A stretch of DNA of 64,000 bases from assembly GCA_021202635.1 (NCBI GenBank), contig JAJQCQ010000079.1, positions 378 to 64,377 of the forward strand. Direction: 5' to 3'. The first letter of the stretch is position 1, and every line of letters begins with the position of its first letter. The position numbers and the translations under genes were made by a program. The stretch is from Lachnospiraceae bacterium. Lineage in GTDB: Bacteria > Bacillota > Clostridia > Lachnospirales > Lachnospiraceae. Positions 1-64,000 of this stretch are shown here, one piece after another. The notes beneath the pieces are model-generated. The model made no database searches, was not told the origin of the DNA, and saw only the letters and a program-made list of their open reading frames with translations.

Positions 1-2
1 TG

Positions 3-2564
3 CTGAAAGAAAATAAAATTCAGAAGAAATTTTTTATTGACCTCGCACCCTTATTTCTTAAGGATCCTTATGTCGAAGGAAAAACAGAACTCTGCAATCA
101 GTTAAGGATTCTTTCCAATAAGGGATCCAGTCCGGAAGCAAAAACTGTTTTCCTTACAGCCATTACATTGCTTGCTGTGACGCGTGGATATTGGGATAAT
201 TTCGCCTTAAGCATCATCCCACTGTATTCTGACGTCGAGGAAGAGCTTAGCAATTCTGAAACCATCTGTCAGTCCGATTATATGAAAAAATGTAAGAAAC
301 TGCAGGCCGATTACGAGCGCACTTGCCGCAGGGGAATCAAAGCTGGAATCGAAGCCATGCTTAAAATTGCAGAAGATGCTGATGCCCTGGCTGCCCAGGA
401 TTCTGCCAGCCAGGCAGAAAGAGGAGAAGCATATTATCTTGCAAGTAAAGCTTATGGCTGGCTTACCGATCATTCTAAGGACGATAAAGGATACATGAAC
501 AACCATAAGGAACGGCTTAAAGAAGCAGTCAAATGCAACAATGGGGATGCTCTGGCAAAAGAAGGTGAAGAATTATTCCTCCAGTTTAAAAAATACAATA
601 CTTACAGCAACCTTGAGCAATCATGCAAAAGGTATATAAAAATTATAGAGCTGGAAGATAACATACATATGGGGGAAGCTTACTGGAAGCTTTATCTGGC
701 CTGTGCAGAATATCAGTACAAGCTCCCAGATGGCTATAGCGCCGATCACTGTCTGAAAAGGGGGTATGAATGCGGCCATCCGGATGCTGTCAGGAAATAT
801 AAAGAATTAAATACGATATCCTTTATCTGTAAAGCAGAACATTCCGGACAGGAGTCCTGCGGAATCTGCTATATAAATGAGAAAAACCGTATTTATGAAA
901 TCATAGAGAAAACAAAACCCCAAAACTGGGATCTACATCTGCGTGAGTCCGGATCCATGGAAAAAGGCACCCTCACATTCAGCTCTGAGAAAACATATTT
1001 CTTTTTAGTGAGCGAGGATCCAGACAGGAACCTGAGCGACTACCTGCATGTAATGCAGGCCATTAAGGACTCCAAAAAAGATCCATCTGCCTGCAAAGTG
1101 GAAATATTCCTGCGCGGGAACCAGGATAAAATCTCCGCCATTGCAGACACGGCGATCAGCCACATGGGCGGGAATATCATTCCGACGCATATTATTGACG
1201 ACAGCAAAGAATCCGCTGCCGTCCTTGCCAGGCACCCCCTCTGCTATCCGGTCAGGGACATGCTTATGAAGAACCGGCAGGCATCAGAGGGAGAATGCAT
1301 ATTCAATTACGTGATTATCGGAAACAGTGAGTGCTGCAAATGGCTTCTCCGGGACGCATACTGGATGCTCACCTTCAGGAACCTGCTCATTAAACCACAT
1401 ATCACCCTGATTGCCCCGGATGCGGCTGATGTTAAGGATGAAATCAACTGCATCTGTCCCCATATGGATCAGGCAAAACGCAGCGCCCCGCTTTTCGCCG
1501 GCAACGAATTTTCCGATATTCCGCAGATAGACTTTCAGACATTAAAATACAATTCAGCTTCCCTGATGAAGGAAATCAGGAAAATTTTAAAGGCCGGCCC
1601 ATCCTATTTCAGCATTGATATCGGATCGGATCTGGATAACCTGAACCTGGCAACCCGGCTAAGGGAAGAAACAGTCAGAAACTGGGTGGATGGAAGCAGG
1701 ACAGATAAAGATGTATATACGGGCACAAAAGAGCTCCCTGTTATTACCTTCCGGTGCAAAGACCCGGATATCTCAATGCTGAGCAGATCCACGGTCGTCC
1801 TCAGCGAAGCCGCAGGCATGGCATGGTATAATAATTATAACCTGATCCCATTCGGAAGTCTGATGGAACTATACGGCTGGGATTCCCTGACAGATAATGT
1901 TCTTGAGAAAATCAGCATGAATGCCCATCTGCAATACTACTTTGAAGCAAATTCCGCTGGCAGGAATAAAAATGCCAGCATCCGTGAGCAGGCCATAACC
2001 GAATACTACGTCAGGACATACAACCGGGATTCCAGCATGGCGCTGGCAATGAGCCTTCCATACCGTATCTGCCAGTTCAGGTACGAAAACATGGGGCCGG
2101 TATTCCCTGCAGGATGGGATATTTCTGACAGGGATGCTTTTTTCTCTGAAGCTTCAAGGGAACAGATTGCTGCTGTTATAGGCGACAGTCCGGAAAAAAT
2201 TGACATACCAAAGGATGATGACCACTACAATCCGATCCATACAGATTCTGAATATGCCGAGACCCTCCGGATGGCTGAATGGGAGCACGAGCGCTGGAAC
2301 AGGTACATGATTTCAAGAGGCTGGAGTCCGGCTGATACGGACATGGTAAAAAAATACTATGATATGGGGAACAGACGGCAGCAGCTGTTTGCAGGGAAGC
2401 TGCACCCCTGCATAACAGAGTATGGGAAGCTTCAGAAGGTTGAATCTGATTTGCGAAAGAAAACCGGCATGAAGAAAAATTTCCGAGACAGTGATATTAA
2501 GAGCATCCAGAACACGGTTCCGCTTATACAAATGATGTGGACACAGGAACCATTCAGGGAATAA
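3..2564 (+). CDS. Large multidomain protein, 5'-partial (frame open to window edge): Sel1/TPR-like helical repeats + Rossmann-like central region + C-terminal RyR-like domain
   Basis: ORF track gives 168..2564, but the same frame has no stop back to nt 3, so the N-terminus lies outside the window. MAEWEHERWNRYMISRGW...KLHPCITEYGKL (nt ~2271-2435) fits my recollection of the RyR-domain signature (E..HE.W....GW....HP.L..Y..L). GEAYYLASKAYGW / GEAYWKLYLACAEY repeats look Sel1/TPR-like. Collinear module shared with the 17050..20280 protein. Confidence 0.6.
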   Translation: MKENKIQKKFFIDLAPLFLKDPYVEGKTELCNQLRILSNKGSSPEAKTVFLTAITLLAVTRGYWDNFALSIIPLYSDVEEELSNSETICQSDYMKKCKKLQADYERTCRRGIKAGIEAMLKIAEDADALAAQDSASQAERGEAYYLASKAYGWLTDHSKDDKGYMNNHKERLKEAVKCNNGDALAKEGEELFLQFKKYNTYSNLEQSCKRYIKIIELEDNIHMGEAYWKLYLACAEYQYKLPDGYSADHCLKRGYECGHPDAVRKYKELNTISFICKAEHSGQESCGICYINEKNRIYEIIEKTKPQNWDLHLRESGSMEKGTLTFSSEKTYFFLVSEDPDRNLSDYLHVMQAIKDSKKDPSACKVEIFLRGNQDKISAIADTAISHMGGNIIPTHIIDDSKESAAVLARHPLCYPVRDMLMKNRQASEGECIFNYVIIGNSECCKWLLRDAYWMLTFRNLLIKPHITLIAPDAADVKDEINCICPHMDQAKRSAPLFAGNEFSDIPQIDFQTLKYNSASLMKEIRKILKAGPSYFSIDIGSDLDNLNLATRLREETVRNWVDGSRTDKDVYTGTKELPVITFRCKDPDISMLSRSTVVLSEAAGMAWYNNYNLIPFGSLMELYGWDSLTDNVLEKISMNAHLQYYFEANSAGRNKNASIREQAITEYYVRTYNRDSSMALAMSLPYRICQFRYENMGPVFPAGWDISDRDAFFSEASREQIAAVIGDSPEKIDIPKDDDHYNPIHTDSEYAETLRMAEWEHERWNRYMISRGWSPADTDMVKKYYDMGNRRQQLFAGKLHPCITEYGKLQKVESDLRKKTGMKKNFRDSDIKSIQNTVPLIQMMWTQEPFRE

Positions 2565-2572
2565 CCGGCCGA

Positions 2573-2614
2573 AGCCAGGCCGCCCGGTGTGAACTTTTAC
2601 CAGGCGGCCTGGCT
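2573..2614. terminator. Perfect 12-bp inverted repeat between convergent genes (terminator-like hairpin)
   Basis: agccaggccgcc (2573-2584) pairs with ggcggcctggct (2603-2614), 18-nt loop. It lies between the + gene stop (2564) and the - gene stop (2714). No clean U-tract. Confidence 0.4.
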
Positions 2615-2713
2615 CATCTTGTCGCACAAATGCTACTATTGAAAACGATGTCGCACAGTTTTTGTCAACCCATCGCAGGGAAAGAGTTTTCCTGCTTAAT
2701 TTGCCACCGGGTC

Positions 2714-4600
2714 TTAAGAAGCTGTTTCTATTACTTTTCTAAGTTTCCGCGCCCTACGCTGCGCATAAAATTGTCCCTGTTCCGCCTCTTTTTCGTACCA
2801 GTATACAGCTTTTTCCAGATTTTTCTCACTTCCGTATGCTCCGAACTCATACATAGAACCCAGACGACCCATTGCTCTTGTCGAGTTTAAGGCAGCCGCT
2901 TTTTGATACCATTCGACTGCTTTTGACAGATCGGTTGGAATTATCTCAAAAGAATACAAATAATTATGAGCTACGATTTCCATTGCCCTTACGTTTCCCA
3001 AAGCAGCTTCTTTTTCTCCTATTGCCATCGCCTTATCAAACCACTCCCTTGCCCTATTTGCATTTGCCTCGATGCCTTCTCCTTTTTTATAGCATCTGGC
3101 AACCTGAAAACAGGCATCAAGATCCCCTTCCCGTGTTTTTTCTAAAAATGTCACGAAAGCCTTCTTATACCAGGAATCCGACATTGCCTGATCTTTAAGA
3201 ATACCCTGCCCCTGCTTATACAAATATCCCAGCCGGCTCTGGTTATATGCATCGCCTTGCTCCGCCGCTTTCATACACCATTTTATTGCTTCTGTCATAT
3301 TCTTTGGAGCATACGGTTTCCCGCTTTCATAAGTTCGTGCAACTTCGTATTGTGCCCACAAATTCCCTTGTTCTGCCAGATTTTTTTTCTGAACAAACGC
3401 TTTCGCCCGCCATTCTTCGGCTCTGACATGGTCTTCCTGTACGCCTTTCCCATACTCATACAAGTACGCAAGCATTTCCTGGGCATGAAGATCCCCCTTC
3501 AATGCTGATGTCTGCCATCCGGCAGCCGCGCGAGCATAAAATGCTTCCGCCGTTTTCGTATCCTTCTGCACACCTCTTCCGAATTCAAGCAGGATACCCA
3601 TGCGGTACATGGAATCCGTATCGTTCCTATTTGCTCCCGTTCTGTAGCATTCCGCCGCAGATGGCAGATCAGAAGCCACGCCGCAGCCTTTTTCATACTG
3701 GTATCCCAGGTAATACATCGCGTTCGTATGTCCATGACGCACTGCCTCTTTGAACAGCCCGAATGAAGCTTTATAATCCCCTGCATCGTAAGATTTCTTC
3801 GCTTTCTGGAAGAAATCCTCAGCAGATGTGTCCGGCGACTTAGGAGCTGAATTTAATAAGTTAAAGACGGAAGAAGGACAGACATTACTTTTCTGTATCT
3901 TTTTCTCAACCTGTCCCAAACTTTTATTTTGAACTGTTAAACCAGCAGGCTTATTTTCAGTCGGCTGATGATAAGTATTCTGTTTCATTCCAGAGTCAGC
4001 TATTCCAGGTTTTTGATTCCTGCTTTCCGCAGGGAGCCACCGGATGATGTCACTGTAATAGTCACTTTTGCGGTTCAGTTCATGCTTCGGGTGGATCCGT
4101 ACACGTTCATTATTATTGTTGAATACACATTCAAAGAGCTTTTGTAATGTATCAAAAGACTGGTTTTTCTCTGCCTTGGAAAGACTGCTGCTGCGGATAA
4201 ACGGATCTACCACATGATCCACAAAGTCAACAATATTGCCTACATTTTCCACATCCAGGGCAAGGAATGGTAACGGAACACGCCTGTGGCGCGCCTGCGT
4301 ACGCTCAGACAGTGTTGCCAGTATTTCATGATAACAGTTCTGGCTAATCATAGAGTGGCGGCTGACGTAAAAGAGCATATACACGCAGTCAAAGCTCTCA
4401 ATAGCCGCCATCGCATCATCCCTCCATGAAGGTTTCTGCTTATCCAGGCTTTTTTCATCAAGCCACACATTATACCCCATCTGCTGCAGGTAAAAGACAT
4501 CTTCATACACAATGTGGCAGTCTGCCGCTGAATAGCAAATATATATGTATGGTTTATCCGGATCATAGCTGTTTATTCTATCCAGTATACTGTCTGCCAT
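2714..4600 (-). CDS. TIR-domain protein with C-terminal Sel1 (SLR) repeat array
   Basis: N-terminus PYIYICYSAADCHIVYEDVFYLQQMGYNVWLDEKSL...MLFYVSRHSMISQNCYHEIL fits the TIR pattern, including the conserved Glu (codon 4325-4327). The C-terminal ~350 aa is a run of Sel1 repeats (AMYYLGYQYEKGCGVASDLPSAAECY; LAYLYEYGKGVQEDHVRAEEW; LGYLYKQGQGILKDQAMSDSWY; LGSMYEFGAYGSEKNLEKAVYWY). Start moved to ATG 4600 (GGAGGGA 6 nt upstream). Confidence 0.8.
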   Translation of the reverse strand: MADSILDRINSYDPDKPYIYICYSAADCHIVYEDVFYLQQMGYNVWLDEKSLDKQKPSWRDDAMAAIESFDCVYMLFYVSRHSMISQNCYHEILATLSERTQARHRRVPLPFLALDVENVGNIVDFVDHVVDPFIRSSSLSKAEKNQSFDTLQKLFECVFNNNNERVRIHPKHELNRKSDYYSDIIRWLPAESRNQKPGIADSGMKQNTYHQPTENKPAGLTVQNKSLGQVEKKIQKSNVCPSSVFNLLNSAPKSPDTSAEDFFQKAKKSYDAGDYKASFGLFKEAVRHGHTNAMYYLGYQYEKGCGVASDLPSAAECYRTGANRNDTDSMYRMGILLEFGRGVQKDTKTAEAFYARAAAGWQTSALKGDLHAQEMLAYLYEYGKGVQEDHVRAEEWRAKAFVQKKNLAEQGNLWAQYEVARTYESGKPYAPKNMTEAIKWCMKAAEQGDAYNQSRLGYLYKQGQGILKDQAMSDSWYKKAFVTFLEKTREGDLDACFQVARCYKKGEGIEANANRAREWFDKAMAIGEKEAALGNVRAMEIVAHNYLYSFEIIPTDLSKAVEWYQKAAALNSTRAMGRLGSMYEFGAYGSEKNLEKAVYWYEKEAEQGQFYAQRRARKLRKVIETAS

Positions 4601-4651
4601 AGTTTTTCCCTCCATGCATTATCTTTCGTTGCTATTCCGCTCAGACAATTT

Positions 4652-6088
4652 TTATGCCCGCAGACACAATAATGGCCGCAGAAACGAAATAATCTTTTTG
4701 TATTTTTCTGCATATTTACGCGCTTCTCTGTTACCCAGTTTATCAGCTTTCTGGAACAGTTTCCATGCTTTTTTAATATTTTTTTCATCTCCTTTGGTAT
4801 AGCAGATCCCGGCATGCAGCAGAAACTCCGCATGTTTCTTCCGTCCCAGGGTTCCGGCAATTTCATCTTCTGCATGTAATAACACTTTTTCAAACCAGTA
4901 CCTGGCTCTGTCATATTTCCGGACGTTATAATTTTTCTCCCCTGTTTCATATTGCGCCAGCATATGTCCGAGTTTCGCTGCCTGGCACCGGCATCGGCAT
5001 GCCTCTTTATAATCTCTGTTGCGTCCGCCCCATGCATTTACTGCCAGCTGATAAAGCGCTTCCGCAGATTCTCCTTCTTCCGCTGCCTTCCGGTACCACT
5101 TCAGCGCCTCTGCCACGCTGGTGCCGGATGGCCCCATCCCAAAGCGAAGGCAGTTTCCCGCCATGACCATAGCATCCGTATTTCCTTTTTTTGCCGCCAT
5201 CATGAAGTCCATATATATCTCAAAAAAATTATGCCCGTCCCCGGAAGAACCGTCTGTAAGACCTCTATATAATTGTCTGTAACCTTCCCGGAGCCAGACA
5301 GAGCCGTCAGTATCCTCCTTATATTCTTCCGCTTTTGTTTTTAATGCCATATCCCTGCTGTCGAAGCGGTGCATGTTTTCCAGCAGCCATGTCTGCTTAA
5401 GGGTCTCTGTGTACAGCCTGCCAGTTTTATCGTTTTTGTCAGATATACCAATATGAAGAAGCTCCTGTTCCGCTTTTTCAAATAAATCCTTCGCGATGCC
5501 CGGATCCCTGCTTACACCTGAACCACTGCTATAGCAGCAGCCCAGAAAATACATGCATTCACAGGCAGAGAATGCATCCAGTTCGTTCATTTTGCCGATA
5601 CAGTCCGCATATAACACTTCCAGGAGGAAGCAGGTATCCTTGTCCCCTTCCGGTGAACCAAGCGCCTGCAGGAAATGCCCCACAGCTTCCGGAAATCTTT
5701 TTTCGGAATAACACTTTTTGCCACGTTCATACTGTTCCTGTGCGGTAAGTCCCTCCTGGCATCCAGTCCCATTGCGGTCCGTTTCTCCGCAATGGGAATC
5801 CTGTCTTTCTGCCTGCCAGTCCATTGCCAGATTATTTTCGAACTGTTCCATCTCTTCTGCAGACAGAAGTACAAGGGATGGAAAACTCAGGATATCCCTG
5901 CTGAAGTCCCACCCGCAGCATGCGCAGGCGTTGCCCTCTTTCTCCCTGCTTCCGCATCTTGGACAGGCTGTTGCTGCCCCATTCTCCATGGAAAACAGGT
6001 TCTGCGGGAAAATTTCTGCGGCAGCCGGATTGCAGCAGGGAGTACCCGCCCCTCTGCTGTCCGTCTGGATAAAACCAGCTTCAGCCAT
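4652..6088 (-). CDS. Zinc-ribbon + Sel1-like repeat protein
   Basis: N-terminal CPRC-x8-CACC zinc-ribbon motif. Sel1-like repeats follow (FLGCCYSSGSGVSRDPGIAKDLFEKA; MAGNCLRFGMGPSGTSVAEALKWYRKAAEEG; LYQLAVNAWGGRNRDYKEA). Start ATG 6088 has a GGGGAGGA RBS 5 nt upstream and sits 1 nt after the upstream TGA (6090-6092). Confidence 0.7.
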   Translation of the reverse strand: MAEAGFIQTDSRGAGTPCCNPAAAEIFPQNLFSMENGAATACPRCGSREKEGNACACCGWDFSRDILSFPSLVLLSAEEMEQFENNLAMDWQAERQDSHCGETDRNGTGCQEGLTAQEQYERGKKCYSEKRFPEAVGHFLQALGSPEGDKDTCFLLEVLYADCIGKMNELDAFSACECMYFLGCCYSSGSGVSRDPGIAKDLFEKAEQELLHIGISDKNDKTGRLYTETLKQTWLLENMHRFDSRDMALKTKAEEYKEDTDGSVWLREGYRQLYRGLTDGSSGDGHNFFEIYMDFMMAAKKGNTDAMVMAGNCLRFGMGPSGTSVAEALKWYRKAAEEGESAEALYQLAVNAWGGRNRDYKEACRCRCQAAKLGHMLAQYETGEKNYNVRKYDRARYWFEKVLLHAEDEIAGTLGRKKHAEFLLHAGICYTKGDEKNIKKAWKLFQKADKLGNREARKYAEKYKKIISFLRPLLCLRA

Positions 6089-6089
6089 A

Positions 6090-7514
6090 TCAATCCTCCC
6101 CTTTCCTCTTATGGAATGCCTTCTCCCAGGCACGGATTTCCCGGAGAATGTCTTCCTTCGGGTTCGTCGGGCAGGCCGCCAGCAGGCTGCTGAATTTATC
6201 TTTTCCCAGTATGTACGCCCCTGCTTTTAAAGAATCTATCGCCTCATCCTGGAATTTATCCAGATCCTCGCTGCCTGCGGCCCCCAGGCTCATCCCGCAT
6301 CCGAGGACTGGCCGGCAGGATCCGTTCCATACCGCATCAAGAATATCCAGTTTGATGCTGTTAATCAGGCGGTCCAGATCCCTGTAATTGTAGTTCTCTG
6401 TCATCCCTGCCATACTGTCAAATGTCAGGTCGTCCGCAAGCACCAGACTGCCCGCCAGGTCCCGCTTGAACTTGTCCGCCCTTGCCGCCTGGTCAGGAAG
6501 CCCTACAGAGATCAGATCCATCCGGTCCAGCACGGCGGAATCCACCCTGCCGGGATAATTCGTAGCAGCCACTATATATACCTGGTTCATTTTTTTCTTT
6601 TCCGCAGCCACCATGTCAAACCCGGTCAGGAACGAAGTCGTAAGCGTAGCGGAATGGTCTGGCAGGTCCTGTGCCGACCGGTTCCTGCAGACCCCGTCAA
6701 TCTCGTCAAAAAAGAGGAGACATGGGGCATTCTCAACAGCCATCTGGAAAAGGCTTGTCAGGATTTTTTCTGCCTCGCCCACATAACGGCTGAGGATATC
6801 AGAAACATTGGCAGATATAAATCTGCAGCCGTACCCCGTCATAATTTCATGGGCAAAAGCCTGTATGATATGCGTCTTTCCGCAGCCTGGCGGCCCCACA
6901 AACAGGAGGGCGGCCATATCTTCCAGCTTAAGGTATTTCTTAATTTTCCACATCCGGCTGCTGTCCATATACCTGGCCATGCGTGCTTTTTCTTTCTCCA
7001 TCCCTGCGATATCCTGGAAGCCGTGGCCGGGAGGTTCCTTTTTTATGCATTCCCTGGCAAGTGTTTCCCTCCTCTCCTTTTCACTCTTCCCCGCCTGCAT
7101 GCTCCCTTCCGCCCTGTTCATTCCCGGTCCGGCCGGTCTTTTTGCTGCAGGGACATACAATCCGCCTCCATCCAGGGCCTCCGGTTCCTGCATCTGCGTT
7201 TCCTTCGGGCGCATCATTTTTTCGTAAACCTCCGGGGCAATTTCCTTTATGATATCCAGCATCTGTCCCATAAGCTCCTGAAGCTTTTCCTTCTGGTACT
7301 GTTTTTCTTCCCCCACGCTGATTTTTGCCATCCTGCTGCGCAGCTTTGCTGCCTCAGACAGCAGGGAATATTCTTCCTTCGTATGCGTATTGCCGTTTCT
7401 GTAAAAAACATTCTGGCTTTCCCGCATCAGCCGCAGGCATTTGTTTTCCAGCGCAGACATTGTTTCCATGTAGTTATCCGTCATTCTCCTCCTTGGCGTT
7501 CCGGCCTGTTTCAC
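6090..7514 (-). CDS. Classic-clade AAA+ ATPase, Vps4/katanin-like, with helical N-terminal domain
   Basis: Walker A GPPGCGKT (nt 6873-6896), Walker B LLFFDEID, SRH ATNYPGRVDSAVLDRM. Segments LFQMAVENAPCLLFFDEIDGV and GLPDQAARADKFK parallel yeast Vps4 LFAMARENKPSIIFIDEVDAL and PLPDLAARTTMFE (recalled from memory). The GTG start at 7514 overlaps the upstream TGA (GTGA). An alternative ATG at 7484 follows AAGGAGGAG. Confidence 0.8.
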   Translation of the reverse strand: MKQAGTPRRRMTDNYMETMSALENKCLRLMRESQNVFYRNGNTHTKEEYSLLSEAAKLRSRMAKISVGEEKQYQKEKLQELMGQMLDIIKEIAPEVYEKMMRPKETQMQEPEALDGGGLYVPAAKRPAGPGMNRAEGSMQAGKSEKERRETLARECIKKEPPGHGFQDIAGMEKEKARMARYMDSSRMWKIKKYLKLEDMAALLFVGPPGCGKTHIIQAFAHEIMTGYGCRFISANVSDILSRYVGEAEKILTSLFQMAVENAPCLLFFDEIDGVCRNRSAQDLPDHSATLTTSFLTGFDMVAAEKKKMNQVYIVAATNYPGRVDSAVLDRMDLISVGLPDQAARADKFKRDLAGSLVLADDLTFDSMAGMTENYNYRDLDRLINSIKLDILDAVWNGSCRPVLGCGMSLGAAGSEDLDKFQDEAIDSLKAGAYILGKDKFSSLLAACPTNPKEDILREIRAWEKAFHKRKGED

Positions 7515-8182
7515 TTTAAGAATTCCAGGATCTGGTCATAAAGCACATTCTCATCCCTCGTCCGGGCTGTCATATTATTTTCCGGGAACAGCCGCAGCCA
7601 TTCATCGATCTCCTCATCAGCAGGCTTCTGCGATTCCGCCATGCATTCTTCCAGGCTTTTGCCGTCTATCAGGGCATCAATCACATCCCTGTCCGCCAGG
7701 GCGTCCATCTGTATATCTTCGTTCTGGAACGATGTCTCCAGTTCACTCAGCGCGGCCAGTGTCTTAACAAGCTCTGTCCCTGACTCCGAAGCCTTCTGGT
7801 CCAGGCTTTTCAGGTTATCCTTTACCTTTTTCGAATCCAGGCCATTGACCCGGCCTGAAAGAAAATTCATTTTCTGCAGTGCCGACCCCGTATCACGGAT
7901 TGCCTCCTTCAGTTCCAGGTCTTTACTGATGTTCCGCAGGTTTTTCTGTCCGCGCATGATTGTACAAAGGCTGTAATACGCAATCCCGATCCTTGCATAG
8001 TTGGAACGGTCCGCCAGTCCTTTCTTCTTATCAGCCCTGGCACAGCCCAGTTCAAAGCGGAGAAGCGAATCGTAGGTCTCCTGCAGCTCCCTCAGCTTCA
8101 TATCCAGTTCAAGTATTATCTTATCTGCATCCTGCTTTTTCTTCCCCTTCTGGCCGTTTGTGAAAAATCCCCCAAGTTTCAT
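7511..8182 (-). CDS. ESCRT-III/Snf7/PspA-like coiled-coil protein (223 aa)
   Basis: ESCRT-III-like size, N-terminal MKLGGFF, basic N-half (KGKKKQ, ADKKKG) and acidic C-half. ALQKMNFLSGRVNGLDSKKVKDNLKSLDQKASESGTELVKTL resembles the CHMP4/Snf7 helix-3/4 region. Acidic amphipathic C-terminal EEIDEWLRLF. GGGAGGAGGA RBS 6 nt before ATG 8182. Sits directly upstream of the Vps4-like ATPase. Confidence 0.45.
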   Translation of the reverse strand: MKLGGFFTNGQKGKKKQDADKIILELDMKLRELQETYDSLLRFELGCARADKKKGLADRSNYARIGIAYYSLCTIMRGQKNLRNISKDLELKEAIRDTGSALQKMNFLSGRVNGLDSKKVKDNLKSLDQKASESGTELVKTLAALSELETSFQNEDIQMDALADRDVIDALIDGKSLEECMAESQKPADEEIDEWLRLFPENNMTARTRDENVLYDQILEFLK

Positions 8183-8200
8183 GATGGTTCCTCCTCCCGT

Positions 8201-9331
8201 TTAATCATTTTCCAGCAATGTAGGTTCGGTGTACAGCACCCTGTCCTCCCTAGCTGCCTGTTCTTCGAGCACTTCCGTTTCCTCCTGCATTTCCATATTT
8301 TCCCACGCTTTCCCGGCATCCATCGCATATGTTTTCATGCTGCGGGAAGAGAAAGCCGCCTCGATTACCCTTGAAATGGTCCGGCCGCTTCTTTCCTGTT
8401 CGCTGATCCAGCTTATTTTCCCGCTCACTGCATCCAGGAAATCCCCCTGCACTTCCGGATCCGGAGCAGCCAGCAGAGGCATATCAGCCGCGAAAAAAAC
8501 AGTCCTCTGTTTTTCTATTGCAGCTTCCGTTTCCAGTATTACGGCATAATCCAGGGCAATCATCTTTTCCTGCTCTTCGCAGCTGTTTTTCATATTCCGG
8601 ATTTCGGTCTGGAAATTCGCCAGCTTCATTGCCCCCGCACTGAGCTTCTCCGTCACCCCGGCACTTTCCTCCAGTTCCTCCACGTATCCCGGGTTCGCTT
8701 TCCTGTAAGCCTCCACTTCCCTGTGCCGCATATTATATTCTGTTTTTAATGCTGCCGCCTGCTGTTCGCGTTTCCGTATGGAATTACGCAGGCACTGGAT
8801 GTATTTCCACTTTTCACTGACAGCCAGGTAAGCATCCATCCGCTTCTCCATGTCCCGGGCTTCTTCTTCGCTTTTCACAGGCTTTTTCGCCCGCAGGATC
8901 CCATATTCCAGCCCTTCCAGCATCCAGCGGCATGCTTTCATATTTCCGGCCTGGATACAGCTTCCAAGTCCCTGCAGGAGTTCTTCCAGTTTCCGGTCCG
9001 TCTCCGGGGTGTCGAAACTGCTTAACCTGCCAAGTTCCTCTTTCAGCGGCTCCAGCCGGCGGCGGATTTCCTGAACCTCTTCCGGTTTTAACAGCGATTT
9101 CTCACCCTCCTGGATCTGGATCCCGTTCACTTTTGCCAGGAGCGCCTGTCTGTGCCCGCGCACTTCAGCCACAGTTTTTTCCTCCTCCTGCTTCTTTTCC
9201 GGAGCCGGTTCTTTTGCATCAGACCCGGCCAGCCACATCCAGATTGCCTGGAACGTTTCCCTTATCCATCCCATATTCCTTTCCCATCCTTTCTTCTGGC
9301 AGACCAGCTGTTTCAATGCTTTACCCGGCAT
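8201..9331 (-). CDS. Long coiled-coil protein with aromatic amphipathic N-terminal helix (PspA/ESCRT-III-like?)
   Basis: Heptad-rich, E/K/R/L/Q composition with an acidic tail (MEMQEETEVLEEQAARED). If translation starts at ATG 9274, the N-terminus is MGWIRETFQAIWMWLAG, an amphipathic Trp-rich helix. Start choice (9331 vs 9274) is unresolved; neither has an ideal RBS. Confidence 0.4.
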   Translation of the reverse strand: MPGKALKQLVCQKKGWERNMGWIRETFQAIWMWLAGSDAKEPAPEKKQEEEKTVAEVRGHRQALLAKVNGIQIQEGEKSLLKPEEVQEIRRRLEPLKEELGRLSSFDTPETDRKLEELLQGLGSCIQAGNMKACRWMLEGLEYGILRAKKPVKSEEEARDMEKRMDAYLAVSEKWKYIQCLRNSIRKREQQAAALKTEYNMRHREVEAYRKANPGYVEELEESAGVTEKLSAGAMKLANFQTEIRNMKNSCEEQEKMIALDYAVILETEAAIEKQRTVFFAADMPLLAAPDPEVQGDFLDAVSGKISWISEQERSGRTISRVIEAAFSSRSMKTYAMDAGKAWENMEMQEETEVLEEQAAREDRVLYTEPTLLEND

Positions 9332-9334
9332 GAT

Positions 9335-9835
9335 TCAGCCAGGATCCCCAAACAGTCTTACAATGCACCAGAGGACCAGTCCTGTTACAGCAGACGGGAG
9401 GATGCTCATAATCCCCGCAAGGCCTGCATAGATAAGAAATTCCGCAAAATAATAAGAAAGCGTAGCCCCTTCCTCCGGTGCCGGCAGGATATCCACCCGT
9501 CCGATGAACATCCCGGCAACATACAGAATACTGCTTGCAGCGCATATCATTGTAAAATTCTGGAAATAATGGTCATCATACCCGTACCAGCAGATGCGGA
9601 AAACAAGCAGAAGCACCAGTGTCAGGTTCACTCCCGCCGCCACCATCCGGATCCGGTGCGCCCTCTCATCCGCGCTGCCAAGGAGCACCCACCACACCAG
9701 GACAGAAGCTGCGGCCAGCACCAGAATCACAACGGCCAGAATCCTGGTGAAACGCCCTGCCCTGTAAAAAAATGGCAGATGGATATGAATATCATTCTGG
9801 TCTTTCTTCAATTTTCTCCCCTCCCTTCCCTGCAT
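9335..9835 (-). CDS. Small integral membrane protein (about 4 TM helices)
   Basis: Hydrophobic spans ILAVVILVLAAASVLVWWVLLG, MVAAGVNLTLVLLLVFRICWY, MICAASSILYVAGMFIG and FLIYAGLAGIMSILPSAVTGLVLWCIVRLF. The ORF-track N-terminus (to 10027) overlaps the helicase and looks non-coding. Likely start is ATG 9835, or TTG 9811 preceded by GGGAGGGGAG. Confidence 0.6.
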   Translation of the reverse strand: MQGREGRKLKKDQNDIHIHLPFFYRAGRFTRILAVVILVLAAASVLVWWVLLGSADERAHRIRMVAAGVNLTLVLLLVFRICWYGYDDHYFQNFTMICAASSILYVAGMFIGRVDILPAPEEGATLSYYFAEFLIYAGLAGIMSILPSAVTGLVLWCIVRLFGDPG

Positions 9836-12800
9836 CCGTGGCCGCTGCCTGGCCGGCTGGCAGCGGCGGGAGGTTCCGCAGGATCCGGTGCTGTTCCCGG
9901 ATGGGATCATCGAACCAGTCGAGCGAAAAGACCCACAGCAGGTTCCAGCCCCTGTCCCGGAGCAGTTCCATCTGTCCGGCCTCCCTGTCCTGCACAGATA
10001 AATTCCTGCAGTACTGGCTGGTATCAAGGATCAGGCCAAGCACATAGCGGTCCGGATCGGCCGGATCCCGGATCCCGATATCGACGCGGAACCTTCCTGT
10101 CCCGACAAGGGTATCACACTGGTAACCGCTCTCCCGCAGGAATCCACAGATTTTCATCCGGAACCCGTCTGTATCCGTTTCTTCCTCCGTCTGCACAGTT
10201 TCCGAGCCATTGCCCCGGGCGAACAGCAGGAAATCCCTGAAATCCCTGACGCCCCTCCCGCTGCCTGGAGTGATACGTATCTGCTCCGGATCCAGTGAAG
10301 TGAACAGAAGCATTTCATCCCGTGCCCGCGTAAGGGCAACATTCAGCCTTTTATGTCCTCCGGCCTGTGCCAGGGGGCCAAAGTTCATTGTCAGCCTTCC
10401 TTTTGCATCCGGGCCGTAGCCGGTCGAAAACAGGATCACATCCCTCTCATCCCCCTGTACGCATTCCAGGTTCCGGATAAACAGGGGTTCCCCTTTTTCT
10501 TCCATGTTCCCAAGCGCCTGTTCCAGCTGATGGTTTCCCGCAGCCTCTTCTTCAAGCAGGGAAAGCAACAGCGCCTTCTGGTGAATGTTAAACGTGATGA
10601 TCCCATACGTCCTTCTGTCACCGGAAAGAAGCTTTTCCGCAAGATAAGCGATGCAGGCTTCCGCCTCTGTTCTGTTTGTCATGCTGTGCCCCCTGTCGTA
10701 AACGCCCCGGACGTTCCGGAAATGCACCCTTAGCCTGCGGTCTGCGGATGGGAAGGTCATCATCTTCCCCCCGTAATACCGTCCGTTTGGGAAGGATATC
10801 AGGCTTTCATGCGTACTCCTGTAATGCCATTGCAGGTAATGGTTCGGAAGCGAAAGTGCCAGTGCTTCCTTCAGGATACTTTCCTGGTCTGCGTCAAGCG
10901 GGTTATCGTCCACATCTCCCTCCGCTGCCGCATCAAAGAACGAGGTGGGAGGCATCTGGTTCGGATCCCCTGCAATAATGACCTGTTTTGTCCGGGCAAT
11001 CAGTCCCAGTGCAGCCGGGGTCTGGATCTGGGAAGCTTCGTCAAAAATCACTGCATCCGCCTTCCAGCCCGGCCCCAGATAAAGTGCCGCAGATGCCGGG
11101 GACAGGATCATACAGGGGGCAAGGACAGGGATCAGATCCGGCAGGAGATCCATCATGGAACGGATGCTCATGCCTTTCCCGCCGCTCTGTATCATCCGGT
11201 TCAGGCTGGTCATCTGGGTTTTTATCTTCCCGGGGCCATGTGCAAGCGCTTCATGCGCCCGTTCTGCCAGCCGTCCCCTTATTTTCCTCGCAGAAGCCTC
11301 ATAATATTTCCCCATGGTTTCCCGATAGCGCGCAGCCAGGTCTTCAAACTGAAAACCAGAAAAGCTCCGGATATCTTTATCCGCGCTGTACAAACGCTGA
11401 AGCAGGGCATGGCAGCAGGCGGCACGGAACGACGGAAACAGGCCGTCATGTGGAAGTCCGGATTCATACAGCCGGATAAAGGGTGACAGCTGTAATTCTT
11501 CGCACCGCCTGCGTACGGCCAGATACCCGCTCCATTCCTTTAAGTCATCAAGGCCTTCCTGCCACCGGCTGGCTGCCGCAAGTGCCTCTTCAAGCGTCTC
11601 CCCTCCCTGGTGCCAGAGGGCAGGTACCGGTGCGGCAGCCGCAAGTTTCCGGCTGGCCGCCTCAAGAGTCTTTACCTGGCTGGCGAAAAACTGCAGGCCG
11701 TCATCTGACCGGCTGTCCATCCCTGCGGCAAATTCCGCCAGTTCTTCCTCTGACTGGAACGCTTTTTCCAGAAGGGCAAGGATCGTGGCAGCAGTCTCCA
11801 GGGTAAACTCCCCGTCCGCTTCAATCGATGGCAGCACCGCCCGGATTTTCTGTACCTGCGTCTCCTGTTTTTTTACCAGGCATGCCATTTCCAGAAATTT
11901 CGTGATTTTTCCGTCATTCCACTTTTCAGCTTCCTCCCCAAGGAAGGAAAGCAGTTTCCCACGCAGCGCTGCGTGCTGCCGCCGGAAGCGCAGATCCAGC
12001 ATCCCTTTCTTCCACTGTTCCAGCATTTTCTCCAGCGGAAGCGTAAAAAATCTTTCCCGGTATGGTTCCCTGCAGTGGCCAAGGATCGCATCCCTGCGCT
12101 GCTGATACTGTCCTGCCAGGATCCACTGTTTCAGGGCTGTCAGCGGCCAGGACTGGGAACGCAGGGCTGCCGGAAGCTTCTGCAGGAGCTTTTCTTTCAC
12201 TTCCTCTGATCTGAGCTTTCTGGAAGCCATCTCCAGTCCCTCATAAGTGGTATCCCCCGTCTCGAAGCCTGCTGACATTTCGAGGTTTTTTATCTGGGCA
12301 GCCAGGCTCTGCAGCGCATCCTGATATGCCTCCAGTGCCGGCCGGATATCCCCTGCCATGGACGGGTAATATTCATAGGTTCCCCAGTCACTCAGCGGAT
12401 GCCCGTACGGGTGCCCGGTGTGCCGGCCGGCCTCCGTCAGTTCATGCAGGGCTTCTTCATATTCGTGCATTTTTTCTTTTGCAAGGGTATCCACAAAATC
12501 CTCTTCCAGCGAAAACGGGGGCAGGTATTCTTCCACCAGCAGATACTCTGAAAGCAGCTCACAGGCACTGCTCCCATACAGCCGCGCACCATGCAGCAGA
12601 TGATCCATCCGTTCCAGTTCAGCGGCGGCATCCGTAAGCTCCTGCCGGATTATATCATAGCCCCCATCTGCCTGCGTTTCAGCTTCTGCAGCCTCTTTTG
12701 CCTCCCGCATCTGTTCCAGGAAGGATTCCTTACGGCTGGAAGGAGTAAGATACAGGCAGAAAGGTGTCAGTGAAATTTGGGAAAGCCTGTCATACACCAC

Positions 12801-14939
12801 ATTCATCGCCGGGGCTTTTTCGGCTGAAAAGATTACTCTTTTTCCGGCATATATAAGGCCGCTGACCATATCCGCAATCACCTGGGTTTTTCCGGTCCCG
12901 GGAGGGCCATGCATAACACAGGACTCCCCTCCGAGTGCCGCCGCAATGGCTTCTTTCTGCGATGCATCTGCCGGCAGGGGCAGGACAAGCTCTGACAGTC
13001 TGGAAGGCTTTGCGTCCTTATTCAGATCTTCCGGCAGTTCGCCTGTTAAAAGCCCACGGATAAACGGGTGTTTCTGATACTCGTCCATATTCTCATTCAG
13101 GTCCTTCCAGAGGACAGACCTGCTGAATTCGAAAATGCCAAGTACAGCATTCTCAAAAACATCCAGGTCTGGTTCCAGGGCCAGGGCGTCCCTTAAATAC
13201 GGAAGGCACTTTCTGAAGTCCGGCTGTCCGTCAGAATCAGAAACATGTGCCAGATGAAGGCCTTTCTGTTTTCTCAGGAACTCAAATACAGCTTCATTGT
13301 ACTGTATGGCTCCCTCTGGCCGGATACGGAAGGAACGCCCTTCTTTGATAAGCATTGCCGGGGCCAGGATCAGCGGGGCATAATGGGGCTGTTTTTTCCT
13401 GCCATCCATCCAGCGGATCATTCCGAATGCCAGGCAGAGTGCACCCGAGCCGGTCTGGTCCCTGGTTTCAGTATCTTCCTTCCGCATGGCTGAGAGCAGC
13501 CTGGCAGATGCCCCATCTTCCAGGTCTGTATGCACGGTATCCTGTCCCAGGCTTGCAAGGATCACGTCCTGGCAGGCCCTTGCGCCGGACATCCGTTCAA
13601 AAAGTTCGGCGCTCCGGGAGGAAGCTTCAAAATCTTCCGGCCGGCCCGTAATACGGAGGGTTCTTCCGTTCTTTCCGAACTTGTCATAAAGCTGCCAGCA
13701 TCTGTTTTCCGCCGTGAGAACAGGCACAGCCTTTGAGGAACCGGAAGACAGGGACAGGTTCAGAAGCGGCGACCGCGCCGAGAGATCCAGCAGTCTGTTT
13801 ATCCATTTTTCCTTTTTCCCGGCTGCAGTATACCCTGGCATCTGCCGTTCTTCCGGTACGGGATACGAAAAATCTCCCGCAGGTACCCGGCGGCCAGCCT
13901 CCTCCTGCAGTACGGCCATCTGCCGCCCAGTCAGGAGGGAAGGCATGGGCGTCACCCCTGCTTTCCTGCTCCTGCTGATATCTGCCGCACGGAAATAATC
14001 GATTTTTTCATACAGATGCGCCTCAGCCGATGCTGCCGCAGCCTGAAAGCCGCAGATATATTTCCCCCGTGAAGCACAGGTGGCCTCAAAGAGGATGATA
14101 TCGCGGTTTCCTTCCCCGCATTTCTTCCGGAAAAAGGACGGGTCCGTACTGACCGGCTGGTCAAGAATCCCTTTTTCATTCAGCCACAGGCCGCATATCG
14201 CATGGCTTTCCAGCCTGTCCGTCTTCAGGCTGATCACGAACGGGTGCAGGCCCATTGCCTCAAGGCATGAGGCAAAAAGCAGGCTGAATTCAATGCAGTT
14301 TCCTGCATGCTCACTAAGCATATCGCCAGCCATCCGGATTCTCTGATAGCCCGGAAGATAGGTTGGCCTGGAAGAAATATACGCAATCTTCTGTTCCGCA
14401 ACTGCCCTGAACAGGCAGGACGCGTACTGTATTACTTTTTCTTTCGATCCGCCCTGGTAAGCCGAGATCGAATATCCGTTTCCTGATTCTGCCAGGAGTT
14501 CGGAGACCCTTGAAAGGATGCCGGGGATAAGCGGGTGATTCGGTGTCACGTAGGCTGCGATCTGGTAGAAATCTTTTTCCCAATGGCTCAGAAGATCCAG
14601 GGTCTGGAAGGGAATCGTGATGCTTTTTTCTGCCAGTATTTTTTCACCATCACGCATCTGTACCTGCACGGTGCCATCTGCCGCCTCTGTAAAAGCAAGG
14701 AGCGGCTCCGGGGTCCATGTAAAAACCGGGTCTGCTATTTTCTTTGTTTCCCCCGGCTCCAGGGAAATGCTTTCCGTATATTCTTGAAAAACTGCCGGGC
14801 TGGCAGTAATACGCAGCTCTCCCGCTGCCGGTTCCCTGCCTGTGTTTCTGACTGTAAGGTGTTCTACAAACGGCTTTGCGTTAAGATGGGCTGCATATTG
14901 AAAAATCGCCGGAAGAGTGAAATGAATCTGAACTGCCAT
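9792..14939 (-). CDS. Giant transglutaminase-like / DUF4011 / SF1 (Upf1-DNA2-like, AAA_11+AAA_12) helicase with C-terminal restriction-endonuclease-like domain (~1715 aa)
   Basis: Transglutaminase core HAGNCIEFSLLFASCLEAMGL (Cys codon 14295-14297) followed by ...SHAICGLW. DUF4011-like WINRLLDLSARSPLLNLS. Walker A HGPPGTGKTQ (12885-12908). Helicase motifs VIFDEASQ, IIAGDPNQMPP, LQWHYRS, VQGDERDVILFS and RLNVALTRAR. Tail RFRVDIGIRDPADPDRYVLGLILD...GWNLLWVFSLDWFDDP resembles DUF559/Vsr-like REase folds. Start set at ATG 14939 (AAGGGGGA RBS); the upstream 51 codons look non-coding. Confidence 0.85.
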   Translation of the reverse strand: MAVQIHFTLPAIFQYAAHLNAKPFVEHLTVRNTGREPAAGELRITASPAVFQEYTESISLEPGETKKIADPVFTWTPEPLLAFTEAADGTVQVQMRDGEKILAEKSITIPFQTLDLLSHWEKDFYQIAAYVTPNHPLIPGILSRVSELLAESGNGYSISAYQGGSKEKVIQYASCLFRAVAEQKIAYISSRPTYLPGYQRIRMAGDMLSEHAGNCIEFSLLFASCLEAMGLHPFVISLKTDRLESHAICGLWLNEKGILDQPVSTDPSFFRKKCGEGNRDIILFEATCASRGKYICGFQAAAASAEAHLYEKIDYFRAADISRSRKAGVTPMPSLLTGRQMAVLQEEAGRRVPAGDFSYPVPEERQMPGYTAAGKKEKWINRLLDLSARSPLLNLSLSSGSSKAVPVLTAENRCWQLYDKFGKNGRTLRITGRPEDFEASSRSAELFERMSGARACQDVILASLGQDTVHTDLEDGASARLLSAMRKEDTETRDQTGSGALCLAFGMIRWMDGRKKQPHYAPLILAPAMLIKEGRSFRIRPEGAIQYNEAVFEFLRKQKGLHLAHVSDSDGQPDFRKCLPYLRDALALEPDLDVFENAVLGIFEFSRSVLWKDLNENMDEYQKHPFIRGLLTGELPEDLNKDAKPSRLSELVLPLPADASQKEAIAAALGGESCVMHGPPGTGKTQVIADMVSGLIYAGKRVIFSAEKAPAMNVVYDRLSQISLTPFCLYLTPSSRKESFLEQMREAKEAAEAETQADGGYDIIRQELTDAAAELERMDHLLHGARLYGSSACELLSEYLLVEEYLPPFSLEEDFVDTLAKEKMHEYEEALHELTEAGRHTGHPYGHPLSDWGTYEYYPSMAGDIRPALEAYQDALQSLAAQIKNLEMSAGFETGDTTYEGLEMASRKLRSEEVKEKLLQKLPAALRSQSWPLTALKQWILAGQYQQRRDAILGHCREPYRERFFTLPLEKMLEQWKKGMLDLRFRRQHAALRGKLLSFLGEEAEKWNDGKITKFLEMACLVKKQETQVQKIRAVLPSIEADGEFTLETAATILALLEKAFQSEEELAEFAAGMDSRSDDGLQFFASQVKTLEAASRKLAAAAPVPALWHQGGETLEEALAAASRWQEGLDDLKEWSGYLAVRRRCEELQLSPFIRLYESGLPHDGLFPSFRAACCHALLQRLYSADKDIRSFSGFQFEDLAARYRETMGKYYEASARKIRGRLAERAHEALAHGPGKIKTQMTSLNRMIQSGGKGMSIRSMMDLLPDLIPVLAPCMILSPASAALYLGPGWKADAVIFDEASQIQTPAALGLIARTKQVIIAGDPNQMPPTSFFDAAAEGDVDDNPLDADQESILKEALALSLPNHYLQWHYRSTHESLISFPNGRYYGGKMMTFPSADRRLRVHFRNVRGVYDRGHSMTNRTEAEACIAYLAEKLLSGDRRTYGIITFNIHQKALLLSLLEEEAAGNHQLEQALGNMEEKGEPLFIRNLECVQGDERDVILFSTGYGPDAKGRLTMNFGPLAQAGGHKRLNVALTRARDEMLLFTSLDPEQIRITPGSGRGVRDFRDFLLFARGNGSETVQTEEETDTDGFRMKICGFLRESGYQCDTLVGTGRFRVDIGIRDPADPDRYVLGLILDTSQYCRNLSVQDREAGQMELLRDRGWNLLWVFSLDWFDDPIREQHRILRNLPPLPAGQAAATDAGKGGEKIEERPE

Positions 14940-16134
14940 TATAAAGTCCCCCTTTCTGGGTCTGTCCTGCTGTTTCAGTATCTGCCTGGAAAACCGGCGG
15001 GGAACCCCTGTACCACTCCCCGCCTGCGGCAAGCACAAGCCAGGCACACTGCCTCTCATCAAGTACGATACCGGCATGCCAGGAGCCTTCACATTTTGGG
15101 GTTTCCACCGAAATGCGGCGTATCTGTTCGTTCACGCCTGTCCTCCCGCCCGTCCGGATAATTACAGAAACCTCCAGGATATCCGTGCCGGTGTGTTTTG
15201 TCCGGGCAAACTCCTGCCCCAGCCAGACCACTTCCCCATCCGCAAGAATACCTAAGTCAGCCAGGTCCGTCCTTTTTTCCTCCGGCGTTATCCTTCCGTT
15301 TTCCATCCTGTAAGTGTAATAAAGGATGCCTGTCTGGACTCCGCAAAGTGTCTGGTGCTGGGAACCGCGATCTTTCCAGACAGGGTTTTTCCTGTTCCCG
15401 TCTTTTGCGCAGAGGACATTATCCATGAATTCCAGCACAGGCTCCAGTTCGTCCTCTTCCAGGTTTCCCCACCATCTGCCATCTCCACTGGCAGCAGTTT
15501 CTCCGGAAATGCCTCTTTTCCGCCCCAGGCAGCCTGCCTTTTCGAATTTTTCAGCCACCATGATATCCACACTGCTGTTTCCCAGGGCAATGAAAGAAAA
15601 CGCCCTGGCCGCCGCTTCCAGGAGTTCCAGATCCTGTTCTTTTTCCGCCAGTTCCATATCATCAAGCAGATCACGCAGCTGTGTCTCTCCTTCTGCCATA
15701 CTTTCCAGGATATGGCAGCCAGGGACAGAAAAAAGTTCCATAAGTGCTTCCAGAAGCATATCAGCCAGCGCCTCTGTTCTTTCTGCATCCAGGCTGTATG
15801 CCCATTCCAGTTTTCCGTGAAGCATGCGGCCGATTTTTTCCCTGCCATTTTTGCCAGGCATATGGAAAGATCCTGGCATAAACCGTGCAAGGAATTCATA
15901 AGGCAGAAAATTTTTCTCCGCAGCCCGTTTCCGAATTTCGCTGATTCCCGGAAAAATCCCATCCACCCAGGAGCGGTCACCTATAAGGAAATCCAGTGTT
16001 CCTGCGGCATCAGGAGTATCCTGCAAAAAAATCACCTGTTTCCCGCATTGCATATCTTTCTGCCTGGCGCTCAGCGCATACAGTTCTGCTTCCAGTCCTG
16101 GAGTGTATTCTGACAGCATCCTGGCCGGGATCAC
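14881..16134 (-). CDS. Hypothetical protein, downstream piece of a gene split at an A7 tract
   Basis: 417-codon ORF beginning at GTG with no recognisable family. A TGA lies 10 codons upstream in this frame. Removing one A from the A7 run (T7 on + strand, 16145-16151) joins it to the 16010..16516 ORF. The last 59 nt overlap the helicase start. Confidence 0.5.
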   Translation of the reverse strand: MIPARMLSEYTPGLEAELYALSARQKDMQCGKQVIFLQDTPDAAGTLDFLIGDRSWVDGIFPGISEIRKRAAEKNFLPYEFLARFMPGSFHMPGKNGREKIGRMLHGKLEWAYSLDAERTEALADMLLEALMELFSVPGCHILESMAEGETQLRDLLDDMELAEKEQDLELLEAAARAFSFIALGNSSVDIMVAEKFEKAGCLGRKRGISGETAASGDGRWWGNLEEDELEPVLEFMDNVLCAKDGNRKNPVWKDRGSQHQTLCGVQTGILYYTYRMENGRITPEEKRTDLADLGILADGEVVWLGQEFARTKHTGTDILEVSVIIRTGGRTGVNEQIRRISVETPKCEGSWHAGIVLDERQCAWLVLAAGGEWYRGSPPVFQADTETAGQTQKGGLYNGSSDSFHSSGDFSICSPS

Positions 16135-16516
16135 GAATGCCCTGTTTTTTTCCTTCCTGCTTCAGCAGCTGGATCATCAGGCGGAGCAGATGTTCCGGGG
16201 AAACCAGAAACTCCGTAACCTGGCCAGCCTCATGCATGGTTCTTCTCACCCTTTTTTCCATATCGGATGAGAGAAGCGCTTCCAGCGACTCCTGGTCACG
16301 CACCTGCAGCCGCAGACGGGGTCCCTCCCGCACATGCACAGGCCAGCTGCTTTTCTTTTTGGAGCCGTTCCGGCATGCGAAAAACACTTCATCCCAGCCC
16401 TTTTTTTTCATCTGGTAATGGAGATAGCCGGGCATATCCAGCTTCCGCAGGCTGCCATTGTCAGCCAGGCATATGCTTTCATCCGGGTCATAAAGCATAA
16501 AATGAAACAGACTCAT
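16010..16516 (-). CDS. Hypothetical protein, upstream piece of the same split gene
   Basis: ATG 16516 is preceded by GGGGAGGTGA (5-nt spacer). After ...LMIQLLKQEGKK (the A7 tract) the remaining 41 codons overlap the 14881..16134 ORF and look out of frame. Confidence 0.5.
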   Translation of the reverse strand: MSLFHFMLYDPDESICLADNGSLRKLDMPGYLHYQMKKKGWDEVFFACRNGSKKKSSWPVHVREGPRLRLQVRDQESLEALLSSDMEKRVRRTMHEAGQVTEFLVSPEHLLRLMIQLLKQEGKKQGIRDPGQDAVRIHSRTGSRTVCAERQAERYAMRETGDFFAGYS

Positions 16517-16534
16517 AACTGTCACCTCCCCGTA

Positions 16535-16813
16535 TCAATGGACAAACACTGTTTTCAGCAGAAGGATGTATTCCTTTTCCCGGAGATACAAAGCTGCAAG
16601 TTCCATCACTTTCGCTGTTTCATGCAGAGGAAGTACATCAAGATACTCTTTTATGATCTTCTCATACACAGCTGCATCCGGGCAGAAACTGAGGCTCCCC
16701 CTGAGTACCAGATAGGAATTAAGGGATACTTCAAGGGACAGAAGCTCCTCGTCTGCCATCATTCCGGTTCGAAATTTTAACAATGTCCTCACCCTCCGCT
16801 TCTCGACATTCAT
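16535..16813 (-). CDS. Small hypothetical protein (92 aa), first gene of the minus-strand operon
   Basis: ORF directly downstream of a sigma70-like promoter and 18 nt upstream of the next start. Predicted helical; no family recognised. Confidence 0.4.
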   Translation of the reverse strand: MNVEKRRVRTLLKFRTGMMADEELLSLEVSLNSYLVLRGSLSFCPDAAVYEKIIKEYLDVLPLHETAKVMELAALYLREKEYILLLKTVFVH

Positions 16814-16824
16814 CTGGGTTTCCT

Positions 16825-16852
16825 GTTATATTTTGCTGCAGCGGAATATCAA
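16825..16852 (-). promoter_or_regulatory. Putative sigma70-type promoter of the minus-strand operon
   Basis: On the minus strand: TTGATA (16847-16852), 16-nt spacer, TATAAC (16825-16830), 11 nt before ATG 16813. Confidence 0.35.
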
Positions 16853-16876
16853 TTTCAATCCTCATTATTCCGGCTG

Positions 16877-16897
16877 TTTTCATGAAAGTTTCGCAGC
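16877..16897. promoter_or_regulatory. Repeated intergenic motif TTTTCATGAAAGTTTCGCAGC (copy 1), contains palindrome TTTCATGAAA
   Basis: Identical 21-mer occurs again at 21784-21804. Flanks are also similar (ATTCCGGCTG vs AATCCGGGTTA). Lies in the divergent region between the operon promoter and the 17050 gene promoter. Confidence 0.5.
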
Positions 16898-16988
16898 AAT
16901 CATGACAGACATGCAGGGCAAAATTCCGTTTAAAAGAAAGGTGGAACGCCTGAAAGACAAATTGTTTTCAGAATCATCCGATTTTTCC

Positions 16989-17018
16989 TTGCAAACCATA
17001 CAGGGAATAACGTAAAAT
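16989..17018 (+). promoter_or_regulatory. Putative sigma70-type promoter of the 17050..20280 gene
   Basis: TTGCAA (16989-16994), 18-nt spacer, TAAAAT (17013-17018). AAGGAGGAAA RBS 6 nt before ATG 17050. Confidence 0.4.
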
Positions 17019-17049
17019 GAATTCAATTACGACGAAGGAGGAAATTCCA

Positions 17050-20000
17050 ATGGCACGGAAAGAAAAAGAATCCGGAAATATGTCTCTGGGAAGTAAATCA
17101 AGACAGGCCGATAAAAACAGTGCCAGGATTCTGGCTGCCAGAATGCTCTCTGAAACCCCGCTGACAGGCTGCCGCCGGAAGCAGGAGGATGGGAGTTGGC
17201 GGATGGATCTGCTTCTGGCAGGCCCCGGTCTGGTACATGACGCCCTTTTTTCAATGCTTTTGTCCTGTGCAGAAATGCTGGACACACGCCTCGTCATCCG
17301 TATGGTTCTTCCGTCCGCTGAAGAAGCCCTGCGGCGTTACGTTCAAGACTGGCCCCTTTTCCCGAAAGCTGTAAGCCTGTTCCTGCAGGACAGCCCGGCT
17401 AAGGACAATAGAGGAAACCCGCTCTCCCTGGACTGCAATGTAACAGATGAACCTTTCGCGGAAGTCCGCTTTTACACATCCAATCCCGGCGAAGGCATAG
17501 AAAGCCTTATCCGCCAGATGGAAGCTTCAGAGGATATAAGCTGGATATGCCTTGCCAGTGACGATGGGGAGCAGAACCGCATGGAAGCATACTCCCTGGC
17601 TGCTTCCGGAGTATGCCCGGCAGGCTGCCGCATTGATTTCTATGATGGCAGCCCATGCACCCGGCAGGACAAAAGCTTCTGGAATGGCACCTATGCCCAG
17701 GCAAAGCTCCTGCATAAGTACTATACACGTACATGGAATGAACGGGCCACAAACGCAGAGATCCTGAAGGATTTCCAGTCCTCATCCTATAACATCCAGT
17801 CTTCCCTGTGCAGTGTCCTTTCCATTCCCTATAAGCTGGTTTCCGTCGGGATCAGCAGTACCGGGGAGAAAGCTGCGGCAGAATTTTACCAGCGTATCCT
17901 TTCCCCAGGCGTTCCGCAGCAGGGTCTGAATCATCTGATCCATCTTGAACACAGGCGCTGGATCCTGTTTCTAATGACGGAAGGGTATGACCTGCCGGCC
18001 CGGGAACAGATCCGGCAGTATGCCTTCCATGGGGAAAATGACCAGCGGGACAAAAAGAATAAGCTTCATCCGTTTTTATGCGACAGCAGCCCGGATCAGG
18101 GAATCCGGCTCGGACAGCTTGACAGACAATCCTGGGAAAGATCCCAGACATTCTCTGATTTCGAATCACAGGGCATTCCTCTTGACAGGCTGGACAGCAT
18201 GTCCCTGTGGCTCCACCAGGAATGCAGTGCCCGCACCCGCAGCCTCAGCCTCCAGACTGGCAGTCTGAAAGATGCTTTTACTGCCCTGAAGCGGGAACTG
18301 CACCAGGAAGGTTATGGGGCATCCGCATTCGAGATGACCGAAACGCTCCAGTCCGTCGCACAGAGAATGCTGGATAATGAATACCATATTAACCAGCTCT
18401 GGCATATGGCCTGCCGCAGGCTGGATGATGCCGTAAGCACCCACAAAAAAGCAGATCCGCTCCACCTGGAAGGGACATCTTCTGCGTTCGGAAACCTGAA
18501 AAACCTTATGAGCGTTGTAGAAGAAAGGAACCTGTATCACGATTATAAGGCAAGCGACCTTACATTAATTGAAGTAATCCCGCTCCTGCTGACCGCGTCT
18601 GATCCGATCCGGAAGATCCATAAGCCAGTCGGAAGCGAGGGATGGCAGAATATTATATCTTCCCTCCTGATTGAACCTCAGGAGCTTATTCTGTATTCCG
18701 ATTTTCCCGAAAAACTTGGGGAAGACATCCCCACGCTGAAAAAATTCATGCAGGACAGGGGCCTTGATGTGAAAATCAGCATAAAAGAAACTTCTGCCCT
18801 GCGGGACATGAAAGTCCCGTGGAATGCCGTAAAAAGCGTGATCGATGTGACCGGAATCTCTGCCATGCAGGCATTTGAAATTTCCCAGTCACCGAACCTT
18901 TCTTTCATTCCGGTGATCGCGTTCAGGGGCGGTATGCTGCACAGCCTGCGCGGGAACTCCGGAGCAGAATATTACAGTACCGTCAGCCGGCATCTTTCCG
19001 TAACGGAAACCTTTCGCCTGAACCATGCCTGTCCATACTCGGACGAGAGCCAGAATTACATACTTGGACTGGGCAATTCCTATTCCAGGATCTGGTACGT
19101 ATATTCCAGGCATACCTCCTACGAATGGCATGTCCTGTGCCAGTTCCTTGCCCATATTGAGGGAGAACATTATTGGAAACTGGAAGACATTTCTTCTCCC
19201 AGGAAGGAGGAAAACAGGAATTTTGGCAATATCCCCGGGCGTCAGCTCACAGACGCAAAAATAGATACCGTCCTGCGGGAACTCCATACCAGGCGGCTCA
19301 TCGGACAATACAGCGTGCCCTCAGACGGCCAGATCGGGCCTGTGACAATCCGCTCGAAGTATCCCGGAATCTTTGAAGCGGTAGAAAAAATGCTGAGCCT
19401 TTGCAAGAAAGAAGCCTGGTATCATACCTTCCTGCTTCTCGATACGGTGCGCGATCCAATGACTGGAAAGCCATCCGGGAAAAAAGAATTATACATTTAC
19501 GACGATACACTGCTTGTTAACTGCAGTTTTTCAGAAGAAAGCCTGCGAAAAACACTGTCCGGTGCTTCCTCCGATCCTTTTTCCAGCAGGGCTGCTGATA
19601 ACTGCGGCATCATAAAAAATCTGCTGCAGGATCTCCTGGCCCAGACGTCAACCACGAAAAGTGATGGCGCACCTATGGTAATCCAGCCCGTAAGCGGTAC
19701 AGAAATTATCACGCCGAAAGCCTCCAGCCCGGGAGAACAGGCTGCATGCTTTACTTACGTCAGCCGGTCCGTAAAAGAGTGCCTGATGAAGGAAGGAAAT
19801 GTGCTGGAGGCATACACCTACTATTCCATCCAGCGGAACGTCCTCGTAGACGACCTGAAGCTGAATGTTGCTTTTGTCTGGGATGCTGAATCCGGTTCGG
19901 AAGCCCTCCTGCCGGAAGCCGTCACAAACGAAATTGACCTGGTGTTTACCAGAAACCTTCAGACCTATTTTGTTTCCTGCAAACAGTCAAAACCGGAGAC

Positions 20001-20280
20001 CCGTTTCCTGGAAGAGATAAAAATCATGGCAGAAAATTTCGGAATCGATCCGAAAGCGATCCTTATCTGTTCTAACTGGGATACGAGCCGTAAATCCGTC
20101 GAAAGGGATCCCGGCACGCAGAGACGGAACAGGCTGGTCTCCGAGCGGGCTAAGAAAACGGGGGTTTATTACATTGACCGTGGGATGATTGGCGATACGT
20201 ACAATGAATTCAAGGAAAACCGGCTTGGGAAATACATCCAGAATATTATTGATGGGAAAGCAGACTGGGATAAGATATAA
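17050..20280 (+). CDS. Giant protein: Rossmann-like + RyR-like module (paralogous to 3..2564) fused to a Card1-like module (CARF-like Rossmann domain + PD-(D/E)xK nuclease, DUF1887-type)
   Basis: RyR-like IHLEHRRWILFLMTEGY...KLHPFLCDS (nt ~17935-18085). Card1/DUF1887-like N-lobe QELILYSD...VIDVTGISAMQAFEI (compare the TGGTK motif). Nuclease signature NEIDLVFTRNLQTYFVSCKQSK (19927-19986; compare NEIDv...IECK). Start moved to ATG 17050 because of the strong RBS. Confidence 0.6.
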   Translation: MARKEKESGNMSLGSKSRQADKNSARILAARMLSETPLTGCRRKQEDGSWRMDLLLAGPGLVHDALFSMLLSCAEMLDTRLVIRMVLPSAEEALRRYVQDWPLFPKAVSLFLQDSPAKDNRGNPLSLDCNVTDEPFAEVRFYTSNPGEGIESLIRQMEASEDISWICLASDDGEQNRMEAYSLAASGVCPAGCRIDFYDGSPCTRQDKSFWNGTYAQAKLLHKYYTRTWNERATNAEILKDFQSSSYNIQSSLCSVLSIPYKLVSVGISSTGEKAAAEFYQRILSPGVPQQGLNHLIHLEHRRWILFLMTEGYDLPAREQIRQYAFHGENDQRDKKNKLHPFLCDSSPDQGIRLGQLDRQSWERSQTFSDFESQGIPLDRLDSMSLWLHQECSARTRSLSLQTGSLKDAFTALKRELHQEGYGASAFEMTETLQSVAQRMLDNEYHINQLWHMACRRLDDAVSTHKKADPLHLEGTSSAFGNLKNLMSVVEERNLYHDYKASDLTLIEVIPLLLTASDPIRKIHKPVGSEGWQNIISSLLIEPQELILYSDFPEKLGEDIPTLKKFMQDRGLDVKISIKETSALRDMKVPWNAVKSVIDVTGISAMQAFEISQSPNLSFIPVIAFRGGMLHSLRGNSGAEYYSTVSRHLSVTETFRLNHACPYSDESQNYILGLGNSYSRIWYVYSRHTSYEWHVLCQFLAHIEGEHYWKLEDISSPRKEENRNFGNIPGRQLTDAKIDTVLRELHTRRLIGQYSVPSDGQIGPVTIRSKYPGIFEAVEKMLSLCKKEAWYHTFLLLDTVRDPMTGKPSGKKELYIYDDTLLVNCSFSEESLRKTLSGASSDPFSSRAADNCGIIKNLLQDLLAQTSTTKSDGAPMVIQPVSGTEIITPKASSPGEQAACFTYVSRSVKECLMKEGNVLEAYTYYSIQRNVLVDDLKLNVAFVWDAESGSEALLPEAVTNEIDLVFTRNLQTYFVSCKQSKPETRFLEEIKIMAENFGIDPKAILICSNWDTSRKSVERDPGTQRRNRLVSERAKKTGVYYIDRGMIGDTYNEFKENRLGKYIQNIIDGKADWDKI

Positions 20281-20292
20281 AAGCTGCAAAAA

Positions 20293-20319
20293 GCGGGGTG
20301 AATTCTGGTTTCACCCCGC
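20293..20319. terminator. Perfect 10-bp stem hairpin between convergent genes
   Basis: gcggggtgaa / ttcaccccgc with a 7-nt loop. A5 precedes it on the + strand, which gives a T5 tract for the minus-strand gene ending at 20407. Weak T-tract for the + gene. Confidence 0.55.
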
Positions 20320-20406
20320 GTCTGCGTTCTATATATAACCGGCCTTCTTCCTCCACCTTCATCCAGTATCGGCTTGCCTGAATTTAACAGACATCTTCAG
20401 TATTGC

Positions 20407-21075
20407 TCACCATCCGCTTTTCAGCTGATTATCCCCAAAGCTGTCCTGGATGACAAGCGCAAAAAACTCAAAAAAGTCCTTATAACTGCTCGCCTTAATT
20501 TTTACCAGATCTTTTCCATTGTATAATACTACTCTTGAAGCCCTGTCAGCTGGATCCGGTGACAATATCCCCATCCGAAATTCACATCCATGCATTTTCC
20601 GTACGATACTCCTGCCCAGTTTCTGAAGCTCTTTTTCATTCAGACTGGTAACCATCAGAATATATGGTATTTTCTGCTGTATTCCCACCAATGTATACCT
20701 TCTGGCCTGTTTCTGGAGTTCCTGTATTGCGAACCCGGCTGCAGCCTTTATATTCCTTTCCCCTCCTGTCTTCAGGTTTAATTCTTCTTCTTTCCACGCC
20801 CTCGCCGGCATCCATCCCTTTACCGATTCCGGCACTTCACTGAACGTAATTACCGAAAGATCCGTTTCTTCCGAAATCTTCGGGTCAGCACAGATATCCT
20901 GAACAAAGGAATGGAAGGCAGCCTGAAACTGCCTGACCGTCCCGCCTGTCATATAATCCGATGTATCAGCCAGGACGGCAACAGCCTTATGAGGAGAATA
21001 AACACCGACAATCTCAGTAAATAATGTACCACACTCTGGCCTTGTATTGTTTCTGACAATTTTTTCTTTCATCAT
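20407..21075 (-). CDS. vWA-like protein with degenerate MIDAS motif
   Basis: AVAVLADTSDYMTGG aligns with the vWA start (vvfvlDtSgSM) but reads D-T-S-D-Y. Later PYILMVTSLNE sits where iillTDG is expected. Assignment is by pattern only. Confidence 0.35.
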   Translation of the reverse strand: MMKEKIVRNNTRPECGTLFTEIVGVYSPHKAVAVLADTSDYMTGGTVRQFQAAFHSFVQDICADPKISEETDLSVITFSEVPESVKGWMPARAWKEEELNLKTGGERNIKAAAGFAIQELQKQARRYTLVGIQQKIPYILMVTSLNEKELQKLGRSIVRKMHGCEFRMGILSPDPADRASRVVLYNGKDLVKIKASSYKDFFEFFALVIQDSFGDNQLKSGW

Positions 21076-21137
21076 TTTCCCTTTCCGGATATAATCCTTT
21101 GTGTTACGCTGAGCTGGCGGCTTTCGCCGCCAGGTTC

Positions 21138-21641
21138 TCAGTCATCATCCTTGAAGATATTGTGGAAAACATACAGCGTTGCGATATCTGAGGGACTTAC
21201 ACCGGTTAAGGTTACAGCTGCAATAACGATAACAGCTATGGTGCCAAGGACAGGGATGATGAAAGCCTCAGCAATAAAGGTACCTATCGCTATCAGTGCC
21301 TTTCCCACGCCCCATATGACTATCCCGGCTGCTGCCACGCAGACAGGGATCAGAACCGTTGCAAGAAGCTGCAGGGCCATAGCATGCAGTACCTCTGCCG
21401 CCCCAAACTTCACCAGGCTGCCAATGAACCAGAATGCACCCAGCAGGCATGCCGCGAAAATAAAAACCGGATAATCCTCTTCAAACTGCCTGGTTCCGTA
21501 TGTGCTGTAAAGCCTGCCAGCGGCAACCGCTGCAAGCAGCATCGTACAGACAAAGCAGTATAAAAAAAAGAAATGTTTTACATAATACGAATTCTCTTCA
21601 TATCTCTTCCGTCTTCTTCTTCTCCGTCTTCTGCTCATCAT
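21138..21641 (-). CDS. Multi-pass membrane protein with poly-Arg N-terminus
   Basis: MMSRRRRRRRRKRYEE followed by at least 4 hydrophobic spans (FFFLYCFVCTMLLAAVAAG; VFIFAACLLGAFWFIGSLV; LLATVLIPVCVAAAGIVIWGV; IIPVLGTIAVIVIAAVTLTGV). Confidence 0.55.
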   Translation of the reverse strand: MMSRRRRRRRRKRYEENSYYVKHFFFLYCFVCTMLLAAVAAGRLYSTYGTRQFEEDYPVFIFAACLLGAFWFIGSLVKFGAAEVLHAMALQLLATVLIPVCVAAAGIVIWGVGKALIAIGTFIAEAFIIPVLGTIAVIVIAAVTLTGVSPSDIATLYVFHNIFKDDD

Positions 21642-21783
21642 TTTCTCCTTTCTGTTTCCGTTCTTCCTGTGCTTCAGCCGGGAGGACAGCCCGTCTTATC
21701 CTTTCCGCCCCCTTATGTATTTTCCCTTGCTCCATCAAGTATACAGGATCTGTCATTTGGATTACACACGAGAATCCGGGTTA

Positions 21784-21804
21784 TTTTCATGAAAGTTTCG
21801 CAGC
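21784..21804. promoter_or_regulatory. Repeated intergenic motif TTTTCATGAAAGTTTCGCAGC (copy 2)
   Basis: 21/21 identical to 16877-16897. Lies in the divergent region between 21641 (-) and 22173 (+). Confidence 0.5.
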
Positions 21805-21880
21805 TGCTGTCCAGCCAGGTCCATATTTCGGCCCTGTTTATTCCTTGCTGCGGTCAGCGCGGCCATTGAATCAGCATGCT

Positions 21881-21897
21881 ATGAAAGTTTCATGAAA
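21881..21897. promoter_or_regulatory. Related half-motif ATGAAAGTTTCATGAAA
   Basis: Shares ATGAAAGTTTC with both 21-mers and contains the TTTCATGAAA palindrome again. Confidence 0.35.
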
Positions 21898-22172
21898 CAA
21901 AGGGTCAAAACTCCAATAGAATTTTCCTCCAGGTTCCTGTATCCTGTTCCCTGCAAGGCCAGTAAAACACAGTTACAGGAAAAGGAGCCATCCGGACCAG
22001 AAGGGCTGTCCACCCAGGCAATCAGGCAGATTTTTGTCTGCCTGCCACCTTAAAACATCTGCTTCTGCAGGAAAATGCAGCAAAAAAAGGGATTATGTCC
22101 CGCAGGAAGCGGGATATCCCACCCGAAATCATCTGTATGTACCCGCCAGTCCGGCGGTGAAAGGAGACCATC

Positions 22173-23708
22173 ATGAAAAGGAACAGATTGTTCAATGCCT
22201 TTTTGGCTATCCTCGCAACATTTACCATGATATCACAGTTCGGCATCACAGCATTTGCGGCATCCGTATCATGGCCGAGCATATCCAGCAGCTCCTATCT
22301 GGAGATTACCGCAATAGAGAAAATCAATGTTTACCAGGATAAAAACTGTAAGAAACGCGGCTCAAGCAGCCCGTTAATATCTTACAATGCATATATTTCC
22401 CCTGACGATGTCTGCAAAATAACCGGCCTTTATACCAGCAGTTCTTCCGTAATTGTCACATATCCACTTGATTCAGGTGGTACGCGTACTGGATACTGCA
22501 AGCTTTCCGATATCTTCGATAAGACCTCCCTTTCATCGAAGTTTACTGCTAAGGGATCCGTAAAGACCTATTCGAACATTGCCTGCTCAATACCATACGG
22601 ATCCGTGGCAAAAGGGGACAGTGTGTGGCTTGTTTATACGAAGGGCAGCTATACCTATATCATTTATACAGCAAAATCCGGCAAGCGCGCTTATAAGGCC
22701 GGCTTCATTAAAACCACCGACCTGAAAACACTGAACCCGGTCTCAGCGACCAGCGTGAAACTGAGTTCCTCATCCTTTACCCTCACAGAAATCGGGGCGA
22801 CAAAGACGCTGACTGCGACACTCTCACCGTCAAACAGCACCGATTCAGTAACGTGGAAGTCCAGTAACACGAGTGTAGCCACAGTCTCTTCCAGCGGGAA
22901 GGTAACCGCAGCAGGCAATGGGACAGCTACCATAACAGCTACAGCTACGAGCGGCAAGAAAGCAACCTGCACAGTCAAAGTGAGTGCTTCCCAGCTTGTA
23001 TCCGCAAGCGAAATCACTGCTGCCGCAAAAACATACGGTATAAAATCCGGGTCAGATGCGTACAAAGCACTCCAGTCCATCAATACGAAATACGCATCGT
23101 ATTCGCAGCTTTATTCCAATAAAACCGGCACGATTATATTCCTTTTCGAAGGTGTGAACGGGTCTACCTCCGCAAACAACCGCTCAAACGCAATGTGTGT
23201 TGTCTTGAAGAACGGGAAGATCAAGTATATCAGCCTGAACTGCTCAACCATACCTGACTACCCCTTCAGTCCTTCTAAAAATGAAGGAACCGCCATGCCG
23301 ACTGTAGAAGCAGGGATTTATTCCTTCACCACCACCAACCACAAAAGCACCTATGCCGCTTTGAACATCACGAATGCTAAGGTGCTGCGGTTCACCAGCA
23401 AGACGAAATATTACAGCAGTACGTCAGCAGCCATCAATGTCCATCGGCGCTCCAGTTCCGGGATCTCTTCCAGTTCAAACAGCTGGGTAAACAGCGCCGG
23501 CTGCATCCTGGTCGGCAAGTACAGCAAAGATTTTGCAGATTATCTGAACTTCTGTAAAGCAGTCGGAATCTTAAAGAGCTCTTCAACATCCCTTACACGT
23601 TACACATCCTCAGTGAGCGGCAAAATCGTCATTGACAGGACATATGCAAAAACGTACCTTACCAATATAGGGTATCCCTCCTCGGCAATCTCTTCCGGGC
23701 TGATGTGA
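22173..23708 (+). CDS. Secreted protein: signal peptide, SH3b-like domains, Big_2 Ig-like domain, C-terminal YkuD-like (L,D-transpeptidase fold?) region
   Basis: Signal peptide MKRNRLFNAFLAILATFTMISQFGITAFA. Big_2 signature VKLSSSSFTLTEIGATKTLTATLSPSNSTDSVTWKSSNTSVATVSSSGKVTAAGNGTATITATA. C-terminal INVHRR...x16...NSAGCILVG resembles the YkuD H...S.GC(I/V)R motif. AAAGGAGA RBS. Confidence 0.6.
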   Translation: MKRNRLFNAFLAILATFTMISQFGITAFAASVSWPSISSSSYLEITAIEKINVYQDKNCKKRGSSSPLISYNAYISPDDVCKITGLYTSSSSVIVTYPLDSGGTRTGYCKLSDIFDKTSLSSKFTAKGSVKTYSNIACSIPYGSVAKGDSVWLVYTKGSYTYIIYTAKSGKRAYKAGFIKTTDLKTLNPVSATSVKLSSSSFTLTEIGATKTLTATLSPSNSTDSVTWKSSNTSVATVSSSGKVTAAGNGTATITATATSGKKATCTVKVSASQLVSASEITAAAKTYGIKSGSDAYKALQSINTKYASYSQLYSNKTGTIIFLFEGVNGSTSANNRSNAMCVVLKNGKIKYISLNCSTIPDYPFSPSKNEGTAMPTVEAGIYSFTTTNHKSTYAALNITNAKVLRFTSKTKYYSSTSAAINVHRRSSSGISSSSNSWVNSAGCILVGKYSKDFADYLNFCKAVGILKSSSTSLTRYTSSVSGKIVIDRTYAKTYLTNIGYPSSAISSGLM

Positions 23709-23781
23709 TATCACAGCAGGTATCTGAAACAGGCTGCGCGAAATGCGCAGCCTTGGCATTTTATCATGCGAGGAAAAGAAA

Positions 23782-24795
23782 ATGGACAACAAGACAAGAA
23801 ACTCAGATACGGAACAGGACATAAATGGCAATATCCTCATATACGGCGGGAGTGATTCTGATAAGGCAAAACTCATCGAGTCGAAGCTTTTAAAAACAGA
23901 TTCCTCCAGTCTCGTTGTTCCTGCTCCAAAAAGGCGCTTTATAAACCAGTACAGGCCGGTTTTCAGCGGACGCCAGTATCAGACAGCAGAGATTAATTTT
24001 GCCTCCCCGGGCAGCGGAAATAGTACGCACGGGTATGATCCTCTCCAGCACATCCGGTCCTATCCGGATATCCGGTTCCTGGCAGAACTGCTGATGGCAG
24101 AGGCGGTGCCAGTGCATACGAAGGCAGGAACCTCTTACTGTGGCATAAATGAAATGGCTGCAATATCACTGCATTGCGCGGAAATCAGCTATATCCTTGC
24201 CACTATCGATCATGCATCCTACGCAGACGTAATTGCCTTCCATGAACAGATGCTCATGGAAGATGACGGCAGACTGCTTTCATTCGAAAACAGGATCCAA
24301 AATCTGCCTGGGACGCCTGCCCAGGAGCATCTGGCATCTTTTGCAAAAAACTGCTGGTATACGTACAGCCTGCTGCCCAGAAAGCAGGCTTCCCGCGTCC
24401 TCAGCCTGTTAAACAGAGCCATAGAAACGTTTGACCCGGACTTCCGGGAAATGATTGCAGGCAGTAAAAAGCCGTTCGATTTCAAAAAGCTGGGCAGCAG
24501 AAAAACCATCCTCTTTGTCACAGTCCCTGTGAAACCTGCAGCATACACGAGGATGTTTTACGGCATGCTGTTTAAAGAAACATCTGGAAACAGTGAAAAA
24601 CAGCCAGGCCCGGTTCCCGTTGAAATCTTATATGATTTCAATACAGGCGGTCCGATCCTGTATCTGCCGGAGTTCATGCATGCACTGGATTCTATCATGC
24701 TGTTCACACAGTCGGAAAAACAGCTGGAAGAATTTTATGGATTTTCTGGTGCTGAACAGATCCTCAGCTGCTGCGATACACATATACATCTGTGA
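23782..24795 (+). CDS. Short, degenerate TraG/VirD4 (type IV coupling protein)-like protein
   Basis: HGYDPLQHIRSYPDIRFLAELLM and ...LFTQSEKQLEEFYGFSGAEQILSCCDTHIHL resemble conserved T4CP blocks (NPL...; QS..QL...YG......n). However, there are no N-terminal TM helices, no Walker A (IYGGSDSDKAKL) and no DEF Walker B. Start ATG 23782 follows GAGGAAA. Confidence 0.35.
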   Translation: MDNKTRNSDTEQDINGNILIYGGSDSDKAKLIESKLLKTDSSSLVVPAPKRRFINQYRPVFSGRQYQTAEINFASPGSGNSTHGYDPLQHIRSYPDIRFLAELLMAEAVPVHTKAGTSYCGINEMAAISLHCAEISYILATIDHASYADVIAFHEQMLMEDDGRLLSFENRIQNLPGTPAQEHLASFAKNCWYTYSLLPRKQASRVLSLLNRAIETFDPDFREMIAGSKKPFDFKKLGSRKTILFVTVPVKPAAYTRMFYGMLFKETSGNSEKQPGPVPVEILYDFNTGGPILYLPEFMHALDSIMLFTQSEKQLEEFYGFSGAEQILSCCDTHIHL

Positions 24796-24844
24796 CGCAC
24801 ACCAGCCACAATAAAAACAGATACGACAGAAAGGAATGCTATTC

Positions 24845-25186
24845 ATGAATAATCCATGCCAGGCCTGTAATGACCATCCCGTATGCAAAGAACGCCAGGA
24901 AGCTGTACGCCACCTCCTAATGGAAGCCGATATGATCGTTATAAATTTTCATGTAAACAAGATTCTCTCAGACGCATCCGACATGGAGAAAATAAATGGC
25001 CATATCCGGCACTTTCTTCAAGTGTGCGATGTTTCTCCCACTTTTCCAGACACCAAAGTGTGTCTGTTAAAAGAACTTCTTCAGATATCGGACCAGGTTC
25101 CACCCGCTGACATTCTTGAAATGGTATACCGGTATTCCGAATACCTCAGGCCTGATCCGATACCGCCTATATATATTTCTCTATAG
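24845..25186 (+). CDS. Small hypothetical protein (Cys-rich N-terminus)
   Basis: ORF MNNPCQACNDHPVCKERQ... with an AAAGGAA RBS 8 nt upstream. Followed by a hairpin terminator. Confidence 0.4.
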   Translation: MNNPCQACNDHPVCKERQEAVRHLLMEADMIVINFHVNKILSDASDMEKINGHIRHFLQVCDVSPTFPDTKVCLLKELLQISDQVPPADILEMVYRYSEYLRPDPIPPIYISL

Positions 25187-25313
25187 AATTAATTATCGAG
25201 GGCTTTCACAAAGGAGATACTCAACATTTTTACGAAGGTACAGATCTCAATGTCAGAGAAATATGCAAGGAACTGGATGCATTAATGTAGTCAGACATCT
25301 TCCTTTAAATAAA

Positions 25314-25358
25314 AATAGCAGCCTCGAATGAAGTCACTTCCCTGGCCGCTATTTTTTC
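25314..25358. terminator. Rho-independent terminator-like hairpin (bidirectional A/T tracts)
   Basis: aatagcagcc (25314-25323) pairs with ggccgctatt (25344-25353) with 1 mismatch. T6 tract follows and A5 precedes. Confidence 0.5.
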
Positions 25359-25586
25359 ATATAGTCCATTTTTCTTATCGAAACGATAACACAATACGGT
25401 CCATTACGCAAGAGAATCCCTGCCTTGATTCTGTACAGCATTCTACCAGGCTCACCACATCTGCAATTTTATTAGCCAAATAAACTATGTCTATCATTGC
25501 ACTTTAGTTACTCTGACTGTAGAAAAAACAATAAACGTTCCTGCTGTGTGTTTTGTGCCCCTGCAGCCAGGGATAATCTGATGCGC

Positions 25587-26777
25587 TCAGTCAAGTGTAA
25601 CAGTATTCTTTGCACTCCATGCGCTGTAACATGTCGTCCCGTTTAATATGGCGTATGCGCGGACACGTACATAATACGTTGTTCCAGGTGTAAGATTCTT
25701 TAAGGTCTTGCTGTTTCCCGTCACTGTGACAGTCCTGTTGCTCGAAAAATCCCTGACGGTGGAATACTGGACCTCATATCCAGACGCCCCGGAAACTGTT
25801 TTAAATGTCAGTTTAATGCTGGCTGACGATTTTATCTTTACCTTCTTGATCTTCGCATTGGAAAGACGTACGATGCTCTCTTCTTTTCCGGATCCTGTTA
25901 TGCTGCCCGATACCGGGACGACCTTATATGTATATGTGCTGCCAGCACTCACGGTTTTGTCCGTGCAGTTCGTCTTGCTTGTTGCTTTAATCCGTTTGTA
26001 AGAACCAGACCCGGTTTTACGGTACACATAATACTGTGCTGCGCCGGAAACAGACTGCCATTTTATTTTAATCCCGTCAGCAGTATTTGTCATGCTGGAG
26101 ATCTTACAGGTGCCAAGTGTCTTTGCTGTCGCGCTCTTGACGGACTCAGTTCCGGAAGAGGAACTGATACTGCTGATACCGTCAACCGTCACGGTTTTTG
26201 TTCCATCCAACGCTGCCGTCTTCGTGCTCTTGTTTGTTGTCTTTGCAACTTCCATTACCCAGTAATGATATCCATTGTAGTACACATGTGCAATCCCGAT
26301 TGCGTTTGCACTGGTGCTCAGCATCAGCCTGCGGTGGCCCTGCCCGGAATAATCTTTATCTGCTTCCAGCCAGCCCGCAAAAGCCCGTTCTGCGGAAGCC
26401 TGCCCTTTGGCGATGTTCTCGCCGCAGGTGCTGCAGACGAATCCATATTCCGTATATGCCGTGAAGCAGGAATTTCCGTTCGGTCTGGTGTGGGAGAAGG
26501 ATACAGCGATCTCAGCGGCTCGCTGCATTGCGACCTGTTCAAGATCATAATCATAAGTCAGTGCGCTTAAGCCTGACCGGGTAGTTTTTGTTGTGTTATC
26601 CGAATTCCAGTACCAGGCATCACTGCCCTGCCGGAACTCGTTTACCATAGCGAGGATGGACCTTGCTTCCGTCTGCCCGTAAGTGACGGTAATATCTGCC
26701 TGTGCTGCAGATGCGCTGGCCGCCCTGAATGTGAGGAAGATGACTGTGATTAATATTGTTGTGATCGTTTTTTTCAT
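25587..26777 (-). CDS. Secreted CAP/SCP (PR-1-like) domain protein with FN3-like repeats
   Basis: Signal peptide MKKTITTILITVIFLTFRAASASA. CAP-like LAMVNEFRQ...QVAMQRAAEIAVSFSHTRPNG...GENIAKGQASAERAFAGW...GHRRLMLS. Two FN3-like modules (IKWQSVSGAAQYYVYRKTGSGSYKRIK; LTFKTVSGASGYEVQYS...LKNLTPGTTYYVRVRAY). Confidence 0.75.
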   Translation of the reverse strand: MKKTITTILITVIFLTFRAASASAAQADITVTYGQTEARSILAMVNEFRQGSDAWYWNSDNTTKTTRSGLSALTYDYDLEQVAMQRAAEIAVSFSHTRPNGNSCFTAYTEYGFVCSTCGENIAKGQASAERAFAGWLEADKDYSGQGHRRLMLSTSANAIGIAHVYYNGYHYWVMEVAKTTNKSTKTAALDGTKTVTVDGISSISSSSGTESVKSATAKTLGTCKISSMTNTADGIKIKWQSVSGAAQYYVYRKTGSGSYKRIKATSKTNCTDKTVSAGSTYTYKVVPVSGSITGSGKEESIVRLSNAKIKKVKIKSSASIKLTFKTVSGASGYEVQYSTVRDFSSNRTVTVTGNSKTLKNLTPGTTYYVRVRAYAILNGTTCYSAWSAKNTVTLD

Positions 26778-27357
26778 GGTGGATACCCCTTTCTCTGTCG
26801 TTTGCAGTTTCTTTCTGCTCCATTTGTTAATTAAGACTCGGACAGTTCGGAAAAAGTTTTAAGGTTTTTAAAAAAATCAAAATTATTTTTCCGGCCTGGT
26901 TTTCTATGTTACAGCTGCAGGAAACTGAATGCCTGGGTTCCTGCAGTCCGAATGCTGATGGATGCAGGGATAATAGTTCACATTAACTTCCACAGCTTCT
27001 TTCGTCTGTCAAAAACAATATGGTTGATTTTTTGGGGAAGTCAAAAAGATTATACGAAGACTTTTTTGCCAAAAGCAGACATGAAACAGCATACCATCGT
27101 CGTTGGTGTGCCATGTTTTTTACCGGATGACGATCTTTTGCTGCGTTATCCGTGTTCCTTTACCATGTATCAGCGTACCTACGATTGAACACTTTACTTT
27201 CGGCTTTCATCAATTGCGCACCATGACAATCAGCAAAATCATCAAAAAAAATAACAGGTGATGAATAAATTTATTGACTATTTTCACACCTTCCATTAAG
27301 ATTATTGTGTAACCTGCAATTCAATAAGGAAAAATCACAATGAACGGAGGAAGAGCT

Positions 27358-30300
27358 ATGAAAAAGAAACTGTTGTTATTTATAGCATCTGCAATGCTAA
27401 TCACAGCACCTGCTTCTTTATCATCTGCAAGTGATACGGTCATTATAGCCGAAGATATCATAACTGCAGAAGAAGAAACCGATACGTCTGCTGCTGATGA
27501 AACACAAACTATAGCTGGCGAAACAGATATAGATGAAGAAACAGAATATGTACAGACTGACGGTGAAGCTTTTATTATGGACATAGAAGAAGCAGATGAT
27601 CCGGCAGATGAACCTTCTGCCGCCAGCGTTGTTGCAAGCGGCTATTGCGGAGAAGGAACACATTTGGAATGGATCACATGGTCGTTGGACACCGACGGTA
27701 CCTTAACAATAGCAAGAGCATCTGTATTTTCAGGGAACTCTGTAGGATCTGGCTATTACCTGATGGAAAGTTATACTACGAACACGGCCGATGACTACAG
27801 CCCCTGGTATGAATATAAAAGTTCTATCAAAACAGTGGTTATAGAATACGGGGTCGAGAATATCGGATCCTATGCATTTGTAGGATGCAGTAATCTGACA
27901 AGTGTATCCATTGCAAACAGTGTGCTTACTATTGGCAACGGGGCCTTTTATGGATGCAGCCAGTTGCCCAGCATTTCCATCCCAGAAAGTGTGCAGGCAA
28001 TAAATGCCTATGCATTCTATCGGTGCGAATCTTTTACAGATATTACAATTCCAGATGGCGTGACTGAAATTGGCAATGGTGCGTTTGAAAGATGCTCGTC
28101 TTTGACATGCGTTACAATACCAAATAGTGTTATCAGTATAGGAATGGGTGTTTTTGGCGGCGATTATAAGCTTACTGATATTTATTATAAAGGTTCAGAG
28201 TCAGACTGGAACTCCCTCATAAAAAGATATAGATCAGAGTATACCGACTTTACAATCCACTTTTTATCGTCATCAATTACAATAGAAGAAATCACAGATA
28301 CGCTTTACGTGGGCGATGAATTTGCAATTGGGGCCACTCTTACATGTGAGGAATCTTTCGAGTCCGCAGTACCTCTGACCTGGGAAGTGAACAATGATTC
28401 TGGGCTGGAACTTGGCTCTTCTTCCATTAATTACCTGACAGATGGCAAAACAGCCATCGTGAGCTTAAAAGCTGCCGTTTTAAAACCTGGAACATATACG
28501 ATAACGGTTACAACCAGCGACGGGGCAAGTGACTCAATTACAATAGAAACCCTGATTGACTTTGATATCCCTGGTGATGAATGGAATTTCCGGAACTATG
28601 ATGTGGATTCAGTGCCTTTGTCAGCCACAGACAAACTTGCTTTATTCCAGGAATTAGGATATTCCGAAACCGCATATTGGAATAGTATTATTAATCAGTA
28701 TCATGGGGGCCAATGCTTTGGGATGGCCGTTATTTCCAGCCTGGTAGCACAAGATGAACTATCACTTAGTCTCCTTTCATCAACTGCCACCCGGTTATAT
28801 GATGTGCCATTCAGCGATACAAGCAAATCTGTTATCGGTTATTACTATCTGGAACAGTTTACAGATACTTTCAGGTCAGCAATGTATTCTTTCCTTGATC
28901 TGTCAATACAGGAACAATTTCAATCAATTATGGGAATGACAGAACCCTTTGTAATTCTCATTACGGATCAGACTGTTGAGGATTCATTTTCTTATCATAC
29001 AATATTGGGATACGGGGTTGAAGAAGGAACATGGACATATCATGGAACAACATATAGCTCCAGAATTCTTATTTATGATTCAAATAATTACACCCCAGGG
29101 ACTATAGACGAAAGCAGATTTTTGTATTTTAACAGTTCGGCAGGGACATGGGAGATTCCGCATTATGTGGACACTGAAAATATCTATACATCAAAGAATT
29201 CTGGTGCATATATTGTACTTGCCTCTTCTGACACAGAATTGCTAAATACGTTTGATCTGGCCAAGAACAAGGATACTGCATATATGCTGATCCAGCAGGT
29301 GGAAGATGGGACGATCGTGATAGACGAAAAGAAAATCACCAGGACAGGTATCATAGATTCTTCCCTGATAACCATGGCAAGCGACAGCAGCAGTTCTTCC
29401 GGAAATATGATCATAGCCGATATTAACAACGCAACAGAATATGGATATGTTTCCTCAAGTGGCAGCCAGGCGCTGGAAGCCAGTGTACTCTACAATGGAG
29501 TATATTTATCTGCAACCGCTGATTCGTTTGATTCCATCACTTTTGATGTAAGTAATAATATGACCCTTCAGGGTGCAGATGGGGAATTTACGCTGGGGAT
29601 AACAGCTGACGAAAGCCCCATCGATTTCCATGAAATTTATATTGAAGGTGAAAACGCTGAAACAATCAGTATACAGTTAACAGATGACGGCATCCAGCTG
29701 GCAGGCAGCGACTTATCAAGCCTTACTATTAAAGCTGCTGACGATGAAGCCACAGAAACAATATCTGTTTCCACAGATGAAGACAGTATACTGATTTCTG
29801 AAAATACGAACCATTCTTTAACAGCTTACGTTGACGCAGATGGAAATGGAACCTACGAAACGGCTCTTCTGGATGATAAGGATTCAGGAACCCTCATGCA
29901 GGATACAAATGGGAACTGGTGCTACTACTCAAATGGGGAGTTTGATACAAGTTTCAATGGAATTGCAGAGTTCAACGGAGGCAGTTTCTTTGTAGCAAAC
30001 GGTGTTCTCTGCAGCGATGCGAACGGCCTGAACCTCTACGATGGAAAATGGTATTTTCTGGCTTACGGGCAGGTACAGACGCAGTATACCGGGCTGGCAC
30101 TTTATGATAACGAATGGTTCTACATTAAAGACGGTGTTCTTGACACCACGATAAACGGGCTTATCCCATACGATAGAGAACAGTTTCTTGTTGCTGAAGG
30201 GCACCTGCTTCTTTCCTATAACGGCCTCTGGCTGAATGCAGCAGAAATTGGCGGAGACAACAACTGGTACTTCATCGCGGCCGGTATGGTACAGAACGTC

Positions 30301-30438
30301 TCCCAGATTGTAATGTATGATGGGGCATTCTTCGTAGTGGAGGATGGAATCTTAGATACCAGTTATAATGGGACAATTGAGTACAATGGCGCTGTCTTTC
30401 GTGTCACGAATGGGCAGCTATATGAACAGACTGCTTAA
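27358..30438 (+). CDS. Large surface protein: signal peptide, BspA-type leucine-rich repeats, central unknown region, C-terminal cell-wall/choline-binding repeats
   Basis: MKKKLLLFIASAMLITAPASLSSA. LRR_5-type repeats (IGSYAFVGCSNLTSVSIANSVLTIGNGAFYGCSQLPSISIPESV...). C-terminal GW/YF repeats (GNWCYYSNGEFDTSFNG; DGKWYFLAYGQVQTQYTG; DNEWFYIKDGVLDTTINGL). GGAGGAAGAG RBS before ATG 27358. Confidence 0.8.
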   Translation: MKKKLLLFIASAMLITAPASLSSASDTVIIAEDIITAEEETDTSAADETQTIAGETDIDEETEYVQTDGEAFIMDIEEADDPADEPSAASVVASGYCGEGTHLEWITWSLDTDGTLTIARASVFSGNSVGSGYYLMESYTTNTADDYSPWYEYKSSIKTVVIEYGVENIGSYAFVGCSNLTSVSIANSVLTIGNGAFYGCSQLPSISIPESVQAINAYAFYRCESFTDITIPDGVTEIGNGAFERCSSLTCVTIPNSVISIGMGVFGGDYKLTDIYYKGSESDWNSLIKRYRSEYTDFTIHFLSSSITIEEITDTLYVGDEFAIGATLTCEESFESAVPLTWEVNNDSGLELGSSSINYLTDGKTAIVSLKAAVLKPGTYTITVTTSDGASDSITIETLIDFDIPGDEWNFRNYDVDSVPLSATDKLALFQELGYSETAYWNSIINQYHGGQCFGMAVISSLVAQDELSLSLLSSTATRLYDVPFSDTSKSVIGYYYLEQFTDTFRSAMYSFLDLSIQEQFQSIMGMTEPFVILITDQTVEDSFSYHTILGYGVEEGTWTYHGTTYSSRILIYDSNNYTPGTIDESRFLYFNSSAGTWEIPHYVDTENIYTSKNSGAYIVLASSDTELLNTFDLAKNKDTAYMLIQQVEDGTIVIDEKKITRTGIIDSSLITMASDSSSSSGNMIIADINNATEYGYVSSSGSQALEASVLYNGVYLSATADSFDSITFDVSNNMTLQGADGEFTLGITADESPIDFHEIYIEGENAETISIQLTDDGIQLAGSDLSSLTIKAADDEATETISVSTDEDSILISENTNHSLTAYVDADGNGTYETALLDDKDSGTLMQDTNGNWCYYSNGEFDTSFNGIAEFNGGSFFVANGVLCSDANGLNLYDGKWYFLAYGQVQTQYTGLALYDNEWFYIKDGVLDTTINGLIPYDREQFLVAEGHLLLSYNGLWLNAAEIGGDNNWYFIAAGMVQNVSQIVMYDGAFFVVEDGILDTSYNGTIEYNGAVFRVTNGQLYEQTA

Positions 30439-30447
30439 TTGCGCAGA

Positions 30448-30478
30448 AACGAGCCGGCCCAGATAAGGCCGGCTCGTT
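30448..30478. terminator. 12-bp perfect hairpin between convergent genes
   Basis: aacgagccggcc / ggccggctcgtt with a 7-nt loop, 10 nt after stop 30438. No long U-tract. Confidence 0.5.
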
Positions 30479-30543
30479 GATCAGAAGGAAGGTGAACAAA
30501 CGGTCGATACAAATCGAACCATACCTTGCTTCCAGCCACCAAG

Positions 30544-31017
30544 CTACTGCTCTCGGTTGCCCTGTTTTTTCACTGCCATGCTTAACATTCGCTCAAAAGA
30601 TTCTGTAAACCTTGCATCGTCCTCCTGCGTGCGCTTTGCCGGGCCCTTTAAATGATTCTTGCCTTTGCTCCTTCGAGCCTTCTTATTCAGGTGACGTTCC
30701 ATCAGCATCTGGTCGATGTTCACATCCGTATACCACCGCCCGCTTTGATGAATTGCATAGCCACCCTTTCCCAGTGCCATTGCAGCCAATCCATAATCCT
30801 GCGTTACTGCAATATCTCCGTTGCCGTATTGATTAACAAGGACAAAATCCACTGCGTCAGCCCCGGCACCAATGATCTGAATCTCACTGTAATCAGATTC
30901 TAACACATGATTGGTATCACACAAAAGTGTAACTGGAATACTATGTTTTTCAGCTATTCCCTCCACAATCCGAACCACCGGACAAGCATCCGCATCAACC
31001 AATATTTTCATAAACAT
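30544..31017 (-). CDS. YaiI/YqxD family protein (UPF0178/DUF188)
   Basis: MKILVDADACPVVRIV...DAVDFVLVN...GDIAVTQDYGLAAMAL parallels E. coli YaiI (WVDADACP...DLVITADIPLAA). The start is among ATG 31017/31011. Confidence 0.75.
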   Translation of the reverse strand: MFMKILVDADACPVVRIVEGIAEKHSIPVTLLCDTNHVLESDYSEIQIIGAGADAVDFVLVNQYGNGDIAVTQDYGLAAMALGKGGYAIHQSGRWYTDVNIDQMLMERHLNKKARRSKGKNHLKGPAKRTQEDDARFTESFERMLSMAVKKQGNREQ

Positions 31018-31030
31018 TCCATCCGATCTA

Positions 31031-33751
31031 TCATGCCTGGTTTTGGTTCCCTTCATTCTCTTTCATCTGTCTCTCAATCCACGCCATCAGAACATCCACA
31101 ACATACTTCTGCTGCTCTTCTGACAACTCTTTTCCTTTTGGTATCCTGTGCCATTTTTCCAGGCATCCGCGGCAGCAGCATCCGGTCGCGTGCTGCGCAA
31201 TAAAAACAGGATGTCCTCTCATCGGAGTCTGCTTTCCATCATTTTTTGGTTCTGCGGGAGCCAGTCTCTGACGGATAAAATCGCAGGCATGTGAGCGAAT
31301 CGTATCCATTCCCTTATTCCTGACATATGCGACATCGACCGGTTTCAAAGAAAAGCTGCTGCGGAATTTGGAACGCGACAGCCGGTCAAATAAGTCAACA
31401 AACGGCTCTGCAAATCTATCTGAACCAGTATCTGAGACGATATCTGAAACCCCACCCGAATATCTATCTGAAAATATGGCCTTAGAATTATCGGATTGTC
31501 TCCCATAAGGTGCTATCTGCTCGGCCGCCATTGACAGGTCTTCTGTATCCTGATTATCCTGATCGTAACCGTAAGACCCAGCGGCATCTTTTTGCGTCAT
31601 TCCTGCTGTGACAGCTTCTTTCCATCCGTTCGCAATCCGTTCCGCGAGTTTTGTGTTTCTGGATGTTGTCGTTTCGTTGTGCGCAGCATAGGCAACCGCT
31701 TTTTTCTCCCCAATCAGCACAAGTATCTTTTTTGCACGTGTCACGCCAGTATACAGCAGGTTCCGCTGCAGCATCACATAGTGGCTCATGGTAAATGGCA
31801 TAACCACAATCGGGTATTCCGACCCCTGCGCTTTATGAATGGTCGTCGCATAGGCAAGAGTCAGCTCATCCAGCTCCGTCACGTCATAGGTAATGCGCCG
31901 CCCATCAAAATCCACAGCCAGATCATTTTCTTCCATATCCACGTTCACAATAATCCCGATATCCCCATTAAACACTTCCTTGTCGTAATTATTGCGTTGC
32001 TGCATCACCTTATCATGAATCCGGTACTGTGTGCCTCCGCGTTTCAAGAAAATTGTTCCTGGATTCAAAGCTTCCTGCAAAACCTGATTCAGATTCGCCG
32101 CTCCGCAAATACCACGCTGCATTGGTGTCAGAACCTGAATGTCCGAAAAAGCATCTGCATGATAATAAGATGGTAAATTTTTCGTACAATATTTCACAAG
32201 CAGATCGACCACTTCTTCGTTAGTCTCTCTCGATGCAAAAAAGAAATCCGCATCCCGTCCGCCGCGCAGATCCGGCATCTCGCCTTTATTAATCCGATGC
32301 GCGTTCATAATAATCCGGCTTCCCTGTGCCTGCCGGAAAATACGGGTGAGCCGGACAACCGGTATGCTTCCGGACGCTATGATATCCTTCAGAACGTTCC
32401 CGGCACCTACACTTGGAAGCTGATCCGTATCACCGACCAGTATCAGCGTCATTTCTTCCGGAAGTGCTTTCAGAAGATTGTACATGAGCATAACATCGAT
32501 CATCGAGCACTCATCCAGAATCAGGACGTCGCCCTCTAACGGATTCTCTTCATTTTTCTGATATCCTTCCGGTGGTTTGTATTCCAGCAGGCGGTGAATG
32601 GTCTTCGCTTCCATTCCAGTCGCTTCTGACATCCGCTTCGCTGCGCGTCCGGTCGGAGCTGCAAGGATGACTCTACAGCCTGCTTTCCGGTAAGCAGAGA
32701 TAATCCCCAGTGTCGTCGTTGTCTTGCCTGTGCCCGGCCCGCCGGTTAATACCATCACTTTTGATGTAATTGCCTCACGAATCGCCTGCAGCTGAATCTC
32801 ATCATAGCGAATCCCGGAATACAATTCAATCTCCCGCATAACCTTTTCTACATCCAACACTACACGGCGTTCGCCACTCATCAATCGAATCAGACGCTTC
32901 GCGCAGCCAGTCTCTGAAAAATAGAATGGCGGCAGATAAATCGCATCTTCATCTTTAATCACATCAGAAGTACGCAGCATTTCATCCAGCGTCATCTCCA
33001 GCTCCGGGGCTTCCACATCAAGTAAACCGACTGCAGCTTCAATCAGCTGCTCTCGGACCGCATAGCAATCCCCGCTTTCTGACAATTTATTGAGCGTATA
33101 CATAATACCGCTGCGCAACCGGATAAAACGGTCTTTTTCTATTCCCAGTTTCGTTGCAATTGTATCCGCTGTTTTAAAACCGATTCCCCATATATCATCC
33201 GCCAGCTTATACGGATTCTCTTCGACAATTTTAATGCTTTCATTCCCATAGGTGCGGTAAATTTTCGCAGCGTGAGCGGTGCTGACATCATTGCTTTGAA
33301 GGAATAGCATGATATTTTTAATCTCCTTCTGCTCCTGCCAGCTTTTCCTGACCTGGTTCACACGCTTCTGCCCAATACCAGCCACCTCAAGGAGACGATC
33401 TGGTTCCGTCTCGATAATATCCAGCGTATTCTTGCCGAACTGCTGAACAATCCGCTTTGCAAATTTGGGGCCAACTCCCTTAATCAAGCCGCTCCCCAGG
33501 TATTTTTCAATCCCATAAGTCGTCGCTGGAAGCGTCTCTTCCCACTTTTCGGCAGAAAACTGCCTTCCGTATTTACCGTCGATCTTCCACTGCCCCTGCA
33601 TAGACAAAACCGAGCCAACATGGACATCCAGCATATTTCCGACCACCGTCACCAGGTCACTGTAGCCTTTTGCGCGGCATTTGATCACAGAAAAGCCGTT
33701 TTCCGTATTCTGATATGTAATTCTTTCAACCACACAACGAAGATTATCCAT
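31031..33751 (-). CDS. recD2: RecD2-type SF1 DNA helicase fused to a C-terminal DUF4186-like Cys-rich domain
   Basis: N-terminus VERITYQNTENGFSVIKCRA...GQWKIDGKYGRQF, HhH region LIKGVGPKFAKRIV, Walker A GGPGTGKTT, ILDECSMID and LAYATTIHKAQGSEYP. An extra ~170 aa tail contains FIRQRLAPAEPKNDGKQTPMRGHPVFIAQHATGCCCRGCLEKWH, which is typical of DUF4186. Confidence 0.8.
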   Translation of the reverse strand: MDNLRCVVERITYQNTENGFSVIKCRAKGYSDLVTVVGNMLDVHVGSVLSMQGQWKIDGKYGRQFSAEKWEETLPATTYGIEKYLGSGLIKGVGPKFAKRIVQQFGKNTLDIIETEPDRLLEVAGIGQKRVNQVRKSWQEQKEIKNIMLFLQSNDVSTAHAAKIYRTYGNESIKIVEENPYKLADDIWGIGFKTADTIATKLGIEKDRFIRLRSGIMYTLNKLSESGDCYAVREQLIEAAVGLLDVEAPELEMTLDEMLRTSDVIKDEDAIYLPPFYFSETGCAKRLIRLMSGERRVVLDVEKVMREIELYSGIRYDEIQLQAIREAITSKVMVLTGGPGTGKTTTTLGIISAYRKAGCRVILAAPTGRAAKRMSEATGMEAKTIHRLLEYKPPEGYQKNEENPLEGDVLILDECSMIDVMLMYNLLKALPEEMTLILVGDTDQLPSVGAGNVLKDIIASGSIPVVRLTRIFRQAQGSRIIMNAHRINKGEMPDLRGGRDADFFFASRETNEEVVDLLVKYCTKNLPSYYHADAFSDIQVLTPMQRGICGAANLNQVLQEALNPGTIFLKRGGTQYRIHDKVMQQRNNYDKEVFNGDIGIIVNVDMEENDLAVDFDGRRITYDVTELDELTLAYATTIHKAQGSEYPIVVMPFTMSHYVMLQRNLLYTGVTRAKKILVLIGEKKAVAYAAHNETTTSRNTKLAERIANGWKEAVTAGMTQKDAAGSYGYDQDNQDTEDLSMAAEQIAPYGRQSDNSKAIFSDRYSGGVSDIVSDTGSDRFAEPFVDLFDRLSRSKFRSSFSLKPVDVAYVRNKGMDTIRSHACDFIRQRLAPAEPKNDGKQTPMRGHPVFIAQHATGCCCRGCLEKWHRIPKGKELSEEQQKYVVDVLMAWIERQMKENEGNQNQA

Positions 33752-33780
33752 TCATTGCCACCTTGTCTCAATGATCTTAT

Positions 33781-34176
33781 TTAAAACCGAATCACCTCTG
33801 GTTCATGGCTGAACGATGAAATCGTCGCTACAGCATCCTTAAAATAATACACTGCTGTATTCCCTTCTGGGCCAGTCGTATACATTTCTTTCAGATTCGG
33901 ATATGCATCCAGCATAGATTCCTGCGCTTCCACTCGTTCATCCAATACCAATGTTCCGCAAAGACGAATCCATTCCCCCTTTGACATTGCACAGATTTCT
34001 GCTTTCGGATTTGCCACAATCTGCTTCGCCACATCCTTGTTTTTTCCTGTCTGAATATAGAGTTTGCCATCATAAATGTGAATTGTGCCAAACGGTCTGA
34101 CTCTCGCCTGATCGCCGTCAACTGTCGCCAGATAATACGTACCCGCAGCTTTCAAAAATTCATATACTTTCTGCAT
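33781..34176 (-). CDS. Pyridoxamine 5'-phosphate oxidase-like FMN-binding protein
   Basis: MQKVYEFLKAAGTYYLATVDGDQARVRPFG...DGKLYIQTGKNKDVAKQI fits the PNPOx-like split-barrel family. Start set at ATG 34176 (GAGG 8 nt upstream); the ORF-track TTG at 34251 is unlikely. Confidence 0.7.
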   Translation of the reverse strand: MQKVYEFLKAAGTYYLATVDGDQARVRPFGTIHIYDGKLYIQTGKNKDVAKQIVANPKAEICAMSKGEWIRLCGTLVLDERVEAQESMLDAYPNLKEMYTTGPEGNTAVYYFKDAVATISSFSHEPEVIRF

Positions 34177-34514
34177 TCTTATAGCCTCGCTTTCTTCCAT
34201 TGCATATATAAACTTTGGTAACTTGTTTCCCTTTGTAATTTCGAGAGCCAAAACATCTTACCATAAAAAACAGGCAGCTTCAACAAAGGGAGCCGCTATT
34301 TAGAAATTTTATATTTCAGACATACTTTGGTCAAATTTCAATGATAGAAATTAGATATACGTTGGACTTATTCCAGCGTCTTTTCATAACTCACGCCTGG
34401 CAGCCCCCACACGCTGCCAGGCACTCCCTCGGGTCACAATCAATAATCTATATTCTAATTAAGTTGCCACTCTATGCAAACTTCAGATAGAGTTGCAAAA
34501 ATTCTCATATAAAA

Positions 34515-34550
34515 CAAAAAAAAGCGGCGCAACCACTCAGGTAGCACCGC
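34515..34550 (-). terminator. Rho-independent terminator of hsp20
   Basis: On the minus strand: GCGGTGC...GCGCCGC stem (7 bp, one G-U pair) followed by T8 (A8 on the + strand, 34515-34523), ~45 nt after the stop. Confidence 0.6.
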
Positions 34551-34596
34551 AGGAAAAAGGAAAACAACATCGACAGCTTATCCGCTATCTTATCCA

Positions 34597-35037
34597 TTAC
34601 TCGATGGCAATATACTTATTTTCTTCGACAACAGGCTGCTGCACTTTCTTCGGCACGGTCAGGATCAGCGTACCGTTCTCGAACTTCGCCTTGATGTCTT
34701 CCTGTTTTACATCTTCGCCTACGTAGAATGATCTGCTGAAGGAACCCACATAACGCTCACGGCGTACATATTTGCCACTGTTATCCTTCTGGTCATTGTT
34801 TGTATTCGCAGAGGCCTGGATTGTCAGATATCCATCCTTCAGCTCAGCCCTGACATCCTCCTTCTTGATACCCGGAAGGTTCATCGTCAGCTCATAATCG
34901 CTATCGCTCTCTTTCACATCCGTCCGCATCAGGTCTGTCTGCCCTCTGGATGCGCTTGTGCGGTAAAACGGCTCATTAAAGAAATCATCAAAAAACTCAT
35001 CCCACAAATTTTCTCTGTAAATACTCGGTCTCAACAT
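34597..35037 (-). CDS. Hsp20/alpha-crystallin family small heat-shock protein
   Basis: Alpha-crystallin core TDVKESDSDYELTMNLPGIKKEDVRAELKDGYLTI...GSFSRSFYVGEDVKQEDIKAKFENGTLILTVPK. Confidence 0.9.
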   Translation of the reverse strand: MLRPSIYRENLWDEFFDDFFNEPFYRTSASRGQTDLMRTDVKESDSDYELTMNLPGIKKEDVRAELKDGYLTIQASANTNNDQKDNSGKYVRRERYVGSFSRSFYVGEDVKQEDIKAKFENGTLILTVPKKVQQPVVEENKYIAIE

Positions 35038-35164
35038 AGGTCATCTCTCCTTTTATCATTCACAACAATTTTGTTATTATTTTCTTGGAACCGGATTCAA
35101 AATGGAATCTGACTTATCTTTCCATCTCTCTTCCTTTGTTCTATGAGAGTTATAACACCAATTG

Positions 35165-35191
35165 TTAGCAATGTCAATAGGCGAGTGCTAA
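35165..35191. promoter_or_regulatory. CIRCE-like (HrcA operator-like) inverted repeat upstream of hsp20
   Basis: TTAGCAATG-TCAATAGGC-GAGTGCTAA versus consensus TTAGCACTC-N9-GAGTGCTAA. The right half matches 9/9, the left half 6/9, with the correct 9-nt spacer. Lies 128 nt upstream of ATG 35037. Confidence 0.55.
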
Positions 35192-35234
35192 TTTTGTGTG
35201 AACAATCTGTGATTTATCTGATTATTTGCAAACT

Positions 35235-36077
35235 TTACAGTTTTTGCCGCAACGGACAAGCCGAGTGAGTAACTTTCTCTGCAAGCTTCTCATACCCCAT
35301 GTCCCTCAGATAATCCTGCAGAATGGGAACGGACTGCGTGGACTCCGGTCCAATGATCAGCTCTGCAATGGCTTCATCCATCCGGGTATCCGCAATCTGA
35401 CATAGTTTCTGCAGATCCACCGGATAATACTTCTTAATGCGTTCGTTTGAAATATGATATCTTGGCTGAACGTTGAAAAAGCCCTGTTCAAATGGAGAAA
35501 CAACCAGCCGCACTTCTTTTTCGCTCTGGAAGGATGGATGCTTGAAAGCTGCAGAAGCCGCCCAGGCATGATTCAATGCTGCCCGGATCGCCGGTGATGT
35601 GTCCCAGGGAGCTTTGTGGCGCCGGATCAGGCGATATAAAATTTCGACCAGTTCGTGCTCCCCTACATCATCCCGATAGAACACCGTCTGAAGGGACAGA
35701 GGATCAACCGCCATCTTTTTCAGCAAGTCATACCGAAACGCAATACAGACCCCACGACCATGATTTGCGTACCGTTCCCACTGTGCGGCATCGTCCCTAA
35801 AGCAGGAAAAACAGGCTGCATATGCAGAATAAACGAATTCCTTGTCCTTTTCTGCCGAAAAGAGCTTTTCCGTCCAATTTGCTCTGATCACATCCCCTTC
35901 TTCCCGGAAACGGTCTGCAACCGCCCTGCAGAGACGGTTCATAAAAAATGTCATTTCTGAAGCATCGTTCATATTCAAAACATTGTTCAGGCGAAGCTCT
36001 GCATTGCTCAGGATTCCGTCCAGAGCGCCAAAATCCGTATAATGATAGAGTGTATCTATTCTTCCAGCTTGTCCCAT
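35235..36077 (-). CDS. DUF2971 family protein
   Basis: LYHYTDFGALDGILSNAELRLNNVLNMNDASE matches the DUF2971 N-terminal signature (LYkYt......il.n..lw.s....fND..E). Start ATG 36077 follows AAGGAGAG (7-nt spacer). Confidence 0.6.
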   Translation of the reverse strand: MGQAGRIDTLYHYTDFGALDGILSNAELRLNNVLNMNDASEMTFFMNRLCRAVADRFREEGDVIRANWTEKLFSAEKDKEFVYSAYAACFSCFRDDAAQWERYANHGRGVCIAFRYDLLKKMAVDPLSLQTVFYRDDVGEHELVEILYRLIRRHKAPWDTSPAIRAALNHAWAASAAFKHPSFQSEKEVRLVVSPFEQGFFNVQPRYHISNERIKKYYPVDLQKLCQIADTRMDEAIAELIIGPESTQSVPILQDYLRDMGYEKLAEKVTHSACPLRQKL

Positions 36078-36182
36078 ATCCCCGCTCTCCTTAAAAACTG
36101 GCAGCAGCTTCCTCACTTCCGTTCCAGCCGTGATATTTTTCTCCCCTGGCTATATCCGTCGGGACATTACAATTATTTCTCT

Positions 36183-36851
36183 CTATCTTAAAATATATTT
36201 TTCGTTTTGTCCAATCCCAGCCAGCCCTTCCTGATCCAACACATAAACCTTCCGATAAGCGCACTGCACCCATCCTTCCCGTTCAAATGCCTTCAGCACC
36301 TGGCTGACCGTCGGCCTTGACATTCCCAGGCACATGGCAATCTCCTCGTGGGAATATGGCAGGCAGTGTTCCGTAATATCCTTATCCGGATTATCTGTAT
36401 CCGTTTCCTCCAGCAGAAAAGAAGCAATCTTTTGGTAACGGTTCATGAAACGGCATGAATGGAGTGCATACGACAAATGGTTCATCGTCCCTGAGCAATG
36501 CTGCAGCACTTTCATCAGTATCTCTGGATTTCGGCAAAGACAGGGAATCAGCTGATCGATTGTGCAGCAAATCAGGTCCACATCCGTCACTGCCTTCACT
36601 GTAGTGGGACGCACGCTCTTGCTTTGAAATGAGGATTCCCCAAAAAGACGTCCCTTCTCGACAATCTCTACCGTCAGTTCCTCACCTTCCGGAGTTGTCA
36701 GCAAGACACGCACCCGTCCGCTCCGGATAATGCACAGTGTGTTGGCCGCGTCTCCCTCCAGATAGATTACTTCATTCCGCGCAATATAACGCTGATATCC
36801 GGCTTTCGAAAGTTTCTCCATTTCTTCGTTTGTAAATTTAACTGTTTTCAT
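36183..36851 (-). CDS. Crp/Fnr family transcriptional regulator
   Basis: cNMP-binding beta-roll (YLEGDAANTLCIIRSGRVRVLLTTPEGEELTVEIVEKGRLFGESSF) plus a C-terminal HTH (SHEEIAMCLGMSRPTVSQVLKAFEREGWV). Start ATG 36851 follows GGGAGA. Confidence 0.85.
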   Translation of the reverse strand: MKTVKFTNEEMEKLSKAGYQRYIARNEVIYLEGDAANTLCIIRSGRVRVLLTTPEGEELTVEIVEKGRLFGESSFQSKSVRPTTVKAVTDVDLICCTIDQLIPCLCRNPEILMKVLQHCSGTMNHLSYALHSCRFMNRYQKIASFLLEETDTDNPDKDITEHCLPYSHEEIAMCLGMSRPTVSQVLKAFEREGWVQCAYRKVYVLDQEGLAGIGQNEKYILR

Positions 36852-36977
36852 CTGTTTTTCTCCCAAAATTTCATCTGTAATACAGTCAGCATAACACAAT
36901 CCGTCCTATAATACAAGAAAGAATGTAACTGTAAAGAAACTGGACAGTTACGAAAGAAATTTTCAGGAGGGACATAC

Positions 36978-37955
36978 ATGAAGATCATTGCCTATGAAGT
37001 CCGGGAAGATGAAAGAGAACATTTTGATCGCTTTGCCAAAGAGTATGGCACAGAGCTGGTTCTGACAGAACAAGTTCCAACGCCAGAAAATGCTTTTCTC
37101 GTTTCGGGATGTGACGGTGTCACAATACTCGGTCAGGGAAAAATTGGTTCGATCCTTTTGGATGAATACAAGCGTCTGGGCATTCGGTGCCTCAGTACCC
37201 GCACAATCGGATACGACCATATAGACATTACCCACGCCAAAAAGATCGGCCTGCCTGTATGCAACGCCTTTTATGATCCGAACGGCGTAGCGGAATATAG
37301 CGTCATGCTGATGCTTCTGTGCCTTCGCCACTATAAAGCAGCATTATGGCGCGCACAGGTCAATGATTATTCCCTCCAGGGGCTTTATGGCCGGGAATTG
37401 CGGAATCTTACCGTCGGAATTCTGGGAACAGGCCGTATTGGAACACAGGCAGCGAAAATTCTTTCCGGATTTGGCTGCAGGATACTGGGCTTCGACCATC
37501 ATATAGGCAAAGCTTCTGAATGGCTCACCTACACCGATTTAGATACACTTTATCAGGAAAGTGATATCATTACCATCCATCTGAGCCTGAATGACCAAAC
37601 ACGCCATATGATAAACAGCAATTCCATTGCCAGGATGAAGGACAACGTAATCCTGATCAACTGTGCGAGAGGCACACTGATGGATACAGATGCCCTGATC
37701 GCAGGGATCGAGCAAAAGAAAATTGGCGGACTCGGGCTTGACTGTTTCGAGCATGAAGAAGGTATTTACCATCTGGATCGCCGCGACGATATCATCAGCA
37801 ATCGCTCCATGGCATACCTGCGGCAGTTTCCAAACGTTGTCATGACGCAGCATATGGCTTTTTACACAGATGCTGCCGTCTCCAACATGGTCCGGTGCGG
37901 TATAGGAGGGATCTGCTCAGTCATCACAACCGGTACCTACCAGACACTCTTGTAA
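36978..37955 (+). CDS. D-isomer-specific 2-hydroxyacid dehydrogenase (D-lactate dehydrogenase-like)
   Basis: MKIIAYEVREDE..., NAD-binding VGILGTGRIGTQAAKILSGFGCRILGFD, and catalytic-region blocks NCARG and MTQHMAFYT. Collinear with lactobacillal D-LDH from memory. CAGGAGGGA RBS. Confidence 0.85.
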   Translation: MKIIAYEVREDEREHFDRFAKEYGTELVLTEQVPTPENAFLVSGCDGVTILGQGKIGSILLDEYKRLGIRCLSTRTIGYDHIDITHAKKIGLPVCNAFYDPNGVAEYSVMLMLLCLRHYKAALWRAQVNDYSLQGLYGRELRNLTVGILGTGRIGTQAAKILSGFGCRILGFDHHIGKASEWLTYTDLDTLYQESDIITIHLSLNDQTRHMINSNSIARMKDNVILINCARGTLMDTDALIAGIEQKKIGGLGLDCFEHEEGIYHLDRRDDIISNRSMAYLRQFPNVVMTQHMAFYTDAAVSNMVRCGIGGICSVITTGTYQTLL

Positions 37956-38207
37956 TTCATTGCAGTGTACAACGACAGAGAATGACCTTAGGAAAAAAAC
38001 AAAGGAACAGCGGATAACTCAGACTTCCAGCTGTTCCTTTGATTTTCTGCCTCATTCAGTTTTCCATGCTTTCCTGTCACGGATGGCAAATCACCCTGCT
38101 ATCGATTCATTGATTATATTCGCAAGAAATCACAAAGGCACAGCAGCCAATCATCAACAAATTTCCTGTCAGCATCTGACGGATCTTTGCATCATATTCT
38201 GAGAACA

Positions 38208-38732
38208 TCAGGCTTCCTCCCTGCCGCAGTCATAGTGCTGGCGGCTGTCATACCCATCTTCTTTAAAATCAGAATTCAGAAATTCGATCTCTGTCGGCGT
38301 GATTTTGATAAGGTTCATGGTAAACGGCAGTTTTTTCAGCGCATCAACCGGGACTTTCTTCCTTTCAGCCGCATGGATATATTCTTCAGAAAACGGCTCC
38401 ACGATTTCAGCTTTACCTGAAACCTGCAATCCCTTCAATTTGCCAAATCCATCATACCGGTCATAAATGGCGAGACAGACAGATTTATTACCCTCCAGGC
38501 CGACAAATTTCTGCCCACCTTCCGAGAACATCCAGAATGCGCCATCATACCAGGTATACTCGATGGGCGTGCAGCGGATGAAGCTGCCGCTTCCGGTTGC
38601 GAGCGCGCAGGTATTATTAGCCTGAATGTAGTTTTCAATAACCGGCCATAGCTGATTCGCAGGCATTTTTTTTGAAACCGCATCTTTCTCAATCCAATGA
38701 TTTGCTGCTACTTTGTATTCTTCATGAGTCAT
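38208..38732 (-). CDS. PNPOx-like / FMN-binding split-barrel protein
   Basis: NNTCALATGSGSFIRCTPIEYTWYDGAFWMFSEGGQKF...LQVSGKAEIV pattern of pyridoxamine-phosphate-oxidase-related proteins. Confidence 0.6.
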   Translation of the reverse strand: MTHEEYKVAANHWIEKDAVSKKMPANQLWPVIENYIQANNTCALATGSGSFIRCTPIEYTWYDGAFWMFSEGGQKFVGLEGNKSVCLAIYDRYDGFGKLKGLQVSGKAEIVEPFSEEYIHAAERKKVPVDALKKLPFTMNLIKITPTEIEFLNSDFKEDGYDSRQHYDCGREEA

Positions 38733-39214
38733 ATGTCATTGTATCCTCCTTTGCTGCCTTGTTCCGCATCCAGTTTCAATTTTTTCAGTTGTTCCATCAG
38801 CAACTTCCGATAGTTTGGATCCGCGCTCACCATCCTGGCATTTAGAAACTTTGCTTTTCACTTATTCTTGATTCTCCTTCTCTTTATAAAATTACTATTT
38901 CCAGATTTTATAGCCATTCGTCCGCTTCGTATCTGCCTGTAAATCATGTCATCCGATTCAGCGGTACAAACATTTCCTTTACTTCTTCGCTACCACCCAC
39001 AGGATCCTGCCTTTATAAATGCATTCGATACCGGATCGTTTCCCCCATTTCTGCGGTAGTCTTTGATTTCTCAAAGATGTCAGGACTGTTCTCCGCACCC
39101 TCGTTGCATCTGATGTAATCTGATACGAGCAAAAAGATTTTAACCCGTCTGATACTTCCATGTCAAGCAGAATCAGAACTATAGCAGGATCGTACTGCAA
39201 AGCAGAAAAGCTGC

Positions 39215-39800
39215 TCAGCAGCACAAGGCATCACCGATACCCATCTGATCCAGAAGCTTCTGCTGCGCATCGCTGATTCTGGAAACAGCCTTCTCCTTTT
39301 CCAGATAAATCAGATAAATACTTTTTAACGGTTCCAGATCCTCCAGAGTAATGCCGTGCATTTTACAAATCCACCAGTTCAACATACCCGCCTGATCGTC
39401 AAACTGACAATGAAACTCTCCCTCCTGTCTTATCTCCTTTTCTTTCCGGAGGTAAGTTTCCGGTGAACACTTTGCAATTATAATAGAAAGAATATCTTCC
39501 CATTCATCCCCAAGGGGTGCTTTCCATTCATCGGGGCAAAGTATCTGGACTGCTTTTGAAAAGCCATATTCCTTTACCTCAATTCCTGTAAGACTGACTT
39601 TTTTCCAGCTGCTTTCAATTACGCCTTCCGGAGTAATGACGCCAATATAAGTATCCACCGGCTGCGGATACTTTTTTCCTGGCACACGTTTGGATGTTCT
39701 CTTGTAGAGATAATAAGCATCCCCTTTTTTTCTTTATTGTAGTTCCTCTTGTCCGGTACGCCTGAACCCAGTCCGGATACTTCTTTTCTGTTACTGGCAT
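39215..39800 (-). pseudogene. Hypothetical protein split at an A7 tract (ORFs 39615..39800 and 39215..39685)
   Basis: MPVTEKKYPDWVQAYRTRGTTIKKK then frame loss at AAGAAAAAAAGGGG (T7 on + strand, 39725-39731). With A6 the reading continues GDAYYLYKRTSKRVPGKKYPQPVDTYIGVITPEG... into the second ORF. Confidence 0.6.
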
Positions 39801-39939
39801 AATAACCCCCTTCCGTATAGGCGAAGTATACCTATACTATGTAGATATTATACCTCTACAGTACAAAAAATGTCGATGATTTCTTAATTTCCCCTTCAAG
39901 TTACTGATAGAAGTAGTTTTATCTTCCCGATATCTGCGT

Positions 39940-40824
39940 TCACTGTGCATCCTCCCAATATGTTTCCGCATCCTCATACCCATCAAAATCATCATAATGG
40001 TCATAATAGAATTCCTCTGGGTCATCATAATCCGACGCATTATATTCATCCTTACTGGAACTGCTGCTTTTCGAACTGCTCCTTGAACTGGACGATGAAC
40101 TTCCGGAAGAAACCTTATCACGGTTATCCCAGACCTGGATCACCTTCCCCTGCACACACCGTGCCGTAAATATTGTCTTATTTCCACTTTTAAAATCATA
40201 CAGGTTTGCAGTATACGCCTGCCCGCTGATCATTTCTGTATTGTGGCGCACGGTTGAAGAAGGCTCTCCCAAAGAGGTTTTACTGATGTACGTCTCTGAC
40301 ATTCCCACATAGGGAACCTTTTTACTCAGGCTTTCCAAGAAGGATTTTTCTTTTGCCGCAGCTTGTTCTTCCTGTTCCTTTTTCTTCTGCTCCTCCGCTT
40401 CTGATTCCGCTATCGCCTGTTCTTCCAGATACACCTCATATTCGGCAGTAACCTGCTCCTTGTAGGATTCCAGTTTCTCCTGTATTTCTGCGCTTACATT
40501 TTGCAATTCCAGAGAATTCACCGTGGAATAAGCGGTGGCAATGTCGTCGCCGTCATAGCTCATATGAGACTGACAAAGAGCAAGCAGTTCTTGCGTTTCC
40601 AGGTCAGAATAAACTTTTTCGCCTATCTGTTCTAAGAGTTCTTCCGCTTCTCCGTATAATTCCCGCTCAATGAGTTCCTCTGCCTCCTGATATGTGGCTC
40701 TTACTTCCGCCTCTCGCTGACGTTCATTCATCCAGGCCGCCACAAATAACGCAGCCACAAGTAAAACCCCACAGAACAGGATGCTCCTTTTTAGATTTTT
40801 CGTCCTTTTCAGCTTTTTCTTCAT
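39940..40824 (-). CDS. Membrane-anchored coiled-coil protein with Ser-rich tail
   Basis: N-terminal basic + TM segment (MKKKLKRTKNLKRSILFCGVLLVAALFVAAW), E/Q-rich coiled coil, then an SSGSSSSSSRSSSKSSSSS run. GGGAGGAA RBS. Confidence 0.55.
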   Translation of the reverse strand: MKKKLKRTKNLKRSILFCGVLLVAALFVAAWMNERQREAEVRATYQEAEELIERELYGEAEELLEQIGEKVYSDLETQELLALCQSHMSYDGDDIATAYSTVNSLELQNVSAEIQEKLESYKEQVTAEYEVYLEEQAIAESEAEEQKKKEQEEQAAAKEKSFLESLSKKVPYVGMSETYISKTSLGEPSSTVRHNTEMISGQAYTANLYDFKSGNKTIFTARCVQGKVIQVWDNRDKVSSGSSSSSSRSSSKSSSSSKDEYNASDYDDPEEFYYDHYDDFDGYEDAETYWEDAQ

Positions 40825-40839
40825 CCGTTCCTCCCACCA

Positions 40840-41157
40840 TCATTTCTTATAATGATTCATCTCACCAAACAGGCCACAATGGCTATATCCGGTCTTATGC
40901 CCTTTCGAGTCATAATGATTAAAATCGCTGATCACACCCGGATCGGTTCTGCCGACCTTTTTCCCATGATTATCCTTATGAGTCATTCCACCATTCCAGT
41001 TTGGTGTACTGCTTCCTACTTTATGACCTTTCGCATCATAGTTATTCATACCGCCAAACAGGCCAGGCCTGCTCTCGCCAATCTTCTTGCCCTTAGAATC
41101 ATAATGATTTACCGTACCAAAAACTCCTACTCTGCTGTATCCTTCTTTTTTTCTCAT
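40840..41157 (-). CDS. Small protein made of tandem ~22-aa repeats (x-HYD-x-KG-x-K-x-G-x-S-x-x-G-x-F-G)
   Basis: VFGTVNHYDSKGKKIGESRPGLFGGMNNYDAKGHKVGSSTPNWNGGMTHKDNHGKKVGRTDPGVISDFNHYDSKGHKTGYSHCGLFGEMNHY. Start ATG 41157 follows GAGAGGAGA. The longer ORF-track start (41280) lacks an RBS. Confidence 0.55.
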   Translation of the reverse strand: MRKKEGYSRVGVFGTVNHYDSKGKKIGESRPGLFGGMNNYDAKGHKVGSSTPNWNGGMTHKDNHGKKVGRTDPGVISDFNHYDSKGHKTGYSHCGLFGEMNHYKK

Positions 41158-41482
41158 AACTGATCTCCTCTCATTTTTTTGTCTTATCATCCAGTTTTCA
41201 AACTCTGATCTCTCTTGGCAAGCCAGGGTAAAGGCTACTGCCCATCTGTTGTTATTCTGCATCGTTTTAGCATATTTCAAAGTACTGACACACCAGACAG
41301 TGCTTACTGCAATGCCTGCCTCCGCGCAGCATCTTCCGAATCCAATATAACAACCGCAACGGTACCACTTCTTTTCTTCTGAATACCTTGAATTTCTTGA
41401 TATAACTTACCTTATAATGGGTCCAAAAAAACAGGTCTTGCAAAAGAACCTTTGTCCGTCTATTTTCGTCCAACTTTCGCAA

Positions 41483-41698
41483 TCAGAACGGATACACGAT
41501 TCTTCCCGCCAGGCGCATCAAAGATGACCCGATTGGTGCAAGAACCAGCGTGCAGCACAAAACCACTCCAATCATGATAAACATCAAAGCCAGCGGTATG
41601 CCAACGCAAAGCACATAGCAGATTTTCAACATAACCAAAGTAAATTTAATAAACAGCCAGATCATAAGAAAAAGTATCAATAAAATTAGTATTGACAT
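41483..41698 (-). CDS. Small two-TM membrane protein
   Basis: MSILILLILFLMIWLFIKFTLVMLKICYVLCVGIPLALMFIMIGVVLCCTLVLAPIG. AGGGGGTGA RBS 5 nt upstream of ATG 41698. Confidence 0.5.
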   Translation of the reverse strand: MSILILLILFLMIWLFIKFTLVMLKICYVLCVGIPLALMFIMIGVVLCCTLVLAPIGSSLMRLAGRIVYPF

Positions 41699-41712
41699 AA
41701 CATCACCCCCTA

Positions 41713-42141
41713 TCAAATCCGCATGTCCTGCAGTTTTCGTATCGCCATCTGCACCTGCTGCTTTGTTTCTTTCACTTTCCGCTTCGACTGTTCGATCTTG
41801 TTCTGAACCATCACGTCAGCAAAAATGTTATCGCAGAAGATGTCTATAAATTCCGTAACTCCATCAAATTTTACGGAAATTTCGCTGTAAAACTGAACAT
41901 CCTCCAGTTCCCGACTGAATGCTCGAAGCTCCTTCTGAGCTTCTTCGAGGCACTCCTGTGCGTCACCGATTTTTGAATGCTTCATCATACTGCTGAACAT
42001 TCCACCACCGAATATGTCCCATAAGCCAAATGCGCTGGCACTGTCCAGACATTTTTCTGTCTTGTTCAAAGCCGTAAGAGCACGGTTCCCTGCCACAATT
42101 GCCTCATCAATCTCTCTTCTCTGAGCATCATTCATTCCCAT
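41713..42141 (-). CDS. Hypothetical helical protein (142 aa)
   Basis: ORF with an AAGGGA RBS and a helical, charged composition (GLWDIFGGGMFSSMMKHSKIGDAQECLEEAQKELRAF...). No family recognised. Confidence 0.45.
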   Translation of the reverse strand: MGMNDAQRREIDEAIVAGNRALTALNKTEKCLDSASAFGLWDIFGGGMFSSMMKHSKIGDAQECLEEAQKELRAFSRELEDVQFYSEISVKFDGVTEFIDIFCDNIFADVMVQNKIEQSKRKVKETKQQVQMAIRKLQDMRI

Positions 42142-42381
42142 TGTTTTTCCCTTTCTCTGTTTGGTGGCAGATGTCCAAATATGAAAAAAAAGACTTCTGC
42201 CACAATATACGTTGTCGCAAAAGTCTTGTTTTTAATTCATCCCGTGCAGAAGAACTGTCCTGCATGATAGTCGGTGCGAAAGCCTGTCGGCCAACTACTC
42301 CCTTTTGATGAATCGAATTATAATACTTTGTTATTTTTTTGTCAATATGTTTTGTTGAAAATTTTTCGTTGAGCTGAATCC

Positions 42382-42651
42382 TTAACGCCAGTCCTGCATA
42401 ATCTCCAGCATCTCAGCTTCGTAATCCCCGAACAAATCCTCGTTCCGGCCTCCATGCCGCAGATTAGTTTCCACTCCACGTCCTCCATCATCAAATTCCC
42501 AGATACAAGGAGAGCCTCGCCATTCCAAATTACGCTTTCGCGCAATGGCTCGGCCTGCGTCCATGATTTGCTTCGCAATTCACGGACAATATATATGGTA
42601 AACAAGGCCGCGATATTCAAAATTGATACTGCCGCATCCGTCTTCCCCCAT
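42382..42651 (-). pseudogene. 89-codon ORF interrupted by a single in-frame TGA (pseudogene or possible Sec codon)
   Basis: ATG 42651 (AGAGGAAAA RBS) encodes MGEDGCGSINFEYRGLVYHIYCP-TGA(42580-42582)-IAKQIMDAGRAIARKRNLEWRGSPCIWEFDDGG...MQDWR. Same frame before and after the TGA. Confidence 0.35.
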
Positions 42652-42866
42652 AAATTTTCCTCTAAAAATATAGGACTTTCCTCTTAGAGAACAAGGAGGA
42701 TTATGTGGATATCCACACAATCCTCCAATCGTTGAAATCAAGCATAATTCAGCGGCTTAGTCCTTATCCACATAGAATTTTCTTGACCTAATATACTTTC
42801 CCCAGAAGCGATTTAAGAACGCCAATACCTATGTACTGCCGTATAGGTCACTTCTTAAGGCCAGTC

Positions 42867-44604
42867 TTATTTGCTCGCAGAATAATATTCATTATAGAGG
42901 TTGACAAGGTTAGCCGCATTCTGCGCTTCTACTTCTGCTACATAAGTATCCCAGTCTGCATCTATATCTGCCTGTCCCATTGCAAATTTCAGTGTCCATG
43001 TATTGATTGTATCCTGCAATGGGGTAGCCCACAGATTAGCCATCTCTGAATCATCTTCGCTCATCGCAATCGCCGGGTCAACTTCACACAGATCCCTGTA
43101 CTCATCCATCCGGTTATAATAATCTTGCAGTTCATCCGAGAAATTGCTGATCAAAAGCGCAAGGCTGCCGCTATACATGAAGTTCCCACAGCCATAGCCA
43201 TACTCTAAGCGAAGGTCAACCTGGTCATCCGAAGTCTGGGCAATGGAAAGGCCTCCACAGTAATATTCATCCATAAGGGAATAATTCCCATCTTCATCAA
43301 CTGTGTAATGTTCCCCTTCTACTCCCCACTTTGTCATCGTCAATGCGCTTTCAGAATACCAGAGCCAGTCAACAAAACGCATCAATTTTATAAATTCGTC
43401 TTCACTAAGCCCATCCAAAGCGGTAGAAGAAATACAAACACCGCACTCCAGACGGGACTTTTCAGTCTGGTAGTTACAATTGCCTTTTGGAATAACGATC
43501 TCATATACAGAGAAATTGCCTTCGCCAAGCTGAGATTCCAGTCCATCTATCTGTGTCGTATATGTCGTACCGTTGGTAGTGATCAGTGCGGTTTCACCAC
43601 GGTAGAACTTTCCATCAGCAGTGTCGTCCTCCTGGCTCCATGTCTCCGGGTCAAGGATCCCCTCGCTCACAAGGCGCTGCACTGCCTTCATATATTCCTT
43701 ATATTTATCGCTTGTAGCACTGAGGACAAATTCATCATTATCCCAGTCAAAATATAACCCGGCGGAGTTTGATGTGATCCCCCAGCCGCTGTAAATACCA
43801 AAGGAAGCTGCCATCAGGTTCAGCAGGCAGCCGCCCTGCCCATAGCCGGAAGTAGCGCCGCACCACCGGTCAGACCAGATATAATCAGACTCCCCGACTA
43901 TCCCCCTGCTCTACCATATATGCTTTCACATCAATCAGGATATCTGTAAACTCATCCCATGTCCAGTTTTCTTCCAGGGCTGTTACATCGTAGCCTGCTG
44001 CCTCAAACAGGTCCGAGCGGATAAGGATTGAGTAATTCTGCAAAGCGGCCTCTTTTAAACCAGGCAGGCGGTAATATTTACCATCCTCCTGGAGGAGGGA
44101 ATCAACTTCAGACTGCAGGTCATATTCCTCGATCATCCCTGTATAATTTGGCATATACTGGGTATACTCAGAAACCGGTACAATGCCTCCGCCTGTCACA
44201 TAAGCGGTCTCACTATACATTTTCGGAATTATGTACGGTGCTGTACCTCCGGAAATTGCCAGCGTCACCTTATCAGAATAGCTTGCGTTATTTACAACAG
44301 TTATGTCCAGGTTAACATTGGTTTCCTTGGTAATCTCATTAAAAATACCACCTTCGCCATACCAGCTGTCCTTGATCGGATATGCGTCGTTGTCATTAAA
44401 GAACATCGTGTACGTCACCGGCTCATCCGAATAAAATTTCGTGCCGTAAGTATAGCCAAGGTCTGCATTGTAATAGCTGCCATCCCCGTTATCCGTATCT
44501 TCGCTTGCAAAAACGGACAACGGACTTATTGCGCCAGAGATAGCAACACCCATCATGCCTGCTGCGGAACCCTTCAAGAAATCTCTTCTGGATATTGTTT
44601 TCAT
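42867..44604 (-). pseudogene. Extracellular solute-binding protein (ABC transporter, large family-1 type) split at a G5 tract
   Basis: N-terminal piece with a Tat/lipoprotein-like signal (MKTISRRDFLKGSAAGMMGVAISG). Frame is lost at CAGGGGGATAG (C5 on + strand, 43902-43906). With G4 the reading continues EQGIVGESDYIWSDRWCGATSGYGQGGCLLNLMAASFGIYSGWG into ORF 42867..43814. Confidence 0.7.
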
Positions 44605-44769
44605 TTTCAGTTACCTCCTTAAGTATAATTTGGGGAAATCATGTAAACATCAGCCTCCCGTCCGCACACAGTACACCATGTATAATTACATGATTCCATA
44701 TTTAATGTATGCACCAGCCTTTTATAAAAAGGCAAATGGCCAACAAAACACTGGCTGTAGAAATTGTCT

Positions 44770-46164
44770 TTAAACTCTGCAAATTCCATCAATCCATTCA
44801 AACAGTTCAGGGAGGTCATAATCCCCATCATGCTTGATTTCCCATGGGATGCAATAATCCACCTGGTTTCCAGCCATCTGCAGCTTTATTGCAAGTATAG
44901 CAGAAACAGCAAGTGAGGTATCCCTGTCACATTCCCCATGGCGGATGCGCCAATACTTCGTTATTTTTGTGTCCGGGTCATCAATATAATACATTGGATT
45001 CATCATCTTTATAGCATCATACTCTGCTGTTATGCCTCCGCATACGCTGTGATCAGCGCTATATTGCGTAAAATGACAGCAGTCATGTTCTGCATCGCCA
45101 AAAAGGTCATTTTCATAATTATCCAAATCCAAACCATCAAATGCAGGCGGCAGCTTCATACGTGTAATATCACGCACAAATCCACCAAAATCTACAGATT
45201 CTACCCGGCCTTCACAGACTACCAGCCATTTCTTATCTTCAATATTTTCCCCGTTATCAAGCGCAGCTTGCGCTGATTCCTTAACCAGATCCTTTATGTA
45301 TTCTTTAAAAGATCCTTCCCCGTCAGTTTCCAGCGTAAGTGCTTTGCCATCCAGGCCTTTAAGATTAAGAGAATTGACATAATCGGGGAATTGTGTCCTT
45401 TCTTCGCCCGAGACTTGTATCTGGAAATCGGATAATTTTCCTTCTTCATCTGAATATGTATGGTCCAGAACATTCAGACGCCGCCGGTAATAGCTATTCA
45501 CCCCATAAAACTGCCACTCATAGGCGCTGTCTGCGTGGTCAAGGTTTGTAATCGGGCAGTAACAGGAAGCCGCAAGCACATCATCCCTTTCCACTGCAGC
45601 ACCAAGTGCTTCCAGTTCCGATACATAATCCGGATGGTTGCCGGTCGCGCCCATCAAAGCGGAAAGGGCCCCGCCTGCGCTGGAACCACTTGTGATTATT
45701 TTGTCCTTATCCCCTGGGAATTTCTCCGCATAATGGCGAAGGAACCGCACAGCCGCTTTATAATCAACGATAGCAGCCGGCGCCTTCCCAATATTCATAC
45801 CCTCAGAATCTTTTAAAGTACGTCCGCGCAATGCCGGAACCGCCACTACATACCCGTGATATAGTGCCTGGAATACCGTATTTGGCTCTATTATGCCATT
45901 TTTTTCGTGGCTGCCAGGTTCCACAATTTCCCCCGGGCGATAACCACCCACATAATTTGGCACAAAGACCGGGGCTGTGTCGGCCATATATCCATTCACA
46001 CTCAAGTCCTCATAATAAGCCTCTGGTACATAGATATTCATCTGCTGGTATTGCGCACATACCGGCCGGTCGACATAAATGAGGTTTTTAAAACTCCTGT
46101 ATCGAAGCGTTTTACCTGCTACAGAAACATTTTCAATTGTATAATTCGTCTGGTTAAACTTCAT
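44770..46164 (-). CDS. Alpha/beta hydrolase of the subtype-B tannase family (tannase/esterase-like)
   Basis: Nucleophile elbow ITSGSSAGGALSALMG. CYCPITNLDHADSAYEWQF closely mirrors the Lactobacillus plantarum tannase block AYCPIHNLEHADMAYEWQF (from memory). Start ATG 46164 (MKFNQTNY...). Confidence 0.65.
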   Translation of the reverse strand: MKFNQTNYTIENVSVAGKTLRYRSFKNLIYVDRPVCAQYQQMNIYVPEAYYEDLSVNGYMADTAPVFVPNYVGGYRPGEIVEPGSHEKNGIIEPNTVFQALYHGYVVAVPALRGRTLKDSEGMNIGKAPAAIVDYKAAVRFLRHYAEKFPGDKDKIITSGSSAGGALSALMGATGNHPDYVSELEALGAAVERDDVLAASCYCPITNLDHADSAYEWQFYGVNSYYRRRLNVLDHTYSDEEGKLSDFQIQVSGEERTQFPDYVNSLNLKGLDGKALTLETDGEGSFKEYIKDLVKESAQAALDNGENIEDKKWLVVCEGRVESVDFGGFVRDITRMKLPPAFDGLDLDNYENDLFGDAEHDCCHFTQYSADHSVCGGITAEYDAIKMMNPMYYIDDPDTKITKYWRIRHGECDRDTSLAVSAILAIKLQMAGNQVDYCIPWEIKHDGDYDLPELFEWIDGICRV

Positions 46165-46460
46165 TGGTATCCCGCCTTCAAATCTTATAGGATAAACTCT
46201 AGCACTATTTGACTTTAAGGTCAATCATTCTTTGTACGTTTTTTACAATTTTTATTTTATTTTCAGAATTGTTCTTGGTTAAAATCGACATTTTCTTGCC
46301 ATTTGTTGACTTAAACACATACTGTATTATGTTTTTTAAGCATTTGGATTGATGTTTTCCCGTATTGGCTCCCCGTCCCTGGTGCATCCACCCCACATTT
46401 TTCCTTATTTTCCAGGCATAACGCAAAAGCGCACACCCTTCTCCTTCATGAGTAACCCTA

Positions 46461-47237
46461 TTGTCAATCTTTAGGATTTTGCGCGGGAATCCTCGGTTGT
46501 TCAAGTATGAAAGCATCTATTGGCCCAAATATCTGAACAAATCCAGTTCATATCAGATATACTCGGCACTGTTTACTTTCGAATTTGCCTGTTTTCTGTC
46601 AAAGAAGCTTGCCTTGATTAATCCTGGTAAATCATTCAAAATTGGCATCATTGCGCCGTACCGTGCACAAGCCGACTTGCTGGACAAACTTCTTTCATCC
46701 GAAGCGCTGCCAAAACAGGTCGAAGTGCAGGCAGGGACAATACACGGATTCCAGGGTGACGAGTGCGACATTATCTTAGCCGTTTTTAATACCCCGCCCT
46801 CGATTTCAAATAATCCGGGCATGTTCCTAAATAAGCGGAACATTATCAATGTTTCCATCAGCCGGGCAAGGGACTACTTGTTTATCATTATGCCGGACAA
46901 CAACACGGAAAGAATTGATAATCTGAGGCTGGTAAAAAGGGTCGAACGAATCGCAAAGTCTTCTAATTGCTGTACTGAATATACTGCTTCGCAATTAGAG
47001 ACACTCATGTTTGGCAGGTCAAACTACCTGGAAGAAAACACATTTTCAACTGGGCATCAAACCGTAAATGTATACGGGCTGCCAGAAAAATCTTACGAGG
47101 TACGTTCAGAAGATACTGCGGTGGATATTCAGATACATAAATATAGCTGGGCAATGCCACCAGGGAGAAAAAAACAAGATACAGGAAATGAGTTAATGGC
47201 AAAACAAGAACTGGATAATTCCATATATTCATACTAA
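46461..47237 (+). pseudogene. C-terminal fragment of an SF1 (AAA_12-type) helicase; N-terminal ATPase half missing
   Basis: IGIIAPYRAQADLL...GTIHGFQGDECDIILAVF...INVSISRARDYLFII are helicase motifs V/VI only. There is no Walker A or upstream coding sequence. Confidence 0.6.
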
Positions 47238-47341
47238 TAAAGAAGAAAACCCCGGCGCTATGTCCAGGGTTTTCCGAAAAAATTACATTCTTTTACCTGT
47301 TTTTTAGAGGGGACAGGTTAACCTGTCCTCCCCATTTCTTG

Positions 47342-48400
47342 TTAATAGTTCCGTTTTTTCCGGTAACATCCGCCAGCCAGCAGGAACGCGGCCGCTGCCA
47401 GAAGCAGGCTGAAGTACATTCCGACCGGCGTGTCATCGCCTGTCTTAACCGAGGCAGATTCCGTCTCCGTTTCAGATTCTGCCGGACTCTCGCTTTCGGT
47501 TTTTTCATCCTCGATTTTCTTGTTCGTGATTGTTGTTGTCGCAGTCATACTGGTTTCAAGGTTCAGTATTACGATTGCCCCATCCACGCTTACCTCATAC
47601 GGAAAGCTTCCATTGTTTCCGACAGGTACACCGTTCTCATCAACCTCAGCCACATAAAGCGTTGCCGTCTCACCCGGTGCGACGCTGACCTTTACCACAG
47701 AGCTTGCTTCAGAATCTCCTCCCAGGTCAAGGGCTATGATATTCTGGTCAACTCTGTCTGAAAGTTCTGTGTACGAGTCATCCTCGAAAATGCCGACATA
47801 GAAGGTCTCGTTACTGTTCAGCGCCAGTCCGGCTGCATTCAGCAGTTTCTTTGTGACTGTCAGTTCCGCTTCTATCGAATATCCTCCATTCGGGATTGTC
47901 ATATACTGGTTTTCGAAATACTTCGTCACATTACCGTCTTCATCTTCGACTACAACCTCATTTCCGTCACCGAATTCTACATAATACAGAGTCCCGTCTG
48001 CCAGCGCGCCGGCGAGGATCCTTACACCATCTTCGTCGCACTCAGCAATATAATACGTCCTGCCAAGGTCAAGCCCTGAGAAGGTTACTGTTGTTGCTGA
48101 AGCGTTAGCATAATAGAGTTCTTCCACCTCAGATACCCGGTCTGTACATTCTTCATCGGCATACAGTGCCACGTAGAACGTTTCCTCATCTGCAATCAGG
48201 CCGTAACCATCGTATGTCAGTTTCTTTGTTACAGAAATTGTTGCATTTTCACTGGTTACATAGGTTTCCTCTTCGGTGTCCGTTTCCGTTTCTGTGTCCG
48301 ACTCAGACTCAGTATCTGTCTCCCTCTCAGAATTGGTTTCTGTATCTGCTTCCGTTTCAGTATCAGACTGTTTCTCAGAGTCTGTTTCCGTCTCCTTTGT
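47342..48400 (-). pseudogene. Sortase-anchored surface protein fragment without a start codon (two Cna-B/SpaA-like repeats, T/E/D/S-rich linkers, C-terminal sorting signal)
   Basis: The frame is open from the TAA at 48401-48403 with no ATG/GTG/TTG until GTG 48172. C-terminus SVKTGDDTPVGMYFSLLLAAAAFLLAGGCYRKKRNY is a motif + TM + basic tail. Duplicated module VTKKL..ETFYV(A/G).(Y/F)(A/E)D. Confidence 0.55.
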
Positions 48401-48475
48401 TTAATGTATATCGTCCAGTCCAGTGGATCTGGTGATATCTTTTGCGTGAGTAAAATAAGTGCTGATTATGTTATA

Positions 48476-49426
48476 TCAGGAACCGGAACTGTACGCGGTT
48501 ACATAGTAGTAACAGGTGTCCCAGCTGGAAGATGGAAGATCGAGGTTCAGAAATCCCCCGCTTCCCTCACCTAATCCTTCGTAACCGTTTGTGTCTGTCA
48601 GCAGTCCGGAATAAACGTATACCGGCTCGGCTTCCTGGAAATATAAGATAGTTACTTCCGGTAAAGATACAGCCCCTGATGACATATTGACAGCGCTGAC
48701 ACGCATATGGTCGTCTTGCGCTGACAGGTTTATTTGGATATTTGCAGCAGCCGATTCATATATTGACTCAGAAACCGCCCATGAGCTGTTTGCGTAAGCG
48801 GCATCTTCCCCGTAATAATTCACAGCGTAGATGCAGGCAGTAGCACCGGCGCCAAGACAGGGGATGCAGGCAGACGAGGTCCCGATGGATTCATTCGAGT
48901 CATCGAGATAATCAACCGTCAGCCCCAGGAATATATCATAGGAATTTTCATTGGTCACTACGTAACCTGCGCACTGCTGTCCATCCGGCCCGATTAATGT
49001 ATACATTTTCGAACAGGACACGCCGGAAGGCTCTGCCGTTGTTTCGCCTGCTGCAGCAACGGAAAAGGATCTGTACAGGTAAGAAGCAGTTTCTTCATAA
49101 TAATTCGGTACGCTGATGAAGACCGTTTCACCGGGTTCCACGGAAGGAACAAATGAGGAGCCGCTTCCGATGTTCCCATATTCTGCGTCGCGGAACTCTA
49201 TGTTCAGCCCGAGATTAACAGCTATAGAATTATAATTTGTGACCAGGTAGCCGATGCACTGCTGCCCGTCCGGGCCCGGCATGACGTACATGTCAGAAGC
49301 ATCCAGCCCTGAAGTGACCGTTTTTTCTTCTATCGGTACATCCTGTGCCGCCAAGGCGGATATGTTTGTGGCCAAAGCCATGGAGAGTGCGAATGCCAGC
49401 ATGGCTAATTTTGGGGTTCTTTTCAT
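48476..49426 (-). CDS. Secreted protein with internal duplication
   Basis: Signal peptide MKRTPKLAMLAFALSMALATNISALAA. Two homologous halves (MYVMPGPDGQQCIGYLVTNYNSIAVNLGLNIEF... / MYTLIGPDGQQCAGYVVTNENSYDIFLGLTVDY...). AAGGAGA RBS before ATG 49426. Confidence 0.6.
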   Translation of the reverse strand: MKRTPKLAMLAFALSMALATNISALAAQDVPIEEKTVTSGLDASDMYVMPGPDGQQCIGYLVTNYNSIAVNLGLNIEFRDAEYGNIGSGSSFVPSVEPGETVFISVPNYYEETASYLYRSFSVAAAGETTAEPSGVSCSKMYTLIGPDGQQCAGYVVTNENSYDIFLGLTVDYLDDSNESIGTSSACIPCLGAGATACIYAVNYYGEDAAYANSSWAVSESIYESAAANIQINLSAQDDHMRVSAVNMSSGAVSLPEVTILYFQEAEPVYVYSGLLTDTNGYEGLGEGSGGFLNLDLPSSSWDTCYYYVTAYSSGS

Positions 49427-49530
49427 AGGTTTCTCCTTTTGTATTTTTTGTACCACCAGGCCTGGCGGTATCCTTCGTGTAAGCAGCGATTGCTTTGTAA
49501 TTTCTGGAAATCCAACTGTTCCCGGCGTAA

Positions 49531-50399
49531 TTATCCGGCATAATAAACTTCCCTGAACGGCTGGGTGGAACTATAGGATGTCGCGGCGGCGATCCATCCG
49601 GTTTTCCCGTTGGCCTGGACTTTGATTGCAAGCTTCCCGTTCTTATACGAAAAGGCTGAGACAGTGACTTTCGTCCCTGCTGTGATCGTAAAAGATTTGC
49701 TCTTTAAAGTAGCAGTCTTATATGCAGTCATACTCTTGTTCGCAGTGAGCGTCCTGCCGGAATTGGTTCCGGTGGATACTATTTTGCTGATGCTCATGGA
49801 TGCTTTCTGGGCAAGGCTGCCTGACTCGTATTTAAACGTAAGATCACAGTATACGCCGCCCAGGGTGTAATTCATAAAATTCAAACGGATGACGATTTTT
49901 TCCCGCTGACGGACTGTGTTTCTGCAAATACGTAAGAATTATAATTCTGGAAAAGTTTCTGGATGTCATATACGATCTTGAATTTTCCGGAACCTTTTTT
50001 ATATTGCAGGATATAGGTCACATGATACATATCCGCGTCAGCAGCTGCATCCAGAAACAGGTATGCTTTCCCGTTGCTTAAAGTGAGAATCTTTACGTCG
50101 AATTCATAGACGCCTATGGTGGTCTTCAGGGTATAGGCCGTCTTACCATTCACTTTGATTTTCAGTGTGGATGGCGGTGCATTGTAATCCCAGGAGAGGC
50201 TGGTTGCAGTCAGTTTTACCTTGTCAGCCTTACCGTCCCCGGTTACATCGTATTGCGTATACTGTTTGCCCGCTGTAAGCGTGTAGACACCGGCTGTCGC
50301 TGCCTGTACGTTCCGCCCGGGGATGAGCATCCCTGCAAGGAAGACAATCGCAGACAGCAAAAATAGCTTGTTGATTTTGCTTAAAATTGTGTGTGCCAT
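49531..50399 (-). pseudogene. Secreted protein (FG-GAP/VCBS-like DVTGDGKADKV motif) split at an A6 tract
   Basis: Signal peptide MAHTILSKINKLFLLSAIVFLAGMLIPGRNVQA. The ORF ends ...SVSGKKSSSV at GGGAAAAAATCG (T6 on + strand, 49896-49901). With A7 the reading continues GKKIVIRLNFMNYTLGGVYCDL... into ORF 49531..49884. Confidence 0.6.
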
Positions 50400-50813
50400 G
50401 TTCTTTTTTCTCCTTCTCTCATTTGTGCATTGCATGTTGTCCTGCGGTTTAATAATATTTTTTTACTCCACCACCTTTCGTATAGATTCGTAAATGCCTT
50501 GCCCGGATTGGCTGCTGCTTTTTTGAAATGAAGCCTTGGAGCGGATCCGGATGGGTGTACTGTGTAATAATTCATCACCTCGCCTTCTATCTCTAAGACA
50601 GGCGAGAAGCTGAAAAAGTTTTATGAATTTCAAAAAAAAATAAATATTTCCTGCTATTTGGCAGCATTAATAAAGTGTAGGTTTTTGTCGATCTGATTCC
50701 AGACGTAAAATCAAGAGCAAAATTGTGCAATTTGTTCATTTATGAGTGGAAAATGGCGAAAGGATGTGCTAAAATGTGAAATTGAAATGAAAGGGAAAAT
50801 GGTGCGCGGAAAC

Positions 50814-51679
<866 letters not shown>

Positions 51680-51696
51680 TTGGTTATCACAAAAGA

Positions 51697-51718
51697 AAAT
51701 GCTCATAAATGAGCATTT
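51697..51718. promoter_or_regulatory. Perfect 10-bp inverted repeat (operator-like) in the 5' leader of 51743 gene
   Basis: AAATGCTCAT-AA-ATGAGCATTT, located between the -10 box and the start codon. Confidence 0.4.
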
Positions 51719-51742
51719 AAAGTACGCAGGGGGATATGGGTT

Positions 51743-52252
51743 ATGGATGGATTGAAAAGGCTGCTGCGCAGGTTTCTGCTTTATTTTCTCGGTGTGATTC
51801 TGTTTATGGCCATAGCATCAGGGGAAGGCCTCGGTTTCATAGGCAGTATATTATCGGATGAAGAAGCAGGCAGCGTATTGTGCATGTTAGCAGGTATAGC
51901 AATCGTGTGCATGTTTGCATGGTGGTTCGCAAAAGCTGCCGGGAGATATTTCCTGCAACAATATTTCCCGGGGCTTTACAGGAAGCGTTACGGCGGTTCC
52001 GCGCAGCCGCGTCAGAAGAGGCGCAGGTGGCAGGATAAAATGGATGACGGGATCAAGGCTGGCGTGTTTGGCCTGATTATGCCCAAACAGCGTACGGAAG
52101 CGGATATTAAGTCAGAGAAACGTGCTGCCGCAAGCAAGAGTAAGGGTTTCTATGATGCGAAATTAGAGAATCCGAACTTAAGTGAAAAAGATAAACGGTA
52201 TTTTAAAGGCAAGTCGAATTATTATGGTGATGAGATAAAACGGAACAGCTGA
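51743..52252 (+). CDS. Hypothetical membrane protein with basic C-terminal tail
   Basis: Two hydrophobic spans (LLYFLGVILFMAIASG; VLCMLAGIAIVCMFAWWFA) followed by a K/R-rich tail. No family recognised. Confidence 0.45.
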   Translation: MDGLKRLLRRFLLYFLGVILFMAIASGEGLGFIGSILSDEEAGSVLCMLAGIAIVCMFAWWFAKAAGRYFLQQYFPGLYRKRYGGSAQPRQKRRRWQDKMDDGIKAGVFGLIMPKQRTEADIKSEKRAAASKSKGFYDAKLENPNLSEKDKRYFKGKSNYYGDEIKRNS

Positions 52253-52346
52253 ATCTTTTACCTGCTTACGGGTATAATGTGATTACATACAACATCATGT
52301 TTTTAATACAGCCACCCAGAGATTACTTTGGGTGGCTGCTGTTAGG

Positions 52347-52897
52347 TTACGGCATTGCGTTGCGGATCTGATTGTTTATTATCAATTCATCGAACGTGAC
52401 CGGCATGTAATTGTTTATCATACATCCGGCGTTTAAGGCGCGGTCTTCTGTGCAGATGAACTTCGCACCGCCGCTTTCGCCGTCACCGCGGCCCCTGTGG
52501 ATATGGCCGTAAACGTGCCAGTAGCTGCGATAGTAGCCGTACCACTCGGCTAATGGGAAGTGGCATAAGATGATTTTCCTATCGCCGTCTGATATCTGCT
52601 CAATCTGTGATATGGATTCCAATTCTTTTAGAGCAGACTCGCTCTGCAGGATAAGATAATCATGGTTGCCCTTAATTAAATGCTTGCGTCCGTGTAGGCG
52701 TTTCAGGTACCAATCGGGAGAATATCTGGACTTATAGCAGAAGTCACCGATGATATACACGTCGTCGTCCTTCTGGACACAGGCATACCAGTTGCCATCA
52801 GGGTTCGGTCCATTTCCTCGACATCGGCGAATAGACGGTTGTCGAATGTAATCGCGTTGGCATGACCTAAGTGTAGGTCGGAAGTATAATAAATCAT
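52347..52897 (-). pseudogene. Calcineurin-like metallophosphoesterase (phage-type), frameshifted
   Basis: MIYYTSDLHLGHANAI...DVEEMDRTLM in one frame, then NWYACVQKDDDVYIIGDF...KGNHD...GHIH in another. The junction is at CTGATGGCAACTGG (52788-52801), consistent with loss of 1 nt. This one is not at a long homopolymer. Confidence 0.7.
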
Positions 52898-53016
52898 TTG
52901 GTATCACCTTCTTAAAACGTTAAATATTGGGGTGTTTTTACGCTTCAAATAAATTTCAGAGCATTACATCGTGGGTTTATATCTCAGCGATGCGTCCTGG
53001 AGCGTTTTTCTGAAAA

Positions 53017-53400
53017 TCATACTGCATCATATAATTCTTTTTCTATAATCCCGTGCTCCAGGAATTCCGGTATGCATTCGTCTATTGCTTTCTGTTTCAG
53101 GTTCTGTTCAGGAAAAAGACTGTCTTTAAGCAGGATTCCGATTGGGAATATGTACTTTTCGAACCTGTGGCACCGGATGTCATTGTAGTTCGTGCATATC
53201 TCGATGCCATTCTTGCGAGACAGGTAATCCAGCGTTGCAAGCAGGTATAAGCTTTCAAACGTAAGACCTTCATTCCAGTATTTCCGTATATCGTCTGATT
53301 CCAGCACATCGATCATGAACTGGATATCGCCTTTATGCACCAGGCTGTGTGAAACATTGCTTCGGAAATTCATAAAGTCACGGTGTTTTTCATCTGTCAT
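53017..53400 (-). CDS. Hypothetical protein (127 aa)
   Basis: Clean ORF, 7 nt downstream of the preceding gene. No family recognised. Confidence 0.4.
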   Translation of the reverse strand: MTDEKHRDFMNFRSNVSHSLVHKGDIQFMIDVLESDDIRKYWNEGLTFESLYLLATLDYLSRKNGIEICTNYNDIRCHRFEKYIFPIGILLKDSLFPEQNLKQKAIDECIPEFLEHGIIEKELYDAV

Positions 53401-53407
53401 ATTCTTC

Positions 53408-53728
53408 TCACCTCGCGTTGATCCCGGTTACGAATGCCAGGTAGCAGGCAAAGTCTCCGATCGCCTTGCGGTTGTACGGATCTTTTTCATCGCCGAATAC
53501 ATCCCGCCACGCAGCGGGTTTCCCCATAGAGCGTAACAGGCGTGCCATGAGGTTGACGTGTGTAATTACGGAATCGTGGGCGGATGTCCTGCCGGGGTCT
53601 TTCTCCATCTTCTCTTCTACGTCCAGCATGGGCCATGACGCACGGATGTTGGCATATTTATTGGCAGCTTTTAACAGGTCTGCGTAATTCTCCAGTGCAT
53701 CCGGATCGTTGCCGATCTCATCAGCCAT
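53408..53728 (-). CDS. Hypothetical protein (106 aa)
   Basis: Clean ORF forming a two-gene unit with 53017..53400. No family recognised. Confidence 0.4.
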   Translation of the reverse strand: MADEIGNDPDALENYADLLKAANKYANIRASWPMLDVEEKMEKDPGRTSAHDSVITHVNLMARLLRSMGKPAAWRDVFGDEKDPYNRKAIGDFACYLAFVTGINAR

Positions 53729-54277
53729 CTGTTCTAACGTGAGTGCCTACGGTTCTTTCAAATAATTCTCGTATGTGCTTACAGTAATCATATTGGATGT
53801 CATCTCCTTTGATCCTACAGTTTAGCATATCGTACGGTCTGGTGCAATATAGAAAAAAGCAGGCTCATCTGTTCCTTATAGGGAATCAGACTAGCCTGTT
53901 TTTTGGGATCATAGCCTGGTTAAGCAAAACTGTGCCTGGCTGCACCGTTGCTTCACTTGGCAGATTTTCTCCCGTGGATTCTGCATCGCATGTAATATTT
54001 TGGGAAATCAGGCTGCTGTAATATCATTCGTTCCGGATATCGCGTATCGGATCGCTGTGATCTACGGTACAATTAATATGTTTGTCAAACGGACACTTAT
54101 CCTGAATTATTCACGGCGGTATGAAATATCCATATCCTAGCCGTAATAATGGTCCCGGATACCGCTTGTAGTGAATCTTTTCTCGCGGAAATACAGCAAG
54201 GCCTGTAAAAAAGGACAGACTCCTCCCGTGATATAAGAAATTTCACTTTTGCGGCTGTCAAGGTTCGTTATCAGTTG

Positions 54278-55246
54278 CTACGCCAACTGTGGTCGCAGTC
54301 GATGGATATTATCCATAGTCTCATAGAACTCCTTCTTGTAAGGACAGCTGCTGCACAGTTTGAAAATTTTATATCTTGCTGATCTCACCACTCTTGCGGC
54401 GATTTTCAGCAATTTCAACCGGATGGTATTTATCTGCTGCTTACACATACTGGGCGGCAGCACCAACCGTTTGAACCAATTGAATAAGTTGTATGCCAGA
54501 GCGTGTACCTGCAGGCGGTTTGCATTCACAAGCATGGACTTACTGCTGACGGAGTCAAAATCGAATCCGCTTTTTCCTTCTTTGATGAAGTTTTCCATTT
54601 TTCCTCTGCCGCAATAAAACTGGATCACCTGATATGGCTCCATATCCATTGTTGTGACAATGAATGTGTACATGTGAATCACCTGCCCGTAGGGTTTCTC
54701 TATTTTAAAGACCACCCTGCGTGGATGGCTCCATGTTCCGGCCTGATACATGAATTCGCCGTACTCAACTGCGTAGTCAATCTGGTTTTGCTTTGTGGCG
54801 CGGAATAAGGCTTCATCTTCGTCGCTGGCCAGTTCCCGTAACCTGCTGTTTTCCTTAAGACGGATTGCATATTTGCAGTCTTTTTCCTCAAGGGTTTCAT
54901 ATAGGTCCGGAGACGCAAAACCGCTGTCACCACGCAGATACAGGGGCATCTCAGGATACTCTGACCGGTATTCTTCCAAAAGCGATTCCATGAAAGTGCC
55001 GGCGCCGTTACTGCAGTATTTGGTACCCTCGCGTAATTCTGCTTTTTACAGGTCGCCCATTAAGCCATCAAAGCATAGGAGCGGATGGTAGCCGTGCGCC
55101 TTATAATGATAGTTGAACCCTTCCCCTTCCTGGCTACCAAAAGTATCAAGAAGGGTGGAATCAATATCAAAAAGCATGAACTCCGGTTTCTCGATGGAAT
55201 AGACTGAGTTGACTAAAAGGGAGGAAAGGGGGAAAAAACTCAACAC
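54278..55246 (-). mobile_element. IS1380-family transposase remnant: 5'-truncated and carrying an in-frame TAA
   Basis: DIDSTLLDTFGSQEGEGFNYHYKAHGYHPLLCFDGLMGDL-TAA(55046-55048)-KAELREGTKYCSNGAGTF...LRGDSGFASPDLYETLEEKDCKYAIRLKEN fits the IS1380 DDE transposase core. Both ORF pieces are in the same frame. About 120 N-terminal residues are absent, and no terminal inverted repeats were seen. Confidence 0.7.
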
Positions 55247-55259
55247 TTTTCAACATTTG
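55240..55259 (+). repeat. Direct repeat copy 1 (TCAACACTTTTCAACATTTG) left of integrase
   Basis: 18/20 identical to 57133-57152. Coincides with the break point of the IS1380 remnant. Confidence 0.6.
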
Positions 55260-55329
55260 TCCCGGCTCCTGCCCTGTACCAGGCTCTCCCTTTCTGTATC
55301 TCTACGCTGCAGCCCTGCCGCCCTCTTCT

Positions 55330-55452
55330 GTACTCTCCGCCTCTCCTGAATCGTTAAATATTGCGGCAAACTCTCACCAGATTAAACGAAACAACAAAAA
55401 GCGGTGCAATTGGTCAACCAGAGGGCTTCTGTTGAGTTTTCGTGTGTTTCTG
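55330..55452 (+). repeat. Diverged ~120-nt direct repeat, copy upstream of integrase
   Basis: CTCACCAGATTAAACGAAAC...GTGTGTTTCTG aligns without gaps to 56911-56990 (about 55/80 identities by hand count). Similarity extends ~40 nt further left (AATCGTTAAATATTGCGGC vs AATCGTCAAATATCGCCTC). Confidence 0.55.
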
Positions 55453-55453
55453 C

Positions 55454-55482
55454 TTGACTGCCGCTCTGTGTTATGATATAAA
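55454..55482 (+). promoter_or_regulatory. Putative promoter of the integrase gene
   Basis: TTGACT (55454-55459), 17-nt spacer, TATAAA (55477-55482), 26 nt before ATG 55509. Confidence 0.4.
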
Positions 55483-55508
55483 GTGATATACGGAAAGGGG
55501 TTGAAAGA

Positions 55509-56864
55509 ATGGCAGAAGAAAAACGCAAAGACCCGAAGGGACGCAACCTACGGAACGGTGAGACGTATGACGCAGCAAGCGGGCGTTACAGATACAGCTA
55601 TATTGACGCAACTGGCAAGCGGCGGCAGCTCTACTCCTTGACGCTGACAGCGAAAGACCCGATCCCGCCGGAGTCGAAACAGAAACCGGGTGAATCGTTA
55701 CGTGAAAAGGAAGTACAGGCACAGGCGGACAGGGCAAACCAGATAGACGCAACCGGCGGCAACATGACCGTGTATCAGCTGATGGAACGGTATGTCAAGC
55801 TTAAAATGCCGGACGTACGCGAAACAACCCGCAACGGATACCGGACGCAGCTGAATTACATGGCAACGGATCCGTTTGGCAAGAAGAAAATCTGTAAAGT
55901 AAACGCAACAGAAGCTGAAGAATGGTTCGACTCCTTACATAGTGAGAAAAGCAAGGGGTACAGTTCACTTCATACGCTCCGGGGAATACTCCGACCGGCT
56001 TTCGCGATGGCGAAGAAAAACCGCTGGGTGGTAGATAACCCGTTTGATTTTGCGATGCTCAAAAAGCGATACGGCGGTACGAAGACACGGGACGCATTGA
56101 GCAAGGCAGATATGCGGCGGTTTCTCGATTTTGTCCGGACAGATAAGCATTTCCAGACGTATTTCAACGGCGTATTCATTCTGTTCAGCACGGGACTGCG
56201 GATTTCCGAATTCTGCGGACTGATACCAGATGACATTGATTTTCAGAACCATGTAATCCATGTCCGGCGGCAGCTGCTCCGGATACATGACGGGGACAAA
56301 ATGCTCTACTATATAGAGATTCCTAAGACCGACAACGGGATCCGCGATGTCCCTATGCTTGCGGATGTCGAAACAGCATTTCGCGAAGTGTTACAGTCAA
56401 GACCGCAGCGGGACGTCGAACCGGTAGTCTGGAACGAGGAACACACGGACAGCGCATCCGGCTTTTTATGGCTGGACAAGAACGGAACCTATGAAACCGC
56501 GCAACATTGGCAGAACCATTTGAGATGGGCACGGGCGAAGTTCAATCGGATTTACAAAGACGAAATCCCGCCCGTAACTCCGCACGTATGCCGTCACACT
56601 TTCTGCAGTAATTGCGCCTCGATCGGGATGAACCCGAAGACATTACAGATGATAATGGGACACGCGAGTATTGAATTTACTTTAAATGTCTACACTCACC
56701 TGGAAGCCGGCGATATCAAAGGGGAATTTTTCTCACTGATGAATAACAAGGCGTATAATTTCTACCCGCTTGACCGGCAGCCTGAAACAGTTGCACCGGA
56801 TACAGTCGGGGACGATGACGAGGGCGATCCGGATATCGACGCGGCACCGGATGATGACGAATAA
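55509..56864 (+). CDS. int: Tyrosine recombinase / site-specific integrase (Tn916/Tn1549-type, with N-terminal arm-binding domain)
   Basis: N-terminus KDPKGRNLRNGETYDAASGRYRYSYIDATGKRRQLYS is typical of Int-Tn arm-binding domains. Catalytic region GLRISEFCGL, HVCRHTFCS, MGHASIEFTLNVYTH (R...HxxR...Y). Acidic tail. Confidence 0.9.
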   Translation: MAEEKRKDPKGRNLRNGETYDAASGRYRYSYIDATGKRRQLYSLTLTAKDPIPPESKQKPGESLREKEVQAQADRANQIDATGGNMTVYQLMERYVKLKMPDVRETTRNGYRTQLNYMATDPFGKKKICKVNATEAEEWFDSLHSEKSKGYSSLHTLRGILRPAFAMAKKNRWVVDNPFDFAMLKKRYGGTKTRDALSKADMRRFLDFVRTDKHFQTYFNGVFILFSTGLRISEFCGLIPDDIDFQNHVIHVRRQLLRIHDGDKMLYYIEIPKTDNGIRDVPMLADVETAFREVLQSRPQRDVEPVVWNEEHTDSASGFLWLDKNGTYETAQHWQNHLRWARAKFNRIYKDEIPPVTPHVCRHTFCSNCASIGMNPKTLQMIMGHASIEFTLNVYTHLEAGDIKGEFFSLMNNKAYNFYPLDRQPETVAPDTVGDDDEGDPDIDAAPDDDE

Positions 56865-56869
56865 AACGG

Positions 56870-56990
56870 ATTACCCCGCCCGCATAAATCGTCAAATATC
56901 GCCTCTGACGCTCACCAGATTCAACGAAACGGCGAGAAGTTGAGGAACAGGGCGGGGAAATTGATTCTGGAGTATTTTTGTGTGTTTCTG
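56870..56990 (+). repeat. Diverged ~120-nt direct repeat, copy downstream of integrase
   Basis: See 55330-55452. Starts a few nt after the integrase stop codon. Confidence 0.55.
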
Positions 56991-57132
56991 AAAAATGTTT
57001 TTGGAATGACGTGTGTTAACGGGATTTCAATTAACACACTTTCTAACACAAAAACCCGGACAAAATCTGGAAAAGCATCCGCCGGAGTGTACACGCGACA
57101 GGTGTTGCAAAAGGCTGAAAAATGTCGTAAAA

Positions 57133-57152
57133 TCAACACTTTTCAACGCTTG
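57133..57152 (+). repeat. Direct repeat copy 2 (TCAACACTTTTCAACGCTTG) right of integrase
   Basis: 18/20 identical to 55240-55259. Here it is part of a small hairpin, CTTTTCAA-CGC-TTGAAAAG. Confidence 0.6.
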
Positions 57153-57180
57153 AAAAGACTAATAAATGAGGATTTTTGAA

Positions 57181-57642
57181 ATGGTAAAAATACTATTCGT
57201 ATGTTGGGGAAATATATGCCGGTCCCCCATGGCAGAGTTTATTATGAAAGATATGGTTGAAAGACGCGGCCTCGCGGATGAGTTTCTGATCGAATCAGCG
57301 GCTCATACCAGCGAGGAGATCGGCAATCCGGTCTATCCGCCTGCCCGCCGGGAGCTGGCCCGTCACGGGATCAGCTGCGCCGGAAAGAAGGCCAGGAAGA
57401 TGACTGCCGGGGATTATGCGAAGTATGACTGGATCCTGGGGATGGAGGATCTGAATCTTGGCTATATGCTCCGCATCCTTGGCGGCGACCCGGAGCACAA
57501 GGTACGCCGCCTGCTGGATTTTTCGGATCGCCCGCGTGACATCGCAGACCCGTGGTATACCGGGGAATTCGGGCAGACCTATACGGATATTGTGGAAGGC
57601 TGCAAGGCACTCCTGGAATATCTGCATGCGCTGTCCGTATAG
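57181..57642 (+). CDS. Low-molecular-weight protein-tyrosine phosphatase
   Basis: Active-site loop LFVCWGNICRSPMAE (C-x5-R-S) and a C-terminal DP motif (IADPWY). Start ATG 57181 (MVKILF). Confidence 0.9.
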   Translation: MVKILFVCWGNICRSPMAEFIMKDMVERRGLADEFLIESAAHTSEEIGNPVYPPARRELARHGISCAGKKARKMTAGDYAKYDWILGMEDLNLGYMLRILGGDPEHKVRRLLDFSDRPRDIADPWYTGEFGQTYTDIVEGCKALLEYLHALSV

Positions 57643-57754
57643 ACAGACTGTAACGATTCCGAACCGTGGGTCTGCGCGCCGCCTGCCAGTTACAGGTCAC
57701 ACCCTGACCAATTTACGTTATTATAGCCACTACAGGTGTGACCAGTGACGCCTG

Positions 57755-60124
57755 CTACTCAATCGCTGTCACAGTTGTTGCGGTGGTCCAGGCGCTTCTG
57801 TATTTCTCCCAGAGCTCATACGGCTCCGTCTGAACCAGCACATTTACATAAGTCTGTATTCTGACGTAAAGAATATCCTCCGCACTCACGCTTTCATAAG
57901 TATAGCTGGTTTTTTTCGCGCTGACCAGGCGGGGCGCAGTGGAGCCGTCCGCAAAGTGGATATCAATCTTATAGCCGGAAATCCCTTCCGCCTTTTCCCA
58001 CTCGATAGTCAGAACACCATCTGAGGAAACGGTAAGACCGGTAATCGTCGTGCCATTCAGGCGAACGATTTGCCCGGCGATTCCGGAGCCTTTCGTGCCA
58101 TCCTGGTATGCGCAGACCTTGTAATAATAAGTGGTTCCGTTTTCATCCTTTACCGCCTTGTCCGTATAGCTTTGAGTTGCGGAATTTTTGATGGTCTTTA
58201 TCCTTTTGTAGGAGCCGGACTCTGTTTTGCGGTAGATGTAATAGCCATCCACCCCTTCTGCCGCACTCCAGCTGATTTTAACGCCACTGGAGGTGTTTTT
58301 CAGAGCCGTCACCCGGCAGGATGGAACCTCCGCGTCCATGGAAAGCGCATTATAATGAATGACCGCGGATGTCAGAGACTCATTCCATGAGTCGATCGAG
58401 ATGGCGCGGAAGGCTTTCTTTTTGCCCGCGTAATACACGTCTGACAGACTGGTACAGTCACGAAACGCACTCTCACCGATACTGATCACACTGGAAGGAA
58501 TAAAAATGCTGACCAGATCGCTGGAGCCTTCAAACATACCGCCTGCGATTGAGGTGACACCCTCCGGAATGTGAACCGAGGTCAGACCCGAATTATAAAA
58601 CAGGCCATATCCAAGGGACGTCACTCCATCCGGAATAGTGATACCGGTAAGGCTTTCACAGTTAGCAAAGACAGACGCTCCCATCTTTGTCAGCTTAGAA
58701 GGAAGTGTGACCTCTGTCAGGCTGGTACAGCCGGAAAACGTTCTTTCACGCAGGTACGTCACCTTGTCCGGGATGGTGATACTAATCAGAGCACTGCAAT
58801 CGAAAAAGGCGTAGGAACCGATCGTTTTTAAACTGTTCGGAAGCGAAACGCTGGTCAGACCGGTGCAGTATTCAAACGCGCAGGAGCTGATCTTTTTTAC
58901 GCCCTTCGGGAGCGTGACACTGGTCAGACCGGTGCAGCCGGAAAACGCGCGTTTGGCGATGGTGGTCACTCCGGATGGAATCCTGAGCTCCCCGCTGCGG
59001 CTGACCAGGCAGAGAACCAGTGTCTTTCCATCTTTGCTGTAAAGAACCCCATCGCTGAAGGAATATGTCTTGTTATCTTCACTGACCGTCAGCTTCACAA
59101 GTGAGGAACATCCCGCAAACGCCTGCGTGCCAATGGAGGACACCTGCGCTGGGATCGTAAGCTCCGTCAGGCTGGCACATCCGTAAAATGCACTGCCGAC
59201 GATGCTGGTCAGACTCTCCGGAAGCGTGATGCTTTTTAAACCGGTACACATATAAAACGCGCAGAGTTCCGTCACTCCTTCCGGGATTTCAACGGCAGTC
59301 AGGCTCTCGCAATATGTAAACGCTCCGTCCCCGATGCTCCTAAGGGAATCCGGAAGCTCGATGGCAGAGAGGCTGTAACAGTAAGCAAATGCGTCTTCTC
59401 CGATGCTGGTCAGATTTCCCGGAAGCTCCAGGCTGACCAGGCTTTCGCAGCTTTCAAAGGCAGAATCGCCGAGGGCAGTCACCGTGTCGGCAATCTCCAC
59501 GTCTGTCAGATTACTGCAGAAATAGAAGGCTGCCCTGCCGATGGATGTAACGCCGGATTCCACCACAAGCGAAGTGATCGCTTCCCGGCTGCCATACCAG
59601 GGAGCCCGGGCTTTTACCCAATCGTCGTACCCGTCCTCATCCACATCATAATCGTTCTGCGTCGCGTAATCATACATCGCACCGCTGCCGCTGATGGTAA
59701 GCGTTCCATCTGTACCCAGTGTCCAGGTGAGGTGCTCCCCGCAGATACCGCTCACGGTGCTGTTTGTCTCATCCGCCGCAACGGCCATGGGGACTTCCGA
59801 TACTTCCTCTATAGAAAGAAGCAGGGATTCTTCTGTCTCCTCCTCTTCTGCCTCCGTCCCCACAGGCAACGGCTCTTCCTGCGCCGGGAACGACTCTGTC
59901 TCTGCCTGAGATTCCCTTTCTTCTTCTGTCGTTCCCTGCTCATTTTCCAGCTGCTCCGTCCCGGGCTGGGACTCGCGTAGCAGCAAATCCGTCTCCCCGG
60001 TCTGCTCATCCGGCTCTTCCTCTGCGAGGATGGCATCCGCGCCATCCTCCGCGGAAAATGCTGTAGCAGGAGCAGCCAGGGCTAATGAAACCGCCATCAG
60101 GCCAATCAACCATCTCTTTCTCAT
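57755..60124 (-). CDS. Large surface protein: signal peptide, acidic linker, BspA-type LRRs, C-terminal FN3-like modules
   Basis: MRKRWLIGLMAVSLALAAPATAFSA. More than 12 LRR_5 repeats (IGRAAFYFCSNLTDVEIADTVTALGDSAFESCESLVSLELP...). FN3-like VKISWSAAEGVDGYYIYRKTESGSYKRIK and LTIEWEKAEGISGYKIDIHF. AAGGGAGGAGAA RBS. Confidence 0.8.
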   Translation of the reverse strand: MRKRWLIGLMAVSLALAAPATAFSAEDGADAILAEEEPDEQTGETDLLLRESQPGTEQLENEQGTTEEERESQAETESFPAQEEPLPVGTEAEEEETEESLLLSIEEVSEVPMAVAADETNSTVSGICGEHLTWTLGTDGTLTISGSGAMYDYATQNDYDVDEDGYDDWVKARAPWYGSREAITSLVVESGVTSIGRAAFYFCSNLTDVEIADTVTALGDSAFESCESLVSLELPGNLTSIGEDAFAYCYSLSAIELPDSLRSIGDGAFTYCESLTAVEIPEGVTELCAFYMCTGLKSITLPESLTSIVGSAFYGCASLTELTIPAQVSSIGTQAFAGCSSLVKLTVSEDNKTYSFSDGVLYSKDGKTLVLCLVSRSGELRIPSGVTTIAKRAFSGCTGLTSVTLPKGVKKISSCAFEYCTGLTSVSLPNSLKTIGSYAFFDCSALISITIPDKVTYLRERTFSGCTSLTEVTLPSKLTKMGASVFANCESLTGITIPDGVTSLGYGLFYNSGLTSVHIPEGVTSIAGGMFEGSSDLVSIFIPSSVISIGESAFRDCTSLSDVYYAGKKKAFRAISIDSWNESLTSAVIHYNALSMDAEVPSCRVTALKNTSSGVKISWSAAEGVDGYYIYRKTESGSYKRIKTIKNSATQSYTDKAVKDENGTTYYYKVCAYQDGTKGSGIAGQIVRLNGTTITGLTVSSDGVLTIEWEKAEGISGYKIDIHFADGSTAPRLVSAKKTSYTYESVSAEDILYVRIQTYVNVLVQTEPYELWEKYRSAWTTATTVTAIE

Positions 60125-60383
60125 ATTCGTTCTCCTCCCTTGTTTTTTGCAGCCATTCAGAACTGCAAAGCCGATTTCCGTTACAGTATACTACAAAAAA
60201 ACGGACAAGTGTATCATCTGCGAGAATCTTCAGTTTTTATTAAGAGTCTGTCTTTCCCATTTTCTTGATTCCCCTGGACATCTGTGATAGAATCTCAAAG
60301 GCTCACTGACTCGATTCGCAGCCAGGCAGCCGGGAGGGAACGGAACCGGTCCATACTTCCAGGAGCAGATAAGGAGTGTACCT

Positions 60384-60995
60384 ATGGAGTTTCGAATTGA
60401 AAAAGCAGCACTATCCGATGCGGAAGCAATCGCCGCTGTGATACAGACCTGTTATGATACATTAGAGCAGAAAGAATGGTACGTCCCGGATGATGCAGAT
60501 TATATCCGGGATTTACTGGCGCCTCCGCAGACATATGATGAGACTGGCAATCCAGTTCCACAGGCTTCTGTTTTTCCGGTACCTCCGCAGGCATACGATA
60601 AAATGCTTCCCGGAAAGGGTCTGCATGGTATCGCATACAAAGCCATTTCTATGGACAATGGCGAACTGGCCGGTGTTTTTACTGTAGCGTTTCCCGGCGA
60701 CGGTCCCAAAAGTATGGGATACGATATCGGCTTTTGCCCGGAACAATGCCGACGGCTGGCCCATATGGACTCAGCAGCTGTTTTGCCGAAGTTCCGGGGA
60801 TTTCAGTTACAGTACCGGCTGATGGCCGCCGCGGAAGAAGAGCTGCGGAGCATGGGGTTCCGCTATCTCGCCGCCACGGTTCATCCCGATAACCGTGCCA
60901 GCAAGGGCACGATGCTCCGGCTTGGCTACCAGGTCATGGCGACCAAAATAAAATACAACGGGGCTCTCCGGCATATTATGCTGAAAGCTTTTTAA
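60384..60995 (+). CDS. GNAT family N-acetyltransferase
   Basis: Acetyl-CoA-binding-region pattern AVLPKFRGFQLQYRLMAAAEEELRSMGFRYLAATVHPDNRASKGTMLRLGYQV. TAAGGAG RBS. Confidence 0.75.
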   Translation: MEFRIEKAALSDAEAIAAVIQTCYDTLEQKEWYVPDDADYIRDLLAPPQTYDETGNPVPQASVFPVPPQAYDKMLPGKGLHGIAYKAISMDNGELAGVFTVAFPGDGPKSMGYDIGFCPEQCRRLAHMDSAAVLPKFRGFQLQYRLMAAAEEELRSMGFRYLAATVHPDNRASKGTMLRLGYQVMATKIKYNGALRHIMLKAF

Positions 60996-61061
60996 ATCAC
61001 GCAGGAGGCGGCAGTGTTCCAACACACACTGCTGCCTCCTGTAAATATTTTCTTTCGCAAA

Positions 61062-62225
61062 TCACTCCGCCGCGCGCATCATCGCGTCCAGCAGGTCGTT
61101 AAAGACACACTTATACGTGTAGCGACTGATCAGGCCGAAGCGCTCTCCGTCGCCGGTGATATTGCCATTGTCCCACCAGATGCAGGGGACGCCGATCTCC
61201 CTGGCGGCATGGACGTAATACGCCGCCCATTGGGCGCGCTCTGCTTCGTTGTCCTTGCTCAGTGCACCGAACTCACCAATGATGACAGGAATTCCTTTGT
61301 CGAGAAACAGCTCCTGGAGAGTGGCCATCAGGGTGTCGATGGCGGCCGTATCGTTGTTCCACTCGCTCGTCCCTTCGGTATTCAAAGCGAAGTTGTAGGG
61401 CTCATATGCATGTACGGAGACGATAATCCGGTCGTCATCCTCCGGCACCTCCAGGTGAGAAAGCGCGACTGAGCTGTTTGCCGCGTAGGCTGGAATCATC
61501 AGCATCCGGTAAGGGTTGCATCCGCCCGCCAGGCGGATGGTCGCAATAAAAGCAGCGTTTGTGGCGTTTACCACGTCCCAGCCTTCCTGGTCGCCGCCTG
61601 TCCACTCGACGGAAGTGCCTGTCTTCCTCGGCTCGTTCTGTGCCTCAAAAATCAGGTGCTCATCATAGTCCGCAAAGCGCTCCGCAATCTGTGTCCAGAG
61701 CGCGGTCATGATTGCACAGGCAGTCTCTTCGTTGTCATAGTACGGCTCGTTCCATTCTTCGTGGTGCATGTTGAGAATGACATACGCGCCCTTGTCATAG
61801 GCATAATCTACGATCTCCTGCACCCGGTCCAGCCAGCTTCCGGTGATCGTATAATCCGGTGCCTCTCCAAAATGTCCCGTCCAGGTGACCGGGATCCGCA
61901 CAACATTAAATCCGGCGTCCAGGACCGCGTCAATCAGCTCCTGCGTCACGACCGGGTTGCCCCAGGCGGTCTCAAATCTGGACGGATCGTCGTCGACTGA
62001 CGCACTGCTTTTTGTGGCGTCCAGCGTATTTCCCAGGCTCCAGCCGATCTTCATATCACTCACTACATCCATCGCGGTCAGGCTCTCCGCCGCAGCCACA
62101 TGCCTCCCGCCTTCCGCATCACGGATCCCTGTGCCTGCCACAGCAGACACTGCCGCTCCCGCCAGGCACAGTGCCATAATTCTCCCGATCACGGGCTTCC
62201 GGCGTCTCTCACTTTTCCTTTTCAT
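61062..62225 (-). CDS. Secreted glycoside hydrolase family 5 (endoglucanase/cellulase-like)
   Basis: GWSLGNTLDA, NVVRIPVTW, ILNMHHE, acid/base IFEAQNEPR, nucleophile VIIGEFGA, CIWWDNG. N-terminal signal/anchor RIMALCLAGAAVSAVAG. Confidence 0.85.
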   Translation of the reverse strand: MKRKSERRRKPVIGRIMALCLAGAAVSAVAGTGIRDAEGGRHVAAAESLTAMDVVSDMKIGWSLGNTLDATKSSASVDDDPSRFETAWGNPVVTQELIDAVLDAGFNVVRIPVTWTGHFGEAPDYTITGSWLDRVQEIVDYAYDKGAYVILNMHHEEWNEPYYDNEETACAIMTALWTQIAERFADYDEHLIFEAQNEPRKTGTSVEWTGGDQEGWDVVNATNAAFIATIRLAGGCNPYRMLMIPAYAANSSVALSHLEVPEDDDRIIVSVHAYEPYNFALNTEGTSEWNNDTAAIDTLMATLQELFLDKGIPVIIGEFGALSKDNEAERAQWAAYYVHAAREIGVPCIWWDNGNITGDGERFGLISRYTYKCVFNDLLDAMMRAAE

Positions 62226-63246
62226 CTCTCACCCTGGCGGTTGATTCCCCGATGATCAGTCTGCCGCCGATGGCCTTTCTGCCGTGGACCTGCTCTCCGC
62301 CTTTTATCAGGCGGATCAATGTTTCTACGGCCTGCCTGGACATTTCGTCCATATCTACTTCTATCGTGGTTAATTTGGGCAGCGAAAACGCCCCCAACGC
62401 ATAATTGTCAAATCCAACAACCGAGATGTCTTCCGGCACCCGGTATCCCATGCCAATCAGTTTTTCAATCAGAATATATGCCGTCTCGTCACAATTGCAG
62501 ACAAAGGCCGTCGGCATATCTGTTTTTTCCGGCAGCGAAAGCGGCGTATTCAATCCGTCCTCTCCCCGATCCGGGATGATCTCTCTTTCACTGCGCGGCA
62601 GATCATGCGCAAGCAGTGCCCGATAATATCCGAGATAGCGGTCCATAATACTGGGGGTCGCGTCGATGCTTCCTACGAACGCGAATTTCCTGTGTCCCAG
62701 TCCAATCAGGTAATCCGTAAGGATATAAGAGCCATATACATTATCTGAAATCACACTCGGCACGTCCTGATTGCGATCATAGTAGTCCAGATATACCACT
62801 GGTATGCCGGACGCCCGGATAAGAGCCAGATAATCCTCCTGTACCTTTCCAAGGATCACCAGGCCATCCATCCGCAGCTCCGAAATCACATTCGGCATCT
62901 GCATCTTCTCCAGCATCTGCGCTGTGATCAGTTCCAGGAGTACAGAATAATGGAAACGGGACAGCTGCACCACCAGGCTGTGGTACATCCGCATATAAAA
63001 CGGCAGCACTGTGGAGTTATGATCTGTGAAATGCTCTTCCATCAGGACCCCAATGCTGTAGCTTCTCCCCTTTCGGAAGGTCTTTTCCGCCTGACTGTAA
63101 TGGTAACCCATCTCCTCTGCGGTCTCTTTTATCAATGTGCGCAGTTCACTGCCTACGCCATCCTTATCCCCGAGCGCTTTTGATACCGTGACCGTACTCA
63201 CGCCCACCTTCACAGCAATATCGCGCATTGTAATATTTTTGGCCAT
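62209..63246 (-). CDS. LacI family transcriptional regulator
   Basis: HTH MRDIAVKVGVSTVTVSKALGDKDGVGSELRTLIKETAEEMGY plus a periplasmic-binding-fold C-terminus. Start ATG 63246 follows AGGAGAG. The 3' end overlaps the GH5 start by 17 nt. Confidence 0.85.
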   Translation of the reverse strand: MAKNITMRDIAVKVGVSTVTVSKALGDKDGVGSELRTLIKETAEEMGYHYSQAEKTFRKGRSYSIGVLMEEHFTDHNSTVLPFYMRMYHSLVVQLSRFHYSVLLELITAQMLEKMQMPNVISELRMDGLVILGKVQEDYLALIRASGIPVVYLDYYDRNQDVPSVISDNVYGSYILTDYLIGLGHRKFAFVGSIDATPSIMDRYLGYYRALLAHDLPRSEREIIPDRGEDGLNTPLSLPEKTDMPTAFVCNCDETAYILIEKLIGMGYRVPEDISVVGFDNYALGAFSLPKLTTIEVDMDEMSRQAVETLIRLIKGGEQVHGRKAIGGRLIIGESTARVRDEKEK

Positions 63247-63586
63247 ACATTTCTCTCCTGCGCATAAATCCAACTCATTATCAGCTGCAATGTCCGGCAG
63301 CGCTCCGGCACTTTTTCCGGTTTTCCCATGCTTTCAGGCTGCCATAATTTAGAAAACGCCCGTCTCCGAATCCTGTCGTTTGTCTGCGATACAGTAAAAG
63401 TATCCGCAGACGCGGCTTTCCATCCGGAAACCGGGCGTCAACTGTTCTTATACGCTGTTCTTATATGCTTTTCCTGTACGTGGCCGAAGACGTTCTGAGG
63501 GTTTATCATCTTAAAAAACCCCGGCCGGTGTATGTACTATAAAGCAAGAACACGAACTTTTGAATCGTTACAATTTCCGATACGCA

Positions 63587-64000
63587 TCAGGCATAGAACG
63601 CGTCCAGTGCATCCTGTACGCTCTGTTTCCAGGTCTCCTGGAACTGAGCTGCTGTCATGGTGCCGTCAAGCAGCGCTGTCCAATCCCATTCCAGACTCAG
63701 CGAATTCCAAAGGTCGAAGCCGCCCTTCTCGCCGTTATATGCCATTACCTCAAGATTTTCTTCCGTAATCGCACAGTCTTCCCACCATGTCAGGTCGCCA
63801 TCGCGGAGCTCTACATCACCGTGGTACCAGTTCTGCCACATTTCAAATACATTGTAAACAAATTCCGGATCCTCTACGCCGGTCGGGATCATCCACGCGT
63901 TACCGGAAGATACGTTCTTCGTTGCATTTGTTTCCTGATCTCCGCTCGGACCAATCGGGAACTGTACCCATGTCACGTCAAAATCAAGTGCATAATCCTC
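63587..64000 (-). CDS. ABC-transporter extracellular solute-binding protein, C-terminal part (5' end outside window)
   Basis: The frame is open to nt 64000. The C-terminal sequence ...WQNWYHGDV...LSLEWDWTALLDGTMTAAQFQETWKQSVQDALDAFYA is typical of sugar-binding SBPs. Confidence 0.55.
   Translation of the reverse strand, partial: EDYALDFDVTWVQFPIGPSGDQETNATKNVSSGNAWMIPTGVEDPEFVYNVFEMWQNWYHGDVELRDGDLTWWEDCAITEENLEVMAYNGEKGGFDLWNSLSLEWDWTALLDGTMTAAQFQETWKQSVQDALDAFYA

What the first reader, a model, noticed from the sequence alone, without database searches (positions are those of the whole stretch)
2714..16813. ~14-kb same-strand operon combining TIR, Sel1 adaptors, a Vps4-like AAA+/ESCRT-III-like pair, a 4-TM protein and a giant transglutaminase-helicase-nuclease: candidate undescribed conflict/defence system
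Seen:
- Every gene from 16813 down to 2714 is on the minus strand.
- Junctions are minimal or overlapping: GTGA start/stop overlap at 7511-7514; TGA-1 nt-ATG at 6088-6092; an 18-nt gap at 8183-8200; a 3-nt gap at 9332-9334; helicase stop inside the next gene's start region at 9792-9835; a 59-nt overlap at 14881-14939.
- Most starts have strong GGAGG-type RBSs.
- There is one sigma70-like promoter upstream (16825-16852), and a 12-bp hairpin downstream of the last gene (2573-2614).

Established: TIR NADase-like domains, SF1 helicases with REase-like tails, AAA+ ATPases and small membrane proteins are the recurrent parts list of abortive-infection and anti-phage systems.

Inference: I know of no described system with this composition, especially with ESCRT-III/Vps4-like proteins and Sel1 adaptors. 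The locus is therefore a good candidate for a new multi-component system.

Caveat: one upstream gene is split at an A7 tract (16145-16151), so this copy may be inactive or mis-assembled.
Basis: partly seen in the sequence, partly recalled or inferred. Interest (0 to 1): 0.9.

Follow-up and report, generated by a model that had tools for sequence, protein, structure and literature searches.

The report
Undescribed Clostridial multi-ATPase cassette carrying defence enzymes
The 14-kb operon is real and is a cut-down, helicase- and TIR-carrying version of a gene cassette found in dozens of gut and rumen Clostridia; I found no description of it, it repeatedly carries DNA-acting enzymes known from anti-phage systems, and it is therefore a good candidate for a new bacterial immune machine.

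Summary
Ten tightly packed minus-strand genes (2714-16813) have strong ribosome-binding sites and a real downstream hairpin. Three details need correcting: the AAA+ gene starts at ATG 7484, not GTG 7514; the promoter match is no better than chance; a second A-tract differs between two assemblies.

- Five parts recur together in about 40 loci (about 30 lineages) of Lachnospiraceae, Oscillospiraceae and Ruminococcus: the C-terminal part of g3, the 4-TM protein, the 376-aa and 223-aa helical proteins, and the AAA+ ATPase.
- There the cassette normally also holds an Hsp70-like ATPase, a conserved ~600-aa protein with a coiled-coil C-terminal part, a long coiled-coil protein and a second AAA-like protein. 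The window copy lacks all four.
- Roughly half the lineages embed one DNA-directed NTPase of a known defence type: DUF4011 helicase-nuclease (Hhe/ProA/PDC-S37-like, as here), DptH/DndH-like, or BrxL-like.
- TIR occurs only in this copy.
- The "ESCRT-III-like" label found no support in profile, structure or fold searches. "Vps4-like" holds only for the general AAA+ type.
- PADLOC, NCBIfam, Pfam and the paper library do not describe the cassette.

Best reading: a new membrane-associated conflict system. Its function is untested, and this copy may be decayed.

The parts
16830..16858 (-). Sigma-70-like promoter match (TTGAAA-17-CAAAAT) upstream of g1
   Evidence: 9 of 12 matches. The number of such sites in the region equals the shuffle expectation, so this is only a candidate.
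16535..16813 (-). g1, 92-aa orphan protein
   Evidence: an ORF with no family hit. No counterpart in the related loci.
16010..16525 (-). g2, 171-aa orphan. Probable start ATG 16516. Holds the polymorphic A8 tract (16401-16408) and ends after the A7 tract.
   Evidence: The two assemblies differ at the A8/A7 tract. No homologue in the related loci.
16145..16151 (-). A7 tract that separates the g2 and g3 reading frames. A6 would give one ORF of about 548 aa.
   Evidence: Sequence reading. The tract is the same in the second assembly.
14881..16134 (-). g3, 417 aa. The C-terminal part (about 15022-15360) is homologous to the conserved small cassette protein 'C' (about 165 aa), which carries an N-terminal zinc ribbon in other loci but not here.
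   Evidence: HMM E = 4.7e-11. Zinc-ribbon hits in the L007 homologue.
9792..14939 (-). Giant SF1 helicase-nuclease: sub-threshold transglutaminase-like region (about 14244-14429), DUF4011 (13317-13796), AAA_11/AAA_12 helicase core, and C-terminal MTES_1575 REase (9870-10163)
   Evidence: Pfam. (PDC-S37 E = 1.6e-235, Hhe 3.9e-98). (NCBIfam ProA 1200 bits against a cut-off of 1500; Hhe 498 bits). (Transglut_core 16 bits). (35.5% identity over 1728 aa to the L009 orthologue in the same operon position).
9335..9835 (-). 4-TM membrane protein (166 aa, TTG start), cassette family 'F'
   Evidence: Homologues of 152-166 aa in L001, L004, L007, L014-L018 and L027.
8201..9331 (-). g6, all-helical protein, cassette family 'B' (probable start 9274). 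Small helical bundle followed by a long helical hairpin.
   Evidence: AF2 model with pLDDT 71.5. No significant fold match. Weak MIT-domain profile hits, E 0.07-0.18.
7511..8182 (-). g7, 223-aa helical protein, cassette family 'D'. Conserved short C-terminal helices (residues about 160-183).
   Evidence: 54 representatives among 1.84 billion. AF2 pLDDT 72. No ESCRT-III or PspA match.
6090..7484 (-). AAA+ ATPase, classical clade, single AAA domain. Family-specific N-terminal helical domain of about 95 aa, then a low-complexity linker.
   Evidence: CDC48 108 bits, CdvC 98 bits; IetA 74 bits.
4652..6088 (-). Sel1-repeat protein with an N-terminal Cys-rich (zinc-ribbon-like) segment
   Evidence: The N-terminal 170 aa resemble the Sel1 protein next to the cassette in L004.
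2714..4615 (-). TIR (about 4271-4546) fused to Sel1 repeats (about 2726-3778)
   Evidence: TIR_2 38.3 bits against a cut-off of 28; Sel1 155 bits. An S-x-x-C-x-x-E-I motif with the candidate catalytic Glu is seen (inference). No TIR in any related locus.
2570..2616 (-). Strong hairpin after the last gene, between convergent genes
   Evidence: -37.5 kcal/mol, z = -4.4. Not followed by a T-run.

Best explanation
The operon is a reduced, effector-loaded variant of a multi-protein cassette of gut and rumen Clostridia for which I found no description.

The usual cassette, in gene order:
- a ~600-aa protein with a conserved N-terminal domain and a coiled-coil C-terminal part;
- an Hsp70-like ATPase;
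- a long coiled-coil protein;
- a small zinc-ribbon protein (C);
- often a 4-TM protein (F);
- two helical proteins (B, D);
- a classical-clade AAA+ ATPase with its own N-terminal helical domain;
- a second AAA-like protein.

Into or directly behind this chassis different lineages have inserted one DNA-directed NTPase of a kind known from anti-phage systems. The window copy keeps C (fused into g3), F, B, D and the AAA+. It carries a DUF4011 helicase-REase between C and F, plus a Sel1 protein and a TIR-Sel1 protein.

Proposed working (inferred, not shown):
1. B and D have short hydrophobic-basic N-termini and form a helical assembly at the membrane with the 4-TM protein.
2. The AAA+ ATPase binds the conserved C-terminal helix of D and remodels or disassembles that assembly.
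3. On phage or plasmid entry this releases or activates the helicase-nuclease against invading DNA.
4. In this copy the TIR-Sel1 protein acts as an NAD-consuming back-up.
For: Shown:
- Operon structure.
- The C-F-B-D-AAA order recurs at 20-41% protein identity in L001-L011, L013-L032 and L169-L183.
- The family is rare and patchy: 20 of 185,579 species representatives were found, all Clostridia, and 1 of 2.9 million viral contigs.
- Defence-type NTPases sit inside the gene array.
  - DUF4011 helicase: window, L009 (same position, 35% identity), L007, L020.
  - BrxL-like ATPase between AAA and AAA2: L023-L025, and fragments next to the AAA+ on the short contig L177.
  - DptH/DndH-like ATPase: L019, L028, L030, L171-L175, L178, L179, L183 (E = 2.7e-113 to PDB 7es4).
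- The helicase matches PDC-S37, Hhe and ProA.
- The TIR domain is above the Pfam threshold.
- The operon centre has 52-56% GC against 45-47% in the flanks.

Inferred: membrane association, from the 4-TM protein and the N-terminal motifs, and the AAA+-D contact.
Against: - There is no functional data.
- About half of the lineages carry no recognisable effector, so the chassis may have a non-immune function.
- No cassette protein matches any PADLOC model except generic AAA hits.
- The flanks are mostly repeat proteins (LRR_5, RCC1, DUF285, Sel1) rather than classic defence islands.
- The window copy lacks four canonical genes and has one or two frameshifts in g2/g3, so it may be inactive.
- The folds of B and D could not be assigned.
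- The helicase family is listed as a single-gene candidate system (PDC-S37; the 'S' prefix for single-gene systems is my own knowledge) and may act alone.
Confidence: 0.5

Rival explanations
1. Juxtaposition rather than one machine. A self-sufficient single-gene defence helicase (Hhe/ProA/PDC-S37 type) and a self-sufficient TIR-Sel1 abortive-infection protein have landed in or beside a cassette with an unrelated cell-biological function. They share only a promoter.
For: - PDC-S37 and Hhe are one-gene systems (own knowledge for Hhe, Gao et al. 2020).
- The helicase sits at three different positions in four lineages.
- TIR is unique to this copy.
- The Sel1 and TIR genes have 46-47% GC against 52-56% for the core.
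Against: - Three unrelated defence-type NTPases have been inserted independently inside the same array, between conserved neighbours.
- Coding regions overlap (59 nt and about 40 nt here).
- The helicase position and the helicase itself are conserved between the window and L009 at only 35% identity.
Confidence: 0.25
2. The cassette is a membrane-remodelling, envelope-stress or protein-sorting machine (analogous to PspA or ESCRT) of some Clostridia, perhaps serving the neighbouring repeat proteins. It is not an immune system.
For: - A 4-TM protein, helical proteins with hydrophobic-basic N-termini, AAA+ and Hsp70-like ATPases.
- The most frequent neighbours are LRR_5, RCC1, DUF285 and Sel1 proteins.
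- PspA and Snf7 homologues are known to pair with AAA+ ATPases in some bacteria (PMC11237479).
Against: - No detectable homology of B or D to PspA or Snf7.
- Very patchy distribution.
- Nucleases and DNA translocases are embedded in about half of the lineages.
- A TIR domain is present here.
Confidence: 0.15
3. This particular copy is a decaying remnant. It has lost the Hsp70 module and the second AAA-like gene, it carries a frameshifted g2/g3, and it is no longer functional as a system. The helicase and TIR genes may still work alone.
For: - Family HMMs find no H_620, Hsp70, coiled-coil or AAA2 gene anywhere in the 64-kb window.
- Frameshift at the A7 tract, plus a second tract that varies between assemblies.
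- Only one lineage of this architecture was found.
Against: - All retained genes are intact with good RBSs.
- Homopolymer differences may be sequencing errors or phase variation.
- The B, D and AAA+ proteins keep the family's conserved residues.
Confidence: 0.3

Closest known systems
Hhe (Gao et al. 2020), PADLOC candidate PDC-S37, NCBIfam 'anti-phage protein ProA' (NF058533)
   Same: g4 has the same architecture: DUF4011, SF1 helicase (AAA_11/AAA_12), C-terminal MTES_1575 REase. It aligns over nearly its full length to the ProA and PDC-S37 models.
   Different: It scores below the ProA and Hhe equivalog cut-offs (1200 against 1500 bits; 498 against 2000). Here it is embedded, with overlapping reading frames, in a multi-gene cassette rather than standing alone. 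I could not find the publication behind 'ProA'.
Vps4/CdvC with ESCRT-III/CdvB (archaea, eukaryotes), and bacterial PspA or Snf7 paired with AAA+ (PMC11237479)
   Same: A single-domain classical AAA+ with an N-terminal helical domain and a flexible linker is encoded right after two helical proteins. CdvC scores 98 bits. By my reading, the pore-loop and SRH motifs resemble the Vps4/spastin/katanin group (own knowledge).
   Different: B and D show no sequence, profile or fold match to Snf7, PspA or Vipp1. The N-terminal domain does not match MIT. The cassette adds Hsp70-like, coiled-coil and zinc-ribbon proteins that ESCRT and Psp systems lack.
IetAS (Gao et al. 2020) and TRIP13/Pch2 of CBASS
   Same: The best PADLOC hits of the AAA+ are IetA (E = 2.3e-21) and TRIP13 (E = 1.5e-16), both defence-associated AAA+ regulators.
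   Different: There is no IetS protease and no HORMA or CD-NTase partner. The hits cover only the generic AAA module.
Zorya and Kiwa (functional analogy only)
   Same: A membrane-anchored component plus long helical or coiled-coil proteins is coupled to a helicase-nuclease effector. One related locus has a flanking ORF that matches ZorD/DpdE.
   Different: No homology to ZorA/B/C or KwaA/B. The analogy comes from my own knowledge of those systems and was not tested.
Thoeris and other TIR abortive-infection proteins (e.g. SpbK)
   Same: A TIR domain with a conserved candidate catalytic Glu. ThsB1 gives a weak hit, E = 0.0066.
   Different: No ThsA-type effector. The TIR is fused to Sel1 repeats and is present in only this one copy of the cassette.

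Membership tests
ESCRT-III / PspA / Vipp1 superfamily (for g7 and g6) | Match to the Snf7 (PF03357) or PspA_IM30 (PF04012) profile, or to solved ESCRT-III/PspA sequences | tested here: not met
   No such Pfam hit for six D-family members even at E <= 10, nor for g6 and an L007 B-family member at E up to 1. No PDB profile hit for A2, A5 or A3. hhalign against E. coli PspA gives probability below 1%. The only trace is CdvB at 17 bits, E = 0.003, in the acidic tail.
ESCRT-III / PspA / Vipp1 superfamily (for g7 and g6) | Fold: long alpha1-alpha2/3 hairpin followed by alpha4 and alpha5 | tested here: inconclusive
   The AF2 models are all-helical. g6 has a hairpin of 58 and 50 residues followed by two helices. 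g7 has helices 19-53, 59-83 and 88-112. Foldseek finds nothing with E below 0.1; Vipp1 6zvr is rank 47 at E = 1.2.
ESCRT-III / PspA / Vipp1 superfamily (for g7 and g6) | Membrane-bound polymer that is remodelled by an ATPase | not testable with these tools
   Only indirect hints: short hydrophobic-basic N-termini (MGLF.K, MKF.PLF.KK) in both families.
Vps4 / meiotic-clade AAA+ | Single classical AAA domain with Walker A and B, sensor 1 and Arg finger | tested here: met
   PF00004 at 99 bits. GPPGCGKT, DEIDG, ATNYP and LDR are invariant in the family. CdvC 98 bits. VPS4B 2zam 164 bits in one stretch.
Vps4 / meiotic-clade AAA+ | N-terminal MIT domain that binds ESCRT-III tails | tested here: not met
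   A profile of the N-terminal 95 residues finds no MIT domain in the PDB.
Hhe / ProA / PDC-S37 helicase-nucleases | DUF4011 + SF1 helicase core + C-terminal MTES_1575 REase | tested here: met
   All three are above the Pfam thresholds. PDC-S37 E = 1.6e-235 over residues 428-1747.
Hhe / ProA / PDC-S37 helicase-nucleases | Score above the NCBIfam equivalog cut-off | tested here: not met
   ProA 1200.5 bits against 1500; Hhe 498 bits against 2000. It is a relative, not an equivalog.
TIR-domain NADase effectors | TIR domain above the family threshold | tested here: met
   TIR_2 38.3 bits against a cut-off of 28, residues 24-115.
TIR-domain NADase effectors | Catalytic glutamate in the alphaC region | tested here: inconclusive
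   'SQNCYHEI' fits the S-x-W-C-x-x-E-L pattern known from plant and bacterial TIRs. This rests on sequence inspection and my own knowledge; no alignment to characterised TIRs was made.
Thoeris | ThsB TIR together with a ThsA (SIR2 or Macro-SLOG) effector | tested here: not met
   ThsB1 only at E = 0.0066. No ThsA-like protein in the operon.
IetAS | IetA ATPase paired with the IetS subtilase | tested here: not met
   IetA at 74 bits on the AAA module only. No protease in the operon.
Transglutaminase-like (papain-fold) domain in the helicase N-terminus | Pfam Transglut_core above the gathering score, with a Cys-His-Asp triad | tested here: inconclusive
   16 bits here and 21 bits in the L009 orthologue, against a cut-off of 23, both over the Cys region. 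The G-N-C-I-E-F and S-H-A motifs are visible in the sequence.

The most novel reading that the evidence does not exclude
Gut Clostridia possess a previously unrecognised immune machine. A membrane-associated helical-protein assembly, driven by Hsp70-like and Vps4-type AAA+ ATPases (an ESCRT/PspA analogue by logic, not by detectable homology), senses infection at the envelope. It then deploys interchangeable DNA-directed effectors: a DUF4011 helicase-nuclease, a DptH-like ATPase or a BrxL-like ATPase, and here also a TIR NADase.
Probability: 0.2. Interest if true: 0.9.

Novelty: categorically new. Interest (0 to 1): 0.78.

Why it matters
If the cassette is an immune system, it would add a large machine of eight or more core genes and several ATPases to the known defence repertoire. 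Six of its core protein families have no Pfam, PADLOC or NCBIfam model. It would also show chaperone-type ATPases (Hsp70-like and classical AAA+) and membrane-proximal helical proteins being used to control nucleases.

It occurs in abundant human-gut and rumen Clostridia, where phage defence is poorly charted.

The natural swapping of Hhe/ProA-like, DptH-like and BrxL-like modules on one chassis gives a handle on how those poorly understood enzymes are regulated.

If it is instead a membrane or secretion machine, it is still an undescribed Hsp70/AAA+ apparatus.

Tried and rejected
- Word-indexed protein search with g7 alone, and with a concatenated g6+g7 alignment, returned only the window's own proteins. 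The second search was swamped by low-complexity candidates.
It worked only after the homologues were registered through other look-ups.
- ESCRT-III or PspA identity of g7 and g6: profile, structure and hhalign tests were all negative or insignificant.
- MIT identity of the AAA+ N-terminal domain: negative at profile level. The weak MIT hits of the g6 profile (E 0.07-0.18) were not confirmed by fold search.
- Homology of g2 or the g3 N-terminus to the cassette's coiled-coil protein: none.
- A shared N-terminal 'adaptor' domain in the flanking repeat proteins: the BLAST cluster came mostly from RCC1 repeats. Only g9 and the L004 Sel1 protein share an N-terminal region.
- Ten literature searches found no description of the cassette, of PDC-S37, or of the origin of 'ProA'.
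- Phage origin: only one IMG/VR contig carries a family member, at a contig edge.
- No tRNA genes were found in the window and no tandem repeats in its first 22 kb.

Full report
**1. The observation**

Every sizeable ORF between 16813 and 2714 that fits a gene model lies on the minus strand.

The junctions, read directly from the sequence, show tight coupling and mostly GGAGG-type ribosome-binding sites:
- g1 stop to g2: GGGGAGGTG.
- g3 and the helicase overlap by 59 nt. The helicase ATG is at 14939, behind AAAGGGGGA.
- The helicase stop lies inside the start of the 4-TM gene (TTG 9835, behind GGGAGGGGAG).
- 3 nt between the 4-TM gene and g6.
- 18 nt between g6 and g7, with GGGAGGAGG.
- TGA-T-ATG between the AAA+ gene and the Sel1 gene.

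Three corrections are needed.
- The 'GTGA overlap' at 7511-7514 comes from taking the longest ORF. All homologues start where the window protein reads MTDNY, and that ATG (7484) sits behind AAGGAGGAG.
- The TIR gene probably starts at 4600, and g6 at 9274.
- The promoter-like site is one of 12 in a region where shuffles give 11.8, so it carries no weight.

The downstream hairpin is real (-37.5 kcal/mol, z = -4.4), but it has no T-run.

The A7 tract at 16145-16151 does separate g2 from g3, and A6 would fuse them. A second public assembly of the same locus (Logan SRR15221328, L012) is 99.995% identical over 18.2 kb. Its single difference is another homopolymer inside g2: A8 at 16401-16408 in the window, A7 there. 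The g2/g3 region is therefore either error-prone, phase-variable or decaying.

**2. What the genes are**

- Pfam confirms TIR_2 plus Sel1 in the last gene, Sel1 in the gene before it, one AAA domain in the 474-aa ORF, and DUF4011 + AAA_11/AAA_12 + MTES_1575 in the giant protein.
- The giant protein is a close relative of recognised anti-phage helicase-nucleases: PADLOC candidate PDC-S37 (E = 1.6e-235), Hhe (3.9e-98), and NCBIfam 'anti-phage protein ProA' (1200 bits against a cut-off of 1500).
- Its N-terminal transglutaminase-like region is only sub-threshold: 16 bits here and 21 bits in the orthologue.
- g1, g2, g3, the 4-TM protein, g6 and g7 match nothing in Pfam, NCBIfam or PADLOC.

**3. 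Related loci**

The AAA+ protein has about 100 full-length relatives at 32-43% identity in gut Clostridia. I looked up five of them. I then scanned one genome per species (20 full-length hits, all Lachnospiraceae, Oscillospiraceae, Ruminococcus or other Clostridia) and the metagenome collection. Family HMMs built from the first loci show one recurrent array:

H_620 - Hsp70-like ATPase - coiled-coil protein of about 450-650 aa - small zinc-ribbon protein C - (4-TM protein F) - B - D - AAA+ - AAA2

The window's g6 is B, g7 is D, the 4-TM protein is F, and the C-terminal third of g3 is C. Identities are only 20-30% for these proteins, so the gene order is conserved over long divergence.

The window copy lacks H_620, the Hsp70-like gene, the coiled-coil gene and AAA2 anywhere in its 64 kb. 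It is the only copy with a TIR domain.

**4. Embedded defence-type enzymes**

The DUF4011 helicase recurs in four lineages:
- the window;
- L009, between C and B as in the window, at 35.5% identity over 1728 residues;
- L020, directly after AAA2;
- L007, further downstream.

Two other enzyme types are embedded in other lineages.
- Three Ruminococcus-type loci carry a BrxL-like ATPase between AAA and AAA2; a fourth, short contig (L177) has BrxL-like fragments next to the AAA+. PDB 8emc matches at E = 8e-44 and PADLOC BrxL at 1e-201.
- At least eight lineages carry a DptH/DndH-like ATPase after AAA2 or between the two AAA genes. PDB 7es4 matches at E = 2.7e-113.
- One flanking ORF matches ZorD/DpdE. 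I did not establish which ORF it is.

So about half of the lineages hold, inside the array, one DNA-directed NTPase of a type otherwise known from anti-phage systems, and the type is swapped between lineages. This is the strongest argument for a conflict function and for functional coupling.

**5. The ESCRT-III / Vps4 idea**

The AAA+ is a classical-clade, single-domain ATPase with all catalytic motifs. NCBIfam scores it alongside CDC48 (108 bits) and CdvC (98 bits). VPS4B aligns in one stretch. By my own reading, the pore loop (SRYVGEAEK) and the short SRH resemble the Vps4/spastin/katanin group. It has a conserved N-terminal helical domain of about 95 residues followed by a low-complexity linker, as Vps4 does. 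A profile of that domain, however, finds no MIT domain.

For g7, an exhaustive HMMER search found 54 representatives. From these I built an AlphaFold model (pLDDT 72). It shows helices at 19-53, 59-83, 88-112 and 117-130, and a confidently placed, conserved short C-terminal helical element. Foldseek against the PDB gives nothing better than E = 0.4 and no ESCRT-III or PspA entry.

For g6, the model (pLDDT 71.5) shows a small bundle and a hairpin of 58 and 50 residues. Again there is no significant match; Vipp1 is at rank 47, E = 1.2.

Profile and hhalign tests against PDB sequences and E. coli PspA are negative. Both families do have short hydrophobic-basic N-termini, which is compatible with membrane binding. 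'ESCRT-III-like' therefore remains an analogy without evidence of homology.

**6. Context**

- Flanking genes of the related loci are mostly repeat proteins: LRR_5, RCC1, DUF285, Sel1 and ankyrin. Some loci also have mobile-element or toxin-antitoxin genes.
- The window itself is chromosomal, with transposase, resolvase and Tn916-type integrase genes elsewhere.
- The operon centre has 52-56% GC against 45-47% around it.
- Only one viral contig carries a family member.

**7. Interpretation**

The finding is best read as a reduced, effector-loaded copy of an undescribed Clostridial multi-ATPase cassette that is probably a conflict system.

The mechanism I propose is that a membrane-associated B/D assembly, remodelled by the AAA+, gates the helicase-nuclease and the TIR protein. 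This is inference from the parts list. Only the gene association, the domain identities and the conservation are shown.

Three rivals remain open:
- mere juxtaposition of autonomous defence genes with a cassette of some other function;
- a membrane or secretion machine that is not an immune system;
- decay of this particular copy.

**8. Novelty**

None of PADLOC 2.0, NCBIfam 20.0, Pfam or ten full-text literature searches describes the cassette. The closest published statement is that some bacterial PspA or Snf7 genes pair with AAA+ ATPases (PMC11237479), which is a different gene set. The helicase alone is a new member of a known family. The cassette as a whole appears new.

Noticed in passing
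window 16401-16408 (compare L012 1776-1782): A homopolymer inside g2 is A8 in the window but A7 in an otherwise identical Logan assembly. It is the only difference in 18.2 kb. Possible slip-strand phase variation, or a sequencing error.
   Followed up: partly
L023, L024, L025 (about 7.6-9.1 kb in L023/L025, 3.8-5.3 kb in L024) and L026 5944-8667: In these Ruminococcus-type cassettes the B family is replaced by an unrelated family of 430-500 aa ('X480') with no PDB sequence match. The AAA+ and AAA2 proteins are also longer there (about 550-575 aa).
   Followed up: partly
related loci, e.g. L004 12398-17021, L025 15080-19218, L031 1-2382, L011 12263-15211: Arrays of repeat proteins (Sel1, LRR_5 fused to RCC1, DUF285, ankyrin) sit next to the cassette in many lineages. 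Some have N-terminal zinc ribbons, as the cassette's small C protein does. Their relation to the cassette is unexplained.
   Followed up: partly
window 17017-20280 (+) and 168-2564 (+): Two large ORFs flank the operon, of 1087 aa and 798 aa (959 aa in L012). Neither has any Pfam hit or any counterpart in the related loci. The first is transcribed divergently from the operon's upstream end.
   Followed up: no
window 31031-33751 (-): A RecD2-type helicase with a C-terminal DUF4186 domain fused to it.
   Followed up: no
window 20407-21075 (-), 23743-24795 (+), 35235-36116 (-): A small VWA-domain protein, a short T4SS coupling-protein (TraG/VirD4-like) ORF and a DUF2971 protein lie within 20 kb of the operon. 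Transposase, resolvase and Tn916-type integrase genes occur further along (30-63 kb; exact ORFs not assigned). These are hints of a mobile-element-rich neighbourhood.
   Followed up: no
L029 7054-10374 (probable): One flanking ORF in the survey matches ZorD/DpdE (SNF2 helicase with Mrr-like nuclease, E = 1e-106). The only ORF long enough lies directly after AAA2 in L029. If so, it would be a fourth type of defence helicase attached to the cassette.
   Followed up: no
L031 13885-16470; L093 1048-3585: Some relatives carry an extra or enlarged AAA+ protein (845-861 aa) of the same family. L093 is the only IMG/VR 'viral' contig with a family member, and the gene sits at the contig edge.
   Followed up: no

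What the first reader, a model, noticed from the sequence alone, without database searches (positions are those of the whole stretch)
6090..9331. Bacterial Vps4-like AAA+ ATPase translationally coupled to two ESCRT-III/PspA-like coiled-coil proteins
Seen:
- The 474-aa ATPase has one classic AAA module whose blocks parallel yeast Vps4 as I recall it (LFQMAVENAPCLLFFDEIDGV / LFAMARENKPSIIFIDEVDAL; GLPDQAARADKFK / PLPDLAARTTMFE).
- It also has a ~170-aa helical N-terminal domain where Vps4 carries MIT.
- The 223-aa protein directly upstream (start/stop overlap GTGA) has ESCRT-III hallmarks: size, MKLGGFF N-terminus, basic N-half, acidic C-half, a Snf7-like central helix pattern, and a C-terminal acidic amphipathic EEIDEWLRLF that could act as a MIM-like tail.
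- The next protein upstream is a longer coiled coil. It possibly begins with the Trp-rich amphipathic helix MGWIRETFQAIWMWLAG, resembling membrane-anchoring helix alpha0 of PspA/Vipp1/Snf7.
- A 4-TM protein precedes them.

Established: PspA/Vipp1 are bacterial ESCRT-III homologues, but they are not normally paired with a Vps4-type disassembly ATPase.

Inference: a complete polymer-plus-unfoldase membrane-remodelling module embedded in a TIR/helicase operon would be unusual. It could act as a membrane-targeting effector or as a membrane-repair arm.
Basis: partly seen in the sequence, partly recalled or inferred. Interest (0 to 1): 0.8.

Follow-up and report, generated by a model that had tools for sequence, protein, structure and literature searches.

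The report
Bacterial Vps4-like ATPase with Snf7-like partner
A gut Clostridia operon pairs an AAA+ ATPase built like Vps4 (small MIT-like helical bundle, linker, one AAA engine) with a small protein that looks like a very divergent ESCRT-III subunit, a pairing that reviews say is absent from bacteria; the evidence so far is computational and moderate.

Summary
The ORFs are real and conserved. The ATPase, the 223-aa protein (G) and the 376-aa protein (F) lie in the same order in all 11 loci examined, all from gut Clostridia.

**ATPase.** It is a classic AAA protein. Its N-terminal 95 residues model confidently as a three-helix bundle, and the best PDB fold matches are MIT domains of Vps4, VPS4B, MITD1 and archaeal CdvC. 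The AAA module itself does not fall inside the Vps4/CdvC clade.

**G.**
- It has no Pfam or PDB sequence hit and no significant fold hit.
- Its profile aligns in register with an ESCRT-III profile (hhalign 84%, P=7e-6), above all controls.
- Much of that signal comes from the N-terminal "LF..KK" motif.
- All 49 members have a basic N-half and an acidic C-half.
- They end in an amphipathic helix with MIM1-like spacing.

**F.** It shows no ESCRT-III or PspA similarity.

The GTGA overlap is not the real ATPase start, and PspA-likeness is not supported.

**Context.** Most relatives sit in a roughly 10-gene cluster with an HSP70-like gene. Here the module shares an apparent operon with a DUF4011 helicase-nuclease (PADLOC PDC-S37) and a TIR-Sel1 gene, which suggests a defence or conflict role.

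The parts
6090..7484 (-). AAA+ ATPase with Vps4-like architecture. It is 464 aa from the ATG at 7484. The longest ORF reaches 7514, and the public gene call starts at 7427.
   Evidence: Pfam AAA E=3e-28. About 100 full-length homologue clusters at 33-41% identity. Start inferred from the alignment and the RBS. Walker A GPPGCGKT, pore loop YVG, Walker B DEID, sensor-1 TN and a single conserved Arg in LDR are (nearly) invariant in the family.
7197..7484 (-). N-terminal MIT-like three-helix bundle of the ATPase (ORF residues 11-106).
   Evidence: AF2 model with pLDDT 93.9 and pTM 0.80, helices 2-29, 36-55 and 58-82. In Foldseek against PDB, 12 of the top 17 hits are MIT domains (NRBF2, Vps4, VPS4B, MITD1, Sulfolobus CdvC), with prob 0.87-1.0 (ten of them >=0.93), TMt 0.61-0.79 for the isolated MIT-domain chains and E 0.09-0.9. 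The profile gives a weak full-length hit to the 2w2u CdvC MIT domain, E=0.87. There is no Pfam MIT hit and hhalign against a thin MIT profile is negative.
7020..7196 (-). Low-complexity linker between the MIT-like domain and the AAA module.
   Evidence: This stretch varies in length and is gap-rich and Gly/Ser/Lys/Ala-rich in the 30-sequence alignment.
7511..8182 (-). G: a 223-aa candidate divergent ESCRT-III-like protein.
   Evidence: Always lies immediately upstream of the ATPase, in 11 of 11 loci; L008 has two tandem copies. hhalign against ESCRT-III gives 84.4%, P=7.1e-6, 108 columns in register. Controls score <=31.7 against 43.6. It is the only one of the 10 profiles compared (nine cluster gene families plus the ATPase N-domain) that matches. 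Jackknife gives 61-88%. The core without the N-terminal motif gives only 12-18%. AF2 pLDDT 74, helices 19-53, 59-83, 88-112, 117-131 and 136-151. No significant Foldseek hit.
8129..8182 (-). N-terminal hydrophobic-then-basic motif of G (MKLGGFFTNGQKGKKKQD).
   Evidence: Conserved as M(K/G)(F/L)xPLFxKK or MFGKK across 49 members. hhalign aligns it to the ESCRT-III 'LFG' N-terminus.
7517..7552 (-). Extreme C-terminal amphipathic helix of G (residues 211-222, VLYDQILEFLK). Candidate MIM1-like motif.
   Evidence: Predicted as a helix. The family pattern is [ML]-x-x-I-x-x-[ML]-[IL]-x-x-L after an acidic linker, with hydrophobic spacing i, i+4, i+7 as in MIM1. Binding was not tested.
8201..9331 (-). 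F: a 376-aa helical/coiled-coil partner, co-conserved but not ESCRT-III-like.
   Evidence: Found in 11 of 11 loci. hhalign gives 0.8% against ESCRT-III, 0.5% against PspA and 0.8% against G. Has an N-terminal M..(F/L)..KK motif and a conserved C-terminal 'hhxN' end.
9335..9835 (-). Small membrane protein of 166 aa with four hydrophobic segments.
   Evidence: Hydropathy scan. Homologues in L001, L005 and L009. Gene call.
9792..14939 (-). DUF4011 SF1 helicase with a C-terminal MTES_1575 nuclease-like domain, embedded in the operon.
   Evidence: PADLOC PDC-S37 E=1.6e-235. Pfam DUF4011, AAA_11, AAA_12 and MTES_1575. In the same embedded position in L091, and adjacent in L005 and L088.
14881..16053 (-). 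390-417-aa protein whose C-terminal part is the conserved 'D' domain of the cluster.
   Evidence: BLAST and phmmer link it to the ~165-aa D proteins, which have a Zn ribbon and a beta-rich domain in relatives.
4652..6088 (-). Sel1-repeat protein. Its ATG lies 1 nt after the ATPase stop.
   Evidence: Pfam Sel1 E=9e-20. Gene call.
2714..4615 (-). TIR-Sel1 protein, the last gene of the apparent operon.
   Evidence: Pfam TIR_2 E=2e-9 and Sel1 E=2e-46.

Best explanation
The core of the finding is a polymer-plus-unfoldase pair built on the ESCRT-III/Vps4 plan, though each part is very divergent.

**Proposed mechanism (inferred)**
- G is proposed to be an ESCRT-III-like subunit.
  - A short hydrophobic-basic N-terminus and a basic alpha1-alpha3 hairpin would bind membrane and polymerise.
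  - An acidic C-terminal half would end in an exposed amphipathic helix.
- The ATPase would dock on that helix through its MIT-like bundle.
- It would then assemble as a ring and thread G through its YVG pore loops, remodelling or recycling the polymer.
- F, the 4-TM protein and the Zn-ribbon 'D' protein are co-conserved accessory subunits. They may act as nucleator or membrane anchor.

**Setting**
- In most relatives the module belongs to a ~10-gene cluster with an HSP70-like ATPase, a long coiled-coil protein and a second, degenerate AAA protein.
- In this window those genes are missing.
- Here the module shares an operon with a DUF4011 helicase-nuclease and a TIR-Sel1 protein, on a G+C-rich island.
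- The likely setting is therefore a defence or conflict system in which membrane remodelling or repair is one arm.

**Shown:** gene conservation and order, the classic AAA module, the MIT-like fold, the profile similarity of G to ESCRT-III, and the charge and motif patterns.
**Inferred:** polymerisation, membrane binding, the MIT-tail contact and the biological role.
For: **Synteny**
- D, F, G and the ATPase occur in the same order in all 11 loci.

**ATPase**
- Classic AAA with all catalytic and pore motifs conserved.
- The N-domain AF2 model has pLDDT 93.9. MIT domains of Vps4, VPS4B, MITD1 and CdvC dominate its PDB fold hits.
- There is a weak full-length sequence hit to the CdvC MIT domain.

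**G**
- hhalign against a verified ESCRT-III profile gives 84.4%, P=7e-6, collinear from the N-terminal motif through alpha3. The independent 12-sequence alignment gives 54%.
- Reversed, shuffled and block-shuffled controls reach at most 31.7, against 43.6 for the real comparison.
- The other nine profiles compared (eight further gene families of the cluster and the ATPase N-domain) score <=1.8%. Jackknife gives 61-88%.
- For scale, the accepted ESCRT-III-PspA relationship scores only 27.6% with these thin profiles.
- The breaks between AF2 helices in G (54-58 and 84-87) fall where the alignment puts the ESCRT-III hairpin tip and the alpha2/alpha3 elbow.
- All 49 members have a basic N-half and an acidic C-half.
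- The terminal helix is conserved with MIM1-like spacing.

**Context**
- PDC-S37 helicase and TIR domain.
- The island at 6-20 kb has G+C 0.50-0.56 against 0.41-0.47 in the flanks.
Against: - G has no Pfam Snf7 or PspA hit and no PDB sequence hit, even with a 49-sequence profile.
- Foldseek with the G model found nothing significant. CdvB (closed form) came only at rank 15, with prob 0.35 and TMt 0.38.
- Without its first 18 residues, the similarity of G to ESCRT-III drops to 12-18% (P about 1-2.5e-3).
- Alpha2 of G is about 12 residues shorter than in Snf7 (Snf7 helix limits are from my memory).
- The AAA module forms its own clade outside Vps4/CdvC in a neighbour-joining tree.
- It scores about equally against CDC48, CdvC, PAN and FtsH.
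- It has no beta-domain and no Vps4_C or MIT Pfam hit.
- The MIT-like domain has no detectable sequence homology to MIT. Three-helix, TPR-like bundles are a common fold.
- No interaction or polymerisation test was possible.
Confidence: 0.5

Rival explanations
1. This is a generic AAA unfoldase switch in a defence system. The ATPase uses a helical N-domain to recognise F and/or G. These would be soluble regulators, inhibitors or adaptors, as with TRIP13-HORMA or IetA-type systems, not membrane polymers. The resemblance of G to ESCRT-III would be convergent or fortuitous.
For: - The best PADLOC matches of the ATPase are IetA (E=2e-21) and TRIP13 (E=1.5e-16).
- The AAA module is not in the Vps4 clade.
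- The operon holds a PDC-S37 helicase and a TIR protein.
- G has no significant fold match to ESCRT-III.
- The helical core of G alone gives only P about 1e-3.
Against: - The PADLOC hits cover only the shared AAA domain.
- MIT-like folds dominate the N-domain fold hits.
- G carries the N-terminal hydrophobic-basic motif, the charge asymmetry and the terminal helix that are typical of ESCRT-III.
- A co-conserved 4-TM protein points to the membrane.
Confidence: 0.3
2. The cluster serves an unrelated cellular function, for example chaperone-assisted assembly of a surface or secretion structure. F and G would be coiled-coil scaffold proteins, and the helicase and TIR genes only neighbours in an island.
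For: - Most relatives carry HSP70-like, long coiled-coil and Zn-ribbon genes.
- They often lie beside LRR/BspA surface proteins.
- The helicase is present in only 4 of 11 loci and in different positions.
- The Sel1 and TIR genes have host-like G+C, unlike the module.
Against: - The helicase sits inside the gene row in the window and in L091.
- No secretion or surface-assembly family was detected in the core genes.
- The distribution looks patchy and island-like.
Confidence: 0.15
3. F and G are PspA/Vipp1-type stress proteins (the bacterial branch of the superfamily) that have acquired an ATPase.
For: The N-termini of some members (MGLFDRFKS, MGFWDKFKK) recall helix alpha0 of PspA/Vipp1 (the comparison rests on my memory of PspA sequences, which were checked against PDB).
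Against: - hhalign gives 0.2% for G against PspA and 0.5% for F against PspA.
- No member hits Pfam PspA_IM30.
- The signal in G is to the Snf7/CHMP4/CHMP6 type.
Confidence: 0.03

Closest known systems
Archaeal and eukaryotic ESCRT-III plus Vps4 (CdvB/CdvC; Snf7/CHMP plus Vps4)
   Same: - A small protein with a hydrophobic-basic N-terminus, a basic helical N-half, an acidic C-half and a terminal amphipathic helix.
- It is encoded next to an ATPase made of an MIT-like three-helix bundle, a flexible linker and one classic AAA module with an aromatic pore loop.
- One relative (L008) has tandem paralogues of the small protein.
   Different: - G fails Pfam Snf7 and has no significant fold match; its alpha2 is shorter.
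- The AAA module lies outside the Vps4/CdvC clade and lacks the beta-domain.
- The MIT-like domain shows fold similarity only.
- The hosts are gut Clostridia.
- The partners (F, 4-TM protein, Zn-ribbon D, HSP70-like protein, second AAA) have no ESCRT counterparts.
Bacterial PspA/Vipp1/LiaH systems
   Same: Bacterial membrane-associated helical proteins of about 220 aa with an N-terminal amphipathic motif, often encoded beside a small membrane anchor (LiaI-like logic). In chloroplasts an Hsp70 controls Vipp1 oligomers (PMC12798727), and most relatives of this cluster carry an HSP70-like gene.
   Different: No profile similarity to PspA. PspA systems are not known to use a Vps4-type ATPase (PMC7619361). 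Ravi et al. report only a distinct two-AAA-domain protein beside some PspA genes (PMC11237479).
Vps4-like AAA+ ATPases transferred from archaea to some bacteria (Ravi et al. 2024, PMC11237479)
   Same: Single-module classic AAA ATPases with an N-terminal helical domain, found in bacteria.
   Different: In those cases Snf7 is reported to be replaced by a TPR plus 6-TM protein. The family here is a separate clade restricted to Clostridia and keeps a Snf7-like neighbour. The Verrucomicrobia and Planctomycetes AAA proteins in my tree do not group with it.
PADLOC PDC-S37 / Hhe-like DUF4011 helicase-nucleases
   Same: The embedded 1715-aa gene matches PDC-S37 at E=1.6e-235.
   Different: PDC-S37 is listed on its own. 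Here, and in L091, it lies inside the row of module genes. Whether it works with them is unknown.

Membership tests
ESCRT-III (Snf7/CHMP, Pfam PF03357) | Match to the family's sequence model (Pfam Snf7) or to solved ESCRT-III sequences | tested here: not met
   No Snf7 hit for the window protein or for 12 or 49 family members. Profile against PDB sequences gives no ESCRT-III hit at E<=10.
ESCRT-III (Snf7/CHMP, Pfam PF03357) | Profile-profile similarity across the alpha1-alpha3 core | tested here: inconclusive
   hhalign gives 84.4%, P=7e-6, over 108 collinear columns, and this is robust to controls and jackknife. It falls to 12-18% when the N-terminal 18 residues are removed. The reference profile is thin (7 sequences).
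ESCRT-III (Snf7/CHMP, Pfam PF03357) | Alpha1-alpha2 hairpin fold with alpha3-alpha5 packing | tested here: inconclusive
   The AF2 model has the right number and order of helices. Foldseek gives no significant hit; CdvB (closed form) is at rank 15 with TMt 0.38. Coordinates could not be inspected.
ESCRT-III (Snf7/CHMP, Pfam PF03357) | Basic N-terminal half and acidic C-terminal half | tested here: met
   +9/-14 in the window protein. Median +7/-11 across the family, in 49 of 49 members.
ESCRT-III (Snf7/CHMP, Pfam PF03357) | C-terminal MIT-interacting motif | tested here: inconclusive
   There is a conserved terminal amphipathic helix with i, i+4, i+7 hydrophobic spacing after an acidic linker. 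It lacks the Arg/Lys of the MIM1 consensus, and binding was not tested.
ESCRT-III (Snf7/CHMP, Pfam PF03357) | Membrane-bound polymerisation | not testable with these tools
   Needs biochemistry or electron microscopy.
Vps4/CdvC | N-terminal MIT domain | tested here: inconclusive
   Met at fold level: AF2 pLDDT 93.9, and 12 of the top 17 PDB fold hits are MIT domains, with TMt 0.61-0.79 for the isolated domains. Not met at sequence level: no Pfam MIT hit, and hhalign against a thin MIT profile gives 0.3%.
Vps4/CdvC | Single classic AAA module with Walker A/B, pore loop 1, sensor 1 and Arg finger | tested here: met
   GPPGCGKT, YVG, DEID, ATN and LDR are conserved in 30 sequences. Only one Arg is present where Vps4 has two.
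Vps4/CdvC | AAA module placed within the Vps4/CdvC (meiotic) clade | tested here: not met
   NCBIfam CdvC scores 98.5 bits (cut-off 650), CDC48 108, PAN 90 and FtsH 85. The family HMM scores all classic AAA proteins at 107-130 bits. In the neighbour-joining tree the family is its own clade (98% bootstrap) outside CdvC plus yeast Vps4.
Vps4/CdvC | Beta-domain insertion and Vps4_C region in the small subdomain | tested here: not met
   No Vps4_C Pfam hit. The family alignment has no ~45-aa insertion there; the window protein alone has an unrelated ~25-aa insert.
PspA/Vipp1 (Pfam PF04012) | Sequence or profile similarity to PspA_IM30 | tested here: not met
   hhalign gives 0.2% for G and 0.5% for F against a PspA/Vipp1 profile that was verified against PDB. 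No Pfam hit.
PADLOC PDC-S37 (DUF4011 helicase) | Match to the PDC-S37 model and its domain set | tested here: met
   E=1.6e-235 over residues 428-1747. Pfam DUF4011, AAA_11, AAA_12 and MTES_1575.

The most novel reading that the evidence does not exclude
Gut Clostridia carry a true, laterally mobile ESCRT-III/Vps4-type membrane-remodelling machine. A Snf7-like polymer would be recycled by an MIT-AAA ATPase, with its own nucleator or anchor proteins and, in the full version, an HSP70-like co-disassembly factor. The machine would be used as the membrane arm of an anti-phage or conflict system together with a DUF4011 helicase-nuclease and TIR effectors. This would be the first Vps4-coupled ESCRT-III system in bacteria.
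Probability: 0.35. Interest if true: 0.9.

Novelty: new variant of a known kind. Interest (0 to 1): 0.74.

Why it matters
Current reviews state that bacteria have ESCRT-III relatives (PspA, Vipp1) but lack a Vps4-like disassembly ATPase, and that Snf7-type ESCRT systems are confined to archaea and eukaryotes (PMC7619361, PMC10936438).

A conserved bacterial pair of a Snf7-like protein and an MIT-AAA ATPase would matter in several ways:
- It would either push the polymer-plus-unfoldase design back in evolution or show that the design arose twice.
- It would give a simple bacterial system for studying ATP-driven ESCRT-III remodelling.
- Because it sits beside a helicase-nuclease and a TIR protein, it could reveal a membrane-remodelling or membrane-repair arm of bacterial immunity.
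- The wider ~10-gene cluster with an HSP70-like ATPase is not recognised by PADLOC apart from the helicase, and I found no paper describing it.

Tried and rejected
1. Word-index homologue searches for G, as a single sequence and as a 12-sequence profile, found only itself plus one relative. The family came from neighbours of ATPase homologues and from the exhaustive representative search.
3. G and F are not paralogues: hhalign gives 0.8%.
4. The F profile gave weak hits to the VPS4B MIT domain (E 0.08-0.4). The local alignment shows a Lys/Glu-rich coiled-coil match with high bias (12.6 bits, bias 5.7). I rejected it as compositional.
5. F against the ATPase N-domain gives 0.2%.
6. The N-domain against a thin MIT profile (four CdvC sequences plus yeast Vps4) shows no signal.
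7. The window holds no homologue of the HSP70-like gene, gene A, gene C or gene I (tblastn).
8. There is no near match in the plasmid or phage collections. Only one family member lies on a predicted viral contig, and its gene order differs.
9. The longer ATPase homologues (543-812 aa) are not fusions with cluster proteins. Their C-terminal extensions are unrelated to any cluster family.
10. The Verrucomicrobia and Planctomycetes AAA proteins that came next in the genome scan are not CdvC by NCBIfam and do not group with the family.
11. The promoter and terminator scan was no better than chance.
12. A literature search on DUF4011/PDC-S37 gave nothing relevant.

Full report
**1. What is in the sequence**

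On the minus strand, a row of tightly spaced genes runs from about 16.4 kb down to 2.7 kb:
- a 125-171-aa ORF;
- a 390-417-aa protein;
- a 1715-1766-aa helicase;
- a 166-aa protein with four hydrophobic segments (9335-9835);
- F, 376 aa (8201-9331);
- G, 223 aa (7511-8182);
- an AAA ATPase (6090-7484/7514);
- a Sel1-repeat protein (4652-6088);
- a TIR-Sel1 protein (2714-4615).

Family searches give the following:
- The ATPase carries one classic AAA module (PF00004, E=3e-28).
- The helicase matches DUF4011, AAA_11, AAA_12 and MTES_1575, and PADLOC PDC-S37 at E=1.6e-235.
- The last gene matches TIR_2 and Sel1.
- F and G match no Pfam, PADLOC, NCBIfam or PDB sequence.

The stretch from 6 to 20 kb has G+C 0.50-0.56, against 0.41-0.47 in the flanks. 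This suggests an acquired island.

**2. Corrections to the observation**

The GTG start that creates the GTGA overlap is not the real ATPase start.
- Thirty homologues align from M11.
- The ATG at 7484 follows AAGGAGGAG and lies 26 nt after the stop of G.

The N-terminal region is a ~95-aa helical domain plus a ~60-aa low-complexity linker, not 170 aa of helix.

**3. The trio is conserved**

The ATPase has about 100 full-length homologue clusters (411-435 aa, 33-41% identity) in gut Clostridia metagenomes and MAGs. The next-best hits are archaeal CDC48 proteins.

I examined ten related loci plus the window: L001, L004, L005, L008-L010 and L088-L091. All of them hold D (a ~165-aa Zn-ribbon protein), F, G and the ATPase in the same order.

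Most also hold, upstream, a ~600-aa protein, an HSP70-like protein and a long coiled-coil protein. Downstream they hold a second, degenerate AAA protein. The window lacks these four genes.

The DUF4011 helicase sits inside the row in the window and in L091. It lies next to the cluster in L005 and L088.

G has 54 representative homologues (E<1e-3) among 1.84 billion proteins, most of them about 200-280 aa long, with a few shorter, probably partial, sequences.

**4. The ATPase**

*Catalytic motifs.* Walker A, the pore loop (YVG), Walker B, sensor 1 and one Arg finger are conserved across the family.

*N-domain.* With 23 homologues in the alignment it models at pLDDT 93.9 as a three-helix bundle.
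- Twelve of its top 17 PDB fold matches are MIT domains: NRBF2, yeast Vps4 with Vps20, Vps2 or Vfa1, VPS4B with IST1, MITD1, and Sulfolobus CdvC.
- For the isolated MIT-domain chains TMt is 0.61-0.79; rmsd is mostly 2-4 A.
- E-values are only 0.09-0.9, as expected for so short a domain.
- The sequence profile gives a weak full-length hit to the CdvC MIT domain (E=0.87).
- There is no Pfam MIT hit and no hhalign signal to a thin MIT profile.

*AAA module.* It is not a Vps4 by descent, as far as I can tell.
- NCBIfam scores are CDC48 108, CdvC 98.5, PAN 90 and FtsH 85 bits.
- The family HMM scores all classic AAA proteins at 107-130 bits.
- A neighbour-joining tree puts the family in its own clade (98% bootstrap), outside the group of CdvC plus yeast Vps4.
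- There is no beta-domain.

The architecture is therefore Vps4-like, but membership in the Vps4 family is not shown.

**5. G**

*Structure.* The AF2 model (49 sequences, pLDDT 74, pTM 0.66) has helices at 19-53, 59-83, 88-112, 117-131 and 136-151, plus short C-terminal helices. Foldseek found no significant PDB match. CdvB (closed form) appeared only at rank 15.

I checked that it retrieves Snf7, the CHMPs, Vps24, Asgard ESCRT-IIIB and CdvB from PDB.
- hhalign of the G profile against it gives 84.4%, P=7.1e-6, over 108 collinear columns. The alignment runs from the N-terminal 'LF..K' motif through alpha1, the Lys-Gly hairpin tip and alpha2 into alpha3.
- The independent 12-sequence alignment gives 54%.

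*Controls.*

| Comparison | Result |
|---|---|
| G vs ESCRT-III (real) | score 43.6 |
| Reversed profiles | score 14.6-14.9 |
| 40 column shuffles | score <=15.8 |
| 60 block shuffles | score <=31.7 |
| The other nine profiles (eight further cluster gene families and the ATPase N-domain) vs ESCRT-III | <=1.8% |
| Jackknife (one reference left out) | 61-88% |
| ESCRT-III vs PspA (accepted relationship) | 27.6% |

*Caveat.* The signal is strongest towards the Snf7/CHMP4/CHMP6 type. It depends partly on the N-terminal motif: without residues 1-18 it falls to 12-18%.

*Other ESCRT-III-like features.*
- All 49 members have a basic N-half and an acidic C-half.
- All end in an amphipathic helix with hydrophobic spacing i, i+4, i+7 after an acidic linker, as in MIM1.
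- One relative, L008, has two tandem G genes.

**6. F**

F is co-conserved and has a similar N-terminal M..F..KK motif and a conserved C-terminal 'hhxN' end. It shows no similarity to ESCRT-III, PspA or G. A weak PDB hit to the VPS4B MIT domain is compositional.

**7. Literature**

- A 2025 review states that a Vps4-like ATPase "appears absent in bacteria" (PMC7619361).
- Makarova et al. find ESCRT homologues in archaea "but not in bacteria" (PMC10936438).
- Ravi et al. report Vps4-like ATPases transferred to some bacteria, with Snf7 replaced by a TPR plus 6-TM protein. They also report a different two-AAA-domain protein beside some PspA genes (PMC11237479).
- Chloroplast Hsc70 controls Vipp1 oligomers through the Vipp1 C-terminal tail (PMC12798727). 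This is a possible parallel for the HSP70-like gene in most relatives.
- I found no paper describing this cluster.

**8. Reading**

The best-supported explanation is a divergent ESCRT-III-like subunit paired with an MIT-AAA unfoldase, together with accessory membrane and scaffold proteins, inside a defence-type island. The main rival is a generic AAA switch acting on soluble helical regulators.

The fold of G, the MIT-tail contact, polymerisation and the biological role all remain untested.

Noticed in passing
L001, L004, L005, L008, L009, L088-L090 (about 8 kb upstream of the ATPase in each): Most relatives carry a larger conserved cluster. Upstream lie a ~600-aa unknown protein, an HSP70-like ATPase (Pfam HSP70 E=5e-11, N-terminal nucleotide-binding part only) and a 450-760-aa coiled-coil protein. 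Downstream lies a second, degenerate AAA protein. None of these is in PADLOC. The window lacks all four.
   Followed up: partly
window 6001-20000: G+C is 0.50-0.56 here against 0.41-0.47 in the flanks, so the module and helicase look like an acquired island. The Sel1 and TIR-Sel1 genes (2714-6088) have host-like G+C (0.46-0.47).
   Followed up: no
window 13780-14939 (helicase residues ~1-430): The DUF4011 helicase has a ~430-aa N-terminal extension that the PDC-S37 model does not cover. It gives a faint transglutaminase-core hit (E=0.085).
   Followed up: no
window 6200-6330 (ATPase ORF residues ~405-430): The window's ATPase alone has a ~25-aa Gly/Cys-rich insert (NGSCRPVLGCGMSLGAAGSEDLDKFQ) in the small AAA subdomain. 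This is roughly where Vps4 carries its beta-domain. Other family members lack it.
   Followed up: no
P0084 (812 aa), P0060, P0075, P0083, P0085: Some ATPase homologues carry C-terminal extensions of 120-400 aa that are unrelated to any cluster family. The 400-aa extension of P0084 may be an enzyme domain (motifs such as NSNHATTIAGFSYD).
   Followed up: partly
L093:1-3585 (IMG/VR contig IMGVR_UViG_3300029573_000354): The one family member on a predicted viral contig has a different gene order. A gene-I-like AAA protein lies upstream of an 845-aa ATPase, and no G or F was detected nearby.
   Followed up: partly
window 17017-20280 (+) and 168-2564 (+): Two large ORFs (1087 aa and 798 aa) that flank the operon have no Pfam match.
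   Followed up: no
window 23743-24795 (+) and 31031-33751 (-): There is a VirD4/TraG-like T4SS coupling-protein fragment (E=2e-8). There is also a RecD2-type helicase fused to DUF4186. The first hints at remnants of a conjugative element near the island.
   Followed up: no
L008:8740-9988: Two tandem G paralogues lie upstream of the ATPase in an Oscillospiraceae MAG. L001 has an extra, truncated F paralogue (8433-9236).
   Followed up: partly

Follow-up and report, generated by a model that had tools for sequence, protein, structure and literature searches.

A predicted CARF4-PD-(D/E)xK receptor-nuclease of Lachnospiraceae outside CRISPR, with TIR enzymes as candidate signal sources at the family level

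CRISPR cyclic-oligoadenylate signalling has the CARF domain as its textbook receptor, and in Thoeris and plant immunity the signal is made by TIR enzymes. To our knowledge, the CARF4 receptor class has so far been known only for cyclic oligoadenylates, and we know of no CARF domain that senses a TIR product. A 64,000-nucleotide stretch of a Lachnospiraceae genome (GCA_021202635.1, JAJQCQ010000079.1:378-64377; hereafter the window) raises the question of whether the two can be coupled. It carries a TIR gene and, on the other strand, a gene for a large protein that a preliminary description had read as a Card1-like nuclease possibly working with the TIR by a Thoeris-like logic. With moderate confidence, we read the protein as a kinase-less receptor-nuclease of a large uncharacterised family that would be gated by a messenger, for which TIR enzymes would be the source at the family level.

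The gene lies in a single plus-strand ORF (17017-20280). Its probable start is the ATG at 17050, preceded by GAAGGAGG as a ribosome-binding site (Table 1). The 89%-identical ortholog (P0002) uses the same start methionine, and a dN/dS of 0.17 over 659 codons indicates purifying selection. The 'giant' of the preliminary description is a large protein but not a full giant, as its relatives reach ~1420 aa with an N-terminal kinase.

Table 1. Features of the window discussed in the text
Feature	Position (nt)	Strand	Basis
Kinase-less giant-family protein gene, 1076 aa	17050..20280	+	ORF, RBS, ortholog start, dN/dS
N-terminal module, aa 1-510: Rossmann-like alpha/beta (aa ~40-200), then long helical part	17050..18579	+	AF2 model
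CARF4-like Rossmann sensor domain, aa ~510-650	18577..18999	+	Fold matches, P0038 profile, loop conservation
~245-aa insertion at sensor-nuclease junction, aa ~651-894, mixed alpha/beta	19000..19731	+	Modelled secondary structure
PD-(D/E)xK nuclease domain, Card1_endonuc-type	19732..20277	+	PADLOC, Pfam PF09002, Can2 alignment
Predicted site residues	E920 19807-19809, D963 19936-19938, S976-C-K978 19975-19983, E989 20014-20016	+	
TIR-Sel1 protein, 633 aa	2714..4615	-	Pfam TIR_2 2.2e-9, Sel1 1.9e-46
13.9-kb block of minus-strand genes	2632..16531	-	blastn of L008 versus window, junctions, domains
92-aa ORF, immediate divergent neighbour of giant gene	16535..16813	-	Kept in closest relative
Divergent intergenic region, promoter-like hexamers on both strands	16814..17049	.	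Not above chance
3' part of 959-aa paralog sharing the giant protein's N-terminal module	1..2564	+	Adjoins giant gene in closest relative

The rear half of the protein consists of a Rossmann sensor of CARF4 type and, after it, a PD-(D/E)xK nuclease, and here the fold search, PADLOC and a relative's profile all agree with the preliminary description. Modelled over 572 residues (aa ~505-1076, pLDDT 87.6), this half drew its 16 best PDB fold matches exclusively from Card1, Can2, Cdn1 and Can1 (VC1899, E 1e-12; Can2, 2e-9; Cdn1, 3e-9; Can1, 2e-4); the next match stood at 0.02. The Card1/Can2 matches reached TM 0.58-0.62, normalised to the whole two-domain target. These targets measure 367-437 aa, and the ~245-aa insertion is absent from classical Card1/Can2. 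The PADLOC model CARF4--CARF_PDDEXK matches aa 902-1007 (E 2.5e-10). Pfam PF09002 gives the window protein 15.9 bits against a gathering score of 26.4, which the relatives P0038, P0088 and P0122 pass. In P0038, which is distant but colinear, the CARF4-PDDEXK model runs end to end through both domains (profile positions 23-362 of 364). The putative sensor is assigned by fold similarity and transitive homology; as a segment on its own it had no sequence-profile match in the PDB, and a search of the PDB with the whole-family profile was swamped by kinase matches. The Rossmann-lobe motif that had been placed at the TGGTK position, VIDVTGISAMQAFEI, is present at aa 597-611. Two sensor loops, K525 after beta1 and D599-V-T601-G602 (nt 18844-18855) after beta4, line the predicted pocket; K525 and D599-x-T601-G602 are conserved at 85-94% across 131 relatives.

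The nuclease site is where the preliminary description had raised a doubt. Its signature, NEIDLVFTRNLQTYFVSCKQSK, is present at aa 960-981, although the segment extends 6 nt further than first given (nt 19927-19992). As had been noted, the motif reads S-C-K in place of E-C-K, so that the protein has D963...S976-C-K978 and not the canonical D...(D/E)-x-K. In the alignment to Can2 (8BAO), NEIDC..FVECK is paired with NEIDL..FVSCK. Within the clade, S-x-K is the majority state, and across 150 S-x-K relatives each site residue is kept in 95-100%. S-x-K also covaries with E989, 11 residues downstream (142/149 versus 0/6; Fisher 1e-7), a residue that the model places in the helix following the lysine-bearing strand. 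All of these residues are intact in the window protein. Active TbrCan2 likewise has a serine at the motif-III acidic position, that of Card1 Glu308 (PMC10783487). Together, the conservation of S-x-K, its covariation with E989 and the TbrCan2 precedent make nuclease activity plausible despite S-C-K, as far as sequence can indicate, and largely resolve the earlier doubt. The site looks intact, and the best explanation is a permuted arrangement of E920, D963 and S976-x-K978 in which E989 supplies the second carboxylate. A parallel to S976-x-K978...E989 is found in Cfr10I and NgoMIV, whose PD...S-x-K sites receive the missing glutamate from a downstream helix; these type II restriction enzymes are, however, unrelated, cut dsDNA at specific sequences and lack a sensor domain. 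In a few relatives the site is degenerate (F-x-R, S-x-V), and nuclease activity is thus not universal in the family. More broadly, the S-x-K Card1 site is a conserved permutation and not a sign of inactivation, which helps to annotate many DUF1887 proteins.

Compared with Card1, Can2 and Cdn1 (DUF1887, PF09002; PDB 1XMX, 6WXX, 8BAO, 8Q3Y, 9U49), the window protein has the same succession of CARF Rossmann and PD-(D/E)xK domains and the common NEID...x-C-K signature. It differs in size (1076 versus ~370-440 aa, the N-terminal module of 500 aa and the insertion being extra), in the downstream shift of the active-site glutamate, and in context: no CRISPR-Cas or cyclase neighbourhood was seen for the family, whose members mostly carry a fused Ser/Thr kinase. 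Can1 (PDB 6SCE) resembles it as a larger CARF-nuclease with extra domains, but its single chain holds two CARF domains besides a nuclease-like domain, and it is linked to type III CRISPR and activated by cA4.

The front of the protein is harder to place. Its AF2 model is confident (pLDDT 89.3), yet two fold searches returned no PDB or viral match better than E 0.05, and no Pfam or PDB profile matched. Many polar residues are invariant, including H222, Y247, N248, K262, E300, H340, D379 and D382. The RyR-like segment that had been proposed at aa ~295-345 found no backing: PF02026 did not match at E<=10 in the window protein, its sub-segments or 17 homologous segments, and no RyR structure appeared among the fold matches or PDB profile matches. 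We describe aa 1-510 as a family-specific Rossmann-plus-helical module, possibly with a second ligand- or partner-binding site.

The family is large, with 512 clusters at 50% identity matching the rear half, is common in mobile elements of human-gut Lachnospiraceae and has no functional annotation. In the best explanation, its members travel on conjugative-element or defence-island DNA of Lachnospiraceae. Homologs from the first search share 34-44% identity over 98-100% of the window protein, and nearly all are ~1420 aa long with an additional N-terminal Ser/Thr kinase (kinase-fused P0003-P0031). The window protein begins at the linker that follows the kinase in these relatives. About 30 of 180 relatives, the window protein among them, are kinase-less and span 870-1140 aa, a class checked on true N-module positions only. 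A possible kinase remnant upstream of the start was rejected, the tblastn extension to 16972 being of low identity and crossing stop codons. Conserved neighbours of the family are a gene labelled P698, a phosphatase, a NusG-like gene, an N-module paralog and TIR genes; most relatives adjoin PP2C or Metallophos phosphatases and P698. Profile searches of P698 against Pfam, NCBIfam and the PDB gave only weak baseplate-J-like matches, and it is not a recognisable cyclase. The usual kinase fusion and the conserved partners had escaped the preliminary description. Neighbourhoods of P0023 and P0060 were left out as their contigs were too short.

Does the window's own TIR gene belong with the giant gene? 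TIR-Sel1 retains its catalytic glutamate in the context NCYHEI, as judged from the TIR alignment, and is the only candidate messenger source in the window. The two genes had been described as sharing one divergent control region, but they lie 12.4 kb apart with nine minus-strand ORFs between them, namely the 92-aa ORF and eight ORFs of the 13.9-kb block. The intergenic region has three promoter-like hexamers, against 1.2 +/- 1.2 expected. The block comprises genes of 171 aa and 417 aa, an Hhe/PDC-S37-like helicase-nuclease, three unassigned genes, an AAA+ ATPase, a Sel1 gene and TIR-Sel1, and GC is 0.52-0.56 across 6-16 kb of the window. In the closest relative (L008, 89% protein identity), the giant gene and its small divergent neighbour are present and the whole block is missing; no TIR lies in the 4.6 kb upstream of the giant gene, and the contig stops within that gene. 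Because the block is absent there, the TIR-Sel1/giant pair does not co-vary, contrary to what a partnership at this locus had led the preliminary description to expect. Borders of the block showed no convincing target-site duplications or repeats, and a related TIR near a giant-family operon was seen only once (L013). The best explanation is that the pairing in the window is recent or accidental. A better candidate for a real partner is the N-module paralog at <1-2564, which is likely to be one. No remnant of a TIR-SBP gene was found between paralog and giant gene in the window or in L008. P698, the phosphatase and the NusG-like gene are all missing from the first 30 kb of the window, around the gene, and no cas genes were found among the annotated ORFs of 1-33.7 kb. 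For the window locus specifically, the case for TIR-to-CARF signalling is weak.

At the family level, the picture is different. In 12 of ~25 distinct loci a TIR gene lies within 10 kb, and in 10 it is no more than two genes away; about half of the loci show no TIR over that distance. The family sits, however, in defence islands, a setting already enriched in TIR genes. Kinase-less operons of the form [N-paralog][TIR-SBP][giant] occur in three loci (L012, L029, L035), a [TIR][giant] pair occurs in L038, and a TIR is also found near the 21%-identical L024. All aligned TIRs keep the catalytic glutamate. They carry swapped sensor modules (SBP, WD40, LRR, Sel1, STAND), some match ThsB_TIR, and one is fused to a kinase (L021). 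In L018 and L019, where the giant stops short of the CARF-nuclease half, there is no nearby TIR. Neither Cas10 nor a CD-NTase family appears in the Pfam tables of seven homolog loci (L001, L005, L020-L024) or in two such tables for the window's contig (L041, L042). The proposed Thoeris-like logic of TIR and CARF nuclease therefore survives as a candidate at the family level, where the two genes are recurrent neighbours, and not as a property of the pair in the window. TIR-to-CARF signalling in the family is a credible, apparently undescribed lead from gene neighbourhoods. Literature searches, some of whose matches were unrelated, found no description of a non-CRISPR system combining TIR with a Card1/Can2-like protein, nor of a kinase-CARF4 fusion.

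By analogy with Card1 and Can2, the CARF4 sensor, joined through the insertion to the nuclease, would bind a small nucleotide messenger in a dimer, and the bound sensor would switch on non-specific nucleic-acid cleavage. Such cleavage would halt the invader or else the infected cell. It is unlikely that the messenger is a CRISPR cyclic oligoadenylate. Neighbourhoods suggest that the most likely source of the messenger, across the family, would be a TIR enzyme fused to a variable invader-sensing module.

A more specific version of this scheme is possible but tentative. It holds that the family forms a new Thoeris-like class, in which sensor-swapped TIRs make an NAD-derived messenger, CARF4 reads it and the nuclease, mostly together with a kinase, fires; the window copy would then be a kinase-less listener to a TIR acquired in trans. 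Known Thoeris effectors read their signal through a SLOG domain (type I) or a Macro domain (type II), neither of which was detected in any search. The effector of type IV is caspase-like (PMC13243611). The family shares with these types (I, II and IV) a conserved effector encoded along with one or more TIR genes whose catalytic glutamate is intact, as well as a location on defence islands or mobile elements. It departs from them in its candidate CARF4 reader and in TIRs fused to SBP, WD40, LRR, Sel1 or STAND modules, and the proximity of TIR and giant gene in the window is not conserved.

Three other readings compete with a messenger-gated receptor-nuclease. The first, which we consider unlikely, takes the protein as a DNA-binding or nuclease subunit, constitutive or regulated by a partner, of a kinase/phosphatase-controlled conflict system, with the TIRs as parallel NAD-depleting effectors or kinase targets and not as makers of a signal; the front Rossmann module may then sense changes in NAD or ADP-ribose. 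A subunit of this kind would suit the many relatives with a Ser/Thr kinase beside phosphatases and P698, the kinase-TIR fusion and the N module rich in invariant polar residues, and TIRs fused to WD40, LRR or STAND sensors can be self-contained sensor-effectors. However, the TIR link persists in kinase-less members, including three-gene operons with the TIR immediately upstream, few positions are better conserved than the sensor loops, and the giants that lack the CARF-nuclease half also lack a nearby TIR. Less probable again is a conventional receptor of cA3, cA4 or cA6 served by a type III Cas10, a CBASS cyclase or a minimal CRISPR polymerase elsewhere, with the TIRs unrelated. Against it, P698, the phosphatase, the NusG-like gene and TIR genes are the conserved neighbours, the Pfam tables of the window and the homologs list neither cas nor Cas10 nor CD-NTase families, and the sensor segment is too diverged from cyclic-oligoadenylate-binding CARF4 to be recognised by sequence. 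This has to be set against the facts that all of the closest solved structures are nucleases activated by cyclic oligoadenylates and that roughly half of the loci have no TIR gene. CARF effectors outside CRISPR do read cA3, as in Panoptes (PMC13577387). Panoptes CARF-TM and other non-CRISPR CARF effectors share with the giant family a CARF sensor outside a CRISPR locus, but Panoptes has its own mCpol cyclase beside the effector, and none was found here. Finally, a decaying, N-terminally truncated remnant that has lost kinase, P698 partner and function, as the ~1420-aa kinase-bearing homologs and the missing neighbours might suggest, is very improbable and largely refuted by the low dN/dS and shared start codon, the intact ORF and site residues, the lack of an upstream kinase remnant and the about 30 independent kinase-less relatives.

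The window thus holds a Card1/Can2-type module working outside CRISPR, and its relatives in gut bacteria very often have TIR neighbours. With no cyclase seen nearby, a TIR-derived messenger, if true, would widen the range of ligands read by CARF domains and would join the CARF and TIR worlds of signalling.

The giant gene codes for a larger novel protein in which a Card1-type sensor-nuclease, intact and under selection, is embedded. A single plus-strand open reading frame runs from 17017 to 20280. The ATG at 17050 has GAAGGAGG just upstream, and the 89%-identical ortholog P0002, at locus L008, uses the same start methionine; the gene is therefore 17050-20280 (1076 aa). By itself the protein matches no Pfam or NCBIfam family. 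The Card1-like character that the preliminary description ascribed to the rear half (residues ~505-1076) was borne out by PADLOC, by AlphaFold2 with Foldseek, and by a profile match in a relative. The PADLOC models CARF4--CARF_PDDEXK and Csx1 (CARF plus nuclease) match residues ~900-1010 through their nuclease part only (best E 2.5e-10). An AlphaFold2 model of residues 505-1076, built on 34 homologs, has a mean pLDDT of 87.6 and a pTM of 0.87. Foldseek against the PDB returned 16 matches at E <= 2e-4, all of the Card1/Can2 family, among them VC1899 (1XMX, E 1e-12), Can2 (8BAO, E 2e-9), Cdn1 (9U49, E 3e-9), TbrCan2 (8Q3Y and others) and Can1 (6SCE); the seventeenth stood at E 0.02. TM-scores to these targets, normalised to the whole two-domain target, were 0.58-0.62, more than the nuclease domain alone could give, and both domains therefore contribute. 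Independent support comes from P0038, a distant, colinear relative of 928 aa that aligns to CARF4--CARF_PDDEXK in one stretch (profile positions 23-362 of 364) and clears the Pfam cut-off for Card1_endonuc.

Sequence profile searches with the sensor segment (residues ~510-650) alone found nothing, so its prediction as a CARF domain rests on fold and transitive homology. Conservation within the segment peaks (85-94% in 131 relatives) at K525, which follows the first strand, and at D599-x-T601-G602, which follows the fourth; in CARF domains the ligand is held by these two loops. In the model, ~245 residues are inserted between sensor and nuclease, an insertion that classical Card1/Can2 proteins lack.

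Alignment to Can2 (8BAO) pairs its NEIDC...FVECK with NEIDL...FVSCK of the window protein. Ser976 thus stands in place of the motif-III glutamate, in agreement with the earlier reading of S-C-K instead of E-C-K. The set E920-D963-S976-x-K978 recurs in 150 of 178 relatives, each residue being 98-100% conserved, and extends to stand-alone Card1-like proteins of ~370-430 aa. S-x-K covaries with E989, a glutamate 11 residues past the lysine that lies, in the model, on the helix right after the lysine-bearing strand (142 of 149 S-x-K proteins versus none of six E-x-K proteins; Fisher p 1e-7). Cfr10I/NgoMIV-type enzymes have this arrangement. TbrCan2, which is experimentally active, also has a serine at the position of Card1 Glu308 (PMC10783487). 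The nuclease of the window protein is probably not dead. Degenerate sites (F-x-R, S-x-V) occur in a few relatives, so nuclease activity is not universal in the family.

The front half (residues 1-510) was modelled at pLDDT 89.3: a Rossmann-like part leads into a long stretch of helices, and neither the PDB nor a viral structure set gave a fold match below E 0.05. A RyR-like segment had been proposed here; Pfam, PDB profile and fold searches all failed to support it, and the likeness is at motif level only. Many polar residues are invariant, which suggests a binding or catalytic site. A first homology search gave 38 proteins, nearly all of ~1420 aa and 34-44% identical across 98-100% of the window protein. 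These bear an extra ~335-aa N-terminal Ser/Thr kinase, and the window protein starts exactly at their post-kinase linker; no kinase remnant was found upstream of its gene. When the rear half was searched exhaustively, 512 clusters came up at E <= 1e-3. Classifying 180 proteins, drawn from the best 150 of these clusters and from the earlier homologs, gave about 80 with a clear kinase fusion, about 20 whose kinase-like N-termini have diverged, and about 30 that lack the kinase, measure 870-1140 aa and resemble the window protein. About 20 representatives within P0065-P0178 (1240-1420 aa) have kinase-like N-termini, mostly without the D-x-K-x-x-N catalytic-loop motif, and may be pseudokinases.

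About 25 distinct loci were gathered and scanned with custom-built HMMs and Pfam. Kinase-bearing giants are always directly preceded by P698, a conserved ~700-aa partner that is absent from the window and received no family assignment, only weak baseplate-J/gp6-like matches. The surroundings usually include a PP2C or Metallophos phosphatase. Most loci encode a protein of ~190 aa that contains a weak KOW motif and may be a NusG-like antiterminator. TraG genes flank relatives in L005, L009, L010, L022 and L024, and TraG/VirD4 is also present in the window, which suggests that giant-family genes are conjugative-element cargo. Twelve loci have a TIR gene within 10 kb of the giant; in 10 of them it lies no more than two genes away, the exceptions being L022 (8 kb away) and the window. 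The catalytic glutamate is present in every TIR aligned, and some TIRs pass the ThsB_TIR threshold. No TIR is near the giants of L018 and L019, which end before the CARF-nuclease half. Counted over about 25 loci, the TIR enrichment is suggestive, not proven.

Features of the window and of related loci
Feature	Locus	Position (strand)	Description
N-paralog	window	<1-2564 (+)	959 aa; shares only the N-terminal module with the giant
N-paralog	L008	988-3984	979 aa; shares only the N-terminal module with the giant
Block	window	2632-16531	13.9 kb, nine minus-strand ORFs: TIR-Sel1, Sel1, AAA+ ATPase, Hhe/PDC-S37-like helicase-nuclease, five unknown
Sel1-repeat protein	window	4652-6133 (-)	
AAA+ ATPase	window	6090-7514 (-)	IetA/TRIP13-like (PADLOC 2e-21)
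Helicase-nuclease	window	9792-15092 (-)	1766-aa SF1 helicase; DUF4011, C-terminal MTES_1575 REase domain
vWA-domain gene	window	20407-21075 (-)	small; downstream of giant gene
TraG/VirD4	window	23743-24795 (+)	truncated coupling-protein gene; downstream of giant gene
RecD2-type helicase	window	31031-33751 (-)	C-terminal DUF4186 domain; apparently unrelated to giant gene
P698	L001	7889-9985	also in 10 other loci besides L001 and L005
P698	L005	7881-9977	
KOW/NusG-like gene	L001	5823-6365	also in 10 other loci
TIR array	L021	1481-22193	four TIR genes around one giant, including TIR-STAND-TIR (821 aa) and protein kinase-TIR fusion (644 aa)
TIR-SBP	L012, L029/L035		[N-paralog][TIR-SBP][kinase-less giant]
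TIR	L038		[TIR][kinase-less giant]
TIR-WD40	L013, L015		immediately upstream of P698
TIR-LRR	L024 (21% identical)		immediately downstream of giant

Co-variation of the window TIR operon with the giant gene, which the preliminary description made a test of its proposal, was contradicted by the closest relative. By blastn, L008 1422-4049 corresponds to window 2-2631 and L008 4069-6564 to window 16532-19022; the whole intervening block is therefore missing from L008, and co-variation of the two does not hold at this locus. In L008 three genes stand side by side: the N-paralog upstream, the 92-aa divergent neighbour and the giant. The block is richer in G+C than its flanks (0.52-0.56 in 6-16 kb versus 0.45-0.47) and has a short TGTCGCACA repeat at its left border; its junctions showed neither an integrase nor a target-site duplication. 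The minus-strand array starts 236 nt from the giant gene, and promoter-like sites in this region are not above chance; a common divergent control region is possible. The AAA+ ATPase adjoins the Sel1-repeat and TIR-Sel1 proteins, and together they may form an uncharacterised system; L013, L016 and L018 have AAA genes whose core is similar. The helicase-nuclease is Hhe-like and matches the candidate defence model PDC-S37 near full-length (E 1.6e-235), and a protein of its type flanks the giant-family gene of L020. Among 5.8 billion clustered proteins, only two genomes yielded the 959/979-aa N-paralog; the giants in L012, L013, L015, L016, L017 and L035 have an analogous paralog of ~750 aa beside them.

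By analogy, a nucleotide ligand would bind the sensor dimer and switch on the nuclease. The neighbourhoods point to a sensor-fused TIR enzyme, not a CRISPR or CBASS cyclase, as the likely ligand source. TIR-Sel1 is the only candidate in view in the window, and the evidence for that particular pairing is weak. One rival holds that the ligand is cOA from a distant synthase; neither Cas10 nor CD-NTase appears in the precomputed Pfam tables of L001, L005, L020-L024 and the window's own contig (L041, L042). Another places the giant protein in a kinase/phosphatase system, where it would have no part in signalling. Decay of the window copy is largely excluded by a dN/dS of 0.17 against the L008 ortholog: the gene is intact and under selection, not a wreck.

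The rear-half module belongs to a known fold family, Card1/Can2. Literature searches turned up no account of the giant architecture, its non-CRISPR context, a site permutation shared across the clade or TIR genes as recurrent partners. On a tentative reading that we consider rather unlikely, the giant family may mark a new TIR-to-CARF signalling class.
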